Part shown: positions 1 through 64,000 of the stretch, in pieces | Layout: every line of letters starts with the position of its first letter | Position numbering within the stretch: the stretch's first letter is position 1 | Origin: Escherichia coli | Lineage (GTDB): Bacteria > Pseudomonadota > Gammaproteobacteria > Enterobacterales > Enterobacteriaceae | DNA: 64,000 nt | Assembly (NCBI RefSeq): GCF_030013595.1 | Contig: NZ_CP122768.1 | Reading direction: 5' to 3' (one strand) | Notes under the pieces: generated by a model | What the model saw: the letters and a program-made list of their open reading frames with translations, nothing else | What the model was told of the DNA's origin: nothing | Database searches by the model: none | Made by a program: the position numbers and the translations under genes

Positions 1-958
1 TTCTCTGCGCATTAGTCGCGGGGAGATTTTCCTTGCTTTGCGCGATCTGAGCAGCAAACTGGTAGTGGAGGAGTTGCAGGAACTGGCGTTAAAAGATGAC
101 TCGCCATTGCTGGATCGTATCATTTCCCATATCGATCAGTTTTTTATCCGCCACCAGAAAAAACTTGAGCGTCTGACTTCGATTGCCATTACCTTGCCGG
201 GAATTATTGATACGGAAAATGGTATTGTACATCGCATGCCGTTCTACGAGGATGTAAAAGAGATGCCGCTCGGCGAGGCGCTGGAGCAGCATACCGGCGT
301 ACCGGTTTATATTCAGCATGATATCAGCGCATGGACGATGGCAGAGGCCTTGTTTGGTGCCTCACGCGGGGCGCGCGATGTGATTCAGGTGGTTATCGAT
401 CACAACGTGGGGGCGGGCGTCATTACCGATGGTCATCTGCTACACGCAGGCAGCAGTAGCCTCGTGGAAATAGGTCACACGCAGGTCGACCCGTATGGGA
501 AACGCTGTTATTGCGGGAATCACGGCTGCCTCGAAACCATCGCCAGTGTGGACAGTATTCTTGAGCTGGCACAGCTGCGTCTCAATCAATCCATGAGCTC
601 GATGTTACATGGACAGCCGTTAACCGTGGATTCATTGTGTCAGGCGGCATTGCGCGGCGATCTGCTGGCAAAAGACATCATTACCGGGGTGGGCGCGCAT
701 GTCGGGCGCATTCTTGCCATCATGGTGAATTTATTTAACCCACAAAAAATACTGATTGGCTCACCGTTAAGTAAAGCGGCAGATATCCTCTTCCCGGTCA
801 TCTCAGATAGCATCCGTCAGCAGGCCCTTCCTGCGTATAGTCAGCACATTAGCGTTGAGAGTACTCAGTTTTCTAACCAGGGCACGATGGCAGGCGCTGC
901 GCTGGTAAAAGACGCGATGTATAACGGTTCTTTGTTGATTCGTCTGTTGCAGGGTTAA
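1..958 (+). CDS. mlc: Mlc (DgsA) ROK-family repressor, 5' end outside window
   Basis: Reading frame open from window start (ORF track 38..958); ROK-type C-terminal sequence with CYCGNHGC zinc motif; synteny with ynfK/clcB. Confidence 0.85.
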   Translation, partial: SLRISRGEIFLALRDLSSKLVVEELQELALKDDSPLLDRIISHIDQFFIRHQKKLERLTSIAITLPGIIDTENGIVHRMPFYEDVKEMPLGEALEQHTGVPVYIQHDISAWTMAEALFGASRGARDVIQVVIDHNVGAGVITDGHLLHAGSSSLVEIGHTQVDPYGKRCYCGNHGCLETIASVDSILELAQLRLNQSMSSMLHGQPLTVDSLCQAALRGDLLAKDIITGVGAHVGRILAIMVNLFNPQKILIGSPLSKAADILFPVISDSIRQQALPAYSQHISVESTQFSNQGTMAGAALVKDAMYNGSLLIRLLQG

Positions 959-1082
959 CATTTTTTAACTGTTCTACCAAAATTTGCGCTATCTCAATTT
1001 GGGCCAGGAAAGCATAACTTAGACTTTCAAGGTTAATTATTTTCCTGGTTTATATTTGTGAAGCATAACGGTGGAGTTAGTG

Positions 1083-1778
1083 ATGCTGAAGCGTTTCTTT
1101 ATTACCGGTACAGACACTTCTGTAGGGAAAACGGTGGTTTCCCGCGCATTGCTACAAGCGTTAGCCTCCCAGGGAAAAACGGTTGCGGGATATAAACCCG
1201 TAGCAAAGGGGAGCAAAGAGACACCCGAAGGGCTGCGTAATAAAGATGCCCTGGTGTTGCAGAGTGTTTCAACCATCGAACTGCCTTATGAAGCAGTTAA
1301 TCCTATCGCGTTAAGCGAAGAAGAAAGTAGCGTGGCGCACAGTTGCCCAATCAATTACACCCTCATTTCAAACGGCCTGGCAAACCTGACCGATAAAGTC
1401 GATCATGTCGTGGTAGAAGGGACTGGCGGCTGGCGCAGTCTGATGAATGATTTACGTCCGCTCTCTGAATGGGTGGTGCAGGAACAACTGCCGGTGTTGA
1501 TGGTTGTCGGTATTCAGGAAGGTTGCATTAATCATGCACTACTAACAGCTCAGGCGATTGCCAACGACGGGCTGCCGCTCATTGGCTGGGTGGCTAACCG
1601 AATCAATCCAGGACTTGCGCATTATGCGGAAATCATTGATGTGCTGGGTAAAAAACTTCCGGCACCGCTCATTGGTGAACTGCCTTATCTGCCGCGCGCC
1701 GAACAGCGTGAACTGGGGCAATACATCCGCCTAGCTATGCTGCGCAGTGTGCTGGCGGTAGATAGAGTCACGGTGTAA
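1083..1778 (+). CDS. ynfK: dethiobiotin synthetase paralog (BioD-like)
   Basis: 231 aa from ATG 1083; N-terminal P-loop GTDTSVGKT; position between mlc and clcB. Confidence 0.85.
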
Positions 1779-2987
1779 CGTCCGCGAAATTACCGACGCA
1801 ATTACGCAGGCAATCAATAAACCGGGGAGTAGCTGATACTCCCCGGTCATTTCACATATCATCAACGTCGACATAATCGGCGCGTGCGTGGTCGCCGCCA
1901 ACAGTGTCGCCATTCCGGTTAATCCGAGTAAAAGCGTAATTTCTTCGCCATCAGGGAACCATAATCCCAGGCTACGACCATACAACATGCCAATGGCAAG
2001 ACCGATAAATAGCGTCGGTGTAAAGACACCACCGGGCGCGCCAGAACCACTACTCGCCAGCACGGCAAACAGTTTACAGAGGAAGATCCCGGCAATGATC
2101 ATTAACAGTGGCGGAGCGGTTAAAAAGGATTGTACGGTGCTATAGCCGTTGCCCCACACTGCAGGTGTGAACAGGGAAAGCAGACCCACGATCAACCCGC
2201 CCAGTGCCAGTTGCCAGGGCGGCGCAAGCTTGAGACTTACAAATTCACGATGACAGGCGTTCATCAACGTTAACAACAGTGGTCCGCACAGACCTGCCAG
2301 CACACCTGTACTGATAATCAGCGCATAGTCACGAGCCTGAACCGTCACTGAGAGTTGTACACTGTAGAGTAACGCGTCGCTATGATTAATCAGATTGCTA
2401 ACCAGCAACGCCACGACGGCGGAAATAATCACCGGGCCGAGAGAGGCCAACATCATAGTGCCAAACAGCACTTCGGCTATAAATAAACTGCCAGCAAGCG
2501 GGGCGCGATAGGCCGCAGCCATTCCCGCCGCAGCTCCACAGGCGATCCATAATTTCCACTCCTGGCGTGGCGTAAAACGTTGGGCAAAACAGGAGGCGGC
2601 AAGGGCAGCTAAAAGAATCATCGCACCTTCGCGACCAATTGCACTGCCGCTGGTTACTACCAGCAGAGAGGCAAGGGATTTAACCAGGCTTGCTGCGTAA
2701 TCAAACTGCCCATCGGTTTGCAACGCTTCCATGTAATCGGTCGGCGCATGAGGGCGTTGCTGGGTAAATTTCTGCCAGCCCATCAGCAACAAACCCGCCG
2801 CCAGTCCGCCGAGCGCCGGAGTTAGCAGCCGTCGCCAGGGGGAAAGATTTGTCGCTGCATTGACCAGACTGCCCGAGTCATTATTGAGGAACAACCACTC
2901 CAGTAGCAGCATCGCATGACGAAACCCGGCAACGGCAAAGGCCGCAAGAATACCGACGACTGTTGCGATAAGCAGACGGCGGAACAT
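1731..2987 (-). CDS. clcB: ClC-type voltage-gated chloride channel
   Basis: 418 aa from MFRRLL (ORF track 1731..3023 has an in-frame upstream extension); polytopic membrane protein with GREG and GVFTP ClC motifs; 3' end overlaps ynfK convergently. Confidence 0.85.
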
Positions 2988-3180
2988 AGTGCGCAGATCC
3001 GGATAGATGTGTAGATGATGCATGAGCAGAAATGGGCAATGAAATACGGGCGACTATTTTGCGGCAAAAGAAGCCAGACGCAAAAGCAGTGCGTGCTTTA
3101 AGAGATAAAAAACGTGACACTGTAACCTATTATTGCCGAATTGCGCCTAATCGACACCATCCGGCAATATTACGGTGATC

Positions 3181-3795
3181 CTATCGAAAGAGTGGTTTAA
3201 CCGCGACAGGAATTAACAGTTGTGATTGCCATTGCGCCAGCGTTAAGCGAGCCAGTTCACCCAGTGCACGGTAGAAAGGGTGTTCTGCTTTTTCGATAAA
3301 AACGTCAAGAAAACGTGTTGACCACGGAAAAAGGTGCCATGCCAGCAATTCTTCGCATTCTGTCTGGCGACCATTCTCCGCCAACCACGCAGCCATCAAC
3401 AGCAGTGAACCAAAATGATCTTCCGGTTCGTTTTGCTTCATTTCAAACTGAATGCCTTTCTCGCGCATCCACTGACGAAGTGCCAATGTTGAATCGCCAA
3501 ACAGCACAGATTCGCGATCCAGCCAGACCGACCCCCACGGCGGTGATGGCAGAGCCCACGGACCGACAAACAAACGCTGCCAGGCCTGGGCGCGAGTCTC
3601 TTCACTCTGTGCCTGAAAAGCCGTCACCAGCGGCGCTAATGACGCTTCTGGTAGAGGCCACTGAGTTTCCCAGCCGTCACGGGTGAGTACCGCAACCAGA
3701 GGTGCGGCTTCCGCACTCTCTGGAGCGTAATAAAACAGCGCGCCCAACACGCGCGCCGCGACAGAAAAATTATCTTGCTGTGAAAAATGGGTCAT
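3181..3795 (-). CDS. dmsD: Tat proofreading chaperone DmsD
   Basis: 204 aa from MTHFSQQDNF; matches recalled DmsD sequence; synteny downstream of ynfH. Confidence 0.85.
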   Translation of the reverse strand: MTHFSQQDNFSVAARVLGALFYYAPESAEAAPLVAVLTRDGWETQWPLPEASLAPLVTAFQAQSEETRAQAWQRLFVGPWALPSPPWGSVWLDRESVLFGDSTLALRQWMREKGIQFEMKQNEPEDHFGSLLLMAAWLAENGRQTECEELLAWHLFPWSTRFLDVFIEKAEHPFYRALGELARLTLAQWQSQLLIPVAVKPLFR

Positions 3796-3837
3796 TCCTA
3801 ACATCCTGAAATGTGCGGGTTGCCCCGCACCAATTTG

Positions 3838-4692
3838 TTAACCTGCAATAGCCATTCCTACCGTCATGTGCAGGCCATAAAAGAGCACACGCCCGATCAT
3901 CTCACCGCCAAGTATGAGGATTAGCCCCAGAACAAGTCCGGCAACGTGAGGTTCACGGCGACGAATGAGCGGACAAAGCCAGCATCCTAGACCTGCGCAT
4001 AACAATACCACACGCCAGACCTGTAAGGAGGCGTAATCTGGTACCAGTGCGCTGGCTTGTTGTACGGATGAGTGAATAGACGCCAGAGACAAACCTTGCA
4101 GCACAATCACCCCGGCACAAGCGATCAGCGCCAGAACGCTAATGATGGCAAAGGGTGTGGTATTAAATGTAATGCGGGCTGCCCGCAGAATTGCGGCAGC
4201 AAGTATTGGACCGCTCAACAATACTGTCAGGAAGAAAGCCAGCGTAGTGTAACCGTTATGCCAGGTTGGCACTGTGTCGATTTGATACACGCAGGTCATC
4301 ATCCAGACGAAAATGACGCCGAGCGCCATGCTGACAAGTAACCAGAGTTTCCCCAACGCTTGCGGCATTTTACCGATGATCGCCACCAGCCACCATAATC
4401 CGCCAACGGCAAAAAATATGGAACCGGCAGCAATCTCGTTACTCAGACCAGAAGCTCCGATTCGATTCAGCGAGTTAAACGCTCGCAGTGGCGATCCCAG
4501 GTGCATGACAGAGGCAATAAACCCGATGCCCATCAACAGCCAGAGGAAAAACATGCCACGGACAATACGCTGACGGTCTGCGTCATTATTGGCGGCGAAC
4601 CAGCCAATTCCGCTAACAATCAGCGCGCCTACTACGCATTGACCCAATACGGTAAAGATAACCAGTGGCCATTCATGCCATCCATTTCCCAT
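3838..4692 (-). CDS. ynfH: DMSO-reductase-type membrane anchor subunit
   Basis: 284 aa from MGNGWHEW (ORF track extends upstream to 4932); start overlaps ynfG stop (ATGA); multi-TM. Confidence 0.85.
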   Translation of the reverse strand: MGNGWHEWPLVIFTVLGQCVVGALIVSGIGWFAANNDADRQRIVRGMFFLWLLMGIGFIASVMHLGSPLRAFNSLNRIGASGLSNEIAAGSIFFAVGGLWWLVAIIGKMPQALGKLWLLVSMALGVIFVWMMTCVYQIDTVPTWHNGYTTLAFFLTVLLSGPILAAAILRAARITFNTTPFAIISVLALIACAGVIVLQGLSLASIHSSVQQASALVPDYASLQVWRVVLLCAGLGCWLCPLIRRREPHVAGLVLGLILILGGEMIGRVLFYGLHMTVGMAIAG

Positions 4693-4693
4693 T

Positions 4694-5290
4694 TTACACT
4701 TCCTCCGGATTAGCCAGATAACCAGTGGTATCGCCGGTCGGGCGGCTGTTGGCGTTAGGTTTGATAACGATATTGGGTTTTGTGAAATGCGCGCGCGGTA
4801 GTGGCGCGACGGCAGCCAGAGTGCCGTGCTTCTGGCGCAGCTCTTCAATTGGACCGAACTCAAGTGCACGCAGCGGGCAGGATTCGACACATATGGGTTG
4901 TTTCCCCTCGGCGACGCGCGAATAACAACCATCGCACTTCGTCATGTGTCCTTTTTCAGCATTGTACTGTGGCGCGCCGTACGGACAAGCCATGTGGCAG
5001 TAGCGGCAGCCGATACAAACATCTTCATCAACCACCACAAAGCCATCTTCACGCTTATGCATTGCGCCGCTGGGGCAGACTTTTGTACATGCGGGGTCAT
5101 CGCAATGGTTACAGGAGATGGAGAGATAATAAGCGAACACGTTCTGGTGCCAGACGCCGCCAGCATATTCATAAATACGGCGGAAACTGACTTCCGGGCC
5201 AAGATCTTTAAAATCTTTGCACGCCAGTTCGCAGGTTTTACAGCCAGTACAGCGGCTGGAATCGATAAAAAATCCATATTGTGTGGTCAT
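4694..5290 (-). CDS. ynfG: DMSO-reductase-type 4Fe-4S ferredoxin subunit
   Basis: 198 aa; four CxxCxxCxxxCP-type cysteine clusters; between ynfF and ynfH. Confidence 0.85.
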   Translation of the reverse strand: MTTQYGFFIDSSRCTGCKTCELACKDFKDLGPEVSFRRIYEYAGGVWHQNVFAYYLSISCNHCDDPACTKVCPSGAMHKREDGFVVVDEDVCIGCRYCHMACPYGAPQYNAEKGHMTKCDGCYSRVAEGKQPICVESCPLRALEFGPIEELRQKHGTLAAVAPLPRAHFTKPNIVIKPNANSRPTGDTTGYLANPEEV

Positions 5291-5300
5291 GGGCTACTCC

Positions 5301-7727
5301 TTAAACCTTTTCGATCTGGACAAGATTGCTGTGCGACGGGTTTCCCTTTGCCAGCGGTGAAGGGCGGTGAGAGGTCAGAATATTGATACTGCCGCCGTGA
5401 TCGACCCGGTCACCAAACATATCCGCTTTAAGCCACGCACCTTGCCCGATGGCGGTAACGCCAGGCAGAATACGCGGAGTCACTTTTGCGGCAATCAGCA
5501 TTTCTCCATTATTGTTAAATACCCGCACGGTATCGCCATGACGGATACCGCGTGCCTGAGCATCAATAGGGTTGATCCACACCTCTTGTGGGCAGGCCTG
5601 CTGTAACACATCAATATTGCCGTAGCTGGAGTGGGTACGCGCTTTGTAGTGGAAGCCCGTTAACTGCAGTGGATAGGTTTTCCGCAGGGGATCGTCCCAG
5701 CCATCAAAACCTGGGGTATACGCAGGAAGGGGATGAATAATTTCATCTTTTTTCAATTCCCAGGTATCCGCAATCGTCGCCAGTCGTTCAGAATAAATTT
5801 CGATTTTCCCCGAAGGTGTTTTCAACGGGTTTGCCTGTGGATCTTCACGGAATGCGCGGAAAGCGACGTAGTGTTCTTCCGGGCATTTTTTCTTAAAGAT
5901 CCCGGTCGTTTTCATCTCCTCGTAGTCGGGCATCTCAGGGTTACGTTCCTTCGTTTTCGCATGGAGATATTTGATCCATTCATGCTGACTGCGACCTTCA
6001 GTAAAGGTTTGATAAACGTCTGGTCCTAAGCGTTTGGCAACTTCACTCAGCATCCAGTAGATGGGTTTGCGTTCAAATTTTGCTGAGGTTGCGGGTTGGG
6101 CGAGGATCACATAGCCCATATTCCCGGCAGATTCGTGAGAGATAAGGTCTTCTTGCTCTGTTGGCATCAGGTCGGGCAACAGGATATCGCAATACTTAGC
6201 CGAGGCAGTCATGAAGTGGTCAATGCCAACAATCATCTCGCACTTGCTGTCATCCTGAAGCACCTCATGGGTGTGATTGATGTCGCCATGTTGATTGATC
6301 AATGTGTTACTGGCGTAGCACCATAAAAACTTGATGGGGACATCCAGTTTTTCTTTTCCACGAACACCATCACGGGTCGCGGTCATTTCCGTACCGTGGT
6401 CGATGGCATCTGTCCATGTAAAGACGGAAATCTGCGTTTTAACAGGATTCTCAAGCATCGGGAACCATTCTACCCCCAGATCCCAGCTACCTTCGCGTAC
6501 ACCTGAGTTGCCGCCGTTTATGCCGACGTTACCGGTGAGAACGGAAAGCATGGCAATAGCGCGGGACGTTTGTTCGCCGTTGGAGTGTCGTTGTGGCCCC
6601 CAACCCTGACAAATATAAGCAGGTTTTGCTGAACCGATCTCTCGTGCCAACTGGATAATTTTTTCTGCCGGGATGCTGGTGATTTTTGCTGCCCATTCCG
6701 GCGTTTTAGCTATGCCGTCAGGCCCTTCGCCCAGAATATAGGCTTTATAATGCGCGTTACGTGGTGCGTTGGCGGGCAGCGTTTTTTCATCGTAACCAAC
6801 ACAATATTTGTCGAGAAATGGCTGATCGACCATGTTTTCAGTAATCAGTACCCAGGCAATCGCACAGGCCAGTGCGCCATCGGTGCCTGGGCGAATTGGC
6901 AGCCATTCATCTTCACGCCCGGCAGCAGTGTCGTTATAACGTGGATCGATGACGATCATGCGTGCGTTTGAACGTTCTCGGGCTTGCTCGACGTAGTAAG
7001 TGACACCACCGCCGCTCATCCGGGTTTCTGCCGGGTTATTTCCGAACATAACGACCAGTTTCGTATTGGCTATATCATCCGGGCTGTTGCCATCATTGGC
7101 ACCGAACATATAACTCATTGCGGCACTGATTTGAGCGGTACTGTAGCTGCCATAGCGACTGAGAAAACCACCGCAAGAGTTCATCAGACGGTACGGGACG
7201 TTCGAGTTGGTGATGTTTCCGCCATCTACGCCTGTTCCGTACAGGACATGTACAGCCTCATTGCCGTAATCTTTAAGGATCCGCCGAAGATTATCACTGA
7301 TGGTATCCAGGGCTTCATCCCAACTTATCCGTTCAAATTTACCTTCACCGCGCTTGCCGACGCGCTTCATGGGATATTTCAACCTGTCAGGATGATTCAT
7401 CCGTCGGCGGATAGAGCGCCCGCGTAAACATGCCCGAACCTGATGATTACCGTAGACGTCGTCACCTGTCGTATCAGACTCCACCCAGTACACGGTGTCA
7501 TCTTTCACATGCAAACGTAACAGACAGCGGCTCCCGCAGTTAACGGTGCAGGAACTCCAGACCGCTTTCTCTTCTACCGGTGTCTCTGCCGCTCGGACCA
7601 TTTGGGAAAATGGCAGAGTGAAAGCACTGCTTGCCAGCGCAAGACTGCCAAGTGCGGAGGTTTTCATCAGACTTCTACGGCTGATTTCAGCCTTCATGAG
7701 CGCCTCTGTGGTATGGATTTTCATCAT
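5301..7727 (-). CDS. ynfF: molybdopterin oxidoreductase catalytic subunit (DmsA paralog) with Tat signal
   Basis: 808 aa; twin-arginine motif SRRSLMK; N-terminal CxxCxxxC cluster; intact paralog of the split ynfE. Confidence 0.9.
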   Translation of the reverse strand: MMKIHTTEALMKAEISRRSLMKTSALGSLALASSAFTLPFSQMVRAAETPVEEKAVWSSCTVNCGSRCLLRLHVKDDTVYWVESDTTGDDVYGNHQVRACLRGRSIRRRMNHPDRLKYPMKRVGKRGEGKFERISWDEALDTISDNLRRILKDYGNEAVHVLYGTGVDGGNITNSNVPYRLMNSCGGFLSRYGSYSTAQISAAMSYMFGANDGNSPDDIANTKLVVMFGNNPAETRMSGGGVTYYVEQARERSNARMIVIDPRYNDTAAGREDEWLPIRPGTDGALACAIAWVLITENMVDQPFLDKYCVGYDEKTLPANAPRNAHYKAYILGEGPDGIAKTPEWAAKITSIPAEKIIQLAREIGSAKPAYICQGWGPQRHSNGEQTSRAIAMLSVLTGNVGINGGNSGVREGSWDLGVEWFPMLENPVKTQISVFTWTDAIDHGTEMTATRDGVRGKEKLDVPIKFLWCYASNTLINQHGDINHTHEVLQDDSKCEMIVGIDHFMTASAKYCDILLPDLMPTEQEDLISHESAGNMGYVILAQPATSAKFERKPIYWMLSEVAKRLGPDVYQTFTEGRSQHEWIKYLHAKTKERNPEMPDYEEMKTTGIFKKKCPEEHYVAFRAFREDPQANPLKTPSGKIEIYSERLATIADTWELKKDEIIHPLPAYTPGFDGWDDPLRKTYPLQLTGFHYKARTHSSYGNIDVLQQACPQEVWINPIDAQARGIRHGDTVRVFNNNGEMLIAAKVTPRILPGVTAIGQGAWLKADMFGDRVDHGGSINILTSHRPSPLAKGNPSHSNLVQIEKV

Positions 7728-7784
7728 TACTCACTTATTGCTTTTCAAACAAAATGTCATGCCAGAATTTATGGTTGTAGTGGG

Positions 7785-8810
7785 TTATATTTTTTCGATC
7801 TCGACCAGATTAGTGTGCTGCGGGTTTCCCTTCGCCAGTGGTGAAGGGCGCAGAGTGGTTAGCGTATTCACACAGCCGCCATGGTCGATTTTATCGCCAG
7901 ACATATTGGCCTCGTGCCAGGCTCCCTGGCCCATAGCGCTAACCCCAGGGAGAATGCGTGGTGTTACTTTGGCTGGTAGCCGAACTTCGCCACGATGGTT
8001 AAACACCCGCACCATATCGCCGTTGGCAATCCCACGTTTCTGTGCATCTATAGGGTTGATCCACACCTCCTGACGGCAGGCTTCCTTCAGGACATCAATA
8101 TTGCCGTAGGTCGAGTGGGTACGGGATTTGTAATGGAAACCAAACAGTTGCAGTGGGAAGGTTCTACGTTCAGGGGAGTCCCAGCCTTCAAAGGTTGAGG
8201 CATAAACTGGCAGTGGGCTTATCACTTCATCTTTTTCCAGTTCCCAGGTACGGGCAATTTCCGCCAGCTTGCTGGAATAAATTTCAATCTTACCGGAAGG
8301 CGTTTTAAGTGGATTTGCCTCGGGGTCGTCACGAAATGCTTTGTAGGCGACAAAATGACCATTGGGATCTTTACGCTTATAGATACCCATTTTTTTCAGT
8401 TCGTCGTAAGACGGTAACGCCGGATCTTTGGCAAGCATTTTGGCGTACAGATGTTGTAACCATTGTTCCTGCGTGCGACCTTCTGTGAACTTTTGATAGA
8501 CGTCAGGTCCAAGACGTTTCGCGACTTCACTCAGGATCCAGTAAATCGGTTTGCGTTCGAATTTTTCGCTGGTGACTGGCTGAAGGAAAATGAGATATCC
8601 CATGTTACCTGCGTAGTCGTTAGGAATAATATCTTCCTGCTCAACGGTCATCAGGTCTGGCAGCAGAATGTCGGCATATTTTGCCGATGAGGTCATAAAG
8701 TTTTCGATGACCACAATCATTTCGCATTTCGATTCGTCCTGCAGAATTTCATGCGTTTTGTTGATGTCAGAATGCTGATTAACCAGGGTATTTCCCGCGT
8801 AGTTCCAGAT
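7785..8810 (-). pseudogene. ynfE: ynfE C-terminal fragment (gene split by insertion at 8811)
   Basis: In-frame ynfE sequence from codons I-W-N-Y (8799-8810) to stop at 7785; ORF track upstream extension 8811-8951 is element DNA read in the wrong context. Confidence 0.85.
8801..8810. repeat. left copy of 10-bp direct repeat AGTTCCAGAT flanking the ynfE insert (att core or target duplication)
   Basis: Identical 10-mer at 18242-18251; both copies encode ynfE residues IWN. Confidence 0.8.
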
Positions 8811-8876
8811 GGACTCCACTGTCAGACGGATGGACGGACTTGAAGTAGTTGACTCAACGCTACTTAAGGTCCTGAT

Positions 8877-10485
8877 ATGACTGACATTAACTATGATAAT
8901 ACTGTATATCCATCCAGCTCTTTCTCTGGGTCTCCCTATCTGTATGGGCAAGTCTACACCTCAAGTCCTGACACAAGGCTGACACAAATCAATCTACTCA
9001 GCGTAGCTAAGCCTCAGTTAGTCCGTAGAGCCAATGGTCGATATACTATCCGCTTCAGACTCAAGGGACAGACCACACCGTTTCTTTCAGTATCGACCCG
9101 AAGCACAGACAGGAGAGTAGCCACAATGCGTCAGAGAGAGCTTGCAGCCACAGCTAAGGCCTTCATGTTGGATAGGCCTGAAGTCTCACTACAGGAGCTT
9201 ACAGAGCATCTCCGGTCTATGGCTGAGCAGTTCCTGACAGACGCTAGTGACGATTACTGGAATGGACTTGAGGTCGCTACTTTGGTGGACGAGAAGTCCA
9301 ACCTGAAGGAGCTAGCCGCTACGCAAGCCTTGAGTCTGGACCAGCAGAAGGGCATAAGGTTAGCGCTTGAAGTCCTGACCGCAGCACAGCAGAGGGTAGA
9401 TACTGGTGATACGTCCAGTCTAATCAAGCTGATTGGTGGTGGCGTAAGCCAGCTTACTGATGGAGATGACAATAACCTTACTAATAACTCAACTATATGC
9501 GACTCTACGTTGATTCTGAGGAACGAGCAGGGGGTCAGCCCGCAAGTATTCACGAGAGAGCGCCAACCATCTGTAGTTTTTTCAAGCCTAGTGTCCTCAC
9601 TGCTGGCTGAGAAGGTCCAGACCCTGAAGTCCTCCAGCTACAAGGACCTGTCGTCCTCACTGAATACCGTCTCTCGGTTTCTGCCTGAAGATATGGACCT
9701 GATGTCCCGCTCTGAGTGGCTGGCAGTGAGGGACGCTATGCTGGCTGCTGAGGTGAGACCATCGACAATCAACAAGCTGCTGACCAAAGCGAAGATGTGT
9801 CTCGATTATGGCCTGATGAATGGGCAACTTGAGGGCCGCAACCCTATTGAACGGATGAAGCTGACCAAGGATACCGACTCCAAGCGCAGAGCGTTCACAG
9901 ACGAGGAGCTGGAGAGACTTCTGGTCCGTGTTGAGGCTGAGTATCAGTTCACACGACACACGGCTCACACGACCTCTGAGGCCCGTAGATGGGCGTCTCT
10001 GGTGTCTGTGGTCACTGGCGCGAGGTCTGCTGAGGTCTGCCACCTGACTAAACGTGACGTTGTAACCTTGGACAATGGACTGGTCTGTATCGACATCAAT
10101 GAAGATGGGGACGGGAAGTCTGTGAAGAACAAACATTCAGTCCGACTTGTGCCGTTAACCGATGGGGCCTGTGGTTTCAGCCTGAAGTCCTTCCTCAAAT
10201 GGGTAGACACTCAGCCTGCTGATGGTCCCCTCTTTGGTATGACTCCGAGTGCCTACTCTAGTTGGTTTAACTCTAGGGTCCTGACTGAGGCCCTAGGAGA
10301 CGCTGAGAACGTTTCTCCACAGTCTGAGACATTGGCTGGCGACCCGAATGAAAGAGCGTGGAGTCAATCTGGTGGACGCTCAAGGCATCTTAGGTCACAG
10401 CAGTCAGTCCATTACGTATGACCTGTACGGGAAAGGACACGCTGTTGGTAGGCTGGCTGAGGTGCTGAAGACAGCTTTACTTTAA
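8877..10485 (+). pseudogene. tyrosine recombinase/integrase, apparently frameshifted near 10297-10330
   Basis: N-terminal arm-binding-like segment (GRYTIRFRLKG...STRSTDRRVA); catalytic domain residues in frame A up to 10421; conserved HSLRHWLATRM...LGHSS...YDLYGKGH C-terminus is in the +1 frame ending at 10485. Confidence 0.65.
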
Positions 10486-10644
10486 GTAGGAAGACCCAAG
10501 GTGGAGACCATATACGGCTTGATGGTTGAGACCTTGGGTCACTGAAGTCTGACTGAAGTTAGGGAGGGTGATAATAATCATAATCCCTCCTGACTATAGG
10601 CCCACTGGTTCGCCTTCGGCTGTCCGACTCTAAGTCTGTCTGTG

Positions 10645-10776
10645 GTCTTATTTAAACTGGTTCCCTAACTCAGGTCCTCCAACTTGGTGTCTTATTTAAA
10701 CTGGTTCCCTAACTCAGGTCCTCCAACTTGGTGTCTTATTTAAACTGGTTCCCTAACTCAGGCCCCTCCAAATTTC
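10645..10776 (+). repeat. 44-bp tandem direct repeat, about 2.7 copies (candidate iterons/origin or regulator binding array)
   Basis: Unit GTCTTATTTAAACTGGTTCCCTAACTCAGGTCCTCCAACTTGGT at 10645-10688 and 10689-10732, third copy diverges after about 30 bp. Confidence 0.8.
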
Positions 10777-10792
10777 GTTGTCTGTCAGCGAC

Positions 10793-10818
10793 TTAAATAT
10801 CCCCTCACCTTAGAAGAG
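10793..10818 (+). promoter_or_regulatory. phage single-subunit-RNAP-type promoter P1 (class A, CCCCTCAC upstream)
   Basis: TTAAATATCCCCTCACCTTAGAAGAG; T7-supergroup -17..+6 architecture, predicted +1 G at 10813. Confidence 0.55.
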
Positions 10819-10833
10819 TTTAGGGTTCAGACC

Positions 10834-10857
10834 CTTAACTATCACCTTAGGAGAGAC
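10834..10857 (+). promoter_or_regulatory. phage single-subunit-RNAP-type promoter P2 (class B, AACTATCAC upstream)
   Basis: CTTAACTATCACCTTAGGAGAGA; predicted +1 G at 10850; 45 bp upstream of ORF 10902. Confidence 0.55.
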
Positions 10858-10901
10858 GGGCCGTCCTCCACCCAATCAAAACCTTAAGAGGAGGACCATA
10901 C

Positions 10902-11402
10902 ATGGCTATTAAAATTCAGTGCTACACCGAGTCCGACAATGCGGCTTTCTTCGGTGACGATTCCGACCTCCAGCACCAGCTACCAGCACCGACATATGAC
11001 GAACCTAAGGCCCGCACAGGTAAGCCTCCTGTGGTCATCGACAACCGGGCTGTCCGTGCGTGGCTGATTGAGACTGGGTGTCTCTCCTATACGCAGCTTG
11101 TTGAGGCGTACCCGTGGGCTGACGATGTGTTCACAGGACTCTCACGGGCTACCAGTGGCGCTGTCGGTGCTGGACTCCCGGTATCTAAGGCGTACCTGTT
11201 CTCTGCCTTATATGGCACCAACGACATCTTCTCCCGTAACACAGCCAAATCCTACGCTGACATCACTGGGCGTTCACCGTCTCCTCGCTACCTGCGCCAC
11301 GTCAATAGCGTGCTTCAGGCTACGGCTGTGAATCTGGCTAAGGTTCTGAAGGACCGAGGGGATTTCACATGGTGGGATTACAACGATCAGTGCCTGTCCT
11401 GA
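10902..11402 (+). CDS. hypothetical protein, first gene downstream of P1/P2
   Basis: 166-aa ORF with strong RBS AAGAGGAGG; no family recognised. Confidence 0.6.
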   Translation: MAIKIQCYTESDNAAFFGDDSDLQHQLPAPTYDEPKARTGKPPVVIDNRAVRAWLIETGCLSYTQLVEAYPWADDVFTGLSRATSGAVGAGLPVSKAYLFSALYGTNDIFSRNTAKSYADITGRSPSPRYLRHVNSVLQATAVNLAKVLKDRGDFTWWDYNDQCLS

Positions 11403-11424
11403 GAGCCGCGCCAGCTCTGGGCTG

Positions 11425-11448
11425 GAATACCCCCTCACTATAGGGACA
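11425..11448 (+). promoter_or_regulatory. phage single-subunit-RNAP-type promoter P3 (class A; T3-like CC at -11/-10)
   Basis: GAATACCCCCTCACTATAGGGACA; 13/13 match to T7 consensus from -9 to +4 (CTCACTATAGGGA). Confidence 0.7.
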
Positions 11449-11451
11449 CCC

Positions 11452-11477
11452 CCTAAACTATCACTATAGGGGGGACC
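11452..11477 (+). promoter_or_regulatory. phage single-subunit-RNAP-type promoter P4 (class B)
   Basis: CTAAACTATCACTATAGGGGGGACC; TCACTATAGGG core. Confidence 0.65.
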
Positions 11478-11712
11478 AACCTTGCCTCTGCTTCTGATGC
11501 GTCAGAACACGCGAGGTCCTCCCGACATTAAGTATTCTCCTAAGTAATCAAGGCCCGTGACCGCCTCTGACAGACCTCCTGTATCGACCTCCAGCTCGTT
11601 AGCGTTCTTTAGTCGTCTCGGTTAGTAGGTAACCGGCTCATTTAAACCGTCTGGTCTGTTTCCTCCGGCTCTACAAAAATAATGTCCATCATTTTTTAAT
11701 GGACACTATCGT

Positions 11713-12360
11713 ATGAAACACCGGACCTGGATCACTGAAGCTTTACGTCTTCACTTTGAAGAACATTTACCCCGGGTTGTGGCCGGGCGTCGCCTGGGTG
11801 TACCAAAATCAACAGTTTGTAGTATGTTCGTGCGCTTTCGGAGAGCTGGCCTTTCGTGGCCTTTGCCCGCAGGCATGTCGGAGCAGGAACTTGATGCCTG
11901 CCTTTACGGACAATTTTCCACGGTACCAGTCGTACGTCCTGAAAGCACCGTTATATCCGAAGCCCCCGTGGTAAAAAAACGTCCCCGGCGGCCCAACTTC
12001 CCTTATGAGTTTAAAATCGCCTTAGTGGAGCAGTCACTGCAGCCCGGAGCCTGTGTGGCGCAGATCGCCCGGGAAAACGGAATCAACGATAACCTGCTCT
12101 TCAACTGGCGCCATCAATACCGGAAAGGTGGCCTGCTGCCTTCCGGAAAAAATATGCCGGCACTGCTTCCCGTGACGTTAACGCCGGAGCCGGATAATAA
12201 AATCCCGGCCCCCGCACAGGAACCAGAGCAGATAAATACACCGTCCGACAGTCTGTGTTGTGAGCTGGTTCTGCCGGCCGGAACTCTCAGGCTTAAAGGT
12301 AAACTGACGCCGGCGTTATTACAGACACTTATCCGCGAAATAAAAGGGAGCAGCCACTGA
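11713..12360 (+). CDS. IS66 accessory protein (orf1/TnpA-like)
   Basis: 215 aa, first ORF of IS66 triad; identical to copy-2 ORF. Confidence 0.8.
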   Translation: MKHRTWITEALRLHFEEHLPRVVAGRRLGVPKSTVCSMFVRFRRAGLSWPLPAGMSEQELDACLYGQFSTVPVVRPESTVISEAPVVKKRPRRPNFPYEFKIALVEQSLQPGACVAQIARENGINDNLLFNWRHQYRKGGLLPSGKNMPALLPVTLTPEPDNKIPAPAQEPEQINTPSDSLCCELVLPAGTLRLKGKLTPALLQTLIREIKGSSH

Positions 12361-12707
12361 TGATATCTCTCCCTGCAGGTTCGCGTATCTGGCTGGTTGC
12401 AGGTATCACCGATATGCGAAATGGCTTTAACGGCCTGGCATCAAAAGTTCAGAACGTCCTGAAGGATGACCCGTTCTCCGGACACCTGTTCATCTTCCGC
12501 GGACGCCGGGGTGACCAGATAAAAGTGTTGTGGGCTGACAGTGACGGACTGTGCCTCTTCACCAAACGCCTGGAGCGGGGCCGCTTCGTCTGGCCAGTCA
12601 CCCGTGACGGCAAGGTGCACCTTACTCCGGCTCAGTTATCCATGCTTCTTGAAGGTATCAACTGGAAGCACCCGAAACGAACGGAACGCGCTGGAATCCG
12701 CATATAA
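12360..12707 (+). CDS. IS66 Orf2 (TnpB-like)
   Basis: 115 aa, overlapping start with preceding stop (ATGA); typical IS66 orf2. Confidence 0.8.
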   Translation: MISLPAGSRIWLVAGITDMRNGFNGLASKVQNVLKDDPFSGHLFIFRGRRGDQIKVLWADSDGLCLFTKRLERGRFVWPVTRDGKVHLTPAQLSMLLEGINWKHPKRTERAGIRI

Positions 12708-12726
12708 CCCGTTGTAAAGTGAGGAT

Positions 12727-14298
12727 ATGGACACCTCACTTGCTCATGAGAACGCCCGCCTGCGGGCACTGTTGCAGACGCAACAGGACACCATCCGCCA
12801 GATGGCTGAATACAACCGCCTGCTCTCACAGCGGGTGGCGGCTTATGCTTCCGAAATCAACCGGCTGAAGGCGCTGGTTGCGAAACTGCAACGTATGCAG
12901 TTCGGTAAAAGCTCAGAAAAACTTCGTGCAAAAACCGAACGGCAGATACAGGAAGCACAGGAGCGAATCAGCGCACTTCAGGAAGAAATGGCGGAAACGC
13001 TGGGTGAGCAATATGACCCGGTACTGCCATCCGCCCTGCGCCAGTCTTCAGCCCGTAAACCGTTACCGGCCTCACTTCCCCGTGAAACCCGGGTTATCCG
13101 GCCGGAAGAGGAATGCTGTCCTGCCTGTGGTGGTGAACTCAGTTCTCTGGGATGTGATGTGTCAGAGCAACTGGAGCTTATCAGCAGCGCCTTTAAGGTT
13201 ATCGAAACACAACGTCCGAAACAGGCCTGTTGCCGGTGCGACCATATCGTACAGGCACCAGTACCTTCAAAACCCATTGCACGCAGTTATGCCGGAGCGG
13301 GGCTTCTGGCCCATGTTGTCACCGGGAAATATGCAGACCATCTGCCGTTATACCGCCAGTCAGAAATATACCGTCGTCAGGGAGTGGAGCTGAGCCGTGC
13401 CACACTGGGGCGCTGGACAGGTGCTGTTGCTGAACTGCTGGAGCCGCTGTATGACGTCCTGCGCCAGTATGTGCTGATGCCCGGTAAAGTCCATGCTGAT
13501 GATATCCCCGTCCCGGTCCAGGAGCCGGGCAGCGGTAAAACCCGGACAGCCCGGCTGTGGGTCTACGTCCGTGATGACCGTAACGCCGGTTCACAGATGC
13601 CCCCGGCGGTCTGGTTCGCGTACAGTCCGGACCGGAAAGGTATCCATCCACAAAATCACCTGGCCGGTTACAGCGGTGTGCTTCAGGCCGATGCTTACGG
13701 TGGTTACCGGGCGTTATACGAATCCGGCAGAATAACGGAAGCCGCGTGTATGGCTCATGCCCGGAGAAAAATCCACGATGTGCATGCAAGAGCGCCCACC
13801 TACATCACCACGGAAGCCCTGCAGCGTATCGGTGAACTGTATGCCATCGAGGCAGAGGTCCGGGGCTGTTCAGCAGAACAGCGTCTGGCGGCAAGAAAAG
13901 CCAGAGCCGCGCCACTGATGCAGTCACTGTATGACTGGATACAGCAACAGATGAAAACACTGTCGCGTCACTCAGATACGGCAAAAGCGTTCGCATACCT
14001 GCTGAAACAGTGGGATGCACTGAACGTGTACTGCAGTAATGGCTGGGTGGAAATCGACAACAACATCGCAGAGAACGCCTTACGGGGAGTGGCCGTAGGC
14101 CGGAAAAACTGGATGTTCGCGGGTTCCGACAGCGGTGGTGAACATGCGGCGGTGTTGTACTCGCTGATCGGCACATGCCGTCTGAACAATGTGGAGCCAG
14201 AAAAGTGGCTGCGTTACGTCATTGAACATATCCAGGACTGGCCGGCAAACCGGGTACGCGATCTGTTGCCCTGGAAAGTTGATCTGAGCTCTCAGTAA
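12727..14298 (+). CDS. IS66-family DDE transposase (Orf3/TnpC)
   Basis: 523 aa with leucine-zipper-like N-terminus, CxxC...CxxC zinc motif and DDE region. Confidence 0.85.
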
Positions 14299-14582
14299 AT
14301 ATCAATACGGTTCTGACGAGTCGCTTACGTTAGTAGCTCGTCTACTCACTACATTGGCTTAAGTCTATCACCGCTCACCATCTGGAGTCCTTACAGCTCG
14401 TCCTGACATGCGGTCTCACCTTATATGCACATGGAGAACATGGCCACTCCAGACCAACACTAATCAACATTAACCCTATTCACTTTCGTTAAGCATTTTT
14501 TGGTGGGTCCGTTTGGATGCATTGAATAGGTGCGGACTCCACGTGGAGACAGAAAGTGCTTTACTAAAGGAGCATCCTTTAT

Positions 14583-14972
14583 ATGACTATTAAATCCATC
14601 GTTATCAACGGTAAGACCATCCTGTCTACACCTAACGCCATCAATGAGGGTGTCTGGTTCGACATGCTTGAGGTCCATCAAGCTGCTGGCTTGCCTGCTA
14701 ACAAGACGTTCTCACAGTGGCGCAGCCGACAGTCTCGTGCATTAGAAGAGGCTGGAGAGGTGTCGTTTGACAGTGTACAGAAGACCCTGTGTGGCAGCTT
14801 TGTGGCAGTGCTGGCCTACCTTATGTGGGCGGACCTTACTCTCTGGCTGGCGGTGGTTCGTTACGTTGCGTCTGAGACTATCGGCGTCCTGCCTGACCGC
14901 TTCAAGTCTATCGACGGTGATAACCCCGAGTTAGAAATGTCAGAGGATAACAGCGAGTGGGAGGACTTCTAA
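14583..14972 (+). CDS. KilA-N domain protein (short)
   Basis: 129 aa; N-terminal motif WFDMLEVHQAAGLPANK...WLAVVRYV resembling KilA-N; strong RBS AAGGAG. Confidence 0.55.
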   Translation: MTIKSIVINGKTILSTPNAINEGVWFDMLEVHQAAGLPANKTFSQWRSRQSRALEEAGEVSFDSVQKTLCGSFVAVLAYLMWADLTLWLAVVRYVASETIGVLPDRFKSIDGDNPELEMSEDNSEWEDF

Positions 14973-14973
14973 G

Positions 14974-15714
14974 ATGACCATGAGCCAGCTTGAAGCATTA
15001 CCTATCGTCATCGAGGGTCATTCATTCATCTGCAACGACCAGCGCATGTGGAACCTGAACGAGATTCACCGAGTGTTAGGTCTTCCAGCAAGCAAGATGC
15101 CGTCTGAGTGGAATAACAAGATTCGCACACAACTTGACCGCTCCGGAAATTTCCGGACCGTGAATGGTGACGGCGGTGGTACATGGGCGACCGAGGCTGG
15201 GACCGTGGCTTATGCTATGTGGGTCTCTACAGATTTCTACCTGATGGTCATCAATGCTTTCATCTTTATGCGTAACGACGCAATCGTCCGAGAGCGTGTA
15301 GCGGTCAAACAGGCTGACGAGGCTAACGCTAACCTCTCCATCGCAGCACCTAAGGCAGACATCTTTGACGGTCGTCTGACCAATGGTGGCTCTGTTCCGT
15401 GGAACTGGGCGTGTAAATCTTTGGGTCTTGCCCCGATGAAACTGAAAGAGGGCTTGAAGCGCTCCGGTAAGTTCGTCCAGAAGTGGAACCCTGACAGTTA
15501 CGCCGACGAGCTTCGACCTCAGGAGAAGGCGTTCAGTATTGGACTATTCGTCACTAAGTCAGTCATGGGTAAAGACACATGGCAGGTGACAGCTAAAGGC
15601 TACGCATGGATGCAGGGGAACGCCCAGAAGTGGAGAGAGCTAATAGCTGATGGTGACCGCTTAAAGGCTGCTGAGCGTCGAGCACAGAAGCGTCTTAACC
15701 GTGGAGGTAAGTAG
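14974..15714 (+). CDS. KilA-N domain protein with C-terminal extension
   Basis: 246 aa; MWNLNEIHRVLGLP...NGDGGGTWATEAGTVAYAMWVSTDFYLMVI typical of KilA-N; start 2 nt after preceding stop. Confidence 0.6.
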   Translation: MTMSQLEALPIVIEGHSFICNDQRMWNLNEIHRVLGLPASKMPSEWNNKIRTQLDRSGNFRTVNGDGGGTWATEAGTVAYAMWVSTDFYLMVINAFIFMRNDAIVRERVAVKQADEANANLSIAAPKADIFDGRLTNGGSVPWNWACKSLGLAPMKLKEGLKRSGKFVQKWNPDSYADELRPQEKAFSIGLFVTKSVMGKDTWQVTAKGYAWMQGNAQKWRELIADGDRLKAAERRAQKRLNRGGK

Positions 15715-15716
15715 TC

Positions 15717-15941
15717 ATGGCTATGATTGACCCTCGTACACCTATCGGCAAAGCGACCCTTCGTTACCGTGGTCTGCCTACACGTCATCTGCTGTCCCTG
15801 CTGAGACTTGGAGTCGAAGACCCCGAACGCCCGTACTACAGTCGAGACGAGCTAATAGCTATGTTGGTGGACCGTGATTTAGACAATCAGTTACGCCGAG
15901 CCTTTGCGAAGTCTAGCGCAGCTAGGGAACTGGAGTCCTGA
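15717..15941 (+). CDS. hypothetical protein
   Basis: 74-aa ORF, start 3 nt after preceding stop, same strand. Confidence 0.45.
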   Translation: MAMIDPRTPIGKATLRYRGLPTRHLLSLLRLGVEDPERPYYSRDELIAMLVDRDLDNQLRRAFAKSSAARELES

Positions 15942-16146
15942 ACCTTATGGGGCAGAAAAACCGCCGCATAAACCTATCGTCTGCTGACCGAAGTTTCGAC
16001 GCATTGAGCCAGACGGAAAAGTTTTCCTGCTGGTAAACCACCTTAATTTAAACACCTTTTGAGAATGACCGATGCGGGGAGACCCGTAGGCATAACTGTG
16101 TCTGCGATACCGATAGTTCTCACCTTCTCAATAGGAGTACTACCTT

Positions 16147-16638
16147 ATGTTATTCAACAACAACGACTGGAAACTATCAGTCACCGACATCAATCCCTAT
16201 GAAAATACTGTGAGTCTGGACGGTCAGTCCTATCCGCTGTCTCTGGCGATTAAGACCCTGATTCCGGGCTACCTGTCAGGCTTACCGTCCACCAGCCGCG
16301 AGGCGATGGAGTTACTGGAAGCTCTGGCTGAAGCTGGCGTGTCCATTGGCAACTTCTTCAGTAATGACCTGATGACCGCCTATGGTCGCCGCCAGCAGAA
16401 CAAGCGAGCCGAAGCTGAGCGTATTGCTAAAGAGCAGCGCATTCAGGCTGAGCGTATGCGTGAAGAGAACATGACTGATGCAGAGTGGCAGAAAGAGCTA
16501 CAGCGCCGTGAACAGGTCAAAGCTGAACGCCGGACCTATGGTGAGCACCTCCGCAGTGCTACCCATTCCGCTGGGCGCTCCCGTGCTTCTATGGTCGCTG
16601 ACATTGAGTCCACGGACAACTGGATGGACAGCCTCTAA
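16147..16638 (+). CDS. hypothetical charged coiled-coil protein (scaffold-like?)
   Basis: 163 aa; RBS AGGAG; C-terminal K/R/E-rich helical segment. Confidence 0.5.
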   Translation: MLFNNNDWKLSVTDINPYENTVSLDGQSYPLSLAIKTLIPGYLSGLPSTSREAMELLEALAEAGVSIGNFFSNDLMTAYGRRQQNKRAEAERIAKEQRIQAERMREENMTDAEWQKELQRREQVKAERRTYGEHLRSATHSAGRSRASMVADIESTDNWMDSL

Positions 16639-16704
16639 GACACAGACACACAAGTGGTCCTGACCTGATGTCGGGACCCACAGTATCCAAACTAATTTAG
16701 GAGA

Positions 16705-17700
16705 TTGATTATTATGACGATTAAAGACGCTTTCCAGTTCGGCATTGAGCCAGTACGTATCAGCGACACCGACAACATTCAGATTAACGAAGGTTTGCCA
16801 ACTAACGCAGACCCGCAGGTCTATGCCCTCCAGTTAGCTAAGACGGTTAAGGCTATGCTGAACGGTGTACTTAAAGACGCTCAAGAGAACATCCCGTTCC
16901 CTGTAGAAGTCCTGCCGACCCGCAATAGCCTGCCTACTCCAATCATTGCTCACACTCTGGCTGATCGCTCTGTGGTCGTTCCTGTCCGTGGTGGTAAGCG
17001 ACCTGAAGTCGTGACCGTTCCGTCTGGACAAGAAATCGTGGTCGAACCAATCGAGCAGGCTATTCTCATCTCTGAGCAGACCAAGCTCTGGGACGCCAAG
17101 TCATCCACCGGATTCACTCAGGGCACACTTCAGCAGGACGCTATGAACATCTGTGAGAATGTGGTCCGTACCATCAACGCTCGCATGGTCGACGTTCTGG
17201 AGTCCTCCAAACTGTTGAAGACCGTAGAGCTGCCAGTCCTGACTGGAAGCCTGACCACTAAGGCAGACGCTATCATGGACGCTCTGTTTGAGAACACCGA
17301 GTCCTCTTTCGGCTCTGAAGTGTCTGATTACGGCATCATCGCCCATGAGTCCCAACTGAAAGCGCTGTCCCGTCTGGCAGCTAAACAGGGCTTCTCTGGT
17401 GGAGACGCTATCGTGGATATGCTGGGTACCGACATCGCCTATTACAACGGTGAAGACAAGGGTGTATTCATGCTGGCTAAACGCTTCACGGCCCTGAGCT
17501 TCGGCTGCTTCCGTCACGACGGTGAGAATATTACGGTCGTCCTTTCACGTGATGGCGACTCTCAGTCCCACGACTTGGAAATCCTCGGTAAAGTGTTCGT
17601 TGTCGCTGAAGCTGCTACGACCATCAAGATGGGCACTGGCTCAGCTACTGCCGTCCTGCCTGTAGTCAAACGCCTGAAGTTCACCAAGACCGAAGCGTAA
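16705..17700 (+). CDS. hypothetical 331-aa protein (possible virion/structural protein; unverified)
   Basis: Long ORF with RBS AGGAG directly downstream of coiled-coil ORF; no motif recognised. Confidence 0.5.
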   Translation: MIIMTIKDAFQFGIEPVRISDTDNIQINEGLPTNADPQVYALQLAKTVKAMLNGVLKDAQENIPFPVEVLPTRNSLPTPIIAHTLADRSVVVPVRGGKRPEVVTVPSGQEIVVEPIEQAILISEQTKLWDAKSSTGFTQGTLQQDAMNICENVVRTINARMVDVLESSKLLKTVELPVLTGSLTTKADAIMDALFENTESSFGSEVSDYGIIAHESQLKALSRLAAKQGFSGGDAIVDMLGTDIAYYNGEDKGVFMLAKRFTALSFGCFRHDGENITVVLSRDGDSQSHDLEILGKVFVVAEAATTIKMGTGSATAVLPVVKRLKFTKTEA

Positions 17701-17844
17701 GACCAATGGGTAAGAGGTAAGTCTGGACTGAATATCAGCAGGACTTCAGGTGGTGGCCTGTCACTGTGATTAACTAACTACGGTCTGGACCAATGGTCTG
17801 GGCCTTATTACTGGTATGGTAGTATACAGGCGAAGGAGGACCCA

Positions 17845-18000
17845 ATGTCTATGACTTCCGCAGACCTAAGGTCCCTCCTGACTCTGGTCTATAAACTCGT
17901 GTTCCTCTCTGTGGGTCTCTACATGGTTCTCTCTGGTCGACTCGGTGTGGATGTGTTCGACACTCTGTCTAAGGCTGTGGGTGGACTTCTAGGTCCTTAG
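17845..18000 (+). CDS. small hydrophobic protein (51 aa, one predicted TM helix)
   Basis: ATG 17845 with RBS GAAGGAGG; LVFLSVGLYMVLSG hydrophobic core; below ORF-track length cutoff. Confidence 0.4.
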   Translation: MSMTSADLRSLLTLVYKLVFLSVGLYMVLSGRLGVDVFDTLSKAVGGLLGP

Positions 18001-18241
18001 GTTTGGACTCACAGTGGGACCGATGATTTCTGACAGAAAAATGTGAATGACCATCTAATACATTAAGCCAGCAGACTTCCCCCCATAGTCCCGCCTCAAG
18101 TCCAGACCGAGGCCACCGGGGGTCCTGACCAGCCGTCTAGACATCCCGTCTAATGACACAAGTCTGGCACAAAGCCTGACACAAAGTCCTTGACTCAATG
18201 CAGGACCTCAGGCCTACTAAGGGTCCGCTTCAAGTCCTTGA

Positions 18242-18251
18242 AGTTCCAGAT
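18242..18251. repeat. right copy of 10-bp direct repeat AGTTCCAGAT
   Basis: Identical to 8801-8810; ynfE sequence resumes here. Confidence 0.8.
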
Positions 18252-19652
18252 GAACTTAATGGGCACATCCAGTTTATCTTTGCCGCGGACGCCGTCGCGG
18301 ATTGCCGTCATTTGCGGGCCATGATCGATAGCATCCGTCCAGCTGAAGCAGGAGATTGACGTTTTGACCGGATTATCCAGCACCGGTAGGCGTTCTATGG
18401 TAATGGTATAGGTCGATTCACGCGCGCCACTATTCCCGCCGCTGATGCCGACATTGCCCGTCAAAATAGGCAACATAGCAATAGCGCGTGCGGTCAGCTC
18501 ACCGTTTGCCTGGCGTTGCGGCCCCCAGCCCTGGCAGATATAAGCGGGTTTTGCTGTGCCAATTTCACGCGCCAGTTTGATGATACGGTCCACCGGGATA
18601 CCGGTAATTTGCGAAGCCCACTGCGGCGTTTTCGCTGTTTTATCGTCACCTTCACCAAGAATATAGGCTTTATAGTGACCATTTTTTGGTGCATCTGCGG
18701 GTAAGGTTTTTTCGTCATAGCCGACGCAGTATTTATCAAGAAAAGGTTGATCAACGAGATTTTCGTTAATCAATACCCAGGCAATACCCGCAACCAGCGC
18801 GGCATCGGTGCCCGGGCGAATAGGAAGCCATTCGTCTTCACGACCGGCAGCCGTATCGGTATATCGCGGATCGATAACAATCATTTTTGCGTTCGATTTC
18901 TCGCGCGCTTTTTCAAGAAGATAAGTGATGCCACCACCGCTCATGCGGGTTTCTGCCGGGTTGTTACCAAACATCACGACCAGCTTGCTGTTTTCAATAT
19001 CCGTGGTGCTGTTGCCATCATTACTGCCGTAGGTGTAGGGCATGGCACAGGAAATTTGCGCGGTGCTGTAGGAGCCATACTGGTTGAGTGAGCCGCCGTA
19101 GCAGTTCATCAGGCGTTTGACCGCCGAGGCGGATGGCGAAGAGCGGGTCATATTGCCGCCAACAATCCCCGAAGAGTACTGAATATATACAGCCTCATTG
19201 TCATATTGTTCGACGGTTTTTTTCAGGCTACTGGCGATAGTATCCAGGGCTTCATCCCAGCTAATCCGTTCGAATTTGCCTTCGCCGCGTTTGCCCACGC
19301 GTTTCATTGGGTAATTCAAGCGGTCGGGATGATTAATACGCCGACGGATGGAGCGACCGCGCAAACAGGCGCGTACTTGATGATTGCCATACTCATCGCT
19401 GCCGGTGTTGTCAGTTTCCACCCAGGTCACTTCATTATCTTTAACATGCAGACGAAGTGCACAGCGGCTACCACAGTTGACGGAACAGGCACCCCAGACC
19501 ACTTTCTCGCTGGCCTGTTGTACTGCTGCCGCTGCACTGCGCAGGGTGAACGGTAAAGAAAAACCGCCTGCAGCCAGCGCCAGAGAACCTATCGCGGTAG
19601 ATTTAACGAGTGTTCTGCGGCTGATGCCCACCATTTGTTCATTTTTGGACAT
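18243..19652 (-). pseudogene. ynfE: ynfE N-terminal fragment (Tat signal, catalytic subunit) ending at insertion junction
   Basis: 470 ynfE codons from MSKNEQMVGISRRTLVKS to IWN at 18243; ORF then runs 16 codons into element DNA to a stop at 18195. Confidence 0.85.
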
Positions 19653-19850
19653 AACTCACTCCCTGTTCTTTATCGTTATATAAAAGTTTATATATTGAAT
19701 ATTTAGCGCGCTAACAATAGAGGGAGTCTACCTATTTTGGGTTAAGAATTATTAATCCATATCAATAGAAGGGTATGAGTAATAAAGTGGGATTATGTTG
19801 TATGTTCAAATCGCCGGATGTGTCGTATCCGGCGTGCTGTCGATAATGTG

Positions 19851-20156
19851 TTACTGCGGTTCGGCAGGCGCGCCATCCTGGGTAGACTGCGCGGGAGCAG
19901 AGACGTTACCGCTGGTGGTGCGGGTGTAGAGAATTTTATGCGTATCATTAGCGCAATGCCCGACGACCTGGGAATCAGGCTGATCAACCTGGTCATTGGG
20001 TACAATACTTAACGTGAAGCTGCTTTCGGGAACGCCATTATTGATAATGCGCTGTGATATATCGCTCTGTATGCGCTCACAGGATCCCGGCGCGGCGAGT
20101 ACCGCGGGTGAGGCGAGGGCGAGCAGAAGCGCGGCACAGCAGGTTGAGAGTTTCAT
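19851..20156 (-). CDS. ynfD: DUF1161 periplasmic protein
   Basis: 101 aa from MKLSTCC with signal peptide; synteny. Confidence 0.8.
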   Translation of the reverse strand: MKLSTCCAALLLALASPAVLAAPGSCERIQSDISQRIINNGVPESSFTLSIVPNDQVDQPDSQVVGHCANDTHKILYTRTTSGNVSAPAQSTQDGAPAEPQ

Positions 20157-20263
20157 CATAAGCTCCTTACGCGAAGATAACTTCTTTAAGCATAGCATTT
20201 AACGTGTAAAGTACTGTATTTGCTACTATGATTGAGAATCATCTCTACTCTCTGGTGACTGTT

Positions 20264-20974
20264 GTGAAATACAAATTACTGCCATGCTTACTCGCGATAT
20301 TCCTCACAGGATGTGACCGCACAGAGGTAACACTTTCATTTACCCCTGAGATGGCCAGTTTCTCTAATGAATTCGATTTTGATCCGCTGCGTGGTCCGGT
20401 AAAAGATTTCACTCAGACATTAATGGATGAGCAAGGTGAAGTGACGAAACGTGTTTCTGGGACTTTGTCGGAAGAAGGCTGTTTTGATTCACTCGAATTA
20501 CTGGATCTGGAAAATAATACCGTGGTCGCTCTGGTACTGGACGCCAATTATTACCGTGATGCCGAGACGCTGGAGAAGAGAGTACGTTTACAGGGAAAAT
20601 GCCAGCTAGCAGAATTACCTTCTGCCGGGGTGAGTTGGGAAACCGATGATAATGGCTTCGTGATTAAAGCCAGCAGCAAACAGATGCAGATGGAATATCG
20701 CTATGATGATCAGGGGTATCCGCTGGGTAAAACCACGAAAAGTAACGACAAAACATTATCTGTCAGCGCCACGCCATCAACGGATCCGATCAAAAAATTA
20801 GATTACACAGCGGTTACTTTACTGAATAATCAACGGGTTGGTAATGTAAAACAGAGCTGTGAATATGACAGTCACGCCAATCCGGTGGACTGTCAGCTAA
20901 TCATTGTTGATGAAGGAGTAAAACCCGCCGTCGAACGGATTTACACCATCAAAAATACTATCGATTATTATTAA
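20264..20974 (+). CDS. ynfC: UPF0257 lipoprotein
   Basis: 236 aa from probable GTG start; lipobox LTGC; synteny. Confidence 0.8.
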   Translation: MKYKLLPCLLAIFLTGCDRTEVTLSFTPEMASFSNEFDFDPLRGPVKDFTQTLMDEQGEVTKRVSGTLSEEGCFDSLELLDLENNTVVALVLDANYYRDAETLEKRVRLQGKCQLAELPSAGVSWETDDNGFVIKASSKQMQMEYRYDDQGYPLGKTTKSNDKTLSVSATPSTDPIKKLDYTAVTLLNNQRVGNVKQSCEYDSHANPVDCQLIIVDEGVKPAVERIYTIKNTIDYY

Positions 20975-20976
20975 TG

Positions 20977-21537
20977 CTATTGTGCGGTCGGCTTCAGGAG
21001 AGTCTGACCCGGTGTTTTGTGCTCTGCCAGATACTGATGCTGGAATATACACATGCGAATAGCATTACGATATTGACCATTAATAAAAAACTCATGCATC
21101 AATTCACCTTCAACCGTAAAGCCAAGCTTGCGGTAAATGTGAATCGCTTTTTCATTCTCTTTATCAACGATCAGATACAGCTTATAGAGATTGAGAACGG
21201 TGAAGCCATAGTCCATTGCTAATTTGGCGGCACGGGTTGCCAGACCTTTCCCTTGATACTCCGGGGAGATAATTATCTGAAATTCTGCGCGGCGATGAAC
21301 ATGGTTAATTTCCACCAGCTCCACCAGACCGGCTTTTTCGCCGTCACATTCCACCACAAAGCGCCGTTCGCTCTGATCGTGAATATGCTTATCGTACAGA
21401 TCAGAGAGTTCAACAAAGGCTTCGTAGGGTTCCTCAAACCAGTAACGCATCACACTGGCGTTATTGTCGAGTTGATGTACATAGCGTAAATCTTCACGCT
21501 CCAGCGGGCGTAGCTTAACACTGTGGGCGCTTGGCAT
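20977..21537 (-). CDS. speG: spermidine N1-acetyltransferase
   Basis: 186 aa GNAT-family sequence matching recalled SpeG. Confidence 0.9.
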
Positions 21538-21571
21538 AACGTGTCCTTACATTCCTTAAATCAATAACAGG

Positions 21572-21913
21572 TTAGGGGGTAATAACGCGGCCAGTTCGAC
21601 GGTCCAGGCAGCGCAAAGTATTTGGCTCCCAGTAGGCATTGATGTTGGCGCTTTGCTCACATTTATCGCGGTTATCAAAAGCGGCGTCGGCTTTATCCCA
21701 CTCTTTTTCAGTGCGTTTATTCACTTTCTGGCGCAGATTGCGCGTGTCATTCCATTGCTCTTTTTCCATAGCGGCGTGCTGGCGGCTTTGTGCACTGTCG
21801 CCAGACTCAATCACCAGTTTGTTAGTTTCGGCATGAACAGTTGTGCTCAATGCCAGTGCGCAAGGCAGCAGAAAAGCGAGCAGGCCAATTCGTTTGCTGA
21901 GAGTAATTTTCAT
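21572..21913 (-). CDS. ynfB: UPF0482 secreted protein
   Basis: 113 aa with signal peptide; synteny. Confidence 0.8.
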
Positions 21914-22047
21914 AATTCATTCCCTGTATGAATGATTAAAGGTGATTCTACACCATCCACTGCGAACGCAAAACGTACCAGGAGGATGTTTATATTGATG
22001 ATATTATGTCGTCCTATAACTATACATGATGTCAATAAGTGACAAAG

Positions 22048-22374
22048 ATGATTAAAACAACGTTACTATTTTTTGCTACTGCGCTGTGTGAAATTATTGG
22101 ATGCTTTCTGCCCTGGTTGTGGTTAAAACGAAACGCCAGTATCTGGCTGTTACTTCCGACGGGGATTTCTCTGGCACTGTTTGTCTGGTTGTTAACGTTG
22201 CATCCTGCGGCGAGTGGGCGTGTTTACGCGGCTTATGGTGGCGTTTATGTCTGCACGGCGTTGATGTGGCTGCGCGTTGTGGATGGCGTGAAACTGAGTC
22301 TTTATGACTGGACGGGGGCATTGATTGCGCTTTGCGGCATGTTGATCATTGTTGCGGGCTGGGGGCGCGCGTAA
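22048..22374 (+). CDS. ynfA: UPF0060 small membrane protein
   Basis: 108 aa from MIKTTLLFF; multi-TM. Confidence 0.8.
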
Positions 22375-22579
22375 GGACATAAATCCATTTTATCAATAAG
22401 ATACAAGGAAGTGTCAGCTGACAAAAGGTATTCTATTTCATCTTTTGTCAACCATTCACGGCGCAAATATACGCCTTTTTTTGTGATCACTCCGGCTTTT
22501 TTCGATCTTCATACTTGTATGGTAGTAGCTCAGTTGCGTAGATTTCATGCATCACGACAAGCGATGCAAGGAATCGAAC

Positions 22580-23794
22580 ATGAAGATCGTAAAGGCTGAA
22601 GTTTTTGTTACCTGTCCGGGGCGTAATTTCGTCACATTAAAAATCACCACTGAGGACGGTATTACGGGCCTTGGGGATGCCACCCTCAATGGACGTGAGC
22701 TTTCCGTGGCCTCTTATTTGCAGGATCACCTTTGTCCGCAGCTTATTGGTCGCGATGCGCACCGTATCGAAGATATCTGGCAGTTTTTCTATAAAGGTGC
22801 TTACTGGCGTCGCGGCCCGGTGACGATGTCGGCCATTTCAGCGGTTGATATGGCGCTGTGGGATATTAAAGCCAAAGCTGCCAACATGCCGCTTTACCAG
22901 TTACTAGGCGGCGCGTCTCGTGAAGGGGTGATGGTTTATTGCCATACCACCGGTCACAGTATTGATGAAGCTCTGGATGATTATGCTCGTCATCAGGAGC
23001 TGGGATTCAAAGCCATCCGCGTGCAGTGCGGAATCCCTGGTATGAAAACCACCTACGGCATGTCGAAAGGTAAAGGTCTGGCTTATGAACCCGCAACTAA
23101 AGGACAGTGGCCGGAAGAGCAGCTGTGGTCGACGGAGAAATACCTCGATTTCATGCCGAAATTGTTTGACGCGGTACGTAACAAGTTTGGTTTTAATGAA
23201 CATTTGCTGCATGACATGCACCATCGCTTAACGCCTATTGAAGCGGCGCGCTTTGGTAAAAGCATTGAAGATTATCGCATGTTCTGGATGGAAGACCCGA
23301 CGCCTGCGGAAAACCAGGAATGCTTCCGTCTCATTCGCCAACATACCGTCACACCCATCGCGGTGGGTGAAGTCTTCAACAGCATCTGGGACTGCAAGCA
23401 ACTGATTGAAGAGCAACTTATCGATTATATCCGCACTACGCTGACCCACGCGGGTGGTATTACCGGTATGCGCCGGATTGCCGATTTTGCTTCGCTGTAT
23501 CAGGTACGTACTGGCTCACACGGTCCTTCCGATTTGTCACCAGTCTGCATGGCTGCGGCGCTGCACTTTGATCTGTGGGTCCCCAATTTCGGTGTCCAGG
23601 AATACATGGGTTATTCCGAACAAATGCTCGAAGTCTTCCCGCACAACTGGACTTTCGATAACGGCTATATGCATCCGGGAGACAAACCGGGTCTTGGCAT
23701 CGAATTCGATGAAAAGCTGGCGGCGAAATATCCCTATGAACCTGCTTATCTGCCAGTCGCACGTCTGGAAGATGGCACGCTGTGGAACTGGTAA
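22580..23794 (+). CDS. rspA: starvation-sensing protein RspA (enolase-superfamily mannonate dehydratase-like)
   Basis: 404 aa from [14 protein letters not shown]. Confidence 0.9.
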
Positions 23795-23805
23795 GGAGTA
23801 AGATA

Positions 23806-24825
23806 ATGAAAAGCATTTTAATTGAAAAACCGAATCAACTGGCAATTATCGAACGCGAAATACCCATCCCGTCAGCGGGTGAAGTACGAGTAAAAGTGAA
23901 ACTTGCCGGAATTTGTGGTTCAGATAGCCATATTTATCGTGGGCATAATCCTTTTGCGAAATATCCGCGCGTCATTGGTCATGAATTCTTTGGCGTCATT
24001 GATGCAGTGGGTGAAGGCGTGGAAAGCGCCAGAGTCGGTGAACGCGTTGCTGTCGATCCGGTGGTCAGCTGTGGGCATTGCTATCCGTGCTCTATAGGTA
24101 AGCCGAACGTTTGTACGACACTGGCTGTATTAGGTGTGCACGCTGACGGTGGTTTCAGTGAATATGCCGTGGTGCCGGCAAAAAATGCGTGGAAAATTCC
24201 TGAAGCAGTGGCCGATCAATATGCGGTGATGATCGAACCTTTTACCATTGCGGCTAACGTTTCCGGTCATGGTCAACCGACTGAAAATGATACCGTTCTG
24301 GTTTACGGTGCCGGTCCAATCGGCCTGACGATCGTTCAGGTATTAAAAGGCGTCTATAACGTTAAAAATGTGATTGTTGCCGATCGCATTGATGAACGAC
24401 TGGAAAAAGCGAAAGAGAGCGGGGCAGACTGGGCGATTAATAACAGCCAGACACCGCTTGGCGAGATTTTCGCTGAAAAAGGCATAAAGCCGACATTAAT
24501 TATCGATGCGGCTTGTCATCCTTCTATCCTGAAAGAGGCTGTAACGCTGGCTTCTCCGGCGGCACGTATTGTATTGATGGGGTTCTCCAGTGAACCGTCT
24601 GAAGTGATTCAGCAAGGAATTACCGGAAAAGAACTCTCTATTTTTTCTTCACGCTTAAATGCAAATAAATTCCCGGTCGTTATCGACTGGTTAAGTAAAG
24701 GGTTAATTAAACCAGAAAAATTAATTACCCATATGTTTGATTTCCAGCATGTTGCTGATGCCATTAGTTTATTTGAACAGGATCAAAAACATTGCTGCAA
24801 AGTCTTACTCACTTTTTCTGAATAA
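23806..24825 (+). CDS. rspB: starvation-sensing protein RspB (zinc-dependent alcohol dehydrogenase family)
   Basis: 339 aa; GHEFFG zinc-ADH motif; overlaps rspA end. Confidence 0.9.
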   Translation: MKSILIEKPNQLAIIEREIPIPSAGEVRVKVKLAGICGSDSHIYRGHNPFAKYPRVIGHEFFGVIDAVGEGVESARVGERVAVDPVVSCGHCYPCSIGKPNVCTTLAVLGVHADGGFSEYAVVPAKNAWKIPEAVADQYAVMIEPFTIAANVSGHGQPTENDTVLVYGAGPIGLTIVQVLKGVYNVKNVIVADRIDERLEKAKESGADWAINNSQTPLGEIFAEKGIKPTLIIDAACHPSILKEAVTLASPAARIVLMGFSSEPSEVIQQGITGKELSIFSSRLNANKFPVVIDWLSKGLIKPEKLITHMFDFQHVADAISLFEQDQKHCCKVLLTFSE

Positions 24826-24882
24826 TACCAATAACGGCGAGTAAGTAGTACGCATCTTACCTCTTTTTTAGAGATAACCATT

Positions 24883-24975
24883 ATGACAATAGAAAAACAC
24901 GAAAGAAGCACTAAGGATTTGGTGAAAGCAGCAGTATCGGGATGGCTGGGCACAGCGCTTGAATTTATGGATTTC
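24883..24975 (+). pseudogene. ydfJ: 5' fragment of MFS transporter gene ydfJ truncated by prophage integration
   Basis: MTIEKHERSTKDLVKAAVSGWLGTALEFMDF then divergence; in E. coli K-12 the Qin prophage occupies this locus. Confidence 0.55.
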
Positions 24976-25012
24976 AAGAGTCATACGTGTCAACTATTTG
25001 ATAAATATTAAA

Positions 25013-25801
25013 TTAATTTTTCATTGCTTCGTTATGGGGCATGGTTGGGGCAAACTCGCTTAACTGTGTATTTAACAAAGCTACCTGTGCATTATTGTTT
25101 TCAGACATCCATTTTCCGTATACCTGAAATACCATTTGCGCATCTGCATGGCCCATCTGGTTTGCTATAAATGCCGGGTTAGCACCAGCTGTCAGCGACC
25201 AGCAGGCATAAGTATGTCTCGACTGATATGATTTTCGATGGCGGAGTCCGGCACGTTTTATCGCTGCGTCCCACATCTGCCTTATTGAGTCAACGGTAAA
25301 ATGGTCACCATAATTTTTTACTCTCGCTGACACTTCAGGTTGAAAAACAAAGGTGCATTTATGTTTTTCTGTTCTGCCATACTCTCTGAGGTGAACATCA
25401 ATGATATGCTCTTTGCTCAGTCTCGTTAATGTCATCTGACTCCGGAGAGCGTCGATTGCTGGCTTAATAAGATGAATGACCCGATTGGTTCCCGCCTGTG
25501 TTTTTGGTACCGTGAAACGGTCTTTTGCTAAATTTCTCCTGATCATCATTGTTCCATTTTTCAGATCTATGTCCTCCCATCCAAGTGCACACAGCTCACC
25601 AGGGCGAACGCCAGTATAAACAGAAACACACCATAAATTTTTGGCTTGCTGATTTCTGCACGCATCGATAAGACGGATGAATTCCTCCCGCGAAAGAGGA
25701 TCCGGAATGGTTCTTGATTCCTTTAATGGCGAGATCCCCTTAAACGGGTTATCTGCCAGGTAACCGTTATCAACACCAAACTGGAACACGGCGTTAAGAT
25801 T
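25013..25801 (-). pseudogene. prophage tyrosine integrase, C-terminal catalytic part (gene split by IS66)
   Basis: R...HxxR...Y catalytic domain (LRHRKSYQSRHTYA, MGHADAQM..VYGKW); reading frame continues to the IS junction at 25801. Confidence 0.85.
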
Positions 25802-25831
25802 GTAAGCGACTCGTCAGAACCGTATTGATAT

Positions 25832-27403
25832 TTACTGAGAGCTCAGATCAACTTTCCAGGGCAACAGATCGCGTACCCGGTTTGCCGGCCAGTCCTGGAT
25901 ATGTTCAATGACGTAACGCAGCCACTTTTCTGGCTCCACATTGTTCAGACGGCATGTGCCGATCAGCGAGTACAACACCGCCGCATGTTCACCACCGCTG
26001 TCGGAACCCGCGAACATCCAGTTTTTCCGGCCTACGGCCACTCCCCGTAAGGCGTTCTCTGCGATGTTGTTGTCGATTTCCACCCAGCCATTACTGCAGT
26101 ACACGTTCAGTGCATCCCACTGTTTCAGCAGGTATGCGAACGCTTTTGCCGTATCTGAGTGACGCGACAGTGTTTTCATCTGTTGCTGTATCCAGTCATA
26201 CAGTGACTGCATCAGTGGCGCGGCTCTGGCTTTTCTTGCCGCCAGACGCTGTTCTGCTGAACAGCCCCGGACCTCTGCCTCGATGGCATACAGTTCACCG
26301 ATACGCTGCAGGGCTTCCGTGGTGATGTAGGTGGGCGCTCTTGCATGCACATCGTGGATTTTTCTCCGGGCATGAGCCATACACGCGGCTTCCGTTATTC
26401 TGCCGGATTCGTATAACGCCCGGTAACCACCGTAAGCATCGGCCTGAAGCACACCGCTGTAACCGGCCAGGTGATTTTGTGGATGGATACCTTTCCGGTC
26501 CGGACTGTACGCGAACCAGACCGCCGGGGGCATCTGTGAACCGGCGTTACGGTCATCACGGACGTAGACCCACAGCCGGGCTGTCCGGGTTTTACCGCTG
26601 CCCGGCTCCTGGACCGGGACGGGGATATCATCAGCATGGACTTTACCGGGCATCAGCACATACTGGCGCAGGACGTCATACAGCGGCTCCAGCAGTTCAG
26701 CAACAGCACCTGTCCAGCGCCCCAGTGTGGCACGGCTCAGCTCCACTCCCTGACGACGGTATATTTCTGACTGGCGGTATAACGGCAGATGGTCTGCATA
26801 TTTCCCGGTGACAACATGGGCCAGAAGCCCCGCTCCGGCATAACTGCGTGCAATGGGTTTTGAAGGTACTGGTGCCTGTACGATATGGTCGCACCGGCAA
26901 CAGGCCTGTTTCGGACGTTGTGTTTCGATAACCTTAAAGGCGCTGCTGATAAGCTCCAGTTGCTCTGACACATCACATCCCAGAGAACTGAGTTCACCAC
27001 CACAGGCAGGACAGCATTCCTCTTCCGGCCGGATAACCCGGGTTTCACGGGGAAGTGAGGCCGGTAACGGTTTACGGGCTGAAGACTGGCGCAGGGCGGA
27101 TGGCAGTACCGGGTCATATTGCTCACCCAGCGTTTCCGCCATTTCTTCCTGAAGTGCGCTGATTCGCTCCTGTGCTTCCTGTATCTGCCGTTCGGTTTTT
27201 GCACGAAGTTTTTCTGAGCTTTTACCGAACTGCATACGTTGCAGTTTCGCAACCAGCGCCTTCAGCCGGTTGATTTCGGAAGCATAAGCCGCCACCCGCT
27301 GTGAGAGCAGGCGGTTGTATTCAGCCATCTGGCGGATGGTGTCCTGTTGCGTCTGCAACAGTGCCCGCAGGCGGGCGTTCTCATGAGCAAGTGAGGTGTC
27401 CAT
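25832..27403 (-). CDS. IS66-family DDE transposase (Orf3/TnpC)
   Basis: 523 aa identical to 12727..14298 product. Confidence 0.85.
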
Positions 27404-27422
27404 ATCCTCACTTTACAACGGG

Positions 27423-27770
27423 TTATATGCGGATTCCAGCGCGTTCCGTTCGTTTCGGGTGCTTCCAGTTGATACCTTCAAGAAGCATGGATAACTGAGC
27501 CGGAGTAAGGTGCACCTTGCCGTCACGGGTGACTGGCCAGACGAAGCGGCCCCGCTCCAGGCGTTTGGTGAAGAGGCACAGTCCGTCACTGTCAGCCCAC
27601 AACACTTTTATCTGGTCACCCCGGCGTCCGCGGAAGATGAACAGGTGTCCGGAGAACGGGTCATCCTTCAGGACGTTCTGAACTTTTGATGCCAGGCCGT
27701 TAAAGCCATTTCGCATATCGGTGATACCTGCAACCAGCCAGATACGCGAACCTGCAGGGAGAGATATCAT
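27423..27770 (-). CDS. IS66 Orf2 (TnpB-like)
   Basis: 115 aa identical to copy 1. Confidence 0.8.
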   Translation of the reverse strand: MISLPAGSRIWLVAGITDMRNGFNGLASKVQNVLKDDPFSGHLFIFRGRRGDQIKVLWADSDGLCLFTKRLERGRFVWPVTRDGKVHLTPAQLSMLLEGINWKHPKRTERAGIRI

Positions 27771-28417
27771 CAGTGGCTGCTCCCTTTTATTTCGCGGATA
27801 AGTGTCTGTAATAACGCCGGCGTCAGTTTACCTTTAAGCCTGAGAGTTCCGGCCGGCAGAACCAGCTCACAACACAGACTGTCGGACGGTGTATTTATCT
27901 GCTCTGGTTCCTGTGCGGGGGCCGGGATTTTATTATCCGGCTCCGGCGTTAACGTCACGGGAAGCAGTGCCGGCATATTTTTTCCGGAAGGCAGCAGGCC
28001 ACCTTTCCGGTATTGATGGCGCCAGTTGAAGAGCAGGTTATCGTTGATTCCGTTTTCCCGGGCGATCTGCGCCACACAGGCTCCGGGCTGCAGTGACTGC
28101 TCCACTAAGGCGATTTTAAACTCATAAGGGAAGTTGGGCCGCCGGGGACGTTTTTTTACCACGGGGGCTTCGGATATAACGGTGCTTTCAGGACGTACGA
28201 CTGGTACCGTGGAAAATTGTCCGTAAAGGCAGGCATCAAGTTCCTGCTCCGACATGCCTGCGGGCAAAGGCCACGAAAGGCCAGCTCTCCGAAAGCGCAC
28301 GAACATACTACAAACTGTTGATTTTGGTACACCCAGGCGACGCCCGGCCACAACCCGGGGTAAATGTTCTTCAAAGTGAAGACGTAAAGCTTCAGTGATC
28401 CAGGTCCGGTGTTTCAT
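27770..28417 (-). CDS. IS66 accessory protein (orf1/TnpA-like)
   Basis: 215 aa identical to copy 1. Confidence 0.8.
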   Translation of the reverse strand: MKHRTWITEALRLHFEEHLPRVVAGRRLGVPKSTVCSMFVRFRRAGLSWPLPAGMSEQELDACLYGQFSTVPVVRPESTVISEAPVVKKRPRRPNFPYEFKIALVEQSLQPGACVAQIARENGINDNLLFNWRHQYRKGGLLPSGKNMPALLPVTLTPEPDNKIPAPAQEPEQINTPSDSLCCELVLPAGTLRLKGKLTPALLQTLIREIKGSSH

Positions 28418-28501
28418 ACGATAGTGTCCATTAAAAAATGATGGACATTATTTTTGTAGAGCCGGAGGAAACAGACCAGACGGTTTAAATGAGCCGGTTA
28501 C

Positions 28502-29016
28502 TTAAGATTTGTCATGTAATTATTTACAGTTACAGCCGATCTACCTGGTTGTGTAACAATATAGTTACTTTTGGGGCTCTGGTATCCAGTCAGTAGCTCT
28601 TTACGAACCTCCAGTAATTTTTCTTTATTAATCGATGAGGCAAGATTTTTTTCACCGATTATGCTCAGGATATTTTTGATGACGGCACGGTATGTGTTGA
28701 GTGATGTTTTTGCGACTTCAGTTTCTTTCAGTGCCAGAAATTTTTCAGCCAGTTCTTTTATGGTTAAATCTTGTCGGGTCTCACCAAATTTTTCCAGATT
28801 GCGTGAGGAGGGAAACTGTTTTGCATAGTCGAAAACACCAGTTTTTATTGCGTAACAAACAGAGGCGCGTAGCTCACCTGCAACGCGCCTGTTTTTTGCT
28901 GTGTCAGGAACCCCCAGGTTTTCCCTGACTCTTACGCCTTTATAAACAAACCAGATACGTAATTTCCCTCCATGGTTTTCCACGCCTGTCGGATATTTCA
29001 TTTCAACTTCTCTCAT
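28502..29016 (-). pseudogene. prophage tyrosine integrase, N-terminal part
   Basis: 172-aa N-terminal arm/core-binding region ending at IS66 junction. Confidence 0.8.
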
Positions 29017-29035
29017 TAGTTAGTGTGGCTTTTAG

Positions 29036-29287
29036 TCAAGTAAGATGACGTCTTGGTCTTGCTGATGCCTGGCGCTCAATCCAGCGATCAATTTCTTCCA
29101 GGTTGTAAAAGCATGGACTGTTATCCCATGGCATACCGTCATGAGCGACATGCTTATATTCCCTTCCTTCCATAAACGATTTTTCCCGGGCCTTTTTTAA
29201 CGTACCTTTTTTTATTCCTTTCAGCGCAATTAACTGCTCTTCGGATACCCATTTGCCGGGAGAGACAATCATGATTACTTCGCTCAT
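29036..29287 (-). CDS. excisionase-like protein
   Basis: 83-aa ORF immediately upstream of integrase, same strand. Confidence 0.55.
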   Translation of the reverse strand: MSEVIMIVSPGKWVSEEQLIALKGIKKGTLKKAREKSFMEGREYKHVAHDGMPWDNSPCFYNLEEIDRWIERQASARPRRHLT

Positions 29288-29359
29288 CGATTTCTTTATC
29301 TCTTACATCAGACGAGCGCCGGTTGCAGAATACCAGTCACAACCGGCGACAGTTGAACA

Positions 29360-31831
29360 TTAAGAATCAGCCTGACTCGGGATCAGTTTTTGCCAGATAA
29401 CTGAAACGTATTTTGCTTGGTAACGGGCGTCATCAAGTGCATTATGGCGCTCACCTTCGAATGGAATAGCCGTTCTGGCATCGAAATCTATGGCTTTCCC
29501 CAGCTCAACGATTGTGCGTACATCGCGATCGTTGTAGTAACGCCACGGGCAGGGGATCCCCTGCCGTTCGTATGAACGGCGCAAAATCGTGTTGTCGAAG
29601 TTGGCTCCATTTCCCCAAACCTGAACAAAAAATTCACCGGAGTTTTCGTCGATAAATTCCCGCAATTGTAACAGTGCATCATCTAACGGGATTTCATCGG
29701 TCATAATGGCAGATTGTGCTTCGCGTGATTGCTTAAGCCACCATTTAATGGTGTCCCGATCAATGACTCCGCCAGCAGTTTCCAGATCGATAGTCTTACT
29801 AAATTCCGGTCCTATATCTCCGGTTTGCGGATCGAAAAATATTGCACCTATTGAGATGATCGGTGCATCAGGATTTTTTCCCATGGTTTCAAGGTCGATC
29901 ATTAGATGGTCACACGTCCTGCTGGTGGATGTGATTTTGTGATGACCGTTCACCTTAATTGAGTGATCTGCCGTCTCGCCAGTTTCATTATCGCTATTGT
30001 GATGCTGATTGCCGCCAGTGTTCTCCTTGTGTGGATGTTCAGCGCCTTCCATTTCCTCCGGATCATCTTCCTGAACTTCAACCTGATACTCTTCATCGAA
30101 TGTTTCTTGGTATGTTGCGTCGCCCATCACCGCGCCACAATCAGGGCAGTTGCCGCCGCCGGTCTGACCGCAGGCGGTGCAGACTTTTTCCACTTCCTGT
30201 TGCGCCACTGGTTCAGGCTGTTTCGTTTCTGGCTCGTTTTGTAACGCATTTGGGCTGTTTTGTTCCGCTTTTTGGTAGTTCCGTTCCGATTCATGCTGGT
30301 TCTGGTTCACAGAATCGCGGGTCTGGATCCCCTTAACCCATTTCGGATCATTCGGGTCACTAATCCCTTCAACAAATTCACCATGTGATGCAGCAAGCAA
30401 CTTATCGGCGTCAGGCTGGCTGATATTGGCTGCCTGCATAATTTTGTTTACTTCGTCAGCGGTAACTTTTATCGGCTCTGGTTGTTCTGAATCTTCAGCG
30501 GTATCTACATTTTGCGGTAAGCCCGTGTATGTGCCATTTTTTCGGGCAAAATATTCTTCTTTTGTGATTTCAGTGGCGCCAGCAGCCAGTGCCTTATCTA
30601 GACCAGAAAGTTTGTTTGCGCGACCGTATTTTTCTCCGTCCTTATCTGCGAAGAGGAAATAGAACGGCCCCTCACGCTCTACAGATGGTTCAGCTTCCGG
30701 CGCGGTTTCATTTTTTGGGATATCAGATACCTCAGTTTCCACTGCATCAGTTTGTGTTTCTGATGACTGGAGAACATCAACAGTGCCCAGGTCTGTTTCT
30801 TCATTCTCAAACACGCCCTTTGTCGTCAGGTATTCGCAGATATATTTGTTCAGTGCTACGGGATCTTTGTGAATGTCGATCGGACGCTCACGGACAAGGC
30901 CAAAAATAGTTTGGCGGTCGTAGCGAAGGGCATCAGGCTGTTTGCGCATTGATGCCGAGATACGCTTCCAGTCTTCGCGGTCGTTGTCGATAACTTCTTT
31001 TTTTGCCCAGCGATGGATGCTGCCGTCAATGTTTCCGGCATCCACATCACCAGGCCAGAGAGCGTAGGCCAGTTCGTCATCCAGTGTTTTCCATGTCTGC
31101 TTGTATTCGCGATGAATGGCAGCAATGACCGGGCTGATTTTTCCTGTTGAATTTTCAGTGTACTGTTGATTGGCTCTGGCGCGGGCGAGATCAACAACAG
31201 ACGTGTATTTTCCGGTTTCCTTGCGTTCACCTTCGCGACGTTTTTTCCAGATGCGCATCTCTGCCTGAATTTCGGGCCATTTAGCACCAGGAATACATTT
31301 ATGCTTAACCCACCCAATGGCGTGCAACTTAAGCTCCGGATACATGGCGTTAACTTCTGGCATTTTCATCAACGCTTCAACGATATGTCCGTCGAATGTT
31401 GCCATGTCTTCCTGCAACAATTCCTGTGCGCTAATAACCATATCAACGGTGATGTTTTCACATGTGTCGAACTTAACCATGACAGCGTTCTGTACTTCAG
31501 GGGCCAGCTTGTCAAAAGTGACGTTCATCGGATCGGATTCAGTCTCAACCGGGACAAAAGAAGCAGACTCCTCATCCCAGCGGTTTTCCTGCATATATTC
31601 AGCATCCCATGAATCGAGGGCAGGGCGGGGTATGCCAGGTTTATCCTCGCAGACAATAAATTTATAAGCGCAGTCCTGAGCAGCCGGATAATGTTCCAGG
31701 AACTGCCAGTGAAATTTTGCTCGAGCACGGCGTTCGTCGCCAGCTTCAATGGCTGTGGCTACAGCCACAGCGCCTTCTTCCCTTGTTGCCAGTTCGTCAG
31801 GAATAGCGGCGCAAATAAAGACTTTACTCAT
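29360..31831 (-). CDS. prophage exonuclease-family protein (C-terminal DEDD-type 3'-5' exonuclease fold)
   Basis: 823 aa; C-terminus has DLET...GxNxxFD...H..LDDA exonuclease motifs; acidic central region. Confidence 0.65.
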   Translation of the reverse strand: MSKVFICAAIPDELATREEGAVAVATAIEAGDERRARAKFHWQFLEHYPAAQDCAYKFIVCEDKPGIPRPALDSWDAEYMQENRWDEESASFVPVETESDPMNVTFDKLAPEVQNAVMVKFDTCENITVDMVISAQELLQEDMATFDGHIVEALMKMPEVNAMYPELKLHAIGWVKHKCIPGAKWPEIQAEMRIWKKRREGERKETGKYTSVVDLARARANQQYTENSTGKISPVIAAIHREYKQTWKTLDDELAYALWPGDVDAGNIDGSIHRWAKKEVIDNDREDWKRISASMRKQPDALRYDRQTIFGLVRERPIDIHKDPVALNKYICEYLTTKGVFENEETDLGTVDVLQSSETQTDAVETEVSDIPKNETAPEAEPSVEREGPFYFLFADKDGEKYGRANKLSGLDKALAAGATEITKEEYFARKNGTYTGLPQNVDTAEDSEQPEPIKVTADEVNKIMQAANISQPDADKLLAASHGEFVEGISDPNDPKWVKGIQTRDSVNQNQHESERNYQKAEQNSPNALQNEPETKQPEPVAQQEVEKVCTACGQTGGGNCPDCGAVMGDATYQETFDEEYQVEVQEDDPEEMEGAEHPHKENTGGNQHHNSDNETGETADHSIKVNGHHKITSTSRTCDHLMIDLETMGKNPDAPIISIGAIFFDPQTGDIGPEFSKTIDLETAGGVIDRDTIKWWLKQSREAQSAIMTDEIPLDDALLQLREFIDENSGEFFVQVWGNGANFDNTILRRSYERQGIPCPWRYYNDRDVRTIVELGKAIDFDARTAIPFEGERHNALDDARYQAKYVSVIWQKLIPSQADS

Positions 31832-31924
31832 TTTGTTTTAACCTCATGACAGATTTAAGGATGAACAAATCCCTGCCATTGCTGGCATATAAGAATGAAA
31901 CCGGATATTTATTACGGAACTGTT

Positions 31925-32116
31925 TTAAAGACCTGCCGGGATTTCGATATTATCCTGGTGAATAACTTTATCGACCGGGTAACAGTTACCGGGAATTTTC
32001 TGTTCGGTTGCTGCAGTCATACACTCCTGCATTGTCCTGTGAACACTGTCTGCAATATCAACTGGCTCTCCGGAAACAAGAAAAACTGTCAGAACAAGCG
32101 CAAATGCTGAATTCAT
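31925..32116 (-). CDS. ydfD: YdfD small lysis/toxic peptide
   Basis: 63 aa from MNSAFALVLTVFLVSG matching recalled YdfD; overlaps dicB stop. Confidence 0.7.
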   Translation of the reverse strand: MNSAFALVLTVFLVSGEPVDIADSVHRTMQECMTAATEQKIPGNCYPVDKVIHQDNIEIPAGL

Positions 32117-32301
32117 TGTGTACATCCTTTTGGCATCAGACGTAAACGAGCCAGCATTGAAACAATGCATATTTTATTTAATAGCTCCCGTTCTTGTTTT
32201 CTCTTGTTAATGGCATCTTCAGTAAATACAGGGTTACTGATAGTGACACCAATTTCAAAACAACCTTCAGACGTATTAACGTTTGGTAATAACGTTTTCA
32301 T
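32113..32301 (-). CDS. dicB: cell-division inhibitor DicB
   Basis: 62 aa MKTLLPNVNTSEGCFEIGV... matching recalled DicB. Confidence 0.85.
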   Translation of the reverse strand: MKTLLPNVNTSEGCFEIGVTISNPVFTEDAINKRKQERELLNKICIVSMLARLRLMPKGCTQ

Positions 32302-32470
32302 TATCGCGTCCTCAACAATGAATTTTGTGATGCAGTGCCTGGTGCCTCCAGGTGACGTTAACCAGTTAACAATTAACGCCGGATACAGAGAATCCACCCA
32401 TAACACTGTTTTTGGTTTTAACTGTTCCGCGTGCGCTTAGCCGCATTCACCGCATCACAAAATTCACTTT

Positions 32471-32528
32471 AAAAACGGCGGCAGAGCAGTCACGGAGTAA
32501 AACTGATACCGCCAAACGTCACCAGAAA
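32471..32528 (-). ncRNA. dicF: DicF small regulatory RNA (ftsZ antisense)
   Basis: Minus-strand sequence TTTCTGGTGACGTTTGGCGGTATCAGTTTTACTCCGTGACTGCTCTGCCGCCGTTTTT matches recalled DicF; located upstream of dicB. Confidence 0.8.
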
Positions 32529-32803
32529 ATTGATAACAGAGGGCGTTGCAGCGGGGTTGTCACTTAAGCGTATGGTCAACCTGACAACTCGGTGTCCTCA
32601 ACGGGGAAGGAATAACCCCGCCATACTTACCGCCGCGCCATTTCGCGGGTTGCCACAACCGGAAGCGCACGGTCGAATTAAATTTAACGACACCGTACAG
32701 TGAGACGAACTTCGCCGTGCGCTTTCGTGTTGTGTGCCTGCTTTTAACCACGTCAGGCGAGGTGGTATCCTTCTTATCCCGAATAACCAAGAAGGAAATC
32801 TAT

Positions 32804-33004
32804 ATGACTAAAGAAGAATTTGTCTCTTATATTTTTGATAAAAAGGTTGAAATGTATGCCGCTACTTACGGGTCCTGTAATCCTCTGAATAAACCAGAGG
32901 GGAAAGATGATTTCGACAAAATTTACCGCTTCTTGGAGGACCGCTATATCAAAAGGTTAGAGGACGCAGGGATCAAATCCCCAGTGAAGTCACCATTGTC
33001 CTGA
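32804..33004 (+). CDS. hypothetical 66-aa protein, opposite strand to dicB operon
   Basis: ATG with RBS AAGGA in an AT-rich patch; no family recognised. Confidence 0.4.
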   Translation: MTKEEFVSYIFDKKVEMYAATYGSCNPLNKPEGKDDFDKIYRFLEDRYIKRLEDAGIKSPVKSPLS

Positions 33005-33350
33005 GAACTTGCAGGACGTCATGATCGTAACTTCCATCCAAACCGCGACGGCAAATTGCTTCTCGTATTACCGGAAGCAGTTCGCTGGAAATCTCGGTGC
33101 ATATTTCACCTGATAATACGCCTGGCTCAAGTGAGAATATTGGTGAACTTACGGTCTTGGTCTCGACAGTTTCAGAGTCAGTGCCAACATTATAAAGCTC
33201 AACGAAAGCGGTCTTGATTTTCCGGGCCAGATCTTTTGCTGGCTCGCTTGCAATATCTTTCCCGATTTCTCGCAGCACAGAATGCAATGTATGAGCTGCT
33301 GTTTTCTGTACATCAGACGGTAAATCTTTAAATTCCATCGTCAGCCTCAT
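32973..33350 (-). CDS. hypothetical prophage protein (dicB operon)
   Basis: 125-aa ORF between ydfA-like and dicF. Confidence 0.5.
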   Translation of the reverse strand: MRLTMEFKDLPSDVQKTAAHTLHSVLREIGKDIASEPAKDLARKIKTAFVELYNVGTDSETVETKTVSSPIFSLEPGVLSGEICTEISSELLPVIREAICRRGLDGSYDHDVLQVLRTMVTSLGI

Positions 33351-33502
33351 CAGTCAGTGTTTCTGGCTAACCAGCAACGCGCGCCAGATTCGGTTTTAAA
33401 CGTTTTGCTTTTGGTATACGTCATCGCGGTGAACGTGCCGTCCTGGTTGGGGAACACGCCACATACCAGAGATTCGCTGTTGCCAAGATCGATAGTATCC
33501 AT
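33350..33502 (-). CDS. ydfA: YdfA-like small protein
   Basis: 50 aa from MDTIDLGN..., first gene of dicB operon. Confidence 0.6.
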   Translation of the reverse strand: MDTIDLGNSESLVCGVFPNQDGTFTAMTYTKSKTFKTESGARCWLARNTD

Positions 33503-33615
33503 GCTGACCTCATTTCCCCTTAACGCCGGGGTAGCGGAACTGTTTGCTGAGAACACCGTGCGGTGTCTTGATGGAAAGTAATTTAGAATAACCTAACATA
33601 AGAGGCAAGTGTTTT

Positions 33616-33635
33616 TTGTTAGATTAGTCTAACAA
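33616..33635. promoter_or_regulatory. palindromic operator TTGTTAGA-N4-TCTAACAA (dicB-operon promoter side)
   Basis: Perfect 8-bp inverted halves with 4-bp spacer; second copy at 34128-34146. Confidence 0.6.
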
Positions 33636-33670
33636 AAAGAGTGGGCGCAACTAATCACTTGAAAAGAATG

Positions 33671-34078
33671 TTATTTTATTGATTTATTTTTACGCGCTTT
33701 AAGCATTTCTTCGAAGAGTTTGTTGAAGTTTTCTACTCTTGCGCGCATTTCAGACAGCAAGGCTTCCTGCTCGGAAGATGGAAGAGCATCGAATAATTCG
33801 ATCAATTCTTTGTGGTTGGGAGTTAGCTCTGTTTCCACATGAAGTTCTTGTGCCGGCACTGGTGCCTTGTCTTCGTCACCAAACATTAGCCATGTAGGTG
33901 AGCACTTCAGAGCATCCGCTAAAGCAAACAATCGTTTTCCGACTGGCTGGGTTTCGTCTCTTTCCCATTGTGAAATTGTGACGTGAGCAACCCCAGCGAG
34001 GCGCGCAGCTTCTCGTTGTGTTAAGCGTAATTCTTTTCGTCGCGCCAGAACTCGCTGGCCTAGGGTTCTTGTATCCAT
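33671..34078 (-). CDS. dicA: DicA-like HTH (XRE-family) repressor
   Basis: 135 aa; N-terminal HTH LTQREAARLAGVAHVTISQWERDET; C-terminal part close to recalled DicA. Confidence 0.75.
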   Translation of the reverse strand: MDTRTLGQRVLARRKELRLTQREAARLAGVAHVTISQWERDETQPVGKRLFALADALKCSPTWLMFGDEDKAPVPAQELHVETELTPNHKELIELFDALPSSEQEALLSEMRARVENFNKLFEEMLKARKNKSIK

Positions 34079-34127
34079 AGTTAGGTAATTCTAATTTTTC
34101 TTGACTTAGGTATCCCGCGCACAATAA

Positions 34128-34146
34128 TGTTAGAAAAGTCTAACAA
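34128..34146. promoter_or_regulatory. palindromic operator TGTTAGA-N4-TCTAACA in dicA/dicC divergent promoter region
   Basis: Same half-sites as 33616-33635; lies between divergent regulator genes. Confidence 0.6.
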
Positions 34147-34155
34147 TAGGAGGCT

Positions 34156-34386
34156 TTGATGCTTAAAGCTGACGCAATTACTTTTTTTGGCAGCAAAACA
34201 AAGCTTGCCAATGCCGCAGGAGTGAGACTGGCAAGTGTTGCTGCTTGGGGGATACTGGTTCCTGAAGGTCGCGCGATGCGTCTACAGGAGGCATCTGGCG
34301 GGGAGCTTCAGTATGATCCCAAAGTTTATGACGAATATCGTAAGACGAAGCGGGCGGGGCGGTTGAACAATGAAAATCACTCCTGA
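34156..34386 (+). CDS. dicC: DicC-like Cro-type regulator
   Basis: 76 aa; C-terminal half EGRAMRLQEASGGELQYDPKVYDEYRKTKRAGRLNNENHS matches recalled DicC. Confidence 0.75.
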   Translation: MMLKADAITFFGSKTKLANAAGVRLASVAAWGILVPEGRAMRLQEASGGELQYDPKVYDEYRKTKRAGRLNNENHS

Positions 34387-34891
34387 ACAGGCTCGTGAGG
34401 CTCTGGATGCCTGGATATGTCGACCAGGAATGACACAGGAGCAGGCGACGATATTAATCACTGAAGCATTCTGGGCTTTGAAAGAGCGCCCGAACATCGA
34501 TGTTCAGCGTGTCACAGATGAAGGTGGCGCGGTTGATCAGCGAGCGCTTGGCGTTAATCGAGTGAAGATATTCGAACGCTGGAAGGCTATCGACACTAGG
34601 GATAAGCGTGAAAAGTTCACGGCGCTAGTGCCTGCAATTATGGAGGCTATCCGGATTAATGATTTCAGGTTGTATCGTGAAATTAGTGACGGAAAAAGCA
34701 TCACGTACATGATCGCCGGGTTAAACAAAGAATATGGCGATGTGGTGGAGTCCGGACTGCTTTTTGCTGATCCTGCCGTAGTGGATCGTGAAACTGACGA
34801 ACTTATAGAAAAAGCAATTGCTTTCAAACTTGCGTATCGACTGCAATACCAACAAAAAGCTGGATGGAATTATGAGCCTTCTTTTTGCTGA
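34370..34891 (+). CDS. hypothetical early-region protein (CII/YdaT-position)
   Basis: 173-aa ORF overlapping dicC-like stop. Confidence 0.45.
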   Translation: MKITPEQAREALDAWICRPGMTQEQATILITEAFWALKERPNIDVQRVTDEGGAVDQRALGVNRVKIFERWKAIDTRDKREKFTALVPAIMEAIRINDFRLYREISDGKSITYMIAGLNKEYGDVVESGLLFADPAVVDRETDELIEKAIAFKLAYRLQYQQKAGWNYEPSFC

Positions 34892-35837
34892 ACGCCCACT
34901 GGTTATAAACACACAGCTTGCGATGAAGATTGGCTTAAATGAAGCCATTGTGTTGCAGCAGTTGCATTACTGGTTGAGAGATACCAATTCCGGCATGGAA
35001 TGTGATGGTGTTCGCTGGATTTACAACACAACGGAACAATGGCTGGAACAGTTCCCATTCTGGCCAGAGTCAACGTTAAAGCGCGCGTTTGCAAGTCTGA
35101 AAACGCTGGGGCTTTTGCGTTGTGAAAAGCTCAATAAATCAAAGCGCGATATGACCAATTTCTACACGATCAACTATGGGAGCGAGCTTTTAGATGGTGG
35201 CAAATTGAACGAATCCATCGGTTCAAAATGCGCCGCTCCATCAGGTCAAAATGACACGATGGAAGAGGTCAAAATGAAACGCTCCATTGGTTCAAAACGA
35301 CCCAATGTCATCGGGTCAAAATGGCCTGATGATCTTACAGAGAATACAACAGAGATTACTACAGAGAATAAAAACACTTTTCGTCCGGAAGCTTCGCAAC
35401 CGGACCCGCAGACCGCTGAACAGGATTTTTTAACCCGGAACCCCGACGCGGTTGTGTTTAGTGCGAAAAAACGCCAGTGGGGTAGCAGGGAGGATTTGGC
35501 GTGTGCGCAGTGGATTTGGGGGCGGATCGTGAACCTTTACGAACAGGCTGCCAGCGACGATGGAGAGATCATGCGACCAAAAGAGCCTAACTGGACAGCC
35601 TGGGCCAATGACGTGCGCACAATGCGGATGCTGGATGGCAGAAGCCACAGACAAATTTGCGAAATGTTTGGTCGGGTACAGCGAGATCCATTCTGGGTAA
35701 AAAACATCATGAGCCCGTCAAAACTCCGCGAAAAATGGGACGAACTGGTCATCCGCTTGGGACGTTCACCTGTACAGCGTTGTGTGAATCATATTTCTGA
35801 ACCGGATACAGAAATTCCGCCTGGTTTCAGGGGATAA
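34872..35837 (+). CDS. replication initiation protein (lambda O-like) with internal iterons
   Basis: 321 aa; repeated SIGSK/VIGSK peptide motifs encoded by direct DNA repeats around 35210-35330. Confidence 0.65.
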   Translation: MSLLFAERPLVINTQLAMKIGLNEAIVLQQLHYWLRDTNSGMECDGVRWIYNTTEQWLEQFPFWPESTLKRAFASLKTLGLLRCEKLNKSKRDMTNFYTINYGSELLDGGKLNESIGSKCAAPSGQNDTMEEVKMKRSIGSKRPNVIGSKWPDDLTENTTEITTENKNTFRPEASQPDPQTAEQDFLTRNPDAVVFSAKKRQWGSREDLACAQWIWGRIVNLYEQAASDDGEIMRPKEPNWTAWANDVRTMRMLDGRSHRQICEMFGRVQRDPFWVKNIMSPSKLREKWDELVIRLGRSPVQRCVNHISEPDTEIPPGFRG

Positions 35838-35877
35838 GTGTTGATTTCAGGTCATGAGGTAATTTTAAGGAGGACTT

Positions 35878-36273
35878 GTGGCAAAAGTTTTTACACAGGA
35901 AGAGCGGGAAAAAATTAAAGAGCAGGTGGTCGAACTTGTGCGCCAGAGCGGTCGCGAGACATTACGACAGTTGGAAGCTAAAACAGGTGCGACAAGATAT
36001 CTGATGAGCATTCTTGCCAGAGAGCTGGTTGCCAGTGGTTATGTATACAACTCCGGCTACGGGTTATTCCCGTCTGAACAGGCACGAAAGGACTGGCAAA
36101 ATGCCCGCAAAAAACTCTCTAGGGCGAAGGTGAAGAAACCCGCTGTGGTTGATCCGGACCTTATCTGGTCACTACCTGATGGAGAAATACGTCGCTACGA
36201 CAGTCGTCTAAACATAATCTGTCGCGAGTGCCGGAAGAGCGAAGTTATGCAGCGCATATTGTCGTTTTATTAG
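35878..36273 (+). CDS. hypothetical protein
   Basis: 131-aa ORF with RBS AAGGAGG. Confidence 0.5.
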   Translation: MAKVFTQEEREKIKEQVVELVRQSGRETLRQLEAKTGATRYLMSILARELVASGYVYNSGYGLFPSEQARKDWQNARKKLSRAKVKKPAVVDPDLIWSLPDGEIRRYDSRLNIICRECRKSEVMQRILSFY

Positions 36274-36615
36274 GGAAATGTTCGGTATCTATTTAAGTGA
36301 CGAGATTAAAGTGCATTAGTTAAGATGTAAATTGACATTTTCATGGCATAGGGTAGAGGTAGCGTGGTTGTCTGCTTTGTGCCATGAACTGATGTCGCTT
36401 GTGTGCGTGGCAATTAGTGTATAACGGATATCATCAGACTCCAGCAGTAGCATTGCTTGAGCATACTAACATATGAAATCTTTAGTTAACGTAAGATAAA
36501 TTAGATTTAGTTTTTTTGAGTATGAGCTCATAAATAATCAAAAAAACTTGATACGCCATATGACTTTGATTTATTTTGGGAAAATATAAAGGTAATGTAA
36601 TGTAAAGAGGAAAAT

Positions 36616-38103
36616 GTGGACATTAGAGACTGGCTACCAGAATTTCAAGTTTCAGCAGAAACAGATCGGGACTTACAGACCTATTTTTTTAAGCTACCGG
36701 CGATAAAGGATATTATTGAAAGTAGGGCTTGGTTGGTTCTTGGAAGAAAAGGTACTGGTAAAACAGCCATTTATGAACACCTTAGAAGAGGAAAACCAGC
36801 CAATCTCAACGGGTTTTACTCAGTATGTCTAAATTTTAGTGACTATCCATGGCCAGCCCATCAACTTTACAAGGATGCAATGGCTGGAGAACTTTCCGCT
36901 TATCAAAAAAGTTGGATGTATCTTTTTTATATTAAGGCATTATCTAAACTTATTGAAATAAAAAATGATGCTGGAGAGACTTTAAACAAAGATCTAACGT
37001 GGGCACATAATTATATCAAAACTATCTTTGGTAGTCCCGACCCAACTCTTAGGGAGGTTTTGTTTTCAAAAATAACCAGATTAAAAACCATAAAAGGGCC
37101 CAGTGCTGGTCTTAATGAAGTATCATTGGACGCAGGTGAAATTTCGTTAGAGGAAGTTGCTGAGAATGCTCAGCTAAAGCAAAAGCTAAGAGCTAATGCT
37201 TTCACATTGCTTACGTATTTTGAAAAAATTTTTAAAGATAACATTGGTAATGAAAAAATAATTATCGCCCTTGACCAATTAGACGAAAACTGGCTAGAGG
37301 GGCAAATTGAAGAATATAGTAAGGTTTTAATAAATCTGCTAAATGTCTGTAGAAACATAGCATCTGATGAACGCCTCAATGATAAATTAAAAGTCATTCC
37401 CTTCCTACGAACGGATATTTATCATTCTTTGAAATTCAATGATAAAAACAAATTATTGCAAGATAGTGCTATCATAATCTCATGGAATGAAAATAATCTA
37501 AACGATATGTATTATGAGAGGATAAAGAAATACAAACCTAATGATCTCATATTAGATGACGAAAAGGACAGATCTGGGAAAGTATTTGAGGTTTCATTCG
37601 TTAGGCAGGGGACTCCTCCATTTAAATATATATGTCGCCGTTCTTTCTTTAGGCCTAGGGATATTATTGTCTACTTCAACAAAATTAGGGCATGTCATAA
37701 AAATAATGTCTCAGGTCTTTACACTTCCAATGAGCTTTATGAAGCTGACCGTGAAGCATCTATAAGTGTGTACAATGAGGTGATTGATGAATGGTCCAAC
37801 CAATTCCCTGAAATTGAGAACTTACTAACTGTTCTTCAAACTATCCAAGTAGAAACATTCGATTTTAATGATTTCTCCGAGAAGTGCCGTAATGAATTTG
37901 CAGGTATTTCTGATGGGGTGATACGTCAATATATCAACTTCCTGTTTGATAACTCACTTATCGGACAAAAAAAACAAGGTAGATGGGAATACGTAAGTAG
38001 TTTGCCTAACTTAAAAATTAATCTACAAAATGAGTTTAGGACACATCATGCTTTAAAATACAGGTTGCATTTAATAGAAAGCAGACCGAGCCAAAATATT
38101 TAG
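36616..38103 (+). CDS. uncharacterised P-loop NTPase (candidate defence/abortive-infection moron)
   Basis: 495 aa from GTG with RBS AAGAGG; Walker A GRKGTGKT, Walker B-like IIIALDQLDE; gene and upstream region markedly AT-rich. Confidence 0.6.
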   Translation: MDIRDWLPEFQVSAETDRDLQTYFFKLPAIKDIIESRAWLVLGRKGTGKTAIYEHLRRGKPANLNGFYSVCLNFSDYPWPAHQLYKDAMAGELSAYQKSWMYLFYIKALSKLIEIKNDAGETLNKDLTWAHNYIKTIFGSPDPTLREVLFSKITRLKTIKGPSAGLNEVSLDAGEISLEEVAENAQLKQKLRANAFTLLTYFEKIFKDNIGNEKIIIALDQLDENWLEGQIEEYSKVLINLLNVCRNIASDERLNDKLKVIPFLRTDIYHSLKFNDKNKLLQDSAIIISWNENNLNDMYYERIKKYKPNDLILDDEKDRSGKVFEVSFVRQGTPPFKYICRRSFFRPRDIIVYFNKIRACHKNNVSGLYTSNELYEADREASISVYNEVIDEWSNQFPEIENLLTVLQTIQVETFDFNDFSEKCRNEFAGISDGVIRQYINFLFDNSLIGQKKQGRWEYVSSLPNLKINLQNEFRTHHALKYRLHLIESRPSQNI

Positions 38104-38451
38104 CTTACATCCATCTCCATTAAGAAATCTTGCTATTGTTCTTATGGATCGTCTTTCTGACTGATTTCATATTGGCGAGGTAAAGGTAGTTAAGTAGAAT
38201 GGCTGCGGGTGCTTGAGGCTATCTGCCTCGGGCATGAACACCAAAGGCAGATAGAGAAAAGCCCCAGTTAACATTACGCGTCCTGCAAGACGCTTAACAT
38301 TAATCTGAGGCCAATTTCATGCTAGACACATGTAGGTTAGCCTCTTACGTGCCGAAAGGCAAGGAGAAGCAGGCTAGTGTTAACACCAAGCTGTAATGTC
38401 CCCTTTGAACCATTCTAAAATGTCCCCAGACAATTCTCTGGGGGATTTTTC

Positions 38452-39792
38452 ATGATCAAAGAGACTGTTACGATGAGTCATAAGGAACTCCACCGACTTC
38501 AGATTATTCAGGAGTCAATTAATCGACATATTACTCAGGAACAAGCTGCGGCACGCATTGGCATTTCTATTCGGCAGGTTAAACGTCTGGTGCAACGGTA
38601 TAGAAATGAAGGGCCTTCTGGTCTGGTTTCCCACCGACGTGGAAAGCGTCCTAATAATTCCTTTTCTACTGAATTCAGAGCAACAGTAATTTCACTCCTC
38701 AAAGGCCGTTACGCTGATTTTGGACCTACGTTTGCGTGCGAAAAATTGCGCGAGATACACGGTTTATCTTTATCCGTTGAAACTCTCAGAAAGTGGATGA
38801 TAGAAGAGGGGTTATGGCGTGAACGCCGTCGTAAAATTGCCCGTATATATCAACGCCGCATGCGACGACCATCTTACGGTGAACTGATCCAGATTGATGG
38901 CTCACCTCATGACTGGTTTGAAAATCGAGGCCCCAGATGTACACTGATCGTTTTCATTGATGATGCCACCAGTGCGTTGATGGCGTTGCGTTTTGTGCCT
39001 GCTGAAACAACCCGGGCTTACATGGAAACCCTCCGGGGTTACCTTAATGATCATGGCGTACCGCTCGCTCTCTACTCTGATAGACACAGTATATTCAGGG
39101 TAAATAACCCAGAGCGGGAAGGTGAGCTGACCCAGTTCACTCGTGCGATAAAGACACTGGGCATCGAGCCAATCCATGCCAACAGCCCGCAGGCAAAAGG
39201 GCGGGTAGAGCGCGCCAATCAGACACTACAGGACAGGCTGGTCAAAGAAATGCGGCTTCAGAATATCAGTGATATTGAAACAGCAAATGCATGGTTGCCG
39301 ACCTTTATTGAAGCCTATAACAACCGGTTCGCTACGTCGCCTCGTACTACTGATAATGCTCATCTTGATGAGCACCATTCTGAAGAGGAACTGGGTTATA
39401 TCTTCAGCCTACAGGCGAAGCGCGTTCTGTCTAAAAATCTCACTTTCCAGTACAAAAGCAGTGCGTTTCAGGTACGCAGTGAGGGCCGGGGATATCGACT
39501 TAGGCATTCGGTTGTTACTGTATGCGAGAACTTTGACGGTGAAATTAACGTTCTGTATGACGGGAAAGCGCTGGGCTGGGAAAAGTATGTTGATGGCCCG
39601 GAGCCTATACCACTGGATGATGAAAAGAGTGTCCATGAACGAGTGGATAATGCCCGTATTGATTTACGCTCAAAATACTATGTTAAACCTAAAGCTGACC
39701 ATCCCTGGCTTACGCGCCGAACGCAAAGTCATCAGCAAGTTAAGCCCCCGAAGTTACCTAAAAAGAAGCCTGATCCCGATAAAAAAGATTGA
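38452..39792 (+). CDS. DDE transposase, ISNCY/IS1202-group-like
   Basis: 446 aa; N-terminal HTH and integrase-core (DDE) region; basic C-terminus; element ends not resolved. Confidence 0.65.
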   Translation: MIKETVTMSHKELHRLQIIQESINRHITQEQAAARIGISIRQVKRLVQRYRNEGPSGLVSHRRGKRPNNSFSTEFRATVISLLKGRYADFGPTFACEKLREIHGLSLSVETLRKWMIEEGLWRERRRKIARIYQRRMRRPSYGELIQIDGSPHDWFENRGPRCTLIVFIDDATSALMALRFVPAETTRAYMETLRGYLNDHGVPLALYSDRHSIFRVNNPEREGELTQFTRAIKTLGIEPIHANSPQAKGRVERANQTLQDRLVKEMRLQNISDIETANAWLPTFIEAYNNRFATSPRTTDNAHLDEHHSEEELGYIFSLQAKRVLSKNLTFQYKSSAFQVRSEGRGYRLRHSVVTVCENFDGEINVLYDGKALGWEKYVDGPEPIPLDDEKSVHERVDNARIDLRSKYYVKPKADHPWLTRRTQSHQQVKPPKLPKKKPDPDKKD

Positions 39793-40185
39793 AACCAAGA
39801 TCGATTCGGTTGAGTGCATATCCATTCATAGGGTAGATTCTTAAGTCGCGTTTCTGGTGTTCATTTTCGGGTGGTTTGTTACTTGTTTTACCGGGGATAT
39901 GCCAGAAACGCGCTGAGTCAGTCTGGGCGGTGCGCGTAATGAGGCGTTATGGTAAATAGCCTATGCTAATGTCCGCTAAGAGCAAGAAGCGGAAGTTGGC
40001 AGTTTTGTGGACTGTCCCCACAAAAGTGACTACAGAAATAGTTGCAATTCATAATTGATCATGGGTTGTCAGTTAAACTCGTGGCGATTTAAATAGACTA
40101 ATTGGGAGTGCGTCCATTACTTATATCTTGTAATGTTAACTATCAGAAATGATACAAAGATAATATGTCTTTAAAGAAAAGGCTG

Positions 40186-40214
40186 ATGGCGAAAAGTGGC
40201 CCGATGAGGGCCAC
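40186..40214 (-). terminator. Rho-independent terminator downstream of flxA
   Basis: Minus-strand hairpin GTGGCCCUCAUCGGGCCAC followed by UUUUC. Confidence 0.5.
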
Positions 40215-40228
40215 AATACGGCTGTCAC

Positions 40229-40561
40229 TTAGACGTAAATATCAATGGTGCCAGCGGTATTTGTATCGTCTTTTTTCTCTTCTTTTTTATCAGGCTGAAC
40301 TGTCGCGTCTTCATTCTTTTTCTCTGCCTGCTGCCTTAACAACTGCTCCAGTTGAGCCCAGAGGCTTTCAATTTGCTTCTGTACCAATGCAGCCATTTCT
40401 TTTTTCTGCTGTGTCGTCATCCCCTCTTCCGATGAGATTTTCCCAAGCTTTTCAGTCAGCACCTGAATTTGTCTTGTGATTTTGGCTATTTCTGATGTTC
40501 CTTCCGGGGCGGAGTTGTTTGAAATAACGGTTGAGGTATTTCCCTGAATTGTGACAGACAT
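40229..40561 (-). CDS. flxA: FlxA (FliA-regulated prophage protein)
   Basis: 110 aa MSVTIQGNTSTVISNNSAPEG... matching recalled FlxA. Confidence 0.8.
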   Translation of the reverse strand: MSVTIQGNTSTVISNNSAPEGTSEIAKITRQIQVLTEKLGKISSEEGMTTQQKKEMAALVQKQIESLWAQLEQLLRQQAEKKNEDATVQPDKKEEKKDDTNTAGTIDIYV

Positions 40562-40584
40562 AGATTTCTCCTTTTAAAAAAGCA

Positions 40585-40611
40585 CTATCGGCATGCACAA
40601 AAAAATCTTTA
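40585..40611 (-). promoter_or_regulatory. sigma-28 (FliA) class promoter for flxA
   Basis: Minus strand TAAAGATT-N11-GCCGATAG versus consensus TAAAGTTT-N11-GCCGATAA, 24 nt upstream of flxA start. Confidence 0.7.
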
Positions 40612-41093
40612 ATCGTATTTCTTGTGTCATTAATTGTTTGATGTTCAGATTGTTTTCCTCGCGGGCTGGCGCGCCTCAGAAAGTAAAGCTTGTTGACAGG
40701 GGTAAACGTTCGGCAATAATTTTCTGCCGCATGCGGGTGTTGCATAAAACGTGTTACGTTCCTTTATCGACAGGTCAGGTCACCGCTCACCCGCCGACGA
40801 GAAAGCAACACTGACATGCTAAAGCAAAAAATAGATGAATAAGTTGAGTTGTGCATATGTAGCCTGACCGTCACAAAGTATATGGTGTCTGTACCAGTAA
40901 GATGATGGCCGGACTCTTTAAAAACGAGCTGACCTGCACAATACAGGATGGACTTAGCAATGGCTGCTCCTGGCAGAAAGCGGACAGTGATCACCGTTCT
41001 TACGACTACTTTCTGACTTCCTTCGTGACTTGCCCTAAGCATGTTGTAGTGCGATACTTGTAATGACATTTGTAATTACAAGAGGTGTAAGAC

Positions 41094-41333
41094 ATGGGTA
41101 GCATTAACCTGCGTATTGACGATGAACTTAAAGCGCGTTCTTACGCCGCGCTTGAAAAAATGGGTGTAACTCCTTCTGAAGCGCTTCGTCTCATGCTCGA
41201 GTATATCGCTGACAATGAACGCTTGCCGTTCAAACAGACACTCCTGAGTGATGAAGATGCTGAACTTGTGGAGATAGTGAAAGAACGGCTTCGTAATCCT
41301 AAGCCAGTACGTGTGACGCTGGATGAACTCTGA
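41094..41333 (+). CDS. relB: RelB antitoxin
   Basis: 79 aa MGSINLRIDDELKARSYAALEKMGVTPSEALR... Confidence 0.9.
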   Translation: MGSINLRIDDELKARSYAALEKMGVTPSEALRLMLEYIADNERLPFKQTLLSDEDAELVEIVKERLRNPKPVRVTLDEL

Positions 41334-41620
41334 TGGCGTATTTTCTGGATTTTGACGAGCGGGCACTAAAGGAATGGCGAAAGCTGGGCTCGACGGTACG
41401 TGAACAGTTGAAAAAGAAGCTGGTTGAAGTAATTGAGTCACCCCGGATTGAAGCAAACAAGCTCCGTGGTATGCCTGATTGTTACAAGATTAAGCTCCGG
41501 TCTTCAGGCTATCGCCTTGTATACCAGGTTATAGACGAGAAAGTTGTCGTTTTCGTGATTTCTGTTGGGAAAAGAGAACGCTCGGAAGTATATAGCGAGG
41601 CGGTCAAACGCATTCTCTGA
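41333..41620 (+). CDS. relE: RelE mRNA-interferase toxin
   Basis: 95 aa MAYFLDFDERALKEWRKLG...; start overlaps relB stop. Confidence 0.9.
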   Translation: MAYFLDFDERALKEWRKLGSTVREQLKKKLVEVIESPRIEANKLRGMPDCYKIKLRSSGYRLVYQVIDEKVVVFVISVGKRERSEVYSEAVKRIL

Positions 41621-41691
41621 ACCAAAGCATGACATCTCTGTTTCGCACCGAAGGTGACACTTCTGCTTTGCGTTGACAGGAGAAGCAGGCT

Positions 41692-41847
41692 ATGAAGCAG
41701 CAAAAGGCGATGTTAATCGCCCTGATCGTCATCTGTTTAACCGTCATAGTGACGGCACTGGTAACGAGGAAAGACCTCTGCGAGGTACGAATCCGAACCG
41801 GCCAGACGGAGGTCGCTGTCTTCACAGCTTACGAACCTGAGGAGTAA
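41692..41847 (+). CDS. hokD: Hok-family membrane toxin HokD (RelF)
   Basis: 51 aa MKQQKAMLIALIVICLTVIVTALVTRKDLCEVRIRTGQTEVAVFTAYEPEE; below ORF-track cutoff. Confidence 0.85.
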   Translation: MKQQKAMLIALIVICLTVIVTALVTRKDLCEVRIRTGQTEVAVFTAYEPEE

Positions 41848-42063
41848 GAGACCCGGCGAGGGAGAAATCCCTCGCCACCTCTGATGTGTCAGGCATCCTC
41901 AACGCACCCGCACTTAACCCGCTTCGGCGGGTTTTTGTTTTTATTTTCAACGCGTTTGAAGTTCTGGACGGTGCCGGAATAGAATCAAAAATACTTAAGT
42001 AGCGCGCAGGGATAAGAGGGATGGTCCCTTAAAGGGGAGAGCTAATTATCCGGAAGGATTCTG

Positions 42064-42315
42064 ATGATGAACATCGAAGAACTGCGTAAAATTTTTTGTG
42101 AAGATGGCCTCTATGCTGTGTGCGTTGAAAATGGAAATCTTGTTAGTCATTACCGCATTATGTGTTTGCGAAAGAATGGGGCTGCGTTAATTAATTTTGT
42201 GGATGGTCGAGTGACAGACAGATTTATCTTGCGCGAAGGTGAGTTTGTCACTTCATTACAGGCACTGAAAGAGATCGGAATAAAAGCAGGCTTTTCAGCT
42301 TTTGCAGAAGAATAA
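42064..42315 (+). CDS. rem: Rem protein
   Basis: 83 aa MMNIEELRKIFCEDGLYAVCVENG... matching recalled Rem. Confidence 0.8.
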   Translation: MMNIEELRKIFCEDGLYAVCVENGNLVSHYRIMCLRKNGAALINFVDGRVTDRFILREGEFVTSLQALKEIGIKAGFSAFAEE

Positions 42316-42622
42316 ACTCATCTACAATCTTGCGCGGGGCTGAACTCCCGCTGAGTAACACCGTGCCACCGGAGAAAACCGATGGCACGCAACGTAAAAT
42401 ATTACAATTCTGATAATTCGCCCGTTCTTGCCTGCACGCACGAGCGGTATTCTCACGCATTCAAGTCTGAATGGTTCCAACACCCTCCATGCACTGAAGA
42501 GCAGGCTGAATGGATAATTCAGTGTTACCGCAGGCGCGGATACGAGGTTAAGAAAGCCCTTAGTCTCGACTACCGTCACTGGATAATCTCAGTCAGATTG
42601 CCTTACTCCGAACGCCCACCAC

Positions 42623-43711
42623 GTGCGTCCCGCACTTTCCAGCAACGGATCTGGAGGTAACGTGCGGGTATTACTTAGACCTGTTCTGGTGCCTGAGCTT
42701 GGGCTGGTGGTCCTTAAGCCGGGCCGTGAATCCATACAGATATTTCATAATCCTCGAGTGCTGGTGGAACCGGAACCAAAAAGCATGCGTAATCTGCCAT
42801 CCGGAGTCGTTCCTGCCGTTGGCCAGCCGCTGGCGGAAGACAAAACATTGCTGCCGTTTTTTAGTAACGAACGGGTGATTCGTGCTGCTGGCGGCGTTGG
42901 CTCATTGTCTGACTGGCTATTACGTCATGTTACATCCTGCCAGTGGCCTAATGGCGATTACCATCACACTGAAACAGTCATTCACCGTTATGGTACCGGC
43001 GCAATGGTGTTGTGTTGGCACTGCGACAACCAACTGCGTGACCAGACATCGGAATCACTGGAGCTGCTTGCTCAACAAAATCTGACAGCATGGGTGATTG
43101 ACGTCATCCGTCACGCAATAAGCGGTACGCAGGAGCGGGAATTATCTTTGGCTGAATTATCCTGGTGGGCGGTCTGCAATCAGGTGGTGGATGCACTACC
43201 TGAGGCTGTATCGCGTCGTTCGCTGGGATTACCAGCGGAAAAAATCTGCTCGGTGTACCGCGAAAGCGACATCGTACCGGGAGAGCAGACCGCCACCAGC
43301 ATATTGAAACAACGCACAAAAAATCTTGCACCGTTGCCTTACGCCCACCAGCAACAAAAACTACCACAGGAAAAGACGGTGGTAAGCATCACCGTTGATC
43401 CAGAGTCTCCGGAATCTTTCATGAAGCTGCCTAAACGTCGCCGCTGGGTTAAGGAGAAATACACACGTTGGGTTAAGACACAGCCGTGTGCTTGCTGCGG
43501 TATGCCAGCCGACGATCCGCATCATCTGATTGGTCACGGGCAGGGCGGAATGGGAACAAAAGCACATGATCTCTTTGTGTTGCCTTTGTGCAGAAAGCAT
43601 CACAACGAGCTGCATACGGATACAGTGGCATTTGAAGAGAAGTATGGCTCCCAACTGGAGCTGATATTTCGTTTTATCGATCGCGCGCTGGCAATTGGCG
43701 TACTGGCGTAA
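42623..43711 (+). CDS. ydfU: YdfU-like DUF968 protein (HNH-like C-terminus)
   Basis: 362-aa ORF; C-terminal CACCG...HHLIGHG...CRKHHNELH cysteine/histidine motif; true start uncertain (overlapping ORF 42382..42660). Confidence 0.65.
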   Translation: MRPALSSNGSGGNVRVLLRPVLVPELGLVVLKPGRESIQIFHNPRVLVEPEPKSMRNLPSGVVPAVGQPLAEDKTLLPFFSNERVIRAAGGVGSLSDWLLRHVTSCQWPNGDYHHTETVIHRYGTGAMVLCWHCDNQLRDQTSESLELLAQQNLTAWVIDVIRHAISGTQERELSLAELSWWAVCNQVVDALPEAVSRRSLGLPAEKICSVYRESDIVPGEQTATSILKQRTKNLAPLPYAHQQQKLPQEKTVVSITVDPESPESFMKLPKRRRWVKEKYTRWVKTQPCACCGMPADDPHHLIGHGQGGMGTKAHDLFVLPLCRKHHNELHTDTVAFEEKYGSQLELIFRFIDRALAIGVLA

Positions 43712-43724
43712 GTGGAGAACGAGC

Positions 43725-44477
43725 ATGAACCTTGAAGCCTTACCAAAATATTACTCCCCAAAATCTCCAAAATTGAGCGATGACGCTCCAGCGACAGGCA
43801 CCGGTTGTTTAACAATTACGGATGTAATGGCAGCGCAGGGGATGGTGCAGTCGAAAGCACCACTTGGGTTGGCCTTATTTCTGGCAAAAGTTGGTGTTCA
43901 GGACCCTCAGTTTGCGATTGAAGGCCTGCTAAATTACGCGATGGCACTGGATAACCCGACATTGAACAAATTGAGTGAAGAAATCCGGTTACAGATTATT
44001 CCTTACCTCGTGAGTTTTGCCTTTGCTGATTACTCCAGGTCTGCGGCAAGTAAGGCTCGCTGTGAGCATTGTTCAGGTACGGGATTTTATAATGTATTGC
44101 GCGAAGTGGTGAAACACTACAGACGCGGGGAATCTGTAATCAAGGAAGAATGGGTGAAGGAACTATGTCAGCATTGCCATGGTAAGGGCGAAGCCAGCAC
44201 AGCGTGCAGAGGGTGTAAGGGTAAAGGGATTGTTCTGGATGAAAAAAGAACCCGGTTTCATGGCGTACCGGTATATAAGATTTGTGGGCGTTGTAATGGA
44301 AACCGGTTTAGTCGTTTACCGACCACGCTGGCACGACGTCATGTCCAGAAGCTGGTACCAGACCTGACCGATTATCAGTGGTATAAGGGGTATGCGGACG
44401 TCATTGGTAAACTGGTAACAAAGTGCTGGCAGGAAGAAGCATACGCGGAAGCGCAATTGAGGAAGGTGACGAGATAA
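43725..44477 (+). CDS. quuQ: late-gene antiterminator Q (QuuQ-like)
   Basis: 250 aa from MNLEALPKYY; cysteine-rich zinc-binding region CEHCSGTG...CQHCHGKG...CRGCKGKG. Confidence 0.8.
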   Translation: MNLEALPKYYSPKSPKLSDDAPATGTGCLTITDVMAAQGMVQSKAPLGLALFLAKVGVQDPQFAIEGLLNYAMALDNPTLNKLSEEIRLQIIPYLVSFAFADYSRSAASKARCEHCSGTGFYNVLREVVKHYRRGESVIKEEWVKELCQHCHGKGEASTACRGCKGKGIVLDEKRTRFHGVPVYKICGRCNGNRFSRLPTTLARRHVQKLVPDLTDYQWYKGYADVIGKLVTKCWQEEAYAEAQLRKVTR

Positions 44478-44583
44478 ATGATTTTTGCTGAAGATGGCGA
44501 CATGATGTTTGCATTTTTCAAAAAATATGGATAAAATTTTTTCAACGATGGGCTTTGTATACCCGACGTTAAGAAAAAGTAGA

Positions 44584-44610
44584 AAACCCGCTGATGAGCG
44601 GGTTTTGTGC
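44584..44610 (+). terminator. Rho-independent terminator in late-promoter region downstream of Q
   Basis: CCCGCTGATGAGCGGG hairpin followed by TTTTGTGC. Confidence 0.6.
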
Positions 44611-44898
44611 TTTAAATGGGGCAATGGTAATGTTGAATCTCATCCCGGGACTCATGTCTGTTAACTTATTATTTAGCTGGTGACTTGGTTATTTGCCTGA
44701 TGTTTAAAATGTTTTCTTCCAGTACAATGTCCCTAAACACAATGAGTCTGCTTATTATATTATTAGCAGAGCTATTACGGCCAAAGTACAGCATAAGCTT
44801 TTAAAGCCAATCAACCAGTCATCAAGACAGACGGGGTTATTCATAAAAACTCTCCATGTGTGATCCGATGGGGCCTGAAATTAAAGCTTTAATATAGC

Positions 44899-45111
44899 TC
44901 ATGAAAGGTAAACATTGGCAGCTGAAGGGCCACGCAGACCATTTATCCGGCAAAATTCCACGCGTAATCCGGTGGTAATTTCTTCTGCATCGCGGAGATT
45001 GAGCGCTGAAACATGAAGCTGGACATCGATACGACCATCGGATGGGGTGATAAGACCCTTGCCGCTTTTGCCGTCAAAGGTTTTGACAATTCCTGTCATT
45101 TTACGGGACAA
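44899..45111 (-). CDS. cspF: cold-shock-domain protein (CspF/CspH-like)
   Basis: 70 aa [13 protein letters not shown]... CSD fold. Confidence 0.75.
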
Positions 45112-45411
45112 AAAAATTCCTTAATACTGATAACTTGGCGCACTATACACACGTTCCTGAAGAAAGCTATAGTTTTTTGATGGGGTTGAAGATGGCTGGA
45201 TGTCTAAAATAAACATTGCTTCATATGTTCAACTATGCGTTAATGATTGCGTCGGTTTGAAGAACAGACGATATACGAAGTAGTTTACTAAAGCAGTTCT
45301 CATTTCAGGTGTTATTCACTTATTCCTTCTTTGAGTCTCTCCAATTAAGTACGAAGTCGTTTCTGTTATGCAAACCATTTATGCCGAAAGGCTCAAGTTA
45401 AGGAATGTAGA

Positions 45412-45627
45412 ATGTCAAATAAAATGACTGGTTTAGTAAAATGGTTTAACGCTGATAAAGGTTTCGGCTTTATTTCTCCTGTTGATGGTAGTAAAGATGT
45501 GTTTGTGCATTTTTCTGCGATTCAGAATGATAATTATCGAACCTTATTTGAAGGTCAAAAGGTTACCTTCTCTATAGAGAGTGGTGCTAAAGGTCCTGCA
45601 GCAGCAAATGTCATCATTACTGATTAA
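45412..45627 (+). CDS. cspB: cold-shock protein CspB
   Basis: 71 aa [23 protein letters not shown]... Confidence 0.85.
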
Positions 45628-45990
45628 AATTCATCGCTCGTCTGTATACGATAACGAAGAAGGCTGATGCCTGAGTAGAGATACGGACAGAGTAGTGAAT
45701 ATTGGATTTCTTTAATAAAAATTAAGGAGGTCCAATACATGAAACAATGGTCAGCATATTTGGCAAAATCTTAATCAGGAAAAGTATGCTAACCATTGTG
45801 GTGAAGTGCAGGTTTGCTGCATGAATAGTTTTACAGCAGAAGCTAACTGCTGGCATGGCAAAACAAAGTGCGTAAGTGGATGACTCCCACAAAAAGCACC
45901 ACAATCTCAAACCCGCTCAGGCGGGTTTTTTATTATCTGCTTTAAATATATTATTAAAATATAAAAAATACTTGTTACTAATAAAATCAA

Positions 45991-46212
45991 TCAGGCTACA
46001 GCTTTAAGATTTGTCTGGAATACTTTGTTGCAATGAGGGCAGATCAAAAGGGCACCTTTTTGTACTCTTGAAAAACTGTGTTCTGACTCTTGGGTGCAGT
46101 TTGGGCAGGAACATTTAACGAGATAATTACGGCGTGATTTTGAGTCTTTACGTTCTGACATAGGCTTTTCCTGTATAAATGGCCGTATACAGTACACTAA
46201 ATATGAAAACAT
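45991..46212 (-). CDS. hypothetical zinc-ribbon protein
   Basis: 73-aa ORF with CxxC...CxxC (CSCPNC...CPHC). Confidence 0.45.
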   Translation of the reverse strand: MFSYLVYCIRPFIQEKPMSERKDSKSRRNYLVKCSCPNCTQESEHSFSRVQKGALLICPHCNKVFQTNLKAVA

Positions 46213-46380
46213 TTCTCGTATTATTATTTTATATATGACTTTCTTTCAAAATAATTACTCACATTTTTAATGTGTATGTTTCTTTAGCGCCGTTGAGAAC
46301 AGCGTGTGCTGTCAAAACTACCCCGTAGACTCCGATCTTTTCAAACATATTGCACCATCCGTGTACATCGGGGTGAGGAT

Positions 46381-46596
46381 ATGAAATCAATGGATAAGTT
46401 AACAACAGGTGTTGCCTATGGCACATCGGCGGGTAATGCTGGTTTCTGGGCATTGCAGTTACTCGATAAAGTAACTCCGTCACAGTGGGCTGCAATCGGT
46501 GTGCTGGGTAGCCTGGTTTTTGGCCTGCTGACGTATCTGACAAATCTTTATTTCAAGATTAAAGAAGACAGGCGTAAGGCTGCGAGAGGAGAATAA
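46381..46596 (+). CDS. phage holin (EssQ/EssD-like)
   Basis: 71 aa [26 protein letters not shown]... with TM segments and charged C-terminus; precedes lysozyme. Confidence 0.8.
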
Positions 46597-46600
46597 TCCA

Positions 46601-46907
46601 ATGACTCAAGGCTATGAACTGGTTGTGAAAGGAGTCCGTAATTTTGAGAATAAAGTTACGGTAACTGTAGCCTTACAGGACAAAGAACGCTTTGACGGTG
46701 AAATTTTTGGCCTGGATGTCGCCATGGACCGTGTTGAAGGAGCTACGCTGGAGTTTTATGAGGCAGCAGCCAGAATGAGCGTCCGGCAAGTCTTCCTGGA
46801 AGTAGCAGAAAAATTGTCAGAAAAGTTGAGTCTTATCTGCAGCATCAGTACTCCTTTAAGATTGAAAATCCTGCCAATAAGCACGAGCGTCCTCATCATA
46901 AATATCT

Positions 46908-46911
<4 letters not shown>
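46601..46911 (+). pseudogene. ydfR: YdfR-like (DUF1327) gene with apparent frameshift near 46815-46820
   Basis: N-terminal 80 aa in one frame; conserved C-terminus ...SYLQHQYSFKIENPANKHERPHHKYL is in +1 frame ending at TGA overlapping lysozyme ATG; shift lies in an A-run. Confidence 0.6.
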
Positions 46912-47935
<1,024 letters not shown>

Positions 47936-48296
47936 GGTAATATTAAATCGGAACATTTACATCGCGGAATGTAAAATTTAAATAAAAAGGACTCTTCCAT
48001 GAGCCAAAATTCCTGAAATCTTAAGGGTAAGATAAAAGGTCTTAATCAGAATGACACGTTTTATTAATAAATAAAGCTATTCTTTCATTGCTGTGTTTTT
48101 CTTTACAAAAGTAATCCTTGCTATGGGTGGTTAATCATGCGTTAATGGTGTTCTGGTTTGTTACAAATTTATCTGAAGCAGTCATTGTTATAATTTTATT
48201 ATTTGTACCTCTTGAGATTTCCTTGTTGGTTTTTCTCTCTGATATTTTTTTCGGACCATTCTGCCCAAGGGCTAATTTCTTCAAAAGGTAATAATT

Positions 48297-48509
48297 ATGT
48301 CTAACAAAATGACTGGTTTAGTAAAATGGTTTAACCCTGAAAAAGGTTTTGGTTTCATCACGCCGAAAGATGGCAGCAAAGATGTGTTTGTCCATTTCTC
48401 AGCAATTCAGAGCAACGATTTCAAAACATTAACTGAGAATCAGGAAGTTGAATTTGGTATTGAGAACGGACCTAAAGGTCCTGCCGCTGTTCATGTAGTG
48501 GCGCTTTGA
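48297..48509 (+). CDS. cspI: cold-shock protein CspI-like
   Basis: 70 aa [23 protein letters not shown]... Confidence 0.85.
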
Positions 48510-49179
48510 GGTAGACAATATTACAAACCATATTCACTTTAGATGCCCGTGTTGTCATGGTTCCCAGTATAGAACATCATCTTTTGATGTTTCTGACATG
48601 AATCCTTTCGGGGCAAAATGTATCTTTTGTAAATCAATGATGATTACATTTGATAATATTTCACAATACTTAAATGCCAGCCGTCTGTCGTTGGATTTAA
48701 AAAAGTGAAAATGAAGGCTCCTTCGGGAGCTTTTTGGCTTGGTGTCTATTCGATGGATACTCACATACTACGGTAACATCATGAAAAAAATCATAGTTTT
48801 TTTTAACTCTGAACCAGCAGTGGTAGTGCCAGCGATGACTGGAGTTAACACCATCATGCGTGAATATCCAAATGGCGAAAAAACACACCTTACTGTAATG
48901 GCCGCAGGGTTTCCATCTCTGACCGGAGATCATAAAGTCATTTATGTAGCCGCGGATCGACATGTTACTTCAGAAGAAATTCTGGAAGCAGCAATAAGGC
49001 TCTTGAGTTGATTTGATGCTATTGCATTGATAATTCAGGAAAATTCTCTTTGTCTGTTTGTGTAAAATTTAGACTATCGTATGTTGATTATTGCGATGTT
49101 TCATCTTATCTTTTACACGTTTGCACCATATAATCGACTTACTGTGTAACTGGAAAGTCATAACAGACTAAAAGAGGAA

Positions 49180-49356
49180 ATGATGAATATTGAAAACTTA
49201 AAAACAAAAGCAGAAGCAGATATTTCTGAATATATAACAAAAAAAATTATTGAACTTAAGAAAAAGACCGGGAAAGAAGTTACCAGTATTCAGTTTACCG
49301 CACGGGAAAAAATGACGGGTCTTGAAAGCTATGATGTCAAGATTAATTTAATCTGA
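49180..49356 (+). CDS. gnsB: GnsA/GnsB-family small protein
   Basis: 58 aa MMNIENLKTKAEADISEYITKKI...TGLESYDVKINLI; below ORF-track cutoff. Confidence 0.7.
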   Translation: MMNIENLKTKAEADISEYITKKIIELKKKTGKEVTSIQFTAREKMTGLESYDVKINLI

Positions 49357-49507
49357 TGTATTCAATAATAAAATTTATCCATAAACCTCGTTTTTACGGG
49401 GTTTTGTTATATTTGAATGGTTCCGAATATCTAAATCACAATTGTTGATGGTTTTTATTAAACCAATGCAGTCCGGCTCAGGAGTGAGAGAAGCCGGACG
49501 TTATGGT

Positions 49508-49918
49508 TTAGCGTGGTAAGATCTGTGTAGTTTTCTGGATGCTTTCAGTAAATAGTAATGAATTATCAAAGGTATAGTAATATCTTTTTTGTTCGTGGAT
49601 ATTTGTAACCCACCGAAAAACTCCTGCTTTAGCAAGGTTTCTTCTGTATTCCTGAAATGTGATCTCTCTGGATTTCAGCTTATTAGAGGTCGTTTCTATA
49701 AGATGCCTATCCTTTGAAAATTTGACAGACACAATGTTTTTTAGGCCCTTTAATAACACTGTATTATCATTTTTTAATACAATATGAACATTCTCTGTGG
49801 CTAAATAGTAAATGTAATGTGAGACATTGTGACGTTTTAGCTCAGAATAAAACCATTGATAGTTTAAATCGTTTCGAACTTTATCAAATATTTGTTTAAA
49901 AATGACTACCTGATCCAT
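49508..49918 (-). CDS. ydfO: YdfO (DUF1398) protein
   Basis: 136 aa from [23 protein letters not shown]... Confidence 0.8.
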
Positions 49919-49975
49919 AGATAAACCTTCCATGTGATATGAGGGGGCGTAGTCTGCACGATTATCTAAATTGCT

Positions 49976-50209
49976 TCAATCTGGTCTGACCTGTTTTCTG
50001 AGCAATTCAGTAATGTCACTCTTTTCTTTGTTTGCTTCAGAAGAAACTCTTTTTTCTGAGCACAGTCTCCGGCGGCAGGCTTCAATGACCCAGGCTGAGA
50101 AATTCCCGGACCCTTTTTGCTCAAGAGCGATGTTAATTTGTTCAATCATTTGGTTAGGAAAGCGGATGTTGCGGGTTGTTGTTCTGCGGGTTCTGTTCTT
50201 CGTTGACAT
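49976..50209 (-). CDS. hypothetical small basic protein (possible ribbon-helix-helix)
   Basis: 77-aa ORF just left of cos; RNIRFPNQMIEQINIALE resembles RHH beta-strand/helix. Confidence 0.4.
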   Translation of the reverse strand: MSTKNRTRRTTTRNIRFPNQMIEQINIALEQKGSGNFSAWVIEACRRRLCSEKRVSSEANKEKSDITELLRKQVRPD

Positions 50210-50408
50210 GAGGTTGTCCCGTATTCAGTGTCGCTGATTTGTATTGTCTGAAGTTGTTTTTACGTTAAGTTGATGCAGATCAATTAATACGATATCTGCG
50301 TCATAATTGATTATTTGACGTGGTTTGATGGCGTAGATGCACGTTGTGACATGCAGATGATAATTATTATCATTTTGCGGGTCCTTTCCGGCGATCCGAC
50401 AGGTTACG

Positions 50409-50420
50409 GGGCGGCGACCT
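50409..50420 (+). other. lambda-type cohesive end site cosN (12-nt GGGCGGCGACCT)
   Basis: Surrounding sequence matches recalled lambda left end/cosB (GGGCGGCGACCTCGCGGGTTTTCGCTATTTATGAAAATTTTCCGGTTTAAGGCG...). Confidence 0.85.
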
Positions 50421-50597
50421 CGCGGGTTTTCGCTATTTATGAAAATTTTCCGGTTTAAGGCGTTTCCGTTCTTCTTCGTTGTAACTTAATGTTTTTATTT
50501 AAAATACCCCCTGAAAAGAAAGGAAACGACAGGTGCTGAAAACGAGCTTTTGGGCCTCTGTCGTTTCCTTTCTCTGTTTTTGGCCGTGGAATGAACA

Positions 50598-51117
50598 ATG
50601 GAAGTCAACAAAAAGCAGCTGGCTGACATTTTCGGTGCGAGTATCCGTACCATTCAGAACTGGCAGGAACAGGGAATGCCCGTTCTGCGAGGCGGTGGCA
50701 AGGGTAATGAGGTGCTTTATGACTCTGCCGCCGTCATAAAATGGTATGCCGAAAGGGATGCTGAAATTGAGAACGAAAAGCTGCGCCGGGAAGTTGAAGA
50801 ACTGCGGCTGGCCAGCGAGACAGATCTCCAGCCAGGGACTATTGAGTACGAACGCCATCGACTTACGCGTGCGCAGGCCGACGCACAGGAGCTGAAAAAT
50901 GCCAGAGACTCCGCTGAAGTGGTGGAAACCGCATTCTGTACTTTCGTGCTGTCGCGGATCGCAGGTGAAATTGCCAGTATTCTCGACGGGATCCCCCTGT
51001 CGGTGCAGCGGCGTTTTCCGGAACTGGAAAACCGACATGTTGATTTCCTGAAACGGGATATCATCAAAGCCATGAACAAAGCAGCCGCGCTGGATGAACT
51101 GATACCGGGGTTGCTGA

Positions 51118-51143
<26 letters not shown>
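50598..51143 (+). CDS. nu1: terminase small subunit
   Basis: 181 aa, near-identical to recalled lambda Nu1. Confidence 0.9.
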
Positions 51144-54824
<3,681 letters not shown>

Positions 54825-54844
<20 letters not shown>

Positions 54845-56144
54845 TCTCCCGCATATTGCCAGCATGGCCTTTAATGAGCCGCTGATGCTTGAACCCGCCT
54901 ATGCGCGGGTTTTCTTTTGTGCGCTTGCAGGCCAGCTTGGGATCAGCCGCCTGACGGATGCGGTGTCCGGCGACAGCCTGACTGCCCAGGAGGCACCCGC
55001 GACGCTGGCATTATCCGGTGATGATGACGGACCACGACAGGCCCGCAGTTATCAGGTCATGAACGGCATCGCCGTGCTGCCGGTGTCCGGCACGCTGGTC
55101 AGCCGGACGCGGGCGCTGCAGCCGTACTCGGGGATGACCGGTTACAACGGCATTATCGCCCGTCTGCAACAGGCTGCCAGCGACCCGATGGTGGACGGCA
55201 TTCTGCTCGATATGGACACACCGGGCGGAATGGTGGCGGGAGCATTTGACTGCGCTGACATCATCGCCCGTGTGCGTGACATAAAGCCGGTATGGGCGCT
55301 GGCCAACGACATGAACTGCAGTGCAGGTCAGCTGCTTGCCAGTGCCGCCTCCCGGCGTCTGGTCACGCAGACCGCACGGACAGGCTCCATCGGCGTCATG
55401 ATGGCTCACAGTAATTACGGCGCTGCGCTGGAGAAACAGGGCGTGGAAATCACGCTGATTTACAGCGGCAGCCATAAGGTGGATGGCAACCCCTACAGCC
55501 ATCTTCCGGATGACGTCCGGGAGACACTGCAGTCCCGGATGGATGCAACCCGCCGGATGTTTGCGCAGAAGGTGTCGGCATATACCGGCCTGTCCGTGCA
55601 GGCTGTGCTGGATACCGAGGCTGCAGTGTACAGCGGTCAGGAGGCCATTGATGCCGGACTGGCTGATGAACTTGTCAACAGCACCGATGCGATCACCGTT
55701 ATGCGTGATGCACTGGATGCACGTAAATCCCGTCTCTCAGGAGGGCGAATGACCAAAGAGACTCAATCAACAACTGTTTCAGCCACTGCTTCGCAGGCTG
55801 ACGTTACTGACGTGGTGCCAGCGACGGAGGGCGAAAACGCCAGCGCGGCGCAGCCGGACGTGAACGCGCAGATCACCGCTGCGGTTGCGGCAGAAAACAG
55901 CCGCATTATGGGGATCCTCAACTGTGTGGAGGCTCACGGACGCGAAGAACAGGCCCGCGTGCTGGCAGAAACCCCCGGTATGACCGTGGAAACGGCCCGC
56001 CGCATTCTGGCCGCAGCACCACAGAGTGCACAGGCGCGCAGTGACACTGCGCTGGATCGTCTGATGCAGGGGGCACCGGCACCGCTGGCTGCAGGTAACC
56101 CGGCATCTGATGCCGTTAACGATTTGCTGAACACACCAGTGTAA
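54825..56144 (+). CDS. C: head protease/scaffold C (Nu3 nested in same frame)
   Basis: About 439 aa from probable GTG at 54825 (ORF track 54690..56144 has upstream extension); lambda gpC-like. Confidence 0.8.
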
Positions 56145-56153
56145 GGGATGTTT

Positions 56154-56486
56154 ATGACGAGCAAAGAAACCTTTACCCATTACCAGCCGCTGGGCAACAG
56201 TGACCCGGCTCATACCGCAACCGCGCCCGGCGGATTGAGTGCGAAAGCGCCTGCAATGACCCCGCTGATGCTGGACACCTCCACCCGTAAGCTGGTTGCG
56301 TGGGATGGCACCACCGACGGTGCTGCCGTTGGCATTCTGGCGGTTGCTGCTGACCAGACCAGCACCACACTGATGTTCTACAAGTCCGGCACGTTCCGTT
56401 ATGAGGATGTGCTCTGGCCGGAGGCTGCCAGCGACGAGACGAAAAAACGGACCGCGTTTGCCGGAACGGCAATCAGCATCGTTTAA
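56154..56486 (+). CDS. D: head decoration protein D
   Basis: 110 aa from [14 protein letters not shown]. Confidence 0.9.
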
Positions 56487-56541
56487 CCTTACCCTTCATC
56501 ACTAAAGGCCGCCTGTGCGGCTTTTTTTATGGGATTTTTTT

Positions 56542-57567
56542 ATGTCGATGTACACAACCGCCCAGCTGCTGGCGGCAAATGAGAAGAAATTTAAGTTTGA
56601 TCCGCTGTTTCTGCGTCTCTTTTTCCGTGAGAGCTATCCCTTCACCACGGAGAAAGTCTATCTCTCACAAATTCCGGGACTGGTAAACATGGCGCTGTAC
56701 GTTTCGCCGATTGTTTCCGGTGAGGTTATCCGCTCCCGTGGCGGCTCCACCTCTGAATTTACACCGGGATATGTCAAGCCGAAGCATGAGGTGAATCCGC
56801 AGATGACCCTGCGTCGCCTGCCGGATGAAGATCCGCAGAATCTGGCGGACCCGGCTTACCGCCGCCGTCGCATCATCATGCAGAACATGCGAGACGAAGA
56901 GCTGGCCATTGCTCAGGTCGAAGAGATGCAGGCAGTTTCTGCTGTGCTTAAGGGCAAATACACCATGACCGGTGAAGCCTTCGATCCGGTTGAGGTGGAT
57001 ATGGGCCGCAGTGCGGCGAACAACATCACACAGTCCGGTGGTACGGAGTGGAGCAAGCGTGACAAGTCCACGTATGACCCGACCGACGATATCGAAGCCT
57101 ATGCGCTGAACGCCAGCGGAGTGGTGAATATCATCGTGTTTGATCCGAAAGGCTGGGCGCTGTTCCGTTCCTTCAAAGCCGTCAGGGAGAAGCTGGATAC
57201 CCGTCGCGGCTCTCATTCCGAGCTGGAGACAGCGGTAAAAGACCTGGGCGAAGCGGTGTCCTATAAGGGGATGTATGGCGATACGGCGATCGTCGTGTAT
57301 TCCGGACAGTACGTGGAAAACGACGTCAAAAAGAACTTCCTTCCGGACAACACGATGGTGCTGGGGAACACTCAGGCACGCGGTCTGCGCACCTATGGCT
57401 GCATTCAGGATGCGGACGCACAGCGCGAAGGTATTAACGCCTCTGCCCGCTACCCGAAAAACTGGGTGACCACCGGCGATCCGGCGCGTGAGTTCACCAT
57501 GATTCAGTCAGCACCGCTGATGCTGCTGGCTGACCCTGATGCGTTCGTGTCCGTACAACTGGCGTAA
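56542..57567 (+). CDS. E: major capsid protein E
   Basis: 341 aa from MSMYTTAQLLAANE. Confidence 0.9.
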   Translation: MSMYTTAQLLAANEKKFKFDPLFLRLFFRESYPFTTEKVYLSQIPGLVNMALYVSPIVSGEVIRSRGGSTSEFTPGYVKPKHEVNPQMTLRRLPDEDPQNLADPAYRRRRIIMQNMRDEELAIAQVEEMQAVSAVLKGKYTMTGEAFDPVEVDMGRSAANNITQSGGTEWSKRDKSTYDPTDDIEAYALNASGVVNIIVFDPKGWALFRSFKAVREKLDTRRGSHSELETAVKDLGEAVSYKGMYGDTAIVVYSGQYVENDVKKNFLPDNTMVLGNTQARGLRTYGCIQDADAQREGINASARYPKNWVTTGDPAREFTMIQSAPLMLLADPDAFVSVQLA

Positions 57568-57608
57568 TCATGGCCCTTCGGGGCCATTTTCTCTCTGTGG
57601 AGGAGTCC

Positions 57609-58004
57609 ATGACGAAAGATGAACTGATTGCCCGTCTTCAGGTGCTGGGTGAGCAACTGAACCGTGATGTCAGCCTGACGGGGACGAAAGAAGAACTGGT
57701 GCTCCGTGTGGCAGAGCTGGAAGAGGAGCTTGATGACACGGATGACGCTGCCGGTCAGGACACATCTGTCAGCCCGGAAAATGCGCTGACCGGACATGAA
57801 AATGAGGTGGTATCAGCGCAGCCGGATACCGTGACTGATACGGCTGATCTGGTCACGGTTGTGGCACTGGTGACGCTGCATACTGATGCACTTCACGCCA
57901 CGCGGGATGAGGCTGTGGCATTTGTGCTGCCGGGAACGGCGTTCCGTGTCTCTGCCGGTGTGTCAGCTGAAATGACAGAGCGCGGCCTGGCCAGAATGCA
58001 ATAA
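57609..58004 (+). CDS. FI: DNA-packaging protein FI
   Basis: 131 aa from MTKDELIARLQ. Confidence 0.85.
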   Translation: MTKDELIARLQVLGEQLNRDVSLTGTKEELVLRVAELEEELDDTDDAAGQDTSVSPENALTGHENEVVSAQPDTVTDTADLVTVVALVTLHTDALHATRDEAVAFVLPGTAFRVSAGVSAEMTERGLARMQ

Positions 58005-58015
58005 CGGGAGGCGCT

Positions 58016-58369
58016 GTGGCTGATTTCGATAACCTGTTCGATGCTGCCATTGCCCGCGCCGATGAAACGATACGCGGGTACATGGGAACGTCAGCCACCA
58101 TGACATCCGGTGAGCAGTCCGGTGCTGTGATACGTGGTGTTTTTGATGACCCTGAAAATATCAGCTATGCCGGACAGGGCGTGCGCGTTGAAGGCTCCAG
58201 CCCGTCCCTGTTTGTCCGGACTGATGATGTGCGGCAGCTGCGGCGCGGCGACACGCTGACCATCGGTGAGGAAAACTTCTGGATAGACCGGATTTCGCCG
58301 GATGATGGCGGAAGCTGTCATCTCTGGCTTGGGCGGGGCGTACCGCCTGCCGTTAACCGTCGCCGCTGA
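58016..58369 (+). CDS. FII: head completion protein FII
   Basis: 117 aa MADFDNLFDAAIARADETIRGYMG. Confidence 0.9.
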   Translation: MADFDNLFDAAIARADETIRGYMGTSATMTSGEQSGAVIRGVFDDPENISYAGQGVRVEGSSPSLFVRTDDVRQLRRGDTLTIGEENFWIDRISPDDGGSCHLWLGRGVPPAVNRRR

Positions 58370-58380
58370 AAGGGGGATGT

Positions 58381-58959
58381 ATGGCCATAAAAGGTCTTGA
58401 GCAGGCCGTTGAAAACCTCAGCCGTATCAGCAGAACGGCGGTGCCCGGTGCCGCCGCAATGGCCATTAACCGCGTTGCTTCATCCGCGATATCGCAGTCG
58501 GCGTCACAGGTTGCCCGTGAGACAAAGGTACGCCGGAAACTGGTAAAGGAAAGGGCCAGGCTGAAAAGGGCCACGGTCAAAAATCCGCAGGCCAGAATCA
58601 GGGTTAACCGGGGGGATTTGCCCGTAATAAAGCTGGGTAACGCGCGGATTGTCCTGTCCCGACGCAGGCGTCGTAAAAAGGGGCAGCGTTCAGCCCTGAA
58701 AGGTGGCGGCAGCGTGCTTGTGGTGGGAAACCGTCGTATTCCCGGCGCGTTTATTCAGCAACTGAAAAATGGCCGCTGGCATGTCATGCAGCGTGTGGCC
58801 GGGAAAAATCGTTACCCCATTGATGTGGTGAAAATCCCGATGGCGGTGCCGCTGACCACGGCGTTTAAACAGAATATTGAGCGGATACGGCGTGAGCGTC
58901 TTCCGAAAGAGCTGGGCTATGCGCTGCAGCATCAACTGAGGATGGTAATAAAGCGATGA
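58381..58959 (+). CDS. Z: tail completion protein Z
   Basis: 192 aa lambda gpZ-like. Confidence 0.85.
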   Translation: MAIKGLEQAVENLSRISRTAVPGAAAMAINRVASSAISQSASQVARETKVRRKLVKERARLKRATVKNPQARIRVNRGDLPVIKLGNARIVLSRRRRRKKGQRSALKGGGSVLVVGNRRIPGAFIQQLKNGRWHVMQRVAGKNRYPIDVVKIPMAVPLTTAFKQNIERIRRERLPKELGYALQHQLRMVIKR

Positions 58960-59351
58960 AACATACTGAACTCCGAGCAGCCGTACTGGATGCACTGGAG
59001 AAGCATGACACCGGGGCGACGCTTTTTGATGGTCGCCCCGCTGTTTTTGATGAGGAAGATTTTCCGGCAATTGCCGTTTATCTCACCGGCGCTGAATACA
59101 CGGGCGAAGAGCTGGACAGCGATACCTGGCAGGCGGAGCTGCATATTGAAGTTTTCCTGCCTGCTCAGGTGCCGGATTCAGAGCTGGATGCGTGGATGGA
59201 GTCCCGGATTTATCCGGTGATGAGTGATATCCCGGCACTGTCAGATTTGATCACCAGTATGGTGACCAGCGGCTATGACTATCGGCGCGACGATGATGCG
59301 GGCCTGTGGAGTTCAGCCGATCTGACTTATGTCATTACCTATGAAATGTGA
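58956..59351 (+). CDS. U: tail terminator protein U
   Basis: 131 aa lambda gpU-like. Confidence 0.85.
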
Positions 59352-59358
59352 GGACGCT

Positions 59359-60099
59359 ATGCCTGTACCAAATCCTGTAATGCCGGTGAAAGGGGCCGGG
59401 ACCACCCTGTGGGTTTATAAGGGGAGTGGTGACCCTTATGCGAATCCGCTTTCAGACGTTGACTGGTCGCGTCTGGCAAAAGTTAAAGACCTGACGCCCG
59501 GCGAACTGACCGCTGAGTCTTATGACGACAGCTATCTCGATGATGAAGATGCAGACTGGACTGCGACCGGGCAGGGGCAGAAATCTGCCGGAGATACCAG
59601 CTTCACGCTGGCGTGGATGCCCGGAGAGCAGGGGCAGCAGGCGCTGCTGGCGTGGTTTAATGAAGGCGATACCCGTGCCTATAAAATCCGCTTCCCGAAC
59701 GGCACGGTCGATGTGTTCCGTGGCTGGGTCAGCAGTATCGGTAAGGCGGTGACGGCGAAGGAAGTGATTACCCGCACGGTGAAGGTCACCAATGTGGGAC
59801 GTCCGTCGATGGCAGAAGATCGCAGCACGGTGACGGCGACAACCGGCATGACGGTGACACCCGCCAGTGCTTCCGTAGTGAAAGGGCAGAGCACCACGCT
59901 GACCGTGGCATTCCAGCCGGATGGCGCAACCGACAAGAGCTTCCGTGCGGTGTCTGCGGATAAAACAAAAGCCACCGTGTCGGTCAGTGGTATGACCATC
60001 ACCGTGAAAGGTGTTGCTGCAGGCAAGGTCAACATTCCGGTCGTATCCGGTAATGGTGAGTTTGCTGCGGTTGCAGAAATCAACGTCACCGCCAGTTAA
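59359..60099 (+). CDS. V: major tail tube protein V
   Basis: 246 aa from [14 protein letters not shown]. Confidence 0.9.
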
Positions 60100-60114
60100 T
60101 CCGGAGAGTCAGCG

Positions 60115-60537
60115 ATGTTCCTGAAAACCGAATCATTTGAACATAACGGTGTGACCGTCACGCTTTCTGAACTGTCAGCCCTGCAGCGTATTGAGCATCT
60201 CGCCCTGATGAAACGGCAGGCAGAACAGGCGGAGTCAGACAGCAACCGGAAGTTTACTGTGGAAGACGCCATCAGAACCGGTGCTTTTGTGGTGGCGATG
60301 TCCCTGTGGCATAACCATCCGCAGAAGACAAAGCTGCCTTCCATGAATGAAGCCGTTAAACAGATTGAGCAGGAAGTGCTTACCACCTGGCCCACAGAGG
60401 CAATTTCTCATGCTGAAAACGTGGTGTACCGGCTGTCCGGTATGTATGAGTTTGTGGTGAATGATGCTCCTGAACAGGCAGAGGACGCCGGGCCTGCAGA
60501 GCCTGTTTCTGCGGGAAAGTGTTCGACGGTGAGCTGA
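60115..60537 (+). CDS. G: tail assembly chaperone G
   Basis: 140 aa lambda gpG-like. Confidence 0.85.
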   Translation: MFLKTESFEHNGVTVTLSELSALQRIEHLALMKRQAEQAESDSNRKFTVEDAIRTGAFVVAMSLWHNHPQKTKLPSMNEAVKQIEQEVLTTWPTEAISHAENVVYRLSGMYEFVVNDAPEQAEDAGPAEPVSAGKCSTVS

Positions 60538-60953
60538 GTTTTGCCCTGAAACTGGCGCGTGAGATGGGGCGACCCGACTGGCGCGCCATGCTTGCCGGGA
60601 TGTCATCCACGGAGTATGCCGACTGGCACCGCTTTTACAGTACCCATTATTTTCATGATGTTCTGCTGGATATGCACTTTTCCGGGCTGACGTACACCGT
60701 GCTCAGCCTGTTTTTCAGCGATCCGGAGATGCATCCGCTGGATTTCAGTCTGCTGAACCGGCGCGAGGCTGACGAAGAGCCTGAAGATGATGTGCTGATG
60801 CAGAAAGCGGCAGGGCTTGCCGGAGGCGTTCGTTTTGGCCCGGACGGGAATGAAGTTATCCCCGCTTCCCCGGATGTGGCGGACATGACGGAGGATGACG
60901 TAATGCTGATGACAGTATCAGAAGGGATCGCAGGAGGAGTCCGGTATGGCTGA
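60115..60953 (+). CDS. T: tail assembly chaperone G-T fusion via -1 programmed frameshift at GGGAAAG (60513-60519)
   Basis: Slippery heptamer at end of G; -1 frame continues VFDGELSFALKLARE... to 60953 as in lambda. Confidence 0.75.
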
Positions 60954-63525
60954 ACCGGTAGGCGATCTGGTCGTTGATTTAAGTCTGGATGCGGCCAGAT
61001 TTGACGAGCAGATGGCCAGAGTCAGGCGTCATTTTTCCGGTACGGAAATTGATGCGAAAAAAACAGCGGCAGTCGTTGAACAGTCGCTGAGCCGACAGGC
61101 GCTGGCTGCACAGAAAGCGGGGATTTCCGTCGGGCAGTATAAAGCCGCCATGCGTATGCTGCCTGCACAGTTCACCGACGTGGCCACGCAGCTTGCAGGC
61201 GGGCAAAGCCCGTGGCTGATCCTGCTGCAACAGGGTGGTCAGGTTAAGGACTCCTTCGGCGGGATGATCCCCATGTTCAGGGGGCTTGCCGGTGCGATCA
61301 CCCTGCCGATGGTGGGGGCCACCTCGCTGGCGGTGGCGACCGGTGCGCTGGCGTATGCCTGGTATCAGGGCAACTCAACCCTGTCCGATTTCAACAAAAC
61401 GCTGGTCCTTTCCGGCAATCAGGCGGGACTGACGGCAGATCGTATGCTGGTCCTGTCCAGAGCCGGGCAGGCGGCAGGGCTGACGTTTAACCAGACCAGC
61501 GAGTCACTGACGGCGCTGGTGAATGCCGGTGTGCGTGGTGGTGAGCAGTTTGAGGCGATCAGCCAGAGTGTGGCGCGTTTCTCCTCTGCATCCGGCGTGG
61601 AGGTGGACAAGGTCGCTGAAGCCTTCGGGAAGCTGACCACAGACCCGACGTCGGGACTGACAGCGATGGCACGTCAGTTCCATAACGTGACGGCGGAGCA
61701 GATTGCGTATGTTGCTCAGTTGCAGCGTTCCGGAGATGAAGCCGGGGCATTGCAGGCGGCGAACGAGGCCGCAACGAAAGGGTTTGATGACCAGACCCGC
61801 CGCCTGAAAGAGAACATGGGCACGCTGGAGACCTGGGCAGACAGGACAGCACGGGCATTCAAATCCATGTGGGATTCGGTGCTGGATATTGGTCGCCCGG
61901 ACACTGCCCAGGGAATGCTGGAGAAAGCAGAAAAGGCTTTTGATGAGGCGGACAAAAAATGGCAGTGGTATCAGAGCCGGAGCCACCGGCGCGGTAAAAC
62001 CTCAGCATTTCTTGCCAATCTCCGGGGAGCATGGGAGGACAGAGCGAATGCGCAACTTGGGCTTTCAGCCGCCACGTTGCAGGCCGATCTTGAAAAGGCC
62101 AGAGAGATGGCAGCAAAGGACTGGGCCGAGTCTGAGGCATCACGGCTGAAATATACCGAAGAGGCGCAGAAGGCTTACGAACGCCTGCAGACGCCGCTGG
62201 AGAAATATACCGCCCGTCAGGAAGAACTGAACAAGGCACTGAAGGACGGGAAAATTCTGCAGGCAGATTACAACACGCTGATGGCGGCGGCGAAAAAGGA
62301 CTATGAAGCGACGCTGAAAAAGCCGAAACAGTCCGGCGTGAAGGTGTCTGCGGGCGATCGTCAGGAAGACAGTGCTCATGCTGCCCTGCTGACGCTTCAG
62401 GCAGAACTCCGGACGCTGGAGAAGCATGCCGGAGCAAATGAGAAAATCAGCCAGCAGCGCCGGGATTTGTGGAAGGCGGAGAGTCAGTTCGCGGTACTGG
62501 AGGAGGCGGCGCAACGTCGCCAGCTGTCTGCACAGGAGAAATCCCTGCTGGCGCATAAAGATGAGACGCTGGAGTACAAACGCCAGCTGGCTGCACTTGG
62601 CGACAAGGTTACGTATCAGGAGCGCCTGAACGCGCTGGCGCAGCAGGCGGATAAATTCGCACAGCAGCAACGGGCAAAACGGGCCGCTATTGATGCGAAA
62701 AGCCGGGGGCTGACTGACCGGCAGGCAGAACGGGAAGCCACGGAACAGCGCCTGAAGGAACAGTATGGCGATAATCCTCTGGCGCTGAATAACGTCATGT
62801 CAGAGCAGAAAAAGACCTGGGCGGCTGAAGACCTGCTTCGCGGGAACTGGATGGCAGGCCTCAGGTCCGGCTGGAGCGAGTGGAAAGAGAGTGCCACGGA
62901 CAGTATGTCGCAGGTTAAAAGTGCAGCCACGCAGACCTTTGATGGTATTGCGCAGAATATGGCGGCGATGCTGACCGGCAGTGAACAGAACTGGCGCAGC
63001 TTCACCCGCTCCGTGCTGTCCATGATGACAGAAATTCTGCTTAAGCAGGCAATGGTGGGGATTGTCGGGAGTATCGGCAGCGCTATTGGCGGGGCTGTTG
63101 GTGGCGGCGCATCCGCGTCAGGCGGTACAGCCATTCAGGCCGCTGCGGCGAAATTCCATTTTGCAACCGGAGGATTTACGGGAACCGGCGGCAAATATGA
63201 GCCAGCGGGGATTGTTCACCGTGGTGAATTTGTCTTCACAAAGGAGGCAACCAGCCGGATTGGCGTGGGGAATCTCTACCGGCTGATGCGCGGCTATGCC
63301 ACCGGTGGTTATGTCGGTACACCGGGCAGTCTGGCTGACAGCCGGTCGCAGGCGTCCGGGACGTTTGAGCAGAATAACCATGTGGTGATTAACAACGACG
63401 GCACGAACGGGCAGATAGGTCCGGCTGCTCTGAAGGCGGTGTATGACATGGCCCGCAAGGGTGCCCGTGATGAAATTCAGACACAGATGCGTGATGGTGG
63501 ACTGTTCTCCGGAGGTGGACGATGA
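60946..63525 (+). CDS. H: tail tape-measure protein H
   Basis: 859 aa lambda gpH-like. Confidence 0.9.
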   Translation: MAEPVGDLVVDLSLDAARFDEQMARVRRHFSGTEIDAKKTAAVVEQSLSRQALAAQKAGISVGQYKAAMRMLPAQFTDVATQLAGGQSPWLILLQQGGQVKDSFGGMIPMFRGLAGAITLPMVGATSLAVATGALAYAWYQGNSTLSDFNKTLVLSGNQAGLTADRMLVLSRAGQAAGLTFNQTSESLTALVNAGVRGGEQFEAISQSVARFSSASGVEVDKVAEAFGKLTTDPTSGLTAMARQFHNVTAEQIAYVAQLQRSGDEAGALQAANEAATKGFDDQTRRLKENMGTLETWADRTARAFKSMWDSVLDIGRPDTAQGMLEKAEKAFDEADKKWQWYQSRSHRRGKTSAFLANLRGAWEDRANAQLGLSAATLQADLEKAREMAAKDWAESEASRLKYTEEAQKAYERLQTPLEKYTARQEELNKALKDGKILQADYNTLMAAAKKDYEATLKKPKQSGVKVSAGDRQEDSAHAALLTLQAELRTLEKHAGANEKISQQRRDLWKAESQFAVLEEAAQRRQLSAQEKSLLAHKDETLEYKRQLAALGDKVTYQERLNALAQQADKFAQQQRAKRAAIDAKSRGLTDRQAEREATEQRLKEQYGDNPLALNNVMSEQKKTWAAEDLLRGNWMAGLRSGWSEWKESATDSMSQVKSAATQTFDGIAQNMAAMLTGSEQNWRSFTRSVLSMMTEILLKQAMVGIVGSIGSAIGGAVGGGASASGGTAIQAAAAKFHFATGGFTGTGGKYEPAGIVHRGEFVFTKEATSRIGVGNLYRLMRGYATGGYVGTPGSLADSRSQASGTFEQNNHVVINNDGTNGQIGPAALKAVYDMARKGARDEIQTQMRDGGLFSGGGR

Positions 63526-63851
63526 AAACCTTCCGCTGGAAAGTGAAACCCGGTATGGATGTGGCTTCGGCCCCTTCTGTAAGAAAGGTGCGCTTTGGTG
63601 ATGGCTATTCCCAGCGAGCGCCTGCCGGGCTGAATGCCAACCTGAAAACGTACAGCGTGACGCTTTCTGTCCCCCGTGAGGAGGCCACGGTACTGGAGTC
63701 GTTTCTGGAAGAGCACGGGGGCTGGAAAGCCTTTCTGTGGACGCCGCCTTATGAGTGGCGGCAGATAAAGGTGACCTGCGCAAAATGGTCGTCGCGGGTC
63801 AGTATGCTGCGTGTTGAGTTCAGCGCAGAGTTTGAACAGGTGGTGAACTGA
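63522..63851 (+). CDS. M: tail tip protein M
   Basis: 109 aa lambda gpM-like. Confidence 0.85.
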   Translation: MKTFRWKVKPGMDVASAPSVRKVRFGDGYSQRAPAGLNANLKTYSVTLSVPREEATVLESFLEEHGGWKAFLWTPPYEWRQIKVTCAKWSSRVSMLRVEFSAEFEQVVN

Positions 63852-64000
63852 TGCAGGATATCCGGCAGGAAACACTGAATGAATGCACCCGTGCGGAGCA
63901 GTCGGCCAGCGTGGTGCTCTGGGAAATCGACCTGACAGAGGTCGGTGGAGAACGTTATTTTTTCTGTAATGAGCAGAACGAAAAAGGTGAGCCGGTCACC
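63852..64000 (+). CDS. L: tail tip protein L, 3' end outside window
   Basis: MQDIRQETLNECTRAEQSASVVLWEIDLTEVGGERYFFCNEQNEKGEPVT matches recalled lambda gpL N-terminus. Confidence 0.85.

Follow-up and report, generated by a model that had tools for sequence, protein, structure and literature searches.

The integrase gene of a lambdoid prophage in this Escherichia coli genome is interrupted by an insertion sequence, and the locus therefore raises the question of whether the prophage is still able to leave the chromosome. The locus was analysed in a stretch of 64,000 bp of contig NZ_CP122768.1 (assembly GCF_030013595.1), hereafter the window, and all positions refer to this stretch. Overall, the account favoured here is that a copy of ISCro1 split the integrase gene (int) and that the prophage is very probably locked in place by this event.

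The prophage is a Qin/mEp460-like lambdoid prophage, full length within the window, which is inserted in ydfJ directly after rspA-rspB. The integrase end had been predicted to adjoin a fragment of ydfJ, and an ORF at 24883-25011 (+) that opens with the N-terminus of ydfJ confirmed this. The N-terminal fragment of the host ydfJ (24883-24975, (+)) ends in an 11-bp attL core, TTATGGATTTC, at 24965-24975. This core was recognised by comparison with the attR of an IS-free relative, RM10809-3, in which the identical 11-bp core was found at attR beside an annotated 5'-truncated ydfJ. The prophage of RM10809-3 is approximately 48 kb long and carries the Qin hallmarks dicB, relBE, hokD, csp genes, ydfU/T, essD-ydfR-rrrQ-rzpQ, nohA and pinQ. 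On the other side of int in the window, the excisionase gene xis (DUF1233; Pfam 1.6e-31) was identified at 29036-29287 (-). It was intact and showed 100% identity to its counterpart in RM10809-3.

The ORF list, inspection of the terminal repeats and Pfam searches identified the inserted element as a member of the IS66 family (ISCro1 by annotation), with a length of 2700 bp at 25802-28501 (-). It is flanked by an 8-bp target-site duplication, TTAAGATT, with the left copy at 25794-25801 and the right copy at 28502-28509. The original prediction, which described a prophage integrase interrupted by a 2700-bp IS66 element with a duplication, was thus right to the base in its coordinates. Three consecutive transposition genes were found on the (-) strand, namely tnpA (27770-28417; Pfam HTH_Tnp_1), tnpB (27423-27770; TnpB_IS66, 4.7e-40) and tnpC (25832-27403; DDE_Tnp_IS66, 2.5e-103, together with zf-IS66, LZ_Tnp_IS66 and DDE_Tnp_IS66_C). 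The two termini are imperfect inverted repeats that both begin with 5'-GTAA and match at 18 of their first 26 positions. Imperfect terminal inverted repeats with 5'-GTAA are a trait of the IS66 family in the ISfinder descriptions. The traits of IS66 membership were all present (consecutive tnpA-tnpB-tnpC, 8-bp duplication and GTAA-initiated imperfect repeats), and compared with ISCro1 and the IS66 family the element matched in these features as well as in its length of 2.7 kb; it is an ordinary copy with no distinguishing feature. The name was taken from the RefSeq annotation, as the element was 99.9-100% identical to RefSeq/PGAP copies named 'IS66-like element ISCro1 family'. Copies covering at least 80% of the element were present in 1492 of the 5426 complete E. 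coli genomes.

A second copy of ISCro1 was found in the window at 11629-14328 (+), with its own duplication, GTTAGTAG. It was 100% identical to the copy in int and in the opposite orientation, and it is possibly the donor or a sister of the int copy. Because the two copies of the window are 100% identical, the sequence points to a recent transposition into int. Recombination or inversion between these two inverted copies was rejected since each of them retains its own matching duplication.

The consequences for the integrase were examined by deleting the IS together with one copy of the duplication, so that 25013-25801 was joined to 28510-29016. The restored int was 1296 bp long, in frame and with zero stops, and encoded 431 aa. 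In RefSeq relatives, int starts five codons later, at 29001, which gives a protein of 426 aa. Pfam searches with the restored protein showed Arm-DNA-bind_2 at residues 9-72 (5.7e-24) and Phage_integrase at residues 206-397 (3.8e-18), and by these domains the protein is identified as a lambda-type tyrosine integrase with an N-terminal arm-binding and a C-terminal catalytic domain. Its identity was 99.3% to the integrase of phage mEp460_ev081 and 98.8% to those of HannyBb, PhiR42_1 and Tritos. The uninterrupted version can be regarded as a working phage integrase, since integrases that are 98.8-99.3% identical to it belong to isolated, viable phages. These mEp460-like lambdoid phages, which were compared with the prophage by the integrase alone, are free and viable with an uninterrupted int, whereas the int of the window prophage is split. 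An uninterrupted int allele was present in 2709 of the 5426 complete genomes, with a best DNA identity of 99.9%.

The interruption leaves two fragments, delimited by ORF and Pfam analysis and, for the C-terminal one, also by alignment. The N-terminal fragment (28498-29016, (-)) retains the arm-binding domain together with the greater part of the core-binding domain. It terminates two codons into the duplication and IS with NYMTNLK followed by a stop; its length is 167 aa when counted from the MKYPTG start or 172 aa from the MREVEM start. The C-terminal fragment (25013-25801, (-)) corresponds to residues 172-431 of the restored protein, comprises the entire catalytic domain and showed 99.6% identity to the intact int of RM10809-3 (tblastn). 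The only start codon of this fragment is a GTG at 25789, and no obvious ribosome-binding site was seen in the sequence ahead of it. Annotation pipelines routinely call IS-split integrases pseudogene fragments. Alignment to the Tn1549 Int structure (6EMY) placed the duplication, which spans codons 170-172, within the final core-binding helix, just ahead of the linker that leads to the catalytic domain. The same alignment placed R235, K269, R364, H387 and Y397 all in the C-terminal piece, with Tyr361 at the position of the first His. The IS had been predicted to separate the N-terminal DNA-binding part from the catalytic domain, and the arm-binding domain is indeed cut off from the whole catalytic domain; however, the cut lies within the last core-binding helix and not exactly at the domain boundary.

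For attL x attR recombination, lambda Int must combine arm binding, core binding and catalysis in the same polypeptide chain, and neither of the two Int fragments is therefore expected to act as a recombinase. Both integration and excision depend on Int, and the part of Xis is limited to determining the direction; a prophage with a split int should therefore be unable to excise site-specifically. The proposed course of events is that ISCro1 entered the int of the ydfJ prophage at codons 170-172 in one simple transposition event. This would yield an N-terminal fragment of 167 or 172 aa with the arm-binding and most of the core-binding domain, and a promoter-less C-terminal fragment with all the catalytic residues. 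A functional Int could then not be made, and Int/Xis-dependent attL x attR recombination would be lost. The prophage would be 'grounded', in that it would not excise and any progeny would be unable to integrate, except where a compatible Int was supplied in trans or the IS was lost precisely.

Precedents for such a state are available in E. coli. The concept of the 'grounded' prophage has been reviewed (PMC6379469), and a defining feature of it, the loss of a functional recombinase or att site, is seen here in the split int, with attL present in the window. Circularisation, replication and packaging were all absent in the three lambdoid prophages of O157 Sakai with a disrupted int (Sp3, Sp11 and Sp12), despite the many integrases resident in that strain (PMC2669165), and in K-12 the excision of Qin was undetectable because intQ is inactive (PMC3105296). 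In all of these prophages and in the window prophage int is inactivated, but while excision was undetectable in the tested Sakai and K-12 cases, for the window prophage we infer its loss from the state of int. K-12 Qin belongs to the same prophage family, is located at the same ydfJ site beside rspB and likewise has an inactivated int. However, it is a 20-kb remnant, whereas the prophage described here is of full length as far as the window reaches, and its module for lysis, packaging, head and tail is intact. Its lesion is one clean IS insertion, reversible in principle, in contrast to the decay of K-12 Qin. The earlier claim that the IS locks the prophage in place is thus upheld as far as int is split, its own integrase cannot be made and failure of excision is precedented in other prophages, and the locking itself is strongly indicated.

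The insertion was also looked for in other genomes. The exact junction between the IS and int was found as a single contiguous match in none of the 5426 complete E. coli genomes. However, at least 12 contigs from draft assemblies at NCBI encode precisely the 167-aa N-terminal fragment with the MKYPTG start, and the same kind of search found no record of the exact 172-aa ORF with the MREVEM start. Matches to the junction in draft assemblies reached up to 100% identity over 1.2-2.9 kb, and three assemblies (GCA_021649405.1, GCA_036246605.1 and GCA_008326365.1) agreed with the window at 100% identity over the junction. In other draft assemblies a further IS was nested approximately 70 bp inside the ISCro1 end. 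Because the same junction recurs in independent NCBI assemblies, the insertion can be read as a heritable feature of a clade, and an assembly artefact was rejected on the same grounds.

The state of the remaining prophage genes was assessed by translating 52 annotated genes of RM10809-3 and searching them in the window. This comparison reaches position 64000; roughly the final 15 kb of the prophage, its right third, lie further on, as does attR. A total of 50 of the 52 compared genes, beginning with xis and exo and reaching the tape measure gene at the window edge, were full length and free of internal stops; int and ydfR were the exceptions. The intact set comprised xis, exo, a replication-initiator-like gene, Q, S, R, Rz, terminase, portal, head and tail genes up to the tape measure, and the identity of the 50 genes was 92-100% except in the diverged immunity region. 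A 339-aa protein at 34818-35837 matched replication-initiator O-like PHROGs. The predicted frameshift in ydfR (46601-46908, (+)) was also found, as a 1-bp deletion in an A5 run at about 46821-46825. This 1-bp homopolymer change could even be a sequencing error, and ydfR is not known to have an essential role. The prophage had further been called 'defective, domesticated', which goes beyond the evidence because the visible prophage is intact apart from int and ydfR. The pattern of a cryptic prophage, in which multiple lytic genes are lost and mainly host-beneficial genes are kept, was absent within the window, and by its gene content the prophage looks like a recently grounded, immobilised phage. 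The repressor belongs to the DicA-like HTH proteins and is short (135 aa), with no obvious autocleavage domain. It may be insensitive to SOS, so that mitomycin C (MMC) may not induce the prophage, by analogy with O157 Sakai prophages whose repressors lack a peptidase domain and which were not MMC-inducible (PMC2669165).

Two other readings of the locus concern the prophage itself. If defects outside the window or in regulation had killed the prophage first, the IS would have been a neutral passenger, without a part in the grounding. The part of the prophage beyond the window, including attR, would leave room for such defects, ydfR is frameshifted, and ISCro1 is common in lambdoid prophage DNA generally, as shown by its presence near the portal gene in 128 genomes. 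The 50 full-length genes of the window with their high identity to the relative argue against an earlier death, as does the complete identity of the int copy of ISCro1 to its sister copy, which indicates a recent event, and this reading was considered unlikely. The prophage could alternatively still be mobile through its intact xis and att if a second prophage elsewhere in the genome provided an integrase with matching specificity. Two to three places matching the window int do occur in some complete E. coli genomes, and complementation between prophages has been documented in O157 Sakai for regional replication and packaging (PMC2669165). However, the median number of copies of the window int per complete genome was one, and the window contains just one other tyrosine recombinase (8877-10421), which is part of a different element and gave a weak Phage_integrase match. 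The int-disrupted prophages of Sakai were moreover not rescued by the many integrases resident in that genome (PMC2669165), and a helper integrase appears highly improbable. The reading in which the ISCro1 insertion in int itself grounded the prophage is therefore preferred to both, and no feature of the sequence speaks against it.

In a third reading, ISCro1 would have a hotspot specifically at the int-xis end, or its insertions there would be favoured by selection, and the window would be one case of convergent 'locking'. For the mapping of insertion sites, the loci of 20 relatives were fetched, and 17 distinct sites were found beyond that of the window: eight lay in int itself, three each in xis and in the 3' end of exo, two in the int-xis spacer and one in rspB. 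Together with the window this gave 18 distinct sites between 24414 and 29842, each with its own 8-bp duplication, and the RS571 site was only 8 bp from that of the window. ISCro1 was found in xis in the O26:H11 STEC lineage and in the int-xis spacer in the 7/2-type lineage. Neighbouring copies were searched in the complete E. coli genomes with synthetic queries that joined 1.8 kb of flank to the IS in both orientations. ISCro1 was near int in the same orientation in 79 genomes and in the opposite orientation in 72. An apparent orientation bias of the insertions was discarded, since the first search joined same-strand pieces only and the reverse query added the 72 genomes. Two controls were low, with ISCro1 nearby in 0 genomes for a core region (mlc-bioD, 24 kb away) and in 4 genomes for a GC-matched region of the same prophage (flxA-relBE). 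However, a control of the same design at the portal gene gave 128 genomes, which takes away any special status of the int end among prophage regions; on this comparison with the 79 and 72 genomes near int, an int-specific hotspot was rejected. In addition, some insertions were located in rspB and exo and left int and xis unbroken, the genome counts are inflated by clones of the 7/2-type and O26 STEC lineages, and no target consensus was evident among the duplications. A literature search found no work on ISCro1 or IS66 targeting integrases. A hotspot or selection target confined to the int-xis end was accordingly held to be very unlikely.

What these counts do show is that ISCro1 is frequent, though unevenly so, in lambdoid prophage DNA. 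A patchy preference of ISCro1, or selection for its hits, at both the attL-int-xis-exo end and the terminase-portal region of lambdoid prophages is conceivable but doubtful. If it were true, ISCro1 would repeatedly inactivate prophages in E. coli, and successful clones such as O26:H11 STEC and the 7/2-type lineage would be among those affected.

Grounding of prophages by IS insertion in int or xis is already established, and the case in the window is an ordinary one. The junction could serve as a marker of its clade because several draft assemblies share it. For the strain itself, the ydfJ prophage is probably a non-excising, recently immobilised mEp460/Qin-like copy. This matters mainly for strain-level annotation, where it would be of use in predicting which prophages of a strain are inducible or transferable.

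The selenate reductase gene ynfE was split by a 9.4-kb insert (window 8816-18256), which came to 6.7 kb once its ISCro1 copy was subtracted. A 15-bp direct repeat, AGTTCCAGATGRACT, bordered the insert at 8801-8815 and 18242-18256, and GACACAA-type short repeats were located close to both ends (8962-8988 and 18147-18185). The insert encoded a KilA-N/ANT protein (14974-15714) and its own tyrosine recombinase of 514 aa (8877-10421), which was assigned to phrog_1 (integrase); no family match was obtained for the ORFs at 10902-11402, 14583-14972, 16147-16638 and 16705-17700. Between the integrase and the next ORF, a 44-bp unit was repeated three times in tandem (10645-10776), two of the units being identical and the third 80% identical, and these repeats are possible iterons or binding sites of the arm type. 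Overall, the ynfE insert resembles a phage satellite or an integrative element of small size.

The non-IS part of this insert was matched in approximately 80 of the 5426 complete E. coli genomes searched, a rough estimate produced by subtracting the 2911 genomes that matched ISCro1 alone from the 2991 that matched with the ynfE-insert query. ISCro1 was found nearby in only two of these approximately 80 genomes. The same ynfE element was present in RM10410 (L023, 7001-16300) with two ISCro1 copies, and since their sites differed from the single site in the window (11629-14328), at least three separate ISCro1 insertions have occurred in this small element.

The repressor of the prophage (33671-34078) was only 57% identical to DicA of the IS-free relative RM10809-3 whereas the flanking genes were 97-100% identical, a pattern indicating that the two prophages share a backbone but differ in immunity type. 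The repressor is a short HTH protein of 135 aa, and therefore SOS induction with mitomycin C may not apply to this prophage. The prophage also contained an island of 35-39% GC, within which a 495-aa ORF was identified at 36616-38103. This ORF had no Pfam match and matched only phrog_13260 (function unknown) and, weakly, the PADLOC candidate PDC-M28C (4e-5), which makes it a possible defence gene or moron. In relatives the slot was occupied by other cargo: strain 7/2 carried a Kiwa KwaB-like protein there, and RM10809-3 a methyltransferase. In addition, ydfR (46601-46908), a small gene flanked by the holin and lysozyme genes, had lost 1 bp from an A5 run, and the resulting shifted frame continued into rrrQ; the deletion may be genuine or may reflect a sequencing error in the homopolymer.

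The int locus was also struck by IS families besides ISCro1. ISEc8 was found in rspB of ML775 (L009), and 95_0274 (L021) carried IS600 in int plus ISCro1 in xis. For M21170 (a search match, H3), the annotation alone placed ISApl1 in the matched region and listed two integrase fragments. Among the draft assemblies with the int::ISCro1 junction of the window, a sub-lineage (L024, L025, L028, L029 and L031) had a further IS nested approximately 70 bp inside the right end of ISCro1 (window equivalent approximately 28431-28441), encoding in L024 an rve-type transposase of 448 aa. This nested IS is a possible phylogenetic marker.

Follow-up and report, generated by a model that had tools for sequence, protein, structure and literature searches.

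The division-inhibition module of the window (the whole 64,000-nucleotide stretch of Escherichia coli DNA that we analysed) raises the question of whether a DicA-like repressor that differs considerably from K-12 DicA still belongs to the same regulatory switch and recognises the same operators. A sequence-only reading had proposed a complete dicA/dicC-ydfA-dicF-dicB-ydfD module with two palindromic operators, and had suspected that the operator specificity of its repressor differs from that of K-12 Qin. Our analysis indicates that the region very probably (a probability of about 0.9) combines the immunity switch of a Qin-family lambdoid prophage of E. coli with its early-left (PL-type) operon. 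The locus is already known as the well-studied dicA/dicC-dicF-dicB-ydfD switch and division-inhibitor operon and is nothing new in kind; all the genes named, DicF and both palindromes were found where they had been proposed. Gene identities, homology, operator positions and the co-variation of the operators with the helix-turn-helix (HTH) of the repressor are established here.

Identity and occurrence of the locus

Matches to DicA, DicC, DicB, DUF1391, DUF1482 and Rfam DicF all scored above the curated cut-offs, and gene order, orientation, chromosomal neighbourhood and the positions of the TGTTAG/CTAACA sites were the same as in K-12 Qin (ydfABC-dicF-dicB-ydfDE). Comparison with E. coli B showed that 31925-34400 (about 2.5 kb) is 99.5% identical to BL21(DE3) and REL606, where rspAB is adjacent, and that the DicA (WP_000381212.1), orf121, orf66, YdfA, DicB and YdfD proteins are the same; the window allele is the allele of E. 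coli B/BL21. The two prophages differ in that the exonuclease of BL21 is a truncated pseudogene and that BL21 has neither the Sll1717 ATPase nor the hok/sok-locus insertion. The immunity cassette alone was found in 565 of 5426 complete E. coli genomes.

The leftward operon and DicF

All genes of the leftward operon lie on the minus strand downstream of dicA, in the order ydfA, dicF, dicB, ydfD. The first is a ydfA-like gene (33350-33502, DUF1391, 50 aa; PF07151, E 4.3e-27), 88% identical to K-12 YdfA. The dicB gene (32113-32301) encodes a 62-aa cell-division inhibitor which matched PF05358 over all of its 62 residues (E 3.3e-40) and is 98.4% identical to K-12 DicB. The final small gene of the dicBF operon, ydfD (31925-32116), whose start overlaps the dicB stop, encodes a 63-aa lysis protein (PF07358, E 7.8e-25; 96.8% identity to K-12 YdfD), the identical protein of BL21 being named 'lysis protein YdfD' by RefSeq.

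The DicF sRNA had been placed at 32471-32528. The RNA itself was recovered by Rfam RF00039 at 32476-32527 on the minus strand (72.5 bits against a gathering score of 48, model positions 1-52 of 52). It is identical to K-12 dicF at 52 of 53 positions, and the extent of the RNA is therefore 32476-32528, including the terminator hairpin (-16.6 kcal/mol); the earlier boundary took in the T-tail, which runs to about 32471. Upstream of it, the putative DicF precursor region (32529-32745, minus strand) falls within a block (32745-31065) that is 98.2% identical to positions 3663-5345 of the K-12 locus (L001), and processing of the K-12 precursor has been described (PMC10448788).

The main difference in gene content from K-12 lies between ydfA and dicF, where ydfB and ydfC are missing and orf121 and the antisense orf66 stand instead; nucleotide alignment with K-12 gave no match across 33359-32745. 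The orf121 gene (32973-33350, minus strand) is 125 aa long in the ORF list and 121 aa by the RefSeq call, matched phrog_33007 (E 1.3e-82) and gave no match in a Pfam search. Its reading as a diverged ydfB or ydfC was rejected, since similarity to YdfB and YdfC is absent. The orf66 gene (32804-33004, plus strand, 66 aa; WP_000159335.1), which the sequence-only reading had overlooked, lies antisense inside the operon, shares 32 nt at its 3' end with orf121 and matched phrog_34441 over residues 1-66 of 66 (E 1.7e-49), while searches of Pfam, NCBIfam and PADLOC returned no match. In a purifying-selection comparison with phage mEp460_ev081, orf66 and orf121 showed 0-1 differences, too few to be informative. 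The cargo between ydfA and dicF differs among loci with an identical DicA, and ydfB and ydfC are accessory genes. Orf66, orf121 and a Ren-like protein were also considered as known defence proteins and rejected, as none had a PADLOC match.

Downstream of ydfD, and in the same orientation, is a full-length 3'-5' exonuclease (29360-31831, minus strand, 823 aa; PF16473, E 2.5e-67), intact in the window whereas the ydfE pseudogene of K-12 is its remnant; the K-12 alignment over this gene reaches 31065, where IS2 interrupts K-12. The window also differs from K-12 by an added Sll1717 ATPase and IS elements. This ATPase had a weak PADLOC match to PDC-M28C.

The repressor, the Cro protein and the antirepressor

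The ORF map and the comparison with K-12 showed that dicA and dicC diverge and that the dicB operon follows directly after dicA. The dicA-like gene (33671-34078, minus strand) encodes a 135-aa protein that scored 224.7 bits with NF007257 (cut-off 101) over residues 1-134 and matched HTH_3 (E 1.5e-14), with no match to any peptidase family. The closest solved structure to its N-terminal HTH is the N-terminal domain of P22 c2 (E 1.3e-18). It is identical to BL21 WP_000381212.1, which RefSeq labels only as 'helix-turn-helix domain-containing protein'. Against K-12 DicA it is 57% identical overall, 48% in the N-terminal and 58% in the C-terminal part. The earlier impression of a changed N-terminal HTH beside a retained C-terminus was thus only weakly true, and the recognition helix itself, AHVTISQWER in the window and SHVSVSQWER in K-12, is near-conserved.

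The divergent dicC-like cro gene (34159-34386, plus strand) scored 165.2 bits with NF007282 (cut-off 130), is 86% identical to K-12 DicC and matched P22_Cro (PF14549, E 1.1e-12, 47.9 bits against a cut-off of 30.2). Further downstream, a rem antirepressor gene (42064-42315, plus strand) encodes a protein with 95% identity to K-12 Rem and 97.6% to BL21 Rem. In K-12, Rem relieves repression by DicA (PMC10448788), and by analogy rem would be a distal part of the dicA circuit in the window.

Operators and promoters

The 64 kb contain exactly two copies of the motif TGTTAG-N6-CTAACA, 511 bp apart and on either side of the repressor gene, while none of 100 shuffles contained a match. The first copy, OL1 (33613-33638), is a perfect 11-N4-11 palindrome that contains the 8-N4-8 palindrome TTGTTAGATTAGTCTAACAA (33616-33635) and has its core, TGTTAGATTAGTCTAACA, at 33617-33634. 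It is located 36 nt past the dicA stop and 8 nt upstream of the -35 element of the putative dicB promoter, and in TGTTAG-type loci it is kept at +34 to +39 from the dicA stop. The second copy, OR1 (34127-34146, ATGTTAGAAAAGTCTAACAA), is a perfect 7-N4-7 palindrome whose outermost base is A and not T.

The sequence-only reading had assigned one palindrome to the promoter region between the divergent dicA and dicC genes and the other to the promoter of the dicB operon, which was borne out, and had named as its possible refutation a lack of conservation of these palindromes at DicA-regulated promoters. When this comparison was made, OR1 aligned column by column with K-12 Oc (TTGTTAGTCATAACTAACAA) and was conserved. 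In 11 of 13 DicA N-terminal variant groups, OR1/Oc occupies -67/-68 relative to the dicA ATG, and an unbiased search for the best palindrome returned this position as the top site in most groups. In K-12, where three operators had been proposed by inspection of the sequence, only Oc bound DicA in vivo, and a single A-to-C change in its CTAACA half-site abolished binding (PMC3441716). The dicB operon is the only DicA target listed in a gSELEX study, given without site data (PMC8249747). Judged from their sequences, the window palindromes are positional counterparts of the K-12 operators with the same half-sites, OL1 having two mismatches in K-12 and being perfect in the window.

A 64-kb sequence should contain a few perfect 7-N4-7 palindromes of one kind or another (about 64000/4^7), so that these sites could in principle be functionless chance matches. 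The probability of this is negligible and we rejected it: the same half-site occurs twice around the repressor gene, the shuffles gave no match, the upstream copy corresponds by homology to an operator defined by experiment, and the palindrome positions are kept across 80 related loci.

A relaxed motif, GTTAG-N6-CTAA, had only four matches in the 64 kb, where 0.28 would be expected, and all of them fall within 33583-34144. The proposed count of two operators was too low: dicA is flanked by four related sites, a pair on either side, and the two weaker ones had been overlooked. OL2 (33581-33598, TGTTAGGTTATTCTAAAT on the minus strand) is operator-like and weaker, lies between the -35 and -10 elements of the putative dicB promoter and is kept at +72 from the dicA stop in related loci. 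OR2 (34079-34096, AGTTAGGTAATTCTAATT), also operator-like, is directly upstream of the dicA ATG, at the position of the K-12 site 'Oa'. OR2 and OL2 (of the form GTTAGGTWATTCTAAWT) are 89% alike. A third operator on each side was searched for and nothing convincing was found.

Comparison with K-12 TTGACC-17-TAATCT placed the putative dicBp promoter, equivalent to PL, at 33580-33608 on the minus strand (-35 TTGCCT at 33608-33603, a 17-nt spacer and -10 TAAATT at 33585-33580). Our promoter scan of the minus strand did not recover it, its 8 of 12 consensus matches being below the scan threshold, so that its placement depends on the homology to K-12. This K-12-homologous promoter is flanked or occupied by OL1 and OL2. 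On the plus strand, the scan predicted dicCp, the PR equivalent, at 34101-34128 (TTGACT-16-AATAAT, 10 of 12 consensus matches), with a -10 element that abuts or overlaps OR1.

The position of OL1 just past the dicA stop, its A and U runs beside the stem and its predicted 11-bp stem (-10.5 kcal/mol, z = -3.1) would also suit a hairpin in the RNA that terminates dicA transcripts, in place of an operator. However, the stem is AU-rich with two G-C pairs, the terminator scan made no call, and folding is inherent to any DNA palindrome. Moreover, the half-site recurs at OR1, where a terminator is unneeded, the K-12 OL1 is imperfect, and changes in the palindrome accompany changes in the HTH. We consider termination a very unlikely main role and rejected it as such on the AU-rich stem, the negative scan and the co-variation.

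OR2 and OL2 have uncertain roles, because DicA did not bind K-12 Om and Oa in vivo (PMC3441716). They may serve chiefly as DicC (Cro) targets, or as promoter or ribosome-binding elements, with only OR1 and OL1 as DicA operators. Their mutual likeness and the requirement for DicC in K-12 switching are consistent with this, as is OR2, which is kept in the L055 group even though its Oc is different and which is therefore perhaps not a DicA-specific site. Against it, both sites have the GTTAG...CTAA core that defines DicA sites, the L055 group, where Oc changes, has a parallel change of the OL2 half-site to CTTAG, and in lambda and P22 the Cro protein and the repressor normally use common operators. 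We regard an exclusion of DicA from OR2 and OL2 as possible but rather unlikely.

Co-variation of the operators with the repressor

Comparison with other prophages showed that the OL sites, dicA, the OR sites and the 5' third of dicC form an exchangeable immunity cassette (33586-34255). Against mEp460_ev081 (LR597641), a functional temperate phage, identity is 94.7% along the left operon (exonuclease to ydfA) as far as 33586 and 99% along the right operon from mid-dicC (34255) onward, whereas the sequence between is unrelated at the nucleotide level; this phage carries its own immunity cassette, with a DicA homolog about 51% identical and another recognition helix and operators. Against K-12, identity is 97-100% outside the cassette and 40-80% over about 34280-33590, and the 5' half of dicA gave no blastn match to K-12.

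The TGTTAG/CTAACA half-sites are the same in K-12 and the window and invariant in 11 of 13 DicA N-terminal variant groups, and all variants with a TQR helix 2 carry TGTTAG..CTAACA. The SQAALGKLV variants have CCTTAG..CTAAGG in the L055 group and TCTTAAG..CTAAGA in a single locus (L063) with the same helix 2. In mEp460_ev081, where the recognition helix is SGSSISLWESD, the operators are TTGAG-AAAA-CTCAA. Three types of half-site thus follow three types of HTH, and the joint change of palindrome and repressor HTH over the 80 loci and mEp460_ev081 supports the palindromes as operators. As far as these alignments go, an operator that truly departs from this type is seen only where the HTH sequence is clearly different as well.

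In contrast, the central six bases of the operator vary freely among the DicA variant groups. They are ACTTTT and ACTAAT in the window as against TCATAA and CTATAG in K-12, and loci with an identical window-type DicA have ACTTTT, ATATTT or ATCAAT, so the central bases are not tightly constrained. Position 7 of the half-site is a purine in most non-K-12 variants and a pyrimidine in K-12.

These inner differences bear on whether the TGTTAG-keeping DicA alleles form one cross-repressing immunity group or whether the spacer is a hidden second layer of specificity that makes them heteroimmune. The P22 and 434 repressors are known to use indirect readout, and window DicA could be distinguished from K-12 DicA in this way, through the inner positions and the central spacer (A/T or T/A at position 7). 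The divergence of the whole cassette, the 48% identity of the N-terminal domain, the different central six bases and the purine at position 7 in most non-K-12 variants would all fit. However, the hexamer half-sites, in which one substitution is enough to abolish binding of K-12 DicA, are identical, the recognition helix is near-identical, and the central bases vary under an identical window-type DicA. Real specificity switches in this family also show obvious changes of both half-site and HTH. Heteroimmunity, and with it a second layer of specificity in the spacer, is improbable in our judgement. The suspicion that operator specificity differs from that of K-12 Qin is unsupported, as identical half-sites and a near-conserved recognition helix leave only the central spacer different.

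Comparison with other lambdoid switches

The layout of the module is that of the immC region of Salmonella phage P22, with a divergent repressor and cro and inverted-repeat operators on either side of the repressor gene; the N-terminal domain of DicA aligns with c2 residues 1-71, and DicC belongs to the P22_Cro family. The systems differ in that window DicA has no S24 peptidase/RecA-cleavage domain (PMC10448788), in that induction would come from the antirepressor Rem and not from RecA, and in that two sites are recognisable on each side, as against three in P22 and lambda immunity. The dicB operon also has an analogue in kil of the lambda PL operon, an early-left, repressor-controlled lambdoid gene that blocks FtsZ-dependent division. 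The effectors are unrelated, being here the DicF sRNA and the MinC-recruiting DicB.

Proposed mechanism and significance

For DicA binding, promoter use, processing and phenotypes we infer from the work on K-12, and the regulatory model is taken from PMC10448788. A dimer of the DicA-like protein, lacking a RecA-cleavable domain, would bind the TGTTAG-N6-CTAACA inverted repeats. At OR1/Oc it would cover the -10/+1 region of dicCp, turning off dicC and the rightward replication operon, and would probably also stimulate dicA, as in K-12. At OL1, perhaps aided by the weaker OL2 in the promoter spacer, it would block dicBp and keep the leftward ydfA-orf121-DicF-dicB-ydfD-exonuclease transcript silent. 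Derepression may occur by the routes known in K-12, that is, the Rem antirepressor, a bistable flip between DicA and DicC, and heat or urea. DicB would then recruit MinC to the septum and YdfD would cause cell lysis.

The importance of the locus beyond its correct annotation is small: it is a textbook-type switch that silences a lysis protein and two potent inhibitors of division. For annotation, the common allele carried by BL21/E. coli B can now be named DicA, and its operators and promoters are given coordinates. The correspondence of the TGTTAG, CCTTAG and TTGAG half-sites with three HTH types could guide cross-immunity experiments and the engineering of orthogonal repressors. If the TGTTAG-keeping alleles are cross-repressing, co-resident Qin-type prophages would silence one another's division inhibitors.

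Identity and gene content of the dic module

Sequence comparison identifies the locus as a Qin-type prophage of E. coli in its E. coli B allele, because it matches BL21 and REL606 and shares their rspAB neighbourhood. The megablast of the 2.5 kb at 31925-34400 against 5426 complete E. coli genomes showed an identity of 99.5% in BL21(DE3), REL606 and other E. coli B derivatives and of 99.8% in two pig isolates; at least 80% of the segment was present in 180 genomes and some part of it in 4756, while the window-type cassette was found in 565 of the 5426. The BL21 locus adjoins rspAB and the neighbourhood in the window is the same, with rspAB-side homology at 23121-25801. In BL21 the genes are annotated as ydfD, dicB, two hypotheticals, a DUF1391 protein, a 'helix-turn-helix domain-containing protein' and a Cro/CI regulator.

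All the elements named by the sequence-only reading were found by sequence reading and in the ORF list. The minus strand carries ydfD (31925-32116; PF07358, E 7.8e-25), dicB (32113-32301; PF05358, 1-62/62, E 3.3e-40), DicF (32476-32527; Rfam RF00039, 72.5 bits against a gathering threshold of 48), a 121/125-aa ORF taken from the ORF list (orf121, 32973-33350), a ydfA-like DUF1391 gene (33350-33502; PF07151) and the DicA-like repressor (33671-34078; NF007257, 224.7 bits against a cut-off of 101), and the plus strand carries the DicC-like Cro (34159-34386; NF007282, 165.2 bits against 130). Alignment with K-12 dicF (52/53 identical) placed the RNA at 32476-32528.

Identity to K-12 Qin was 98.2% over 32745-31065 (DicF precursor, dicF, dicB, ydfD and the start of the exonuclease gene), 87% over 34649-34066 (ydfX-like gene, dicC and the intergenic region) and 80% over 33789-33359 (3' part of dicA, the dicB-operon promoter dicBp, and ydfA), while the 5' half of dicA, which codes for the HTH, had no K-12 nucleotide match. 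The segment 33359-32745 had no K-12 counterpart: whereas K-12 has ydfB/ydfC between ydfA and dicF, the window has orf121 and orf66, a 66-aa ORF preceded by a good RBS (32804-33004, plus strand) that lies antisense within the dicBF operon, converges on orf121 and overlaps it by 32 nt. Neither ORF was related to YdfB or YdfC when compared with both, and searches of Pfam, NCBIfam and PADLOC gave no match; both matched PHROG families of unknown function. The pair also occurs in the functional phage mEp460_ev081, yet just 3 of 84 related loci have it. Convergent transcription of orf66 and orf121 could influence transcriptional read-through into dicF and dicB.

Predicted operators and promoters

Both palindromes were confirmed by sequence reading at the coordinates first proposed. 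The one at 33616-33635 (OL1), TTGTTAGATTAGTCTAACAA, is a perfect 8-N4-8 that widens to a perfect 11-N4-11 (33613-33638), and the one at 34127-34146 (OR1), ATGTTAGAAAAGTCTAACAA, is a perfect 7-N4-7 whose outermost base is A. The motif TGTTAG-N6-CTAACA had exactly two occurrences in the 64 kb; none of 100 shuffles contained any match. In K-12, DicA binds Oc (TTGTTAGTCATAACTAACAA) in vivo, binding is lost when a single A of the CTAACA half is changed to C, and at Oc DicA represses dicC and activates dicA (PMC3441716). When the dicC-dicA intergenic regions were aligned pairwise, OR1 coincided exactly with the K-12 Oc columns, so that the palindrome is conserved at a DicA-regulated promoter; the perfect OL1, downstream of dicA, aligned with the imperfect TGTTAGCTATAGCATACA of K-12. 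The palindromes are thus predicted to be operators of the DicA-like repressor.

The set of operator-like sites is larger than the pair originally described, which stands as part of it. A scan of the whole window with the relaxed core GTTAG-N6-CTAA gave only four locations (0.28 expected): OL2 (33583-97), OL1 (33618-33), OR2 (34080-94) and OR1 (34129-44), and there are therefore two sites on each side of dicA. OR2, the positional counterpart of K-12 Oa, immediately precedes the ATG of dicA and shows 89% complementarity to OL2. The top promoter-like site of the region in the promoter scan was the dicC promoter, dicCp (TTGACT-16-AATAAT, 34101-34128, plus strand), whose -10 abuts OR1, which fits the expected repression of dicC. 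The promoter dicBp (TTGCCT-17-TAAATT, 33608-33580, minus strand), predicted from K-12 homology, begins 8 nt past OL1, and the weaker OL2, TGTTAGGTTATTCTAAAT, sits within its spacer and -10.

Repressor specificity and the exchangeable cassette

The window DicA was 57% identical to K-12 DicA overall, and DicC 86% identical to its K-12 counterpart. The proposal that the HTH of DicA differs while the C-terminus is kept was weakly true, since the first 60 columns of the alignment were 48% identical and the C-terminal 60 were 58% identical; the recognition helix is almost conserved (AHVTISQWER in the window and SHVSVSQWER in K-12). The altered operator specificity suggested from that difference was not borne out: the two alleles share the contacted hexamers and have nearly identical recognition helices, and the central bases are free. 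The spacer is read indirectly by the P22 and 434 repressors, and the innermost half-site position is T/A in K-12 and A/T or G/C in the window allele and most others; identical window-type DicA, however, occurred with differing central operator bases among the loci compared, and modulation of DicA affinity by the central spacer relative to K-12 is improbable.

Scanning viral contigs with a DicA alignment gave 80 loci, which were grouped into 13 N-terminal variant groups, K-12 included. The window, K-12 and nine other groups have a helix 2 of the 'TQR...' type and TGTTAG-N6-CTAACA at -67/-68 from the dicA ATG, with one or two extra copies at about +36 and +72 past the dicA stop and central six bases that vary freely (ACTTTT, ATATTT, GTATAT, GCATGT, TCATAA and others). 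The L055 group (28 loci) and L063 (1 locus) have the helix 2 'SQAALGKLV' with the same recognition helix, and at the Oc position carry TCCTTAG-N6-CTAAGGA and TCTTAAG-TTTTC-CTAAGA, respectively; in the L055 group, the dicBp sites become CTTAG, in parallel with the change at Oc. In mEp460_ev081, whose DicA homologue is about 51% identical and has the recognition helix SGSSISLWESD, the sites are ATTGAGAAAACTCAAT at the Oc position and GATGAGAAAACTCAAG at dicBp. When the best 7-N-7 palindrome of each intergenic region was sought without bias, most groups gave the same positions.

The functional temperate phage mEp460_ev081 was 94.7% identical to the window over 30424-33586 and 99% over 34255-35900, and carries a different cassette between the equivalents of 33586 and 34255. 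Because operator types track repressor types and mEp460_ev081 has another cassette between shared flanks, the palindromes co-vary with the DNA-binding domain of the repressor inside an exchangeable cassette (about 33586-34255) with conserved DNA on either side, a classical hallmark of lambdoid immunity regions.

At fixed positions, the DicA family (L055-L083, IMG/VR loci; L085, mEp460_ev081) has at least three classes of half-site, TGTTAG, CCTTAG and TTGAG. The CCTTAG and TGTTAG classes share the recognition helix and differ in helix 2 and the N-terminal arm, which suggests that parts of the protein other than the recognition helix may read the outer two operator bases.

State of the prophage

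An IS66-family element divides the integrase into a catalytic C-terminus (25013-25789) and an arm-binding N-terminus (28498-29016), so the prophage is probably unable to excise. The inserted genes (25832-28417, minus strand) and those of another IS66-family element (11713-14298, plus strand) are in each case tnpA, tnpB and a 523-aa DDE transposase; the two elements are mutually inverted and have identical Pfam scores. The hokD/sok type I toxin-antitoxin locus (38128-38376, 41678-41844) is split by a 3.3-kb insertion (38376-41678) carrying a 446-aa transposase (38452-39792), which separates the Rfam sok match (38207-38373) and leader from the coding sequence of hokD (41692-41844); a BL21 stretch of about 15 bp aligned on both sides, consistent with a target-site duplication.

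Directly downstream of ydfD, the window has a full-length exonuclease of 823 aa (29360-31831, minus strand) with a C-terminal Rv2179c-like 3'-5' exonuclease domain, whereas K-12 has a ydfE remnant cut by IS2 and BL21 only a pseudogene remnant. ORFs of head and tail size run on to the window end. The element is a more complete relative of Qin that is probably no longer capable of excision.

A Sll1717-family P-loop ATPase of 495 aa (36616-38103, plus strand; NF047389, 250 bits), which the BL21 prophage copy lacks, lies between a Ren-like gene and hok/sok; it gave a weak PADLOC PDC-M28C match and is a candidate defence or exclusion moron. The Rfam cspA-thermoregulator matches at 45251-45643 and 48152-48536 (both plus strand; 158.8 and 116.3 bits) represent paralogous cold-shock-protein genes together with their 5' UTRs, such as are typical of Qin-type prophages (cspB, cspF, cspI).

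Proposed regulation and significance

Layout and homology point to control of the PL/PR type as the most likely mode. DicA at OR1 would silence dicCp and thereby the rightward operon, which encodes DicC, a YdaT/CII-like protein, an O-like replication protein and a Ren-like protein, and DicA at OL1, perhaps also at OL2, would turn off dicBp. DicA binding, promoter use and phenotypes are what we infer for the window allele. In K-12, dicBp activity increased 22-fold upon deletion of dicA and 165-fold with Rem, the Qin-encoded antirepressor, which led to filamentation dependent on DicB/DicF, and switching, both spontaneous and induced by heat or urea, required DicC (PMC10448788). Since the window encodes a Rem (42064-42315) 95% identical to that of K-12, a K-12-like induction route may be available. 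With excision probably lost, continued repression by DicA would therefore matter to the host.

The module is a known system in a known, common allele, one that a standard laboratory strain also carries, and the finding is correct and ordinary. It adds, modestly, the coordinates of four operator-like sites and two promoters and the boundaries of the cassette and, for the DicA family, a three-way table of repressor/operator specificity.

Follow-up and report, generated by a model that had tools for sequence, protein, structure and literature searches.

Does a frame of 66 codons that runs against a dicBF-type prophage operon of Escherichia coli represent a gene, and, if so, what kind of gene could be maintained there? 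We addressed this question in a 64,000-nt stretch of E. coli DNA (contig NZ_CP122768.1; hereafter the window, meaning the whole stretch), in which the frame, ORF66, occupies positions 32804..33004 on the plus strand, starts with ATG and comprises 66 codons plus a stop. An earlier note on this DNA had reported a 66-aa ORF on the strand opposite to the operon, and both its coordinates and its translation were exactly reproduced. Both RefSeq, where it is a hypothetical protein of the WP_000159335.1 type, and PHROG (family 34441, 'unknown function') already list ORF66, and prophage features of this kind are known; our literature search found neither the WP_000159335.1 accession nor the peptide string in any paper. 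New in the present analysis are the evidence that purifying selection acts on ORF66, its conserved convergent pairing with a neighbouring gene, the equivalence to the sieB slot of other prophages, and a suggested promoter-like block that is shared by differing cargo.

Coding evidence for ORF66 in a dicBF-type operon

ORF66 forms the ATG-initiated part of a longer, GTG-opened frame on the same strand (32717..33004, +). The AAGGA Shine-Dalgarno site pointed out in the earlier note is present at 32792..32796 (+), with 7 nt from its AGGA core to the ATG, and it is kept in diverged loci. The locally AT-rich patch that had also been described is real but mild, since the GC content of ORF66 (0.395-0.42) differs only modestly from that of its flanks (0.46-0.525).

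The landmarks of a dicBF operon are all present in the window. These are the DicF small RNA (32476..32527, -; Rfam RF00039, 72.5 bits, E 4.5e-15), the cell-division inhibitor gene dicB (32113..32301, -; PF05358, E 3e-40), which is the downstream gene of the operon opposed by ORF66, a ydfA-type DUF1391 gene (33350..33502, -), which is the first gene of the early-left operon, and a DicA/CI-type repressor gene with an HTH_3 domain (33671..34078, -). The early-left promoter region lies between the repressor gene and ydfA, and a dicC-like gene diverges at 34156..34386. Downstream of dicB, the operon continues with ydfD/DUF1482 (31925..32116, -) and a gene for an 823-aa exonuclease (29360..31831, -); the Pfam families PF07151 and PF07358 cover the ydfD/ydfA-type genes. 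With these neighbours confirmed by Rfam and Pfam, the earlier placement of ORF66 between dicF and an operon gene, on the opposite strand and inside the dicB operon, holds. ORF66 thus lies within the span of the minus-strand operon, yet it is not a gene of that operon.

The length of ORF66 is not improbable in itself, given that an ORF listing of the surrounding 5 kb contains 58 ORFs of at least 30 aa; conservation is what exceeds chance. ORF66 is intact in 26/26 extracted copies, which represent 13 distinct DNA alleles. Between the window and the Cedecea copy, DNA identity is 72.6% and protein identity 71%, with a pS of 0.68, a pN of 0.17 and a dN/dS of 0.11, and the substitutions are concentrated at third codon positions (12/15/28 by codon position). 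In a six-frame control, the +1 frame was the sole frame open in all lineages and had the lowest pN/pS (0.25; most of the others were near 1). The antisense frame with the same wobble positions as ORF66 had a pN/pS of 0.38, yet it contained 3-5 stops. The lineages compared show zero indels and a constant length of 66 aa. Full-length homologues with 88%, 86%, 71% (Cedecea), 55% and 41% identity occur in enterobacterial prophages, and more distant homologues measure 65 and 73 aa. Against the PHROG 34441 profile, ORF66 scored an E-value of 1.7e-49, with residues 1-66 aligned to profile positions 1-66 of 66, and the distant homologues P0020 and P0022 also match this profile (6.7e-22 and 5.7e-14, respectively). 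ORF66 is under purifying selection.

We are therefore confident that ORF66 is a real protein-coding gene. The earlier note had proposed to judge the ORF by conservation of its reading frame in relatives; the frame is conserved, so that the non-conservation it had named as grounds for dismissing the ORF does not apply. The contrary explanation, that ORF66 is a non-coding open stretch which gene finders call through its Shine-Dalgarno-like purine run, could draw on the abundance of short ORFs in the region, on a tiny family that lacks a known domain, and on the one genome whose intact allele was skipped by PGAP. With a dN/dS of about 0.1, 26 intact copies out of 26, and no other frame remaining open down to 41% identity, a chance ORF is very improbable.

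Among the close E. coli alleles, every single-step variant is an amino-acid change, which is expected if constraint is weak in cryptic prophages. Some genomes carry truncated or junction-broken versions. The window itself has a private nonsynonymous change at codon 14 (32843-32845), where it encodes lysine (AAG); the other 25 copies encode threonine (22 copies) or alanine (3 copies; L028-L030), and the position is otherwise conserved down to the homologue with 41% identity. In B-DidR, a derivative of E. coli B, PGAP calls ORF66 a 'hypothetical protein' (WP_000159335.1). In E. coli EC11 (NZ_CP073360.1, L002 1605..1805), an intact A55V allele was left unannotated by PGAP, which is an inconsistency in the annotation of short genes.

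We found ORF66 in 387 of 5426 complete E. coli genomes (about 7%), counting matches to at least 80% of a 351-bp query centred on ORF66, and the Escherichia phage mEp460_ev081 has it in the same arrangement as the window. Among Qin/Rac-type lambdoid prophages, its carriers are a minority. A scan of genome contigs returned one locus, and a scan of viral contigs returned mostly near-identical copies. The family is small, with 17 clusters among 5.8 billion proteins, and it is confined to Enterobacterales prophages. A HMMER search of 1.84 billion representatives gave 12 hits, of which two are new true homologues and two are probably spurious repeat proteins. We regarded the similarity of these two proteins, each of about 1400 aa, as chance or compositional. 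In one of them (P0021; 1401 aa, probably eukaryotic), the repeat 'TIEQVFDxLEERYLxRNEExGxxSP' matches ORF66 residues 18-62 seven times, with a summed E of 7e-10.

The sequence of ORF66 is hydrophilic and has no signal peptide or membrane segment. AlphaFold2 (5 sequences, pLDDT 73.7) predicted a two-helix hairpin with helices at residues 3-21 and 31-54, an aromatic-rich helix interface, and a flexible tail (residues 55-66). Foldseek comparison of this model with PDB and BFVD gave no match better than E = 3.2. For ORF66 and the protein encoded by its convergent neighbour alike, nothing scored above threshold in Pfam, NCBIfam, PADLOC (0 families for both) or PDB sequence profiles. As a predicted soluble two-helix hairpin, the ORF66 product most plausibly acts by binding another protein, i.e. 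as a small soluble protein-binding module.

The convergent partner gene and a probable exchangeable cassette

The neighbour that ORF66 meets is the partner gene (PHROG 33007), located at 32973..33338 on the minus strand. The earlier note had spoken of a 125-aa operon gene, and a frame of this length does exist when read from an upstream ATG at 33350 (32973..33350, -); the likelier start, which is supported by PGAP and by homologues, is at 33338 and gives a product of 121 aa. ORF66 overlaps the last 32 nt of the partner gene, tail to tail, and this convergent overlap is retained in three deep lineages (32, 56 and 35 nt). The C-terminal ~45 aa of the partner (..ELLPVIREAIRRRGLDGxYDHDVLQVLRTMVTSLG) are co-conserved with ORF66 in all lineages. 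ORF66 and the partner C-terminal domain stay together; the repressor type, ydfA and dicF/dicB vary between loci.

At L006, L007/L032, L011, L012/L013, L028-31 and in mEp460, the ORF66 homologue lies opposite to early-left genes, 0-1 genes beyond a CI/DicA-type repressor. L011 also contains a tRNA gene (4953..5025, -) in its early-left region, between the ORF66 homologue and the next early genes. In Cedecea, the homologue is found between cro and a CII/CP76 gene, again opposite to the operon, where it has been relocated with the C-terminal piece of the partner only. At this Cedecea locus (L003 3568..3897, -), the partner relic has lost its stop codon and, as a 109-aa ORF, extends antisense over the full ORF66 homologue; of the two strands, the gene caller picked that of ORF66.

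The ORF66 cassette is absent from K-12 Qin, whose homology to the window stops at 32745; in K-12, ydfB and ydfC, both on the operon strand, take the place of the partner gene and ORF66. In the operon type represented by E. coli a15, homology to the window stops at 32772 and is followed by another plus-strand ORF. This ORF (NZ_CP122492.1, L009 2607..2927, +) is unannotated, encodes 106 aa with hydrophobic, membrane-like stretches, and occupies the position equivalent to ~32800 of the window, where it comes after the CCAC..GGTGGTATCC block that is also found before ORF66. It had no Pfam or PHROG match. The 106-aa ORF lies wholly antisense within a 205-aa minus-strand ORF that begins with YdfB sequence, and it is unlikely that both are real.

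The N-terminal ~50 residues of the partner are also found joined to other C-termini. Other convergent small ORFs overlap the 3' ends of the genes for such partner-N-domain proteins in Serratia (L037 3269..3514, -; 81 aa) and in Enterobacter kobei (L036 3239..3469, -; 76 aa), and upstream of the 76-aa ORF of E. kobei stand TGgTATTGT and the same conserved stem arm. Judged by sequence comparison, these small ORFs suggest a slot with interchangeable opposite-strand cargo. Because both the C-termini joined to the partner N-domain and the small ORFs vary, the exchangeable unit would consist of the C-terminal half of the partner plus the convergent small gene. The conserved partner N-domain borders the cassette on one side, and a conserved non-coding block borders it on the other.

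The stem upstream of DicF and the leader of ORF66

The left boundary of the variable cassette is formed by a long imperfect stem in the early-left transcript (32652..32737, -), in which 32711-32737 pairs with 32652-32677 through 24 pairs. It is present in both the MFE and the centroid structures of the minus-strand RNA folded from 32810 down to 32470, with a z of -2.9. In K-12, a 190-nt DicF species is produced by RNase III (PMC10448788). When 190 nt are projected from the DicF 3' end in the window, the cut falls near 32662, within the 3' arm of the stem, and RNase III probably cuts at this stem to release the 190-nt DicF precursor. K-12 Qin and E. kobei have conserved both arms, as has Rac, where they lie between sieB and kilS; the Rac kilS sRNA may be processed likewise at the equivalent stem. 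Since the arms are conserved beyond the carriers of ORF66, ~1800 E. coli genomes match just the first ~73 nt of the 351-bp query. We considered the block at 32711-32737 as a promoter element of ORF66 and rejected it, as it pairs with 32652-32677 and is conserved in K-12, which has no ORF66; we assign it to the early-left transcript instead.

Between this stem and the ORF66 ATG lies a leader with the sequence CCACGTCAGGCGAGGTGGTATCCTTCTT. It contains a candidate sigma-70 promoter (32744..32771, +) with TTAACC at 32744-49, a 16-nt spacer, TATCCT at 32766-71 and an extended -10 TG at 32763-32764. The candidate has 8/12 consensus matches; this is one below the threshold of a simple promoter scan (9 of 12), which explains its absence from the scan output. 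L006, L007, L011 and L028 retain the GGTGnTAT(CCT) core, and Cedecea has an approximate version of it. The GGTGnTAT block can also be seen upstream of Rac sieB, of the 76-aa ORF of E. kobei and of the 106-aa ORF of a15, but not in K-12 Qin, where an opposite-strand gene is lacking as well. The promoter-like block upstream of ORF66 may be its own promoter, for which the correlation between block and cargo is the best evidence. The distribution further suggests that one promoter-like block (CCAC..GGTGGTAT), beside the DicF/KilS processing stem, could serve as a docking site for different opposite-strand cargo (sieB, ORF66 and others). Internal promoters were not found in the K-12 dicBF operon (PMC10448788); K-12 lacks the ORF66 cassette, so that this result does not bear on the cassette. 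No terminator-like site was detected on the plus strand between 33004 and 33850, and a transcript of ORF66 would therefore continue, in antisense, through the partner gene and ydfA into the early-left promoter region.

Elsewhere in the window, the plus strand has a promoter-like TTAACA-16-GAGAAT (32366..32393; 9/12 matches) that is aimed antisense at DicF. If active, its transcripts would be complementary to DicF as well as to the DicF precursor, and would read through to ORF66 with the Shine-Dalgarno site occluded.

The leader also contains an inverted repeat (32768..32796, +), in which TCCTTCTT (32769-76) pairs with the Shine-Dalgarno stretch AAGAAGGA (32789-96), and which can hide the Shine-Dalgarno site in any plus-strand RNA started upstream of 32769. 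Five lineages have comparable leader stems of 6-11 bp. The stems of the window and L011 differ by double changes at pairs 6 and 8, and those of L007, L011 and L028 contain U-G pairs that are valid solely on the plus strand; the otherwise unrelated leader of L012 forms an 8-pair stem. In shuffling controls, the hairpin had a z of -2.2 to -2.9 in three lineages and was weak in three others. We thus have moderate confidence in a predicted leader hairpin that would occlude the Shine-Dalgarno site. Since the 5' arm of this hairpin and the candidate -10 of ORF66 overlap, the true start would lie further upstream if the hairpin acts in the mRNA. We examined promoters upstream of the hairpin (TTGTGT, TCGAAT/TACAGT and alternative sigma factors), and none was both convincing and conserved. 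A transcript that starts ~7 nt after TATCCT would lack the 5' arm, and promoter and hairpin would be compatible if the hairpin silences only read-through RNA from upstream. This arrangement resembles the 'fold-back' of IS10 (Davis, Simons and Kleckner, 1985), which reportedly protects the transposase start site from outside transcripts; in both cases, an inverted repeat would hide the ribosome-binding site only in transcripts begun upstream of the element's own promoter. The analogy is purely structural.

Proposed working, alternatives and known systems

On balance, we lean slightly towards the view that ORF66 is an independently transcribed, lysogen-expressed, moron-like accessory gene in the sieB slot, which would encode a small soluble binding protein and be shut off by antisense early-left transcription on induction. 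In a lysogen, the DicA-type repressor would hold the early-left promoter off, and ORF66 would be transcribed from its weak -35 and extended -10 (TTAACC-16-TGgTATCCT) and translated from AAGGA. The inverted repeat over the -10 would keep upstream read-through transcripts untranslated. On induction, early-left transcripts would run antisense across the entire ORF66 message, and polymerase collision together with RNase III cleavage of the duplex would silence ORF66, much as sas, an RNA derived from the PL transcript, does sieB in P22. The product may bind another protein in a conflict between prophage and host or between phages. We infer the promoter, the timing of expression, the antisense silencing and any part in exclusion or defence; a role of ORF66 specifically in superinfection exclusion or defence is rather unlikely.

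A different possibility is that the transcript matters and the peptide is incidental. Transcription from the ORF66 side would then act as antisense RNA or through interference, damping leaky early-left transcription towards the toxic dicF/dicB or, in Cedecea, in the PR operon. ORF66 opposes an early lytic operon at every locus, the relocated one included, and, with no terminator, its transcript would reach the partner gene, ydfA and the early-left promoter region; RNase III is also known to act on the dicBF operon (PMC10448788). A pure antisense function would have no need of the strong purifying selection on amino acids, the third-position bias, the freedom from indels and the fixed length of 66 aa, and we consider this explanation quite improbable, although an antisense function could still be a second role of ORF66.

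ORF66 and the partner could also act as a pair, for instance with ORF66 neutralising the C-terminal domain of the partner, or with mutual control via the overlapping 3' ends. At every locus, ORF66 occurs together with at least the C-terminal ~45 aa of the partner, and just this piece was taken along in the Cedecea relocation; the convergent overlap is maintained in three deep lineages, and other partner C-termini are each met by a different convergent small ORF. The same pattern would arise if physical overlap alone forced co-inheritance and if the conserved N-domain and the RNase III-stem block were natural recombination boundaries for the cassette. From two convergent genes one would moreover expect expression of either one or the other, not of both together. 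When partner, linker and ORF66 were modelled as one chain with AlphaFold2, from only 9 sequences, the result was poor (pLDDT 46, pTM 0.28) and lent no support to a complex, with ORF66 less confident than when modelled alone. Neither protein had a PADLOC, Pfam or NCBIfam hit, including to toxin-antitoxin or known defence families. The two genes are convergent, in contrast to the co-directional two-gene layout of toxin-antitoxin systems. Joint action of the two genes is unlikely, but less so than a function of the transcript alone.

Combining the accessory-gene reading that we favour with the exchange of cassettes leads to a broader and tentative proposal, to which we assign a low probability. 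ORF66 and the C-terminal domain of the partner would form a previously unrecognised, exchangeable sieB-slot cassette, whose lysogen-expressed helical protein would either provide a new form of exclusion or defence or restrain an early lytic protein, and would be turned off via antisense RNA and RNase III, with different small genes placed behind the same promoter block. Should ORF66 be expressed in lysogens, it would be one more of the few genes kept on while the lambdoid early region is silent, and prophage genes that are on in lysogens usually matter for phage-phage competition or host fitness. It adjoins DicF and DicB, two well-studied products of prophages with effects on cell division, metabolism and phage resistance; convergent transcription beside them could therefore influence the leakiness of a toxic operon in ~7% of E. 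coli genomes, including B-DidR.

The backbone that the window has in common with the dicBF operon of K-12 Qin (ydfABC-dicF-dicB-ydfDE) comprises the DicA-like repressor, ydfA, the RNase III stem, DicF, dicB and ydfD; unlike the window, K-12 Qin has no opposite-strand gene at the position of ORF66. Prophage accessory loci are typically antisense to lytic genes and have their own promoters (PMC7067206). ORF66 is likewise antisense to lytic genes, present or absent among homologous operons, lower in GC and equipped with a candidate promoter, as a moron would be. Unlike a clean intergenic insertion, it overlaps its neighbour by 32 nt, and no terminator of its own was found. The earlier suggestion of a moron or antisense-embedded gene is thus supported by the conserved frame, the presence/absence pattern, the lower GC, the conserved promoter-like element and the orientation, but 'embedded' has to be qualified, given that only the last 32 nt of one CDS are overlapped and that ORF66 otherwise lies between operon genes.

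In the window, the order is repressor, ydfA (DUF1391) and partner on the minus strand, ORF66 on the plus strand, and DicF, dicB and exonuclease on the minus strand. In Rac, racR, ydaG and ydaF (DUF1391) on the minus strand are followed by sieB on the plus strand, convergent and with a 4-nt overlap, and then by the kilS sRNA, kilR and recE on the minus strand; in lambda, N (-) abuts sieB (+), followed by ral, ea10, cIII and kil. Gene by gene, the layout of the window corresponds to that of the sieB prophages. SieB is a membrane-associated protein of 162 aa in Rac and, from its coordinates, 184 aa in lambda, which differs from the hydrophilic, 66-aa ORF66 product with its predicted soluble helical hairpin. 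We rejected ORF66 as a SieB homologue, as a BLASTP comparison with Rac SieB returned no alignment at E <= 100 and ORF66 has neither a Pfam hit nor a membrane segment. With no sequence similarity to SieB, the analogy is one of position, and probably of regulation, rather than of family membership. In P22, sieB is under the control of the antisense RNA sas (PMC12197685, PMC7067206), and sieB is described as prophage-expressed (PMC10461980). The sieB genes of Rac and lambda share with ORF66 both slot and orientation, in that each is an opposite-strand gene within the early-left operon that converges on one of its first genes and lies upstream of the division-inhibitor block, and the Rac sieB region also has the conserved stem and the CCAC..GGTGGT block of the window.

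What the first reader, a model, noticed from the sequence alone, without database searches (positions are those of the whole stretch)
36280..38103. AT-rich moron encoding an uncharacterised P-loop NTPase: candidate anti-phage defence gene
A 495-aa ORF with Walker A GRKGTGKT near the N-terminus and a Walker B-like hhhhDQLDE motif lies in a conspicuously AT-rich block between the replication module and the flxA-relBE region, a position where lambdoid prophages commonly carry defence or exclusion morons. I cannot assign it to a named defence family from sequence alone. Any partner gene may have been lost to the adjacent transposase insertion.
Basis: partly seen in the sequence, partly recalled or inferred. 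Interest (0 to 1): 0.6.

Follow-up and report, generated by a model that had tools for sequence, protein, structure and literature searches.

The report
FunZ-like phage-exclusion ATPase in prophage
The AT-rich gene is real and encodes a stand-alone ATPase of the same family as Fun(Z), the phage P2 gene that blocks phage T5, so it is very probably a prophage-carried anti-phage gene of a known but mechanistically unsolved kind.

Summary
An intact 495-aa ORF (36616-38103, +) with Walker A GRKGTGKT and Walker B IIIALD-QLDE lies in a 1.74-kb AT-rich cassette (36385-38127; GC 0.35 against 0.47 in the flanks) of a Qin-like lambdoid prophage of E. coli.

The protein can be assigned to a family. It scores 250 bits against NCBIfam NF047389 ('P-loop ATPase, Sll1717 family', cut-off 75) and matches PHROG 13260. 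Phage P2 Fun(Z), the classical lysogenic-conversion gene that blocks T5, belongs to both. A profile built without Fun(Z) aligns to it end to end (E 1e-40).

The predicted fold (pLDDT 90.5) is a STAND/ORC-Cdc6-type AAA+ ATPase followed by C-terminal helices and a beta-hairpin, with no recognisable effector domain.

It is a single gene. Close homologues sit alone in both P2 accessory hotspots, beside a prophage integrase, at the end of a filamentous prophage and after a lactococcal phage lysin. No neighbour recurs in 42 loci.

The 'lost partner' idea fails. The IS cut a hok/sok copy, and IS-free genomes have no partner gene.

Defence activity and mechanism are inferred, not shown. PADLOC v2 has no model for this family. 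Verdict: a new member of a known kind, of moderate interest.

The parts
36385..38127 (.). Variable AT-rich cargo cassette (the moron): ATPase gene plus 231 bp upstream and 24 bp downstream.
   Evidence: blastn against five other variants of the DUF977-hokD slot: the left flank is conserved up to 36384 and the right flank from 38128. GC is about 0.35.
36616..38103 (+). 495-aa FunZ-family (NCBIfam NF047389 'Sll1717 family', PHROG 13260) STAND/ORC-Cdc6-type AAA+ ATPase; 57.9 kDa, soluble.
36742..36768 (+). Codons for Walker A GRKGTGKTA (aa 43-51).
   Evidence: Read from the sequence. G43, K45, G46, G48 and K49 are invariant.
37258..37287 (+). Codons for Walker B IIIALDQLDE (aa 215-224).
   Evidence: Read from the sequence. 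D220 is invariant and D223 is 98% conserved.
36509..36577 (+). Upstream palindrome (36509-36548, 15-nt arms, 93% complementary) abutting a promoter-like TTGATA-N18-TATTTT (36548-36577). A candidate own promoter/operator; function not shown.
   Evidence: Promoter-like sites occur at chance frequency in this AT-rich stretch (8 found against 7.6 expected). The last ~100 bp upstream are partly conserved with the Proteus copy.
36340..36388 (+). Hairpin (18-nt arms) at the left border of the variable slot, inside the conserved flank after the DUF977 gene.
35878..36273 (+). DUF977 gene, the conserved left anchor of the slot.
   Evidence: Present in 3,856 of 5,426 complete E. coli genomes.
38128..38376 (+). 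Orphan hok/sok leader, the conserved right anchor of the slot, including a full sok match at 38207-38373. It is cut exactly at the hokD ATG.
   Evidence: (RF01794, 111 bits).
38377..39792 (+). IS fragment. RefSeq calls the transposase an incomplete IS1202-like ISEsa1 family (ISNCY) transposase; its ORF is 38452-39792. It interrupts hokD and is not part of the ATPase cassette.

Best explanation
The ORF is a stand-alone member of the Fun(Z) family of P-loop ATPases. It is carried as a lysogenic-conversion (moron) gene in the hypervariable DUF977-hokD slot of a Qin-like lambdoid prophage. Its most likely role is to protect the lysogen against superinfecting, unrelated phages, as P2 Fun(Z) does against T5.

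Proposed mechanism (inferred). The protein is a nucleotide-dependent switch of the STAND/ORC-Cdc6 type. The core carries Walker A/B, a conserved Arg265 at the end of the sensor-1 strand, Arg302 after strand 5, and an invariant RPRD (346-349) in the lid. It binds ATP and oligomerises when it meets a cue from the infecting phage.

The protein has no nuclease, protease, NADase or membrane domain. It is unusually conserved across phyla and has no hypervariable sensor region. The cue and target are therefore more likely a conserved nucleic-acid or replication/DNA-entry intermediate than a variable phage protein. Candidate contact surfaces are the large helical insert after strand 2 (aa 79-210) and the C-terminal helix and beta-hairpin region, which looks like a winged helix. 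The ATP-bound oligomer would then either occlude phage DNA directly or recruit a host factor to abort the infection.

Shown here: family membership, motif conservation, fold class, single-gene status, moron positions in several kinds of mobile element, and purifying selection. Inferred: expression in the lysogen, protection, the target phage, DNA binding, oligomerisation, and direct block versus abortive infection.
For: Family:
- NF047389 scores 250.4 bits (cut-off 75) over the full length. P2 Fun(Z) scores 209.4 bits on the same model.
- Both match PHROG 13260 (118 and 704 bits).
- An HMM of 60 homologues built without Fun(Z) aligns to Fun(Z) over residues 20-523 of 527, 126 bits, E 1e-40, with every conserved motif shared.
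- Pairwise BLASTP gives 18% identity, E 5e-7.
- RefSeq names P2 fun(Z) prophage copies 'Sll1717 family'.
- The AFDB50 hits ranked 1, 11, 19, 29, 34, 37 and 48 are UniProt 'FunZ protein' entries; the best is 63% identical, TM 0.88/0.96.

Function of the family founder:
- GenBank AF063097 note: 'cloned gene blocks growth of T5; nonessential; lysogenic conversion; confers sensitivity to FUdR'.
- PMC8987985, PMC9519451, PMC3091744 and PMC6823313 describe fun as a phage-exclusion or immunity gene.

Context:
- The 81%-identical Serratia copy lies between gpA and the portal gene of a P2-like prophage, which is the old/tin hotspot.
- The 89%-identical Klebsiella copy lies between gpU and the tail-fibre gene.
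- The Proteus copy lies beside a prophage integrase. The V. cholerae copy lies at the end of a Zot/Rep_trans filamentous prophage.
- Lactococcus phage CAP carries a member after its lysin, and plasmid p3107B carries one next to a PADLOC candidate.
- 40 IMG/VR viral contigs carry relatives.
- The E. coli slot holds different cargo in otherwise syntenic prophages, one of them PADLOC candidate PDC-S39.
- AT-richness is shared by family members in most host backgrounds sampled, including P2 fun(Z) at 0.328 against 0.542.

Conflict-system fusions in the family: GT4-conflict glycosyltransferase, two EAD7 adaptor domains inserted after the P-loop, and an N-terminal cold-shock domain (EADs recruit effectors according to PMC7159879).

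Single gene: no recurrent neighbour in 42 loci.

Selection: dN/dS 0.07.
Against: - No experiment bears on this allele, and identity to the one tested relative, P2 Fun(Z), is only about 18%. Specificity, and even phenotype, could differ.
- PADLOC v2 gives only a weak partial hit to an unvalidated candidate (PDC-M28C, E 4e-5, aa 212-304).
- No effector domain is visible, so the killing or blocking step is unexplained.
- High conservation (62-71% identity across Proteobacteria, Campylobacterota and Bacteroidota) and the absence of a hypervariable region are unusual for an immune sensor.
- Expression is not shown. The promoter-like sites are at chance level, and AT-rich DNA in E. coli is commonly silenced by H-NS (general knowledge).
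- Only 42 of 5,426 complete E. coli genomes carry it, and 4 of those copies are truncated or IS-disrupted.
- Motif roles (R265 as sensor 1, R302 as arginine finger, H477 as an MHD-like histidine) are assigned by position in the model and were not checked on coordinates.
Confidence: 0.6

Rival explanations
1. It is a replication protein of the prophage: an ORC/Cdc6- or DnaC/TnsC-like initiator or loader that works with the upstream replisome-organiser gene.
For: It lies directly downstream of the replication-region genes, on the same strand. Its fold neighbours include Cdc6/Orc1, DnaA, RFC, TnsC and MuB. Some family members weakly match Pfam ORC-CDC6-like and AAA_16.
Against: - It is present in 42 genomes, whereas the adjacent DUF977 gene is present in 3,856.
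- The same slot holds unrelated cargo or almost nothing in syntenic prophages.
- Close homologues sit among tail genes, beside integrases, and after Zot or a lysin, not in replication modules.
- The cassette is compositionally foreign.
- P2 Fun(Z) is annotated as nonessential.
- TIGR02928 orc1/cdc6 scores 11 bits against a cut-off of 181.
Confidence: 0.04
2. It is a lysogenic-conversion or selfish gene whose selected function is not anti-phage. Possibilities include modulation of host nucleotide or DNA metabolism (compare the FUdR sensitisation by P2 Fun(Z)), an addiction or stabilisation function, or exclusion of plasmids or other mobile elements rather than phages.
For: Fun(Z) has a phage-independent phenotype, FUdR sensitivity. 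The protein is strongly conserved and has no hypervariable sensor region. No effector domain is visible. Relatives also occur on 90 plasmid records.
Against: The only tested family member does block a phage. The gene sits in validated defence hotspots of P2-like phages. Family members are fused to conflict-system domains. No antitoxin-like partner exists.
Confidence: 0.2
3. In this genome the gene is a silent passenger: intact but not expressed, or not functional, inside a defective and IS-scarred Qin-like prophage.
For: The prophage carries IS insertions and pseudogenes. The cassette is AT-rich, which is typical of H-NS-silenced DNA (general knowledge). All E. coli copies are at least 99% identical, so selection within E. 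coli cannot be measured. Some copies are IS-disrupted or truncated.
Against: The ORF is intact and identical to the copy in 3 genomes, and 38 genomes have it at full length. Family-wide purifying selection is strong. The cassette carries its own upstream region, partly conserved with Proteus.
Confidence: 0.15

Closest known systems
Phage P2 Fun(Z) (Z/fun lysogenic-conversion gene; T5 exclusion)
   Same: Same NCBIfam (NF047389) and PHROG (13260) family. The two proteins are collinear end to end and share Walker A/B, W100, LRxD, DKNK, RPRD, S-x5-E-x3-E and the C-terminal H-x2-L motif. Both are about 500 aa, single genes, strongly AT-rich relative to their phage, and sit in a prophage accessory hotspot.
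   Different: Only about 18% pairwise identity. They belong to different sub-clades. This one sits in a lambdoid (Qin-like) prophage, not P2, although its 81-89% relatives do sit in P2-like hotspots. The target phage and FUdR phenotype are unknown for this protein. The mechanism of Fun(Z) itself is not described in any paper found.
ORC/Cdc6-clade AAA+ ATPases of defence systems (BREX BrxC/BrxD) and archaeal ATPases SSO1545/PAB2304
   Different: 12-16% identity and no sequence-level membership. BrxC is 1,200-1,300 aa and works within a multi-protein BREX complex. This protein is 495 aa and alone.
STAND NTPases of antiviral systems (Avs/AVAST, bacterial NLR-like)
   Different: It lacks both the C-terminal repeat sensor (TPR, LRR, WD40) and the N-terminal effector (nuclease, SIR2, TIR, protease) that define Avs/NLR proteins.
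PADLOC candidate PDC-M28 (gene C)
   Same: It is the only PADLOC-DB v2 model hit by both this protein (E 4e-5) and P2 Fun(Z) (E 3e-3).
   Different: The matches are weak and partial (about 90 and 60 residues). PDC-M28 is a multi-gene candidate and is listed only as a candidate. This is not a membership.

Membership tests
NCBIfam NF047389, P-loop ATPase Sll1717 family (contains P2 Fun(Z)) | Whole-protein HMM score at or above the curated cut-off (75 bits), with near full-length coverage. | tested here: met
   250.4 bits, residues 13-484 on profile positions 5-454 of 454. RefSeq annotates the identical protein this way.
NCBIfam NF047389, P-loop ATPase Sll1717 family (contains P2 Fun(Z)) | Intact Walker A and Walker B motifs. 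| tested here: met
   GRKGTGKT (aa 43-50) and IIIALD220-QLD223 are present; these positions are invariant or nearly so in 61 homologues.
P2 Fun(Z)-type phage-exclusion proteins (PHROG 13260) | Full-length sequence homology to P2 Fun(Z). | tested here: met
   PHROG 13260 at E 7.6e-34 for this protein and 1.9e-211 for Fun(Z). An independent HMM built without Fun(Z) hits it at E 1e-40 over 20-523 of 527. BLASTP E 5e-7, 18% identity.
P2 Fun(Z)-type phage-exclusion proteins (PHROG 13260) | A nonessential single accessory gene in a variable prophage locus, compositionally AT-rich. | tested here: met
   Variable slot. No conserved partner. GC 0.35 against 0.47; P2 fun(Z) 0.33 against 0.54. Close homologues lie in the P2 old/tin hotspot and a tail-gene locus.
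P2 Fun(Z)-type phage-exclusion proteins (PHROG 13260) | Blocks growth of phage T5 when expressed. | not testable with these tools
   Known only for P2 Fun(Z), from the GenBank note. It needs a plaque assay.
P2 Fun(Z)-type phage-exclusion proteins (PHROG 13260) | Sensitises the host to 5-fluorodeoxyuridine. | not testable with these tools
   GenBank note for P2 Fun(Z). It needs a growth assay.
[quoted passage not shown] | P-loop core with a helical insert after strand 2, a helical lid, then a winged-helix domain; structural similarity to clade members. | tested here: met
Avs/NLR-like antiviral STAND proteins | N-terminal effector domain and C-terminal repeat sensor flanking the NTPase. | tested here: not met
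   No such domains were found by Pfam or in the model; the 495 aa are filled by the NTPase, lid and WH-like region.
Orc1/Cdc6 replication initiators (TIGR02928) | HMM score at or above the cut-off (181.3 bits). | tested here: not met
   11.2 bits, P-loop region only.
KAP family P-loop NTPases (the name some databases give to relatives) | Transmembrane helices inserted in the P-loop domain; Pfam PF07693 match. | tested here: not met
   The maximum 19-residue Kyte-Doolittle mean is 0.83, so there is no TM segment. KAP_NTPase matched 1 of 61 homologues, at E 0.015.
Defence systems modelled in PADLOC-DB v2.0 | Significant full-length match to a system component. | tested here: not met
   Only PDC-M28C at E 4e-5 over aa 212-304. 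P2 Fun(Z) likewise has no proper model.
Two-gene ATPase-plus-effector systems (partner lost to the IS) | A conserved adjacent partner gene in intact loci. | tested here: not met
   IS-free loci run DUF977, then the ATPase, then hok/sok-hokD. No recurrent neighbour in 42 loci. The IS junction is at the hokD ATG and also exists without the ATPase.

The most novel reading that the evidence does not exclude
Fun(Z)-family proteins are a widespread single-protein immune module (at least 1,373 clusters at 50% identity) that defence-finding tools overlook. They consist only of a minimal STAND/ORC-like ATPase with no separate effector. They act directly on a conserved DNA feature of infection, such as nicks, gaps or ends, or a DNA-entry or replication intermediate. 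That would explain with one mechanism both T5 exclusion (T5 DNA is nicked and enters in two steps) and FUdR sensitisation (uracil excision creates nicks and gaps). It would also explain the unusual cross-phylum conservation.
Probability: 0.15. Interest if true: 0.7.

Novelty: new member of a known kind. Interest (0 to 1): 0.4.

Why it matters
Fun(Z) is one of the three classical P2 exclusion genes. It is the only one for which the searches made here found no mechanistic study; a 2026 preprint on OLD surfaced.

This finding shows four things:
- The family is large and moves as a one-gene AT-rich cassette among lambdoid, P2-like, filamentous and lactococcal phages and plasmids.
- The fold is a bare STAND/ORC-type ATPase.
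- PADLOC v2 has no model for the family, so genome surveys made with it miss these genes.
- The DUF977-hokD slot of Qin/Rac-like prophages, present in about 70% of complete E. coli genomes, is a cargo hotspot that may be worth mining.

The E. coli allele is a convenient second model, in a native K-12-like background, for working out how an effector-less ATPase can stop a phage.

Tried and rejected
- Pfam on the protein itself: nothing significant.
- Sequence search of the PDB, with the single sequence and with a profile: only generic P-loop matches.
- Foldseek against BFVD viral structures: no meaningful hit, and P2 Fun(Z) was not recovered.
- Literature: 'Sll1717' gave 0 papers and WP_000354584 gave 0. 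'FunZ' by word start returned only Italian-language noise. 'FunZ' plus 'phage' as whole words returned four papers with passing mentions. A search on fun gene, phage T5, P2 lysogens and FUdR found no mechanistic paper. Odegrip 2006 (PMC1367236) is not held.
- PADLOC: no system-level hit for this protein, P2 Fun(Z) or the lactococcal relatives.
- Partner-gene hypothesis: rejected.
- Replication-ATPase hypothesis: rejected on distribution and context.
- KAP or membrane NTPase: rejected, no TM segment.
- Flanking inverted repeats for cassette exchange, as reported for P2 Z/fun (PMC8987985): none found around 36385-38127, only local hairpins.
- Promoter scan: hits are at chance frequency, so no promoter is claimed.
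- Search for a hypervariable sensor patch within the close sub-family: only short variable loops.
Full report
**1. The observation.**
The ORF listing gives one long ORF at 36616-38103 (+), 495 aa, starting with GTG. An AGAGGA ribosome-binding site lies just upstream of it. The GTG aligns with the ATG start of the Serratia, Klebsiella and Proteus homologues, so the start is right.

Walker A GRKGTGKT is residues 43-50 and Walker B IIIALD-QLDE is residues 215-224. The key residues are invariant in 61 diverse homologues.

GC falls to 0.30-0.37 across 36200-38200, against 0.44-0.53 on either side. The ORF is under strong purifying selection: dN/dS is 0.07 against the Proteus copy, and synonymous sites are saturated against the other copies.

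**2. Where it sits.**
The window is E. coli. The region is a Qin-like lambdoid prophage integrated next to rspB. The gene order is:
- cI-like repressor (DicA-like), Cro/DicC, YdaT-like, a replisome-organiser-like ORF, DUF977;
- the ATPase;
- a hok/sok leader;
- an IS fragment;
- ydfW, flxA, ydfV, relBE, hokD.

blastn against other variants of the locus places the borders of the variable cassette at 36385 and 38127. The left flank (DUF977 plus a hairpin at 36340-36388) and the right flank (the hok/sok leader) are conserved. Between them, different prophages carry different cargo:
- this ATPase;
- a DUF4209 protein, which is PADLOC candidate PDC-S39;
- a small methyltransferase;
- two hypothetical proteins;
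- an alpha/beta hydrolase;
- about 0.5 kb with no annotated gene.

DUF977 is present in 3,856 of 5,426 complete E. coli genomes. The ATPase is in 42, all at least 99% identical, and 38 of those are full length. It is therefore cargo in a hotspot, not a core prophage gene.

**3. The 'lost partner'.**
In IS-free genomes such as NRG 857C the ATPase is followed directly by an intact hok/sok-hokD locus. In the window the IS begins exactly at the hokD ATG. Rfam finds a complete sok region at 38207-38373. Strain 789 has the same hok-leader/IS junction but no ATPase. I clustered neighbouring ORFs across 42 loci that carry family members and found no recurrent partner. The gene works alone, and the IS destroyed a hok copy rather than a partner.

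**4. What the protein is.**
Pfam finds nothing. PADLOC v2 gives only a weak partial hit to candidate PDC-M28C. NCBIfam NF047389, 'P-loop ATPase, Sll1717 family', matches at 250 bits over the full length, against a cut-off of 75. PHROG 13260 matches at E 7.6e-34.

Distant plasmid relatives annotated 'FunZ' led me to phage P2. P2 Fun(Z) scores 209 bits on NF047389 and 704 bits on PHROG 13260. An HMM built from 60 homologues of the window protein, with Fun(Z) left out, aligns to Fun(Z) from residue 20 to 523 of 527 (126 bits, E 1e-40) and shares every conserved motif. RefSeq labels prophage copies of P2 fun(Z) with the same family name. Seven of the listed AFDB50 hits, including the best one (63% identical, TM 0.88/0.96), are UniProt entries named 'FunZ protein'.

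Pairwise identity to P2 Fun(Z) is only about 18%. This is a distant branch of the family.

**5. What Fun(Z) does.**
The P2 GenBank record says 'cloned gene blocks growth of T5; nonessential; lysogenic conversion; confers sensitivity to FUdR'. Reviews and screens call fun a phage-exclusion or defence gene. They also describe the two P2 hotspots: old/tin between gpA and the portal gene, and Z/fun by the tail genes (PMC8987985, PMC9519451, bioRxiv 2024.10.15.618418, PMC3091744, PMC6823313). I found no paper on its mechanism.

**6. Contexts of homologues.**

| Host or element | Identity to window protein | Position |
|---|---|---|
| Serratia, P2-like prophage | 81% | between gpA and the portal gene (old/tin hotspot) |
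| Klebsiella, P2-like prophage | 89% | between gpU and the tail-fibre gene |
| Proteus | 88-89% | next to a prophage integrase |
| V. cholerae | 71% | end of a filamentous prophage (Rep_trans, Zot) |
| Arcobacteraceae | 69% | near AbiTii |
| Enterobacter | 64% | island next to TacA-like/GNAT genes |
| Lactococcus phage CAP | family member by NF047389 | after the lysin, at the genome end |
| Lactococcus plasmid p3107B | family member by NF047389 | beside PADLOC candidate PDC-S15 |

Forty IMG/VR viral contigs carry relatives. The gene is AT-rich relative to its flanks in most hosts sampled, as P2 fun(Z) is (0.33 against 0.54).

**7. Fold and architecture.**
AlphaFold2 run on alignment A1 gives pLDDT 90.5 and pTM 0.88. 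The layout is:
- a short N-terminal helical segment;
- a P-loop core with a large helical insert after strand 2 (aa 79-210, with a disordered loop at 156-177);
- Walker B strand 214-220;
- strand 258-265, ending in invariant R265;
- a helical lid with invariant RPRD (346-349);
- C-terminal helices with a beta-hairpin (400-476) and a conserved H477.

There is no TM segment and no effector domain.

Some family members carry fusions typical of conflict systems:
- a C-terminal GT4-conflict glycosyltransferase;
- two EAD7 adaptor domains inserted after the P-loop (role of EADs from PMC7159879);
- an N-terminal cold-shock domain.

**8. Mechanism.**
Shown: family membership, an intact ATPase site, fold class, single-gene status, mobility as a cassette, and selection.

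Inferred: the protein is made in the lysogen. It acts as an ATP-dependent switch that oligomerises on a cue from infection, and it then blocks the phage directly or through a host factor.

Sequences of 62-71% identity are spread across phyla, and the close sub-family has no hypervariable domain. Both facts argue for a conserved cue, such as a DNA structure or a replication or entry intermediate, rather than a fast-evolving phage protein. The motif roles I give (R265 as sensor 1, R302 as arginine finger, H477 as MHD-like) are positional guesses.

**9. Rivals.**
- A replication role fits the position and the fold. It does not fit the patchy distribution, the foreign composition, or the non-replicative contexts of homologues.
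- A non-phage lysogenic-conversion role cannot be excluded, because Fun(Z) has an FUdR phenotype.
- Silence in this defective prophage cannot be excluded either.

**10. Verdict.**
The finding is real and the defence reading is reasonable. It rests on homology to a classical exclusion gene plus guilt by association. The gene is not unassignable and has lost no partner. It is a new, distant member of the known Fun(Z) family.

Interest is moderate. The result is expected in kind, but the family is large, mechanistically unsolved and absent from PADLOC v2.

Noticed in passing
window 38128-38376 (sok match 38207-38373), IS from 38377; second hokD at 41692-41847: There is an orphan hok/sok leader with a full Rfam sok match (RF01794, 111 bits). 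An ISEsa1/ISNCY-type IS cuts it exactly at the hokD start codon. A second, intact hokD lies downstream of relBE and has no sok match. Strain 789 has the same junction without the ATPase, so the window looks like a mosaic of two Qin variants.
   Followed up: partly
window 35878-36384 and 38128-38376; loci L002, L056-L060: The DUF977-hokD interval of Qin/Rac-like prophages is a hypervariable cargo slot in E. coli. Its occupants include DUF4209 (PADLOC candidate PDC-S39), a small methyltransferase, two hypothetical proteins, an alpha/beta hydrolase, the relBE-flxA block, or nothing annotated. DUF977 is present in 3,856 of 5,426 genomes. The slot could be mined as a defence hotspot.
   Followed up: partly
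window 36340-36388: A hairpin with 18-nt arms (TTCATGGCA...TGCCATGAA) lies right after the DUF977 gene, at the conserved left border of the slot. It is partly conserved upstream of the Klebsiella and Proteus copies. It could be a terminator or a recombination landmark.
   Followed up: no
window 36509-36548: A near-perfect AT-rich palindrome (AGTTTTTTTGAGTAT / ATAATCAAAAAAACT) abuts the promoter-like TTGATA upstream of the ATPase. It is a possible operator or a bidirectional terminator.
   Followed up: no
window 32476-32527 (-): DicF antisense sRNA (Rfam RF00039, 72.5 bits) lies in the dicB region of the prophage, as in K-12 Qin.
   Followed up: no
proteins P0164, P0170, P0249 (family representatives): Family members carry fusions: a C-terminal GT4-conflict glycosyltransferase; two EAD7 adaptor domains inserted after the P-loop, at the position of the helical insert; and an N-terminal cold-shock domain. 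These suggest that the helical insert is a docking or sensing site and that some branches of the family use separate effectors.
   Followed up: partly
homologues P0010-P0120; loci L003, L006, L007, L009, L013: This sub-family is unusually conserved: 62-71% identity and a constant length of about 494 aa across Gammaproteobacteria, Nitrosomonas, Campylobacterota, Bdellovibrionota and Bacteroidota, although synonymous sites are saturated. That is unexpected for an immune gene.
   Followed up: partly
L009 7562-8416 (-), Serratia P2-like prophage: A 284-aa ORF with no Pfam or PADLOC match shares the gpA-portal hotspot with the Serratia homologue, on the opposite strand. It is a candidate independent cargo gene.
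   Followed up: no
window about 30489-31717 (L001 6290-7518): An IS3-family element lies between the dicB-ydfD genes and the 3'-5' exonuclease gene of the prophage, abutting the exonuclease gene's annotated start. It is another sign that this prophage is decaying.
   Followed up: no

Follow-up and report, generated by a model that had tools for sequence, protein, structure and literature searches.

A probable IS1202-family unit transposon with a relBE end module, inserted in hokD of an Escherichia coli prophage

The open reading frame under study very likely encodes the transposase of a unit transposon of the IS1202 family, ISEsa1 subgroup, that has inserted into hokD. Judged by comparison with related copies, the mobile unit spans positions 38378-41678 of the window (the whole 64,000-nucleotide stretch of E. 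coli DNA analysed), and its 3,301 bp run from a left terminal inverted repeat (IRL) through tnp, a conserved tail, a cargo of flxA and ydfV, and relBE to a right terminal inverted repeat (IRR; Table 1). An insertion sequence in the strict sense holds transposition genes only, and here flxA, ydfV, relB, and relE lie between the ends; because of these non-transposition genes, and of the 1-10 kb of other cargo in other copies, we describe the element as a unit transposon and not as an IS. The IS1202 family is already known; the anatomy of this element and its preference for hok appear to be new.

Table 1. Features of the element and its insertion site, in window coordinates
Feature	Positions	Strand	Description
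Orphaned hok/sok leader	38128-38377	+	hok promoter region, Sok target, mok' start; left half of the target, outside the element
Left target-site duplication	38363-38377	+	GGAGAAGCAGGCTAg, 15 bp, hokD Shine-Dalgarno to start
IRL	38378-38403	+	TGTTAACACCAAGCTGTAATGTCCCC, outer terminal inverted repeat, TGT tip, begins TGTTAAC
Left inner repeat of IRL core	38409-38427	+	ACCATTCTAAAATGTCCCC, 5 bp inside IRL, direct repeat D4
Hairpin followed by T-run	38423-38444	+	terminator-like site, inverted repeat I7; 3' arm spans the tnp ribosome-binding site
tnp	38452-39792	+	446 aa (439 aa from Met8), ISEsa1-type IS1202-family DDE transposase
ydfW of the K-12 annotation	39643-39792	+	last 49 codons of tnp
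Conserved non-coding tail of left module	39793-39997	+	includes a long hairpin on the 11-bp inverted repeat 39847-39912
Variable cargo slot	39998-40959	.	here flxA and most of the ydfV ORF
flxA	40229-40561	minus	
ydfV	40764-41069	minus	
Conserved right module	40960-41652	+	relBE promoter region, relB, relE, inner repeat
relB	41094-41333	+	RelB = WP_000534858.1
relE	41333-41620	+	RelE = WP_000323025.1
Right inner repeat	~41627-41646	+	ATGTCA core, 6 bp inside IRR
IRR	41653-41678	+	GGTGACACTTCTGCTTTGCGTTGACA, ACA tip, finishes GTTGACA
Right target-site duplication	41679-41693	+	GGAGAAGCAGGCTAT, 15 bp, includes AT of the hokD ATG
hokD (relF) CDS	41692-41847	+	right half of the target, now downstream of relBE

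The insertion site and the interrupted hok locus

The element stands between the two halves of a hok locus. On its left, the Rfam model of the sok / hok leader (RF01794) matches over its full length at 38207-38373 with 111.2 bits (gathering score 59). In the element-free E. coli GN05505, the stretch that directly precedes the hokD CDS shares 98.8% identity with the orphaned leader. A hok/sok locus has this leader directly before the hok frame; in the window the hokD CDS is 3.3 kb away from it. The 15-bp duplication GGAGAAGCAGGCTA(T) that flanks the unit is the Shine-Dalgarno-to-start region of hokD, and through this duplication hokD has retained its Shine-Dalgarno sequence. We identify the split locus by homology as hok/sok, and the alignments place the insertion in the translation-initiation region of hokD, in the same orientation as hok, within a Qin-like lambdoid prophage.

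The empty counterpart of this site is found in an E. coli prophage without the element (locus L002), where the hok/sok leader is contiguous with hokD. Positions 3001-3249 of that locus correspond to window positions 38128-38376 and positions 3235-6249 to window positions 41678-44692, so that the two matching stretches share exactly 15 bp. In E. coli genomes with an uninterrupted hokD, the match to the window starts only at 41678. The left junction is present in 780 of 5,426 complete E. coli genomes, and the relE-IRR-hokD junction in 1,161. The two copies of the duplication in the window differ at their last base (left G vs right T), a difference that we count against the transposon reading; in L009, L044, and other copies of the element that show no further difference, the left duplication ends in T.

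The initial annotation had pointed to an 8-bp hairpin, ATCTGCCT/AGGCAGAT, in the non-coding DNA flanking the transposase gene. The hairpin is real, but its coordinates were 8 nt too high (the true arms are 38221-38228 and 38245-38252), and it is neither a chance repeat nor an IS end: 38221-38252 is the first stem-loop of the RF01794 hok/sok leader, that is, target DNA. The suggestion that the insertion had truncated a multi-gene system beside the neighbouring NTPase gene is refuted as well, since the element's ends spare the genes on that side. The NTPase, an ATPase of the Sll1717 family, is complete (it aligns to profile positions 5-454 of 454), lies outside the duplication, and stops 274 bp short of the element's left end. 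We rejected this P-loop ATPase as an AAA+ target-selection partner comparable to IstB, TnsC, or MuB, as it is outside the duplication, is absent from every other copy, and has its place taken by an unrelated DUF4209 gene in the prophage with the uninterrupted target. Its interpretation as a truncated defence system was also set aside, the ATPase being full length and its PADLOC match partial (20.6 bits).

Ends, modules and extent of the mobile unit

An IS of about 2 kb, contained within 38104-40185, had been implied initially, together with the observation that no terminal inverted repeats could be defined in that interval. The observation holds, since the interval stops 1.5 kb short of the right end, and our scan of 37900-40400 for terminal repeats found nothing that pairs with the left end; the implied size was wrong, as the unit extends to 41678 and takes in flxA, ydfV, relB, and relE. 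A candidate end, TGTAGTCAC... near 40034, and a direct TGTCCCC repeat at 40013 both failed against the plasmid alignments.

IRL agrees with the reverse complement of IRR at 19/26 positions, the single best inverted match within the 64-kb window. The sequence of IRL is constant in all close copies regardless of their left flank, and all complete copies retain IRR at their right junction. The 38378/41678 ends have the TGT...ACA tips and the imperfect repeats of ~24-26 bp that characterise the IS1202 family; we nonetheless counted the imperfection of the repeats against the transposon reading. Each end also carries an internal copy of the inner part of its repeat, a layout described for the IS1202 family (PMC10132070). 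The left inner copy is 79% identical to 38385-38403 and is a probable second transposase-binding site, and the hairpin at 38423-38444 may shield tnp from read-through from the hok promoter.

Beyond tnp, the tail of the left module is 98.5-100% identical across all cargo variants up to ~39997 and diverges thereafter. The 208-nt region 3' of tnp folds better than shuffled sequences (z = -3.3). It was here that an 11-bp perfect inverted repeat, CGCGTTTCTGG/CCAGAAACGCG, had been pointed out; the repeat holds up, with coordinates shifted by one (39847-39857 and 39902-39912), and it lies inside the element. All close copies share it unchanged, and relatives of 70-90% identity retain most of it. At the other end of the unit, relB and relE are an adjacent pair identical to the characterised type II toxin-antitoxin pair of K-12, and both RelB and RelE are annotated at the corresponding places of L003, a K-12-type locus, and of a genome that matches the window at 100% identity.

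Other copies help to define the unit. IRL, IRR, and a duplication of 15 or 16 bp were all verified at 18 loci, with 16-bp duplications in L037, L038, and L065; an E. roggenkampii plasmid copy has GGAGAAGAAGGCCAT duplicated on both sides, and an ncr/chr-carrying Phytobacter plasmid copy of 12,843 bp is flanked on both sides by GGAGAAGTCAGCTAT. The cargo slot holds ncrYCBA, chrBA, and other genes (~10 kb) in L007, a cytochrome b561-like gene and a CDF transporter in L065, and other genes in L038, while L070 is a tnp-less derivative of 2,180 bp that keeps both ends and its duplication. Across these copies the right module (relBE promoter, relBE, inner repeat, and IRR) is constant with at least 5 different cargos, and the alignments show an exchangeable cargo between a constant left module with tnp and a constant right module with the toxin-antitoxin pair and IRR.

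If only the left module were mobile, as an IS of ~1.6 kb corresponding to ISEsa1 in ISfinder (~38378-39997 here), then flxA, ydfV, and relBE would be adjacent prophage genes. ISEsa1 has been described with a length of 1,609 bp, terminal repeats matching at 15/22 positions, no detectable target-site duplication (TSD), and no conserved target (Harmer & Hall 2023, PMC10132070). The divergence of all cargo variants at one discrete point near 39997 would agree with such a unit, as would the ncr-type junction at ~39997, where GTTTGGTTGACG resembles the true IRR tip, and a shorter IS of ~1.6 kb may have been the unit that moved in the past. In the window, however, the surroundings of 39997 contain neither an inverted match to IRL nor a duplication. 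The available sequence extends 1.9 kb or more to the right of IRL in 48 instances; among these, the flank recurs 1.45-1.85 kb downstream, as an IS-sized duplication would require, in 0/48 and farther away in 20, and it was with the IS-sized ends that the survey authors found no TSD for ISEsa1 (PMC10132070). The empty site shows the entire 38378-41678 as the insert, and an Enterobacter plasmid carries an identical 3,301-bp unit, including flxA, that sits in another hok allele and is bracketed by a duplication of its own. We consider a present-day unit of ~1.6 kb very improbable.

A variant of this idea would keep the IS at ~1.6 kb and let the larger units arise through a surrogate right end downstream of relE, in the one-ended or 'pseudo-compound' manner of ISEcp1. 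The left module does have a discrete border, both cargo borders carry the short direct repeat AAGCGGAC, and Citrobacter relatives have a different toxin-antitoxin pair at the right end, a GNAT toxin with a small antitoxin. We find this quite improbable, though, given that one right module is shared by all of the different cargos, that the right end has the two-site architecture of the family and is no chance look-alike, that the terminal sequence CTGCTTTGCGTTGACA of IRR is kept even in Citrobacter elements of 81% identity, and that both ends are retained in the tnp-less derivative. The unit transposon ending at 41678 is the reading that we carry forward.

The transposase and its gene

The open reading frame flagged initially (plus strand, 446 aa) is found exactly at 38452-39792, and both its domain layout and its assignment were sound. 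Pfam HTH_28/29/32/23 matches cover residues 10-116 and rve_3 residues 238-291, and the product scores 463.8 bits (cutoff 250, profile positions 1-365/368) against NCBIfam NF033594, transpos_ISNCY_2, 'ISNCY family transposase'; identical genes carry the RefSeq name 'IS1202-like element ISEsa1 family transposase'. The residues D149, D210, and E253 are invariant among homologues down to 36% identity. RefSeq flags the copy in the window as a pseudogene 'missing C-terminus'. We reject this flag, because the same 446 codons occur in plasmid copies that NCBI annotates as intact; the protein is identical to WP_004196353.1 at 445/446 positions, and by this comparison the window copy of tnp is intact. 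The separate annotation of its last 49 codons as ydfW is, we infer, the cause of the flag.

An AlphaFold model of the transposase, built from a shallow alignment of 6 sequences and with a mean pLDDT of 72.5, has helices at 10-58 and 73-118 (two HTH domains), an RNaseH core at 144-293, a beta-barrel at 320-379, and a disordered tail, so that the predicted domain order (HTH, HTH, RNaseH DDE, beta-barrel, C-terminal) is TnsB-like. Foldseek searches with the model gave IstA (1.5e-14) and TnsB (2e-13 to 4e-12), and the best fold matches in the PDB were IstA, TnsB, and MuA. A PDB search by sequence returned one marginal retroviral integrase match only, and the single PADLOC match to TnsB (15.8 bits) covered the HTH region only.

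Relation to known transposons

The element shares its transposase lineage with ISEsa1 (ISfinder, ISNCY / IS1202 group): the 439 aa counted from Met8 are the listed size, and the left module has the expected ~1.6 kb. It departs from ISEsa1 as published in that the TSD-bearing unit measures 2.2-12.8 kb, IRR lies beyond the toxin-antitoxin pair, and hok is preferred. No TSD has been published for the ISEsa1 sub-group (PMC10132070), and the 15- or 16-bp duplications of the 18 loci supply one. What the survey lists as an IS with neither duplication nor target (PMC10132070) gains a 15-16-bp duplication and a preferred target once the true right end is taken into account.

With the dif/pdif-targeting ISAjo2 / ISAba32-type elements it has in common the TGT...ACA tips, imperfect repeats of ~26 bp, inner repeats at both ends, one TnsB-like transposase, and insertion in a set orientation and at a constant spacing from an identifiable site (PMC10132070). 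Those elements, however, have 3-5-bp TSDs, no passenger genes, and a position 3-5 bp from the XerC arm of dif, whereas the flank here is the hok leader and its Shine-Dalgarno sequence, the TSDs are 15-16 bp, and cargo and a toxin-antitoxin pair are carried. Unusually long duplications are likewise known from IS1202 / ISTde1-type members (16-17 or 27-28 bp; PMC10132070, Table 7), which belong to another transposase sub-group in the tree of that study and for which neither cargo nor target preference is reported.

The best structural matches, TnsB of Tn7 and CRISPR-associated transposons, IstA of IS21, and MuA of phage Mu, come from systems that also have multiple sites per end and TGT/ACA tips, but these need an AAA+ partner (TnsC, IstB, MuB), target selectors in the case of Tn7, and make 5-bp duplications. 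Between 38378 and 41678 there is no ORF for TnsA, TnsC (AAA+), or a target selector. As a single-protein, orientation-specific element with a short target, the transposon could offer a simple model for TnsB-like target choice without an AAA+ partner.

Tn3-family transposons reportedly include members with built-in toxin-antitoxin modules. Like them, the element is a cargo-carrying unit transposon with a constant type II toxin-antitoxin pair, presumably stabilising; it differs in transposase superfamily, in its ends, in the Tn3-family 5-bp TSD and resolution system, and in having the pair at the opposite end and not beside the transposition genes. The same vehicle would spread ncr (nickel) and chr (chromate) resistance, a cation-diffusion transporter, and metabolic genes among the plasmids and prophages of Klebsiella, Enterobacter, Phytobacter, and E. 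coli.

An apparent preference for hok

Among the distinct left junctions of the IRL subtype found in the window, 16/22 are of hok type, and these share one position and one orientation. We counted as hok-type a junction with a hok leader, or with a hok Shine-Dalgarno/start that is displaced by a tandem copy or by ISKpn28. At seven further loci, full-length Rfam sok matches end at most 5 nt from IRL. The independent hok events come to ~6 with both copies of the duplication verified and ~10 further distinct left junctions, far fewer than the loci, because many Qin copies descend from one ancestral insertion. Insertions outside hok include L011 (with CTAAGGCGGTTATATG), L012 (with CATGACCGCGCAACCG), L022, and L070. 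Inspection by eye for a common hairpin or sequence motif upstream of the non-hok duplications showed small stems beside L011, L012, and L008, and not beside the others.

Apparent homing could also come about if only toxin-neutralising insertions persisted, if hok loci exchanged DNA by homologous recombination, or if sampling were biased, and the preference could in part reflect selection or the sampling of enterobacterial plasmids and prophages. In this direction point the 6/22 junctions of the same subtype that lie outside hok, a more distant subtype (IRL TGTTAAGACTATG) that is never in hok, the recombinant copy L045 with two different duplication halves, and an unrelated element, ISKpn28, at the same GGAG, where insertions may merely be tolerated. 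As the whole explanation this is nevertheless unlikely. The element, 99-100% identical throughout, occupies the same nucleotide position and orientation in hok alleles with 15-20% divergence, each duplication matches the local allele on both sides, which an exchange of flanks would not yield, and duplications of both 15 and 16 bp occur at the same hokD site. Tandem IRR-15 bp-IRL arrays are present too, as re-use of a regenerated site would produce.

Position- and orientation-specific entry with an unusually long flanking repeat might also recall site-specific, integrase-type recombination, the 15-bp repeat being an attachment core. We find this scarcely credible: the repeat is derived from the target and varies by site, including sites without recognisable hok similarity, and the enzyme encoded between the TGT/ACA inverted ends is a DDE transposase, with neither a tyrosine nor a serine recombinase encoded there.

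Transposition with a preference for hok remains our reading, and on its broadest form our confidence is evenly balanced. One lineage of IS1202-family transposons with a single TnsB-like transposase would home to the hok ribosome-binding site in one orientation, guided by a feature of the hok/sok leader (such as the GCC-N4-GGC stem shortly before GGAG), uncoupling the type I toxin from antisense control and installing its own type II pair together with exchangeable cargo that includes metal resistance; relBE(F) of K-12 would then be a decayed copy, and the ISEsa1 entry the left arm only.

A possible route to relBEF of K-12

The support for the transposon reading is comparative sequence throughout. 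If that reading is right, the HTH-HTH-RNaseH-beta-barrel DDE transposase would bind two sites per end, cleave at the TGT/ACA tips, and join the cleaved ends to target cuts staggered by 15-16 bp, with a preference for the hok Shine-Dalgarno region and a determinant read at or just upstream of GGAG. The relBE pair would serve as the addiction module of the element. Insertion would have separated hokD from its own promoter, mok, and Sok control, leaving these orphaned 3.3 kb upstream, and would have placed it behind relBE, creating the relB-relE-hokD (relBEF) operon. The model toxin-antitoxin system relBE would accordingly be the constant end module of a transposon, and its linkage to hokD (relF) an insertion footprint.

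E. coli K-12 has a relBEF operon and a hokD gene that have been described before, hokD having reportedly been inactivated 'by a major genetic rearrangement'. The K-12 locus is the same as that in the window, but the window still has the whole element and the orphaned hok/sok leader, both missing from K-12; since they are present here, the K-12 'rearrangement' can be read as a transposon insertion followed by a deletion of 4.96 kb. This later deletion would have taken the left end and left ydfW as a relic, a transposase fragment and not a gene. From window position 39608 on, across relB, relE, IRR, the duplication, and hokD, the K-12 DNA is 98.9% identical to the window, and the two sides of the deletion meet at a GGAGGCTAT/GGAGCCTAT microhomology.

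Anatomy and boundaries of the element

The window is a Qin-like lambdoid prophage of E. coli, and the element in it belongs to a known family but has an anatomy that appears to have gone unrecognised, a cargo transposon that combines a toxin-antitoxin end module with a 15-16-bp target-site duplication (TSD) and a preference for hok. No paper found outside subscription journals, ISfinder and TnCentral describes a TSD, target or cargo for ISEsa1 or a transposon origin of relBE-hokD, and the one dedicated study detected neither duplication nor target (PMC10132070).

When the window is aligned with plasmid copies and with the uninterrupted hokD locus of E. coli GN05505, the left junction falls between GGCAAGGAGAAGCAGGCTAg and TGTTAACACCAAGCTGTAATGTCCCC and the right junction between GGTGACACTTCTGCTTTGCGTTGACA and GGAGAAGCAGGCTATGAAG; these delimit the element as listed in the table. 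The direct repeat on its flanks runs from the hokD Shine-Dalgarno sequence to the T of the hokD ATG. The prophage of GN05505 is without the element, and there both flanks form one unbroken sequence, overlapping by exactly 15 bp; a right-hand probe against E. coli genomes with uninterrupted hokD begins to match only at 41678. The interval of the initial annotation, 38104-40185, has the wrong boundaries for the element.

The right terminal inverted repeat (IRR) agrees with the reverse complement of the left one (IRL) at 19 of 26 positions, the single best match in the 64-kb window (runner-up 17). At both ends the outer repeat is followed, 5-6 bp further in, by another repeat: TAATGTCCCC then AAATGTCCCC on the left and, read inward, AAGTGTCACC then AGATGTCATG on the right. 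With its TGT/ACA tips, its imperfect repeats about 26 bp long and its additional internal sites, the element has the end architecture described for the IS1202 family (Harmer & Hall, PMC10132070).

Coordinates of features in the window and of ISKpn28 insertions at hok
Feature	Position	Details
Sll1717-family P-loop ATPase	36616-38103	495 aa; NCBIfam 250 bits, full length
Orphan hok promoter, mok start and Sok target	38128-38377
Rfam RF01794 (sok/hok-leader model) match	38207-38373	full length, 111.2 bits
8-bp hairpin	38221-38228 / 38245-38252	first stem-loop of RF01794
15-bp direct repeat	38363-38377 and 41679-41693
Element, as delimited by alignment	38378-41678	3,301 bp
Hairpin with T-run	38423-38444	overlaps tnp ribosome-binding site
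tnp ORF	38452-39792 (+)	446 aa
Equivalent of 27-bp deletion	38508-38534	full sequence kept in window
11-bp inverted repeat	39847-39857 / 39902-39912
Points of cargo divergence	~39990-39997 and ~40960-40975
Sigma-70 promoter-like site	40693-40720 (+)	TTGACA-16-AATAAT, 11/12
ydfV ORF	40764-41069 (-)
isrK-like Rfam match	41856-41937	25.6 bits, gathering score 50
ISKpn28 at hok GGAG, L089 (NZ_CP026175.1)	~16005-17101 and ~29942-31037	K. pneumoniae plasmid, both sides of ncr/chr/relBE transposon
ISKpn28 at hok GGAG, further loci		L035, L039, L042, L052, L059, L072, L033, L045, L078

Movement as a unit and exchange of cargo

On an E. roggenkampii plasmid, a different hok allele contains the same 3,301-bp unit with flxA, ydfV and relBE, and GGAGAAGAAGGCCAT lies on each side of it. 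A 12,843-bp version on a Phytobacter plasmid, flanked by GGAGAAGTCAGCTAT, keeps the tnp module and the relBE-IRR module and carries ncrYCBA, a methyltransferase, chrBA and other genes in place of flxA and ydfV. Scans of species genomes and metagenomes returned 73 IRL instances; for 18 of these the IRL, the IRR and a duplication of 15 or 16 bp could all be confirmed, with element lengths of 2,575-12,843 bp. Other cargo includes a cytochrome b561-like protein with a CDF transporter (locus L065) and a P-loop kinase-like protein with an HTH protein (L038). Two Citrobacter elements, with a transposase 81% identical, occupy non-hok sites with perfect 16-bp duplications; their cargo is about 8 kb of metabolic genes, and a GNAT-toxin/small-antitoxin pair takes the place of relBE. 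A 2,180-bp derivative (L070) has both ends and a 15-bp duplication and lacks tnp, which implies mobilisation in trans.

The flank recurs at IS distance (1.45-1.85 kb) in none of the 48 copies with enough rightward sequence, and 20 of them have it further away, which explains why the dedicated IS1202-family study found no TSD for the 1,609-bp ISEsa1 (PMC10132070). That entry is most likely the left module alone.

All cargo variants, among them L004, L007, L038 and L061/L065, diverge at the same two points, and a direct repeat, AAGCGGAC, lies at both cargo borders (GAGAAGCGGAC... on the left, CACAAAGCGGACAGTG... on the right). The ydfV ORF spans the border between cargo and right module and may not be a real gene, since its first ~30 codons alone are kept among cargo variants and the remainder changes with the cargo (L038, L065). 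Between flxA and ydfV, within the variable cargo, a near-consensus promoter-like site faces relB.

A perfect 11-bp inverted repeat had been reported with a small error in its coordinates and is real; it lies within the conserved stretch of 205 bp that ends the left module and extends into a longer stem. It is the same in all close copies and largely kept in 70-90% relatives, with little covariation, and no T-run follows it; possible roles are as a structured regulatory RNA or as a site for protein binding.

Apparent preference for hok

Most E. coli genomes match the query over 38128-38376 alone, the match stopping where a hokD gene begins, and the left flank carries a full-length sok/hok leader. 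The 8-bp hairpin that the initial annotation placed at 38229-38260 exists at a corrected position; it is the first stem-loop of the leader model and therefore target DNA rather than an IS end.

The window's IRL subtype has 22 distinct left junctions, of which 16 are hok-type, meaning a hok leader or a hok Shine-Dalgarno/start sequence that a tandem copy or ISKpn28 has displaced, and in these 16 the position is always the same and the orientation always that of hok. The more distant IRL subtype is never in hok. At seven further loci, full-length Rfam sok matches end at most 5 nt from IRL, and their scores of 81-107 bits mark them as diverged hok alleles.

The element is 99-100% identical across copies whose flanks differ by 15-20%, each duplication fits its own hok allele on both sides, and duplications of 15 bp and of 16 bp both occur at hokD; together these favour repeated insertion over inheritance. 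Tandem IRR-15 bp-IRL arrays, two elements with one target copy between them (L056, L067), show that the regenerated target site is used again. In a Leclercia chromosome copy (L017, 9995-10001), IRR abuts nucleotide 340 of another tnp. At L045 the two halves of the duplication differ in their site of origin, a sign that copies have recombined with each other.

ISKpn28 (IS481 family; ends TGTATGGGTCC... and ...GTGTGAACTTACACA) is inserted directly after the same hok Shine-Dalgarno GGAG, and 2,216 plasmid records match a probe of GGAG plus 334 bp of ISKpn28 end across 80% or more of the probe. Two different IS families at least therefore seem to be drawn to the ribosome-binding site of hok. One group of loci has a duplication made up of GGAG and 12 bp of ISKpn28 end; here the element entered, in the same register, a hok already broken by ISKpn28, from which we infer a target determinant at or upstream of GGAG. 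IRL also lies at the same position in two diverged versions of a non-hok sequence, ...ACGGCTGGCAATACG... (L049, IRL at 56; L083/L086, IRL at 11408), which suggests a second recurrent target.

The transposase

The initial annotation was right about the ORF and about its IS1202/ISNCY-type family: the product scores 463.8 bits against NCBIfam NF033594 'ISNCY family transposase' (cutoff 250), covering nearly the entire profile, with four overlapping Pfam HTH models at residues 10-116 and rve_3 at 238-291. RefSeq flags tnp as a pseudogene with its C-terminus missing and annotates the last 49 codons of the same ORF apart, as ydfW. Because the 446-codon ORF differs only by V307E from WP_004196353.1, which is annotated intact on many plasmids, and because ydfW is annotated separately, we treat tnp as intact despite the flag.

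Residues D149, D210 and E253 are invariant among relatives down to 36% identity. An AlphaFold model, to be read at domain level given its mean pLDDT of 72.5 and shallow 6-sequence alignment, has two HTH domains, an RNaseH core, a beta-barrel and a disordered tail, and its top Foldseek matches in the PDB are IstA, TnsB of type V-K CASTs, MuA and Tn7 TnsB. Those enzymes need an AAA+ partner, whereas the element encodes none; the neighbouring P-loop ATPase was rejected for this role, as it lies outside the duplication and is missing from all other copies.

A common variant of 3,273-3,274 bp (L009, L047, L051, L060, L062) has lost 27 bp, in frame, between two ATTA(T/C)TCAGGA repeats. The deletion removes residues 20-28, in the first HTH domain, and is probably inactivating; the window tnp, unlike this variant, is complete here.

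The hokD locus and K-12 relBEF

The insertion has left the hok control region as an orphan, and mok' now ends at a TAA within IRL. The hairpin with a T-run ahead of tnp may keep read-through from the hok promoter from activating tnp. Downstream, hokD lies 71 bp behind relE and keeps its Shine-Dalgarno sequence because the duplication regenerates it, a layout that is the relBEF arrangement known from K-12. The left junction occurs in 780 and the relE-IRR-hokD junction in 1,161 of 5,426 complete E. coli genomes.

K-12-type DNA (L003) is 98.9% identical from 39608 on and lacks 34650-39607. This 4.96-kb Qin deletion has its joint at a GGAGGCTAT/GGAGCCTAT microhomology (window 34641-34649 and 39600-39608; L003 2990-3010) and joins a truncated ydaT-like gene (ydfX) to the final 185 nt of the transposase gene. 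The deletion accounts for ydfX as a truncated ydaT-like gene, for ydfW as a transposase fragment, the tail of tnp, and for the missing hokD control region.

The segment 38104-40185 is 100% identical to NZ_CM149870.1, where the RefSeq order is dicB, dicC, a ydaT-like gene, a DUF977 gene, the P-loop ATPase, 'IS1202-like element ISEsa1 family transposase', ydfW, flxA, ydfV, relB, relE, hokD, rem, ydfU and antiterminator Q. The ATPase forms a single-gene moron flanked by the DUF977 gene and the hok leader. It fills a variable slot that in GN05505 is taken by a DUF4209 gene on the other strand, and its sole PADLOC match is partial (PDC-M28C, 20.6 bits). The initial annotation was wrong about an effect of the insertion on this side: there is no sign that the ATPase was truncated, as it is full length and ends 274 bp before the left end of the element.

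Just downstream of hokD, a sub-threshold isrK-like match ends with a good terminator hairpin and probably marks where the hok transcript finishes at its 3' side.
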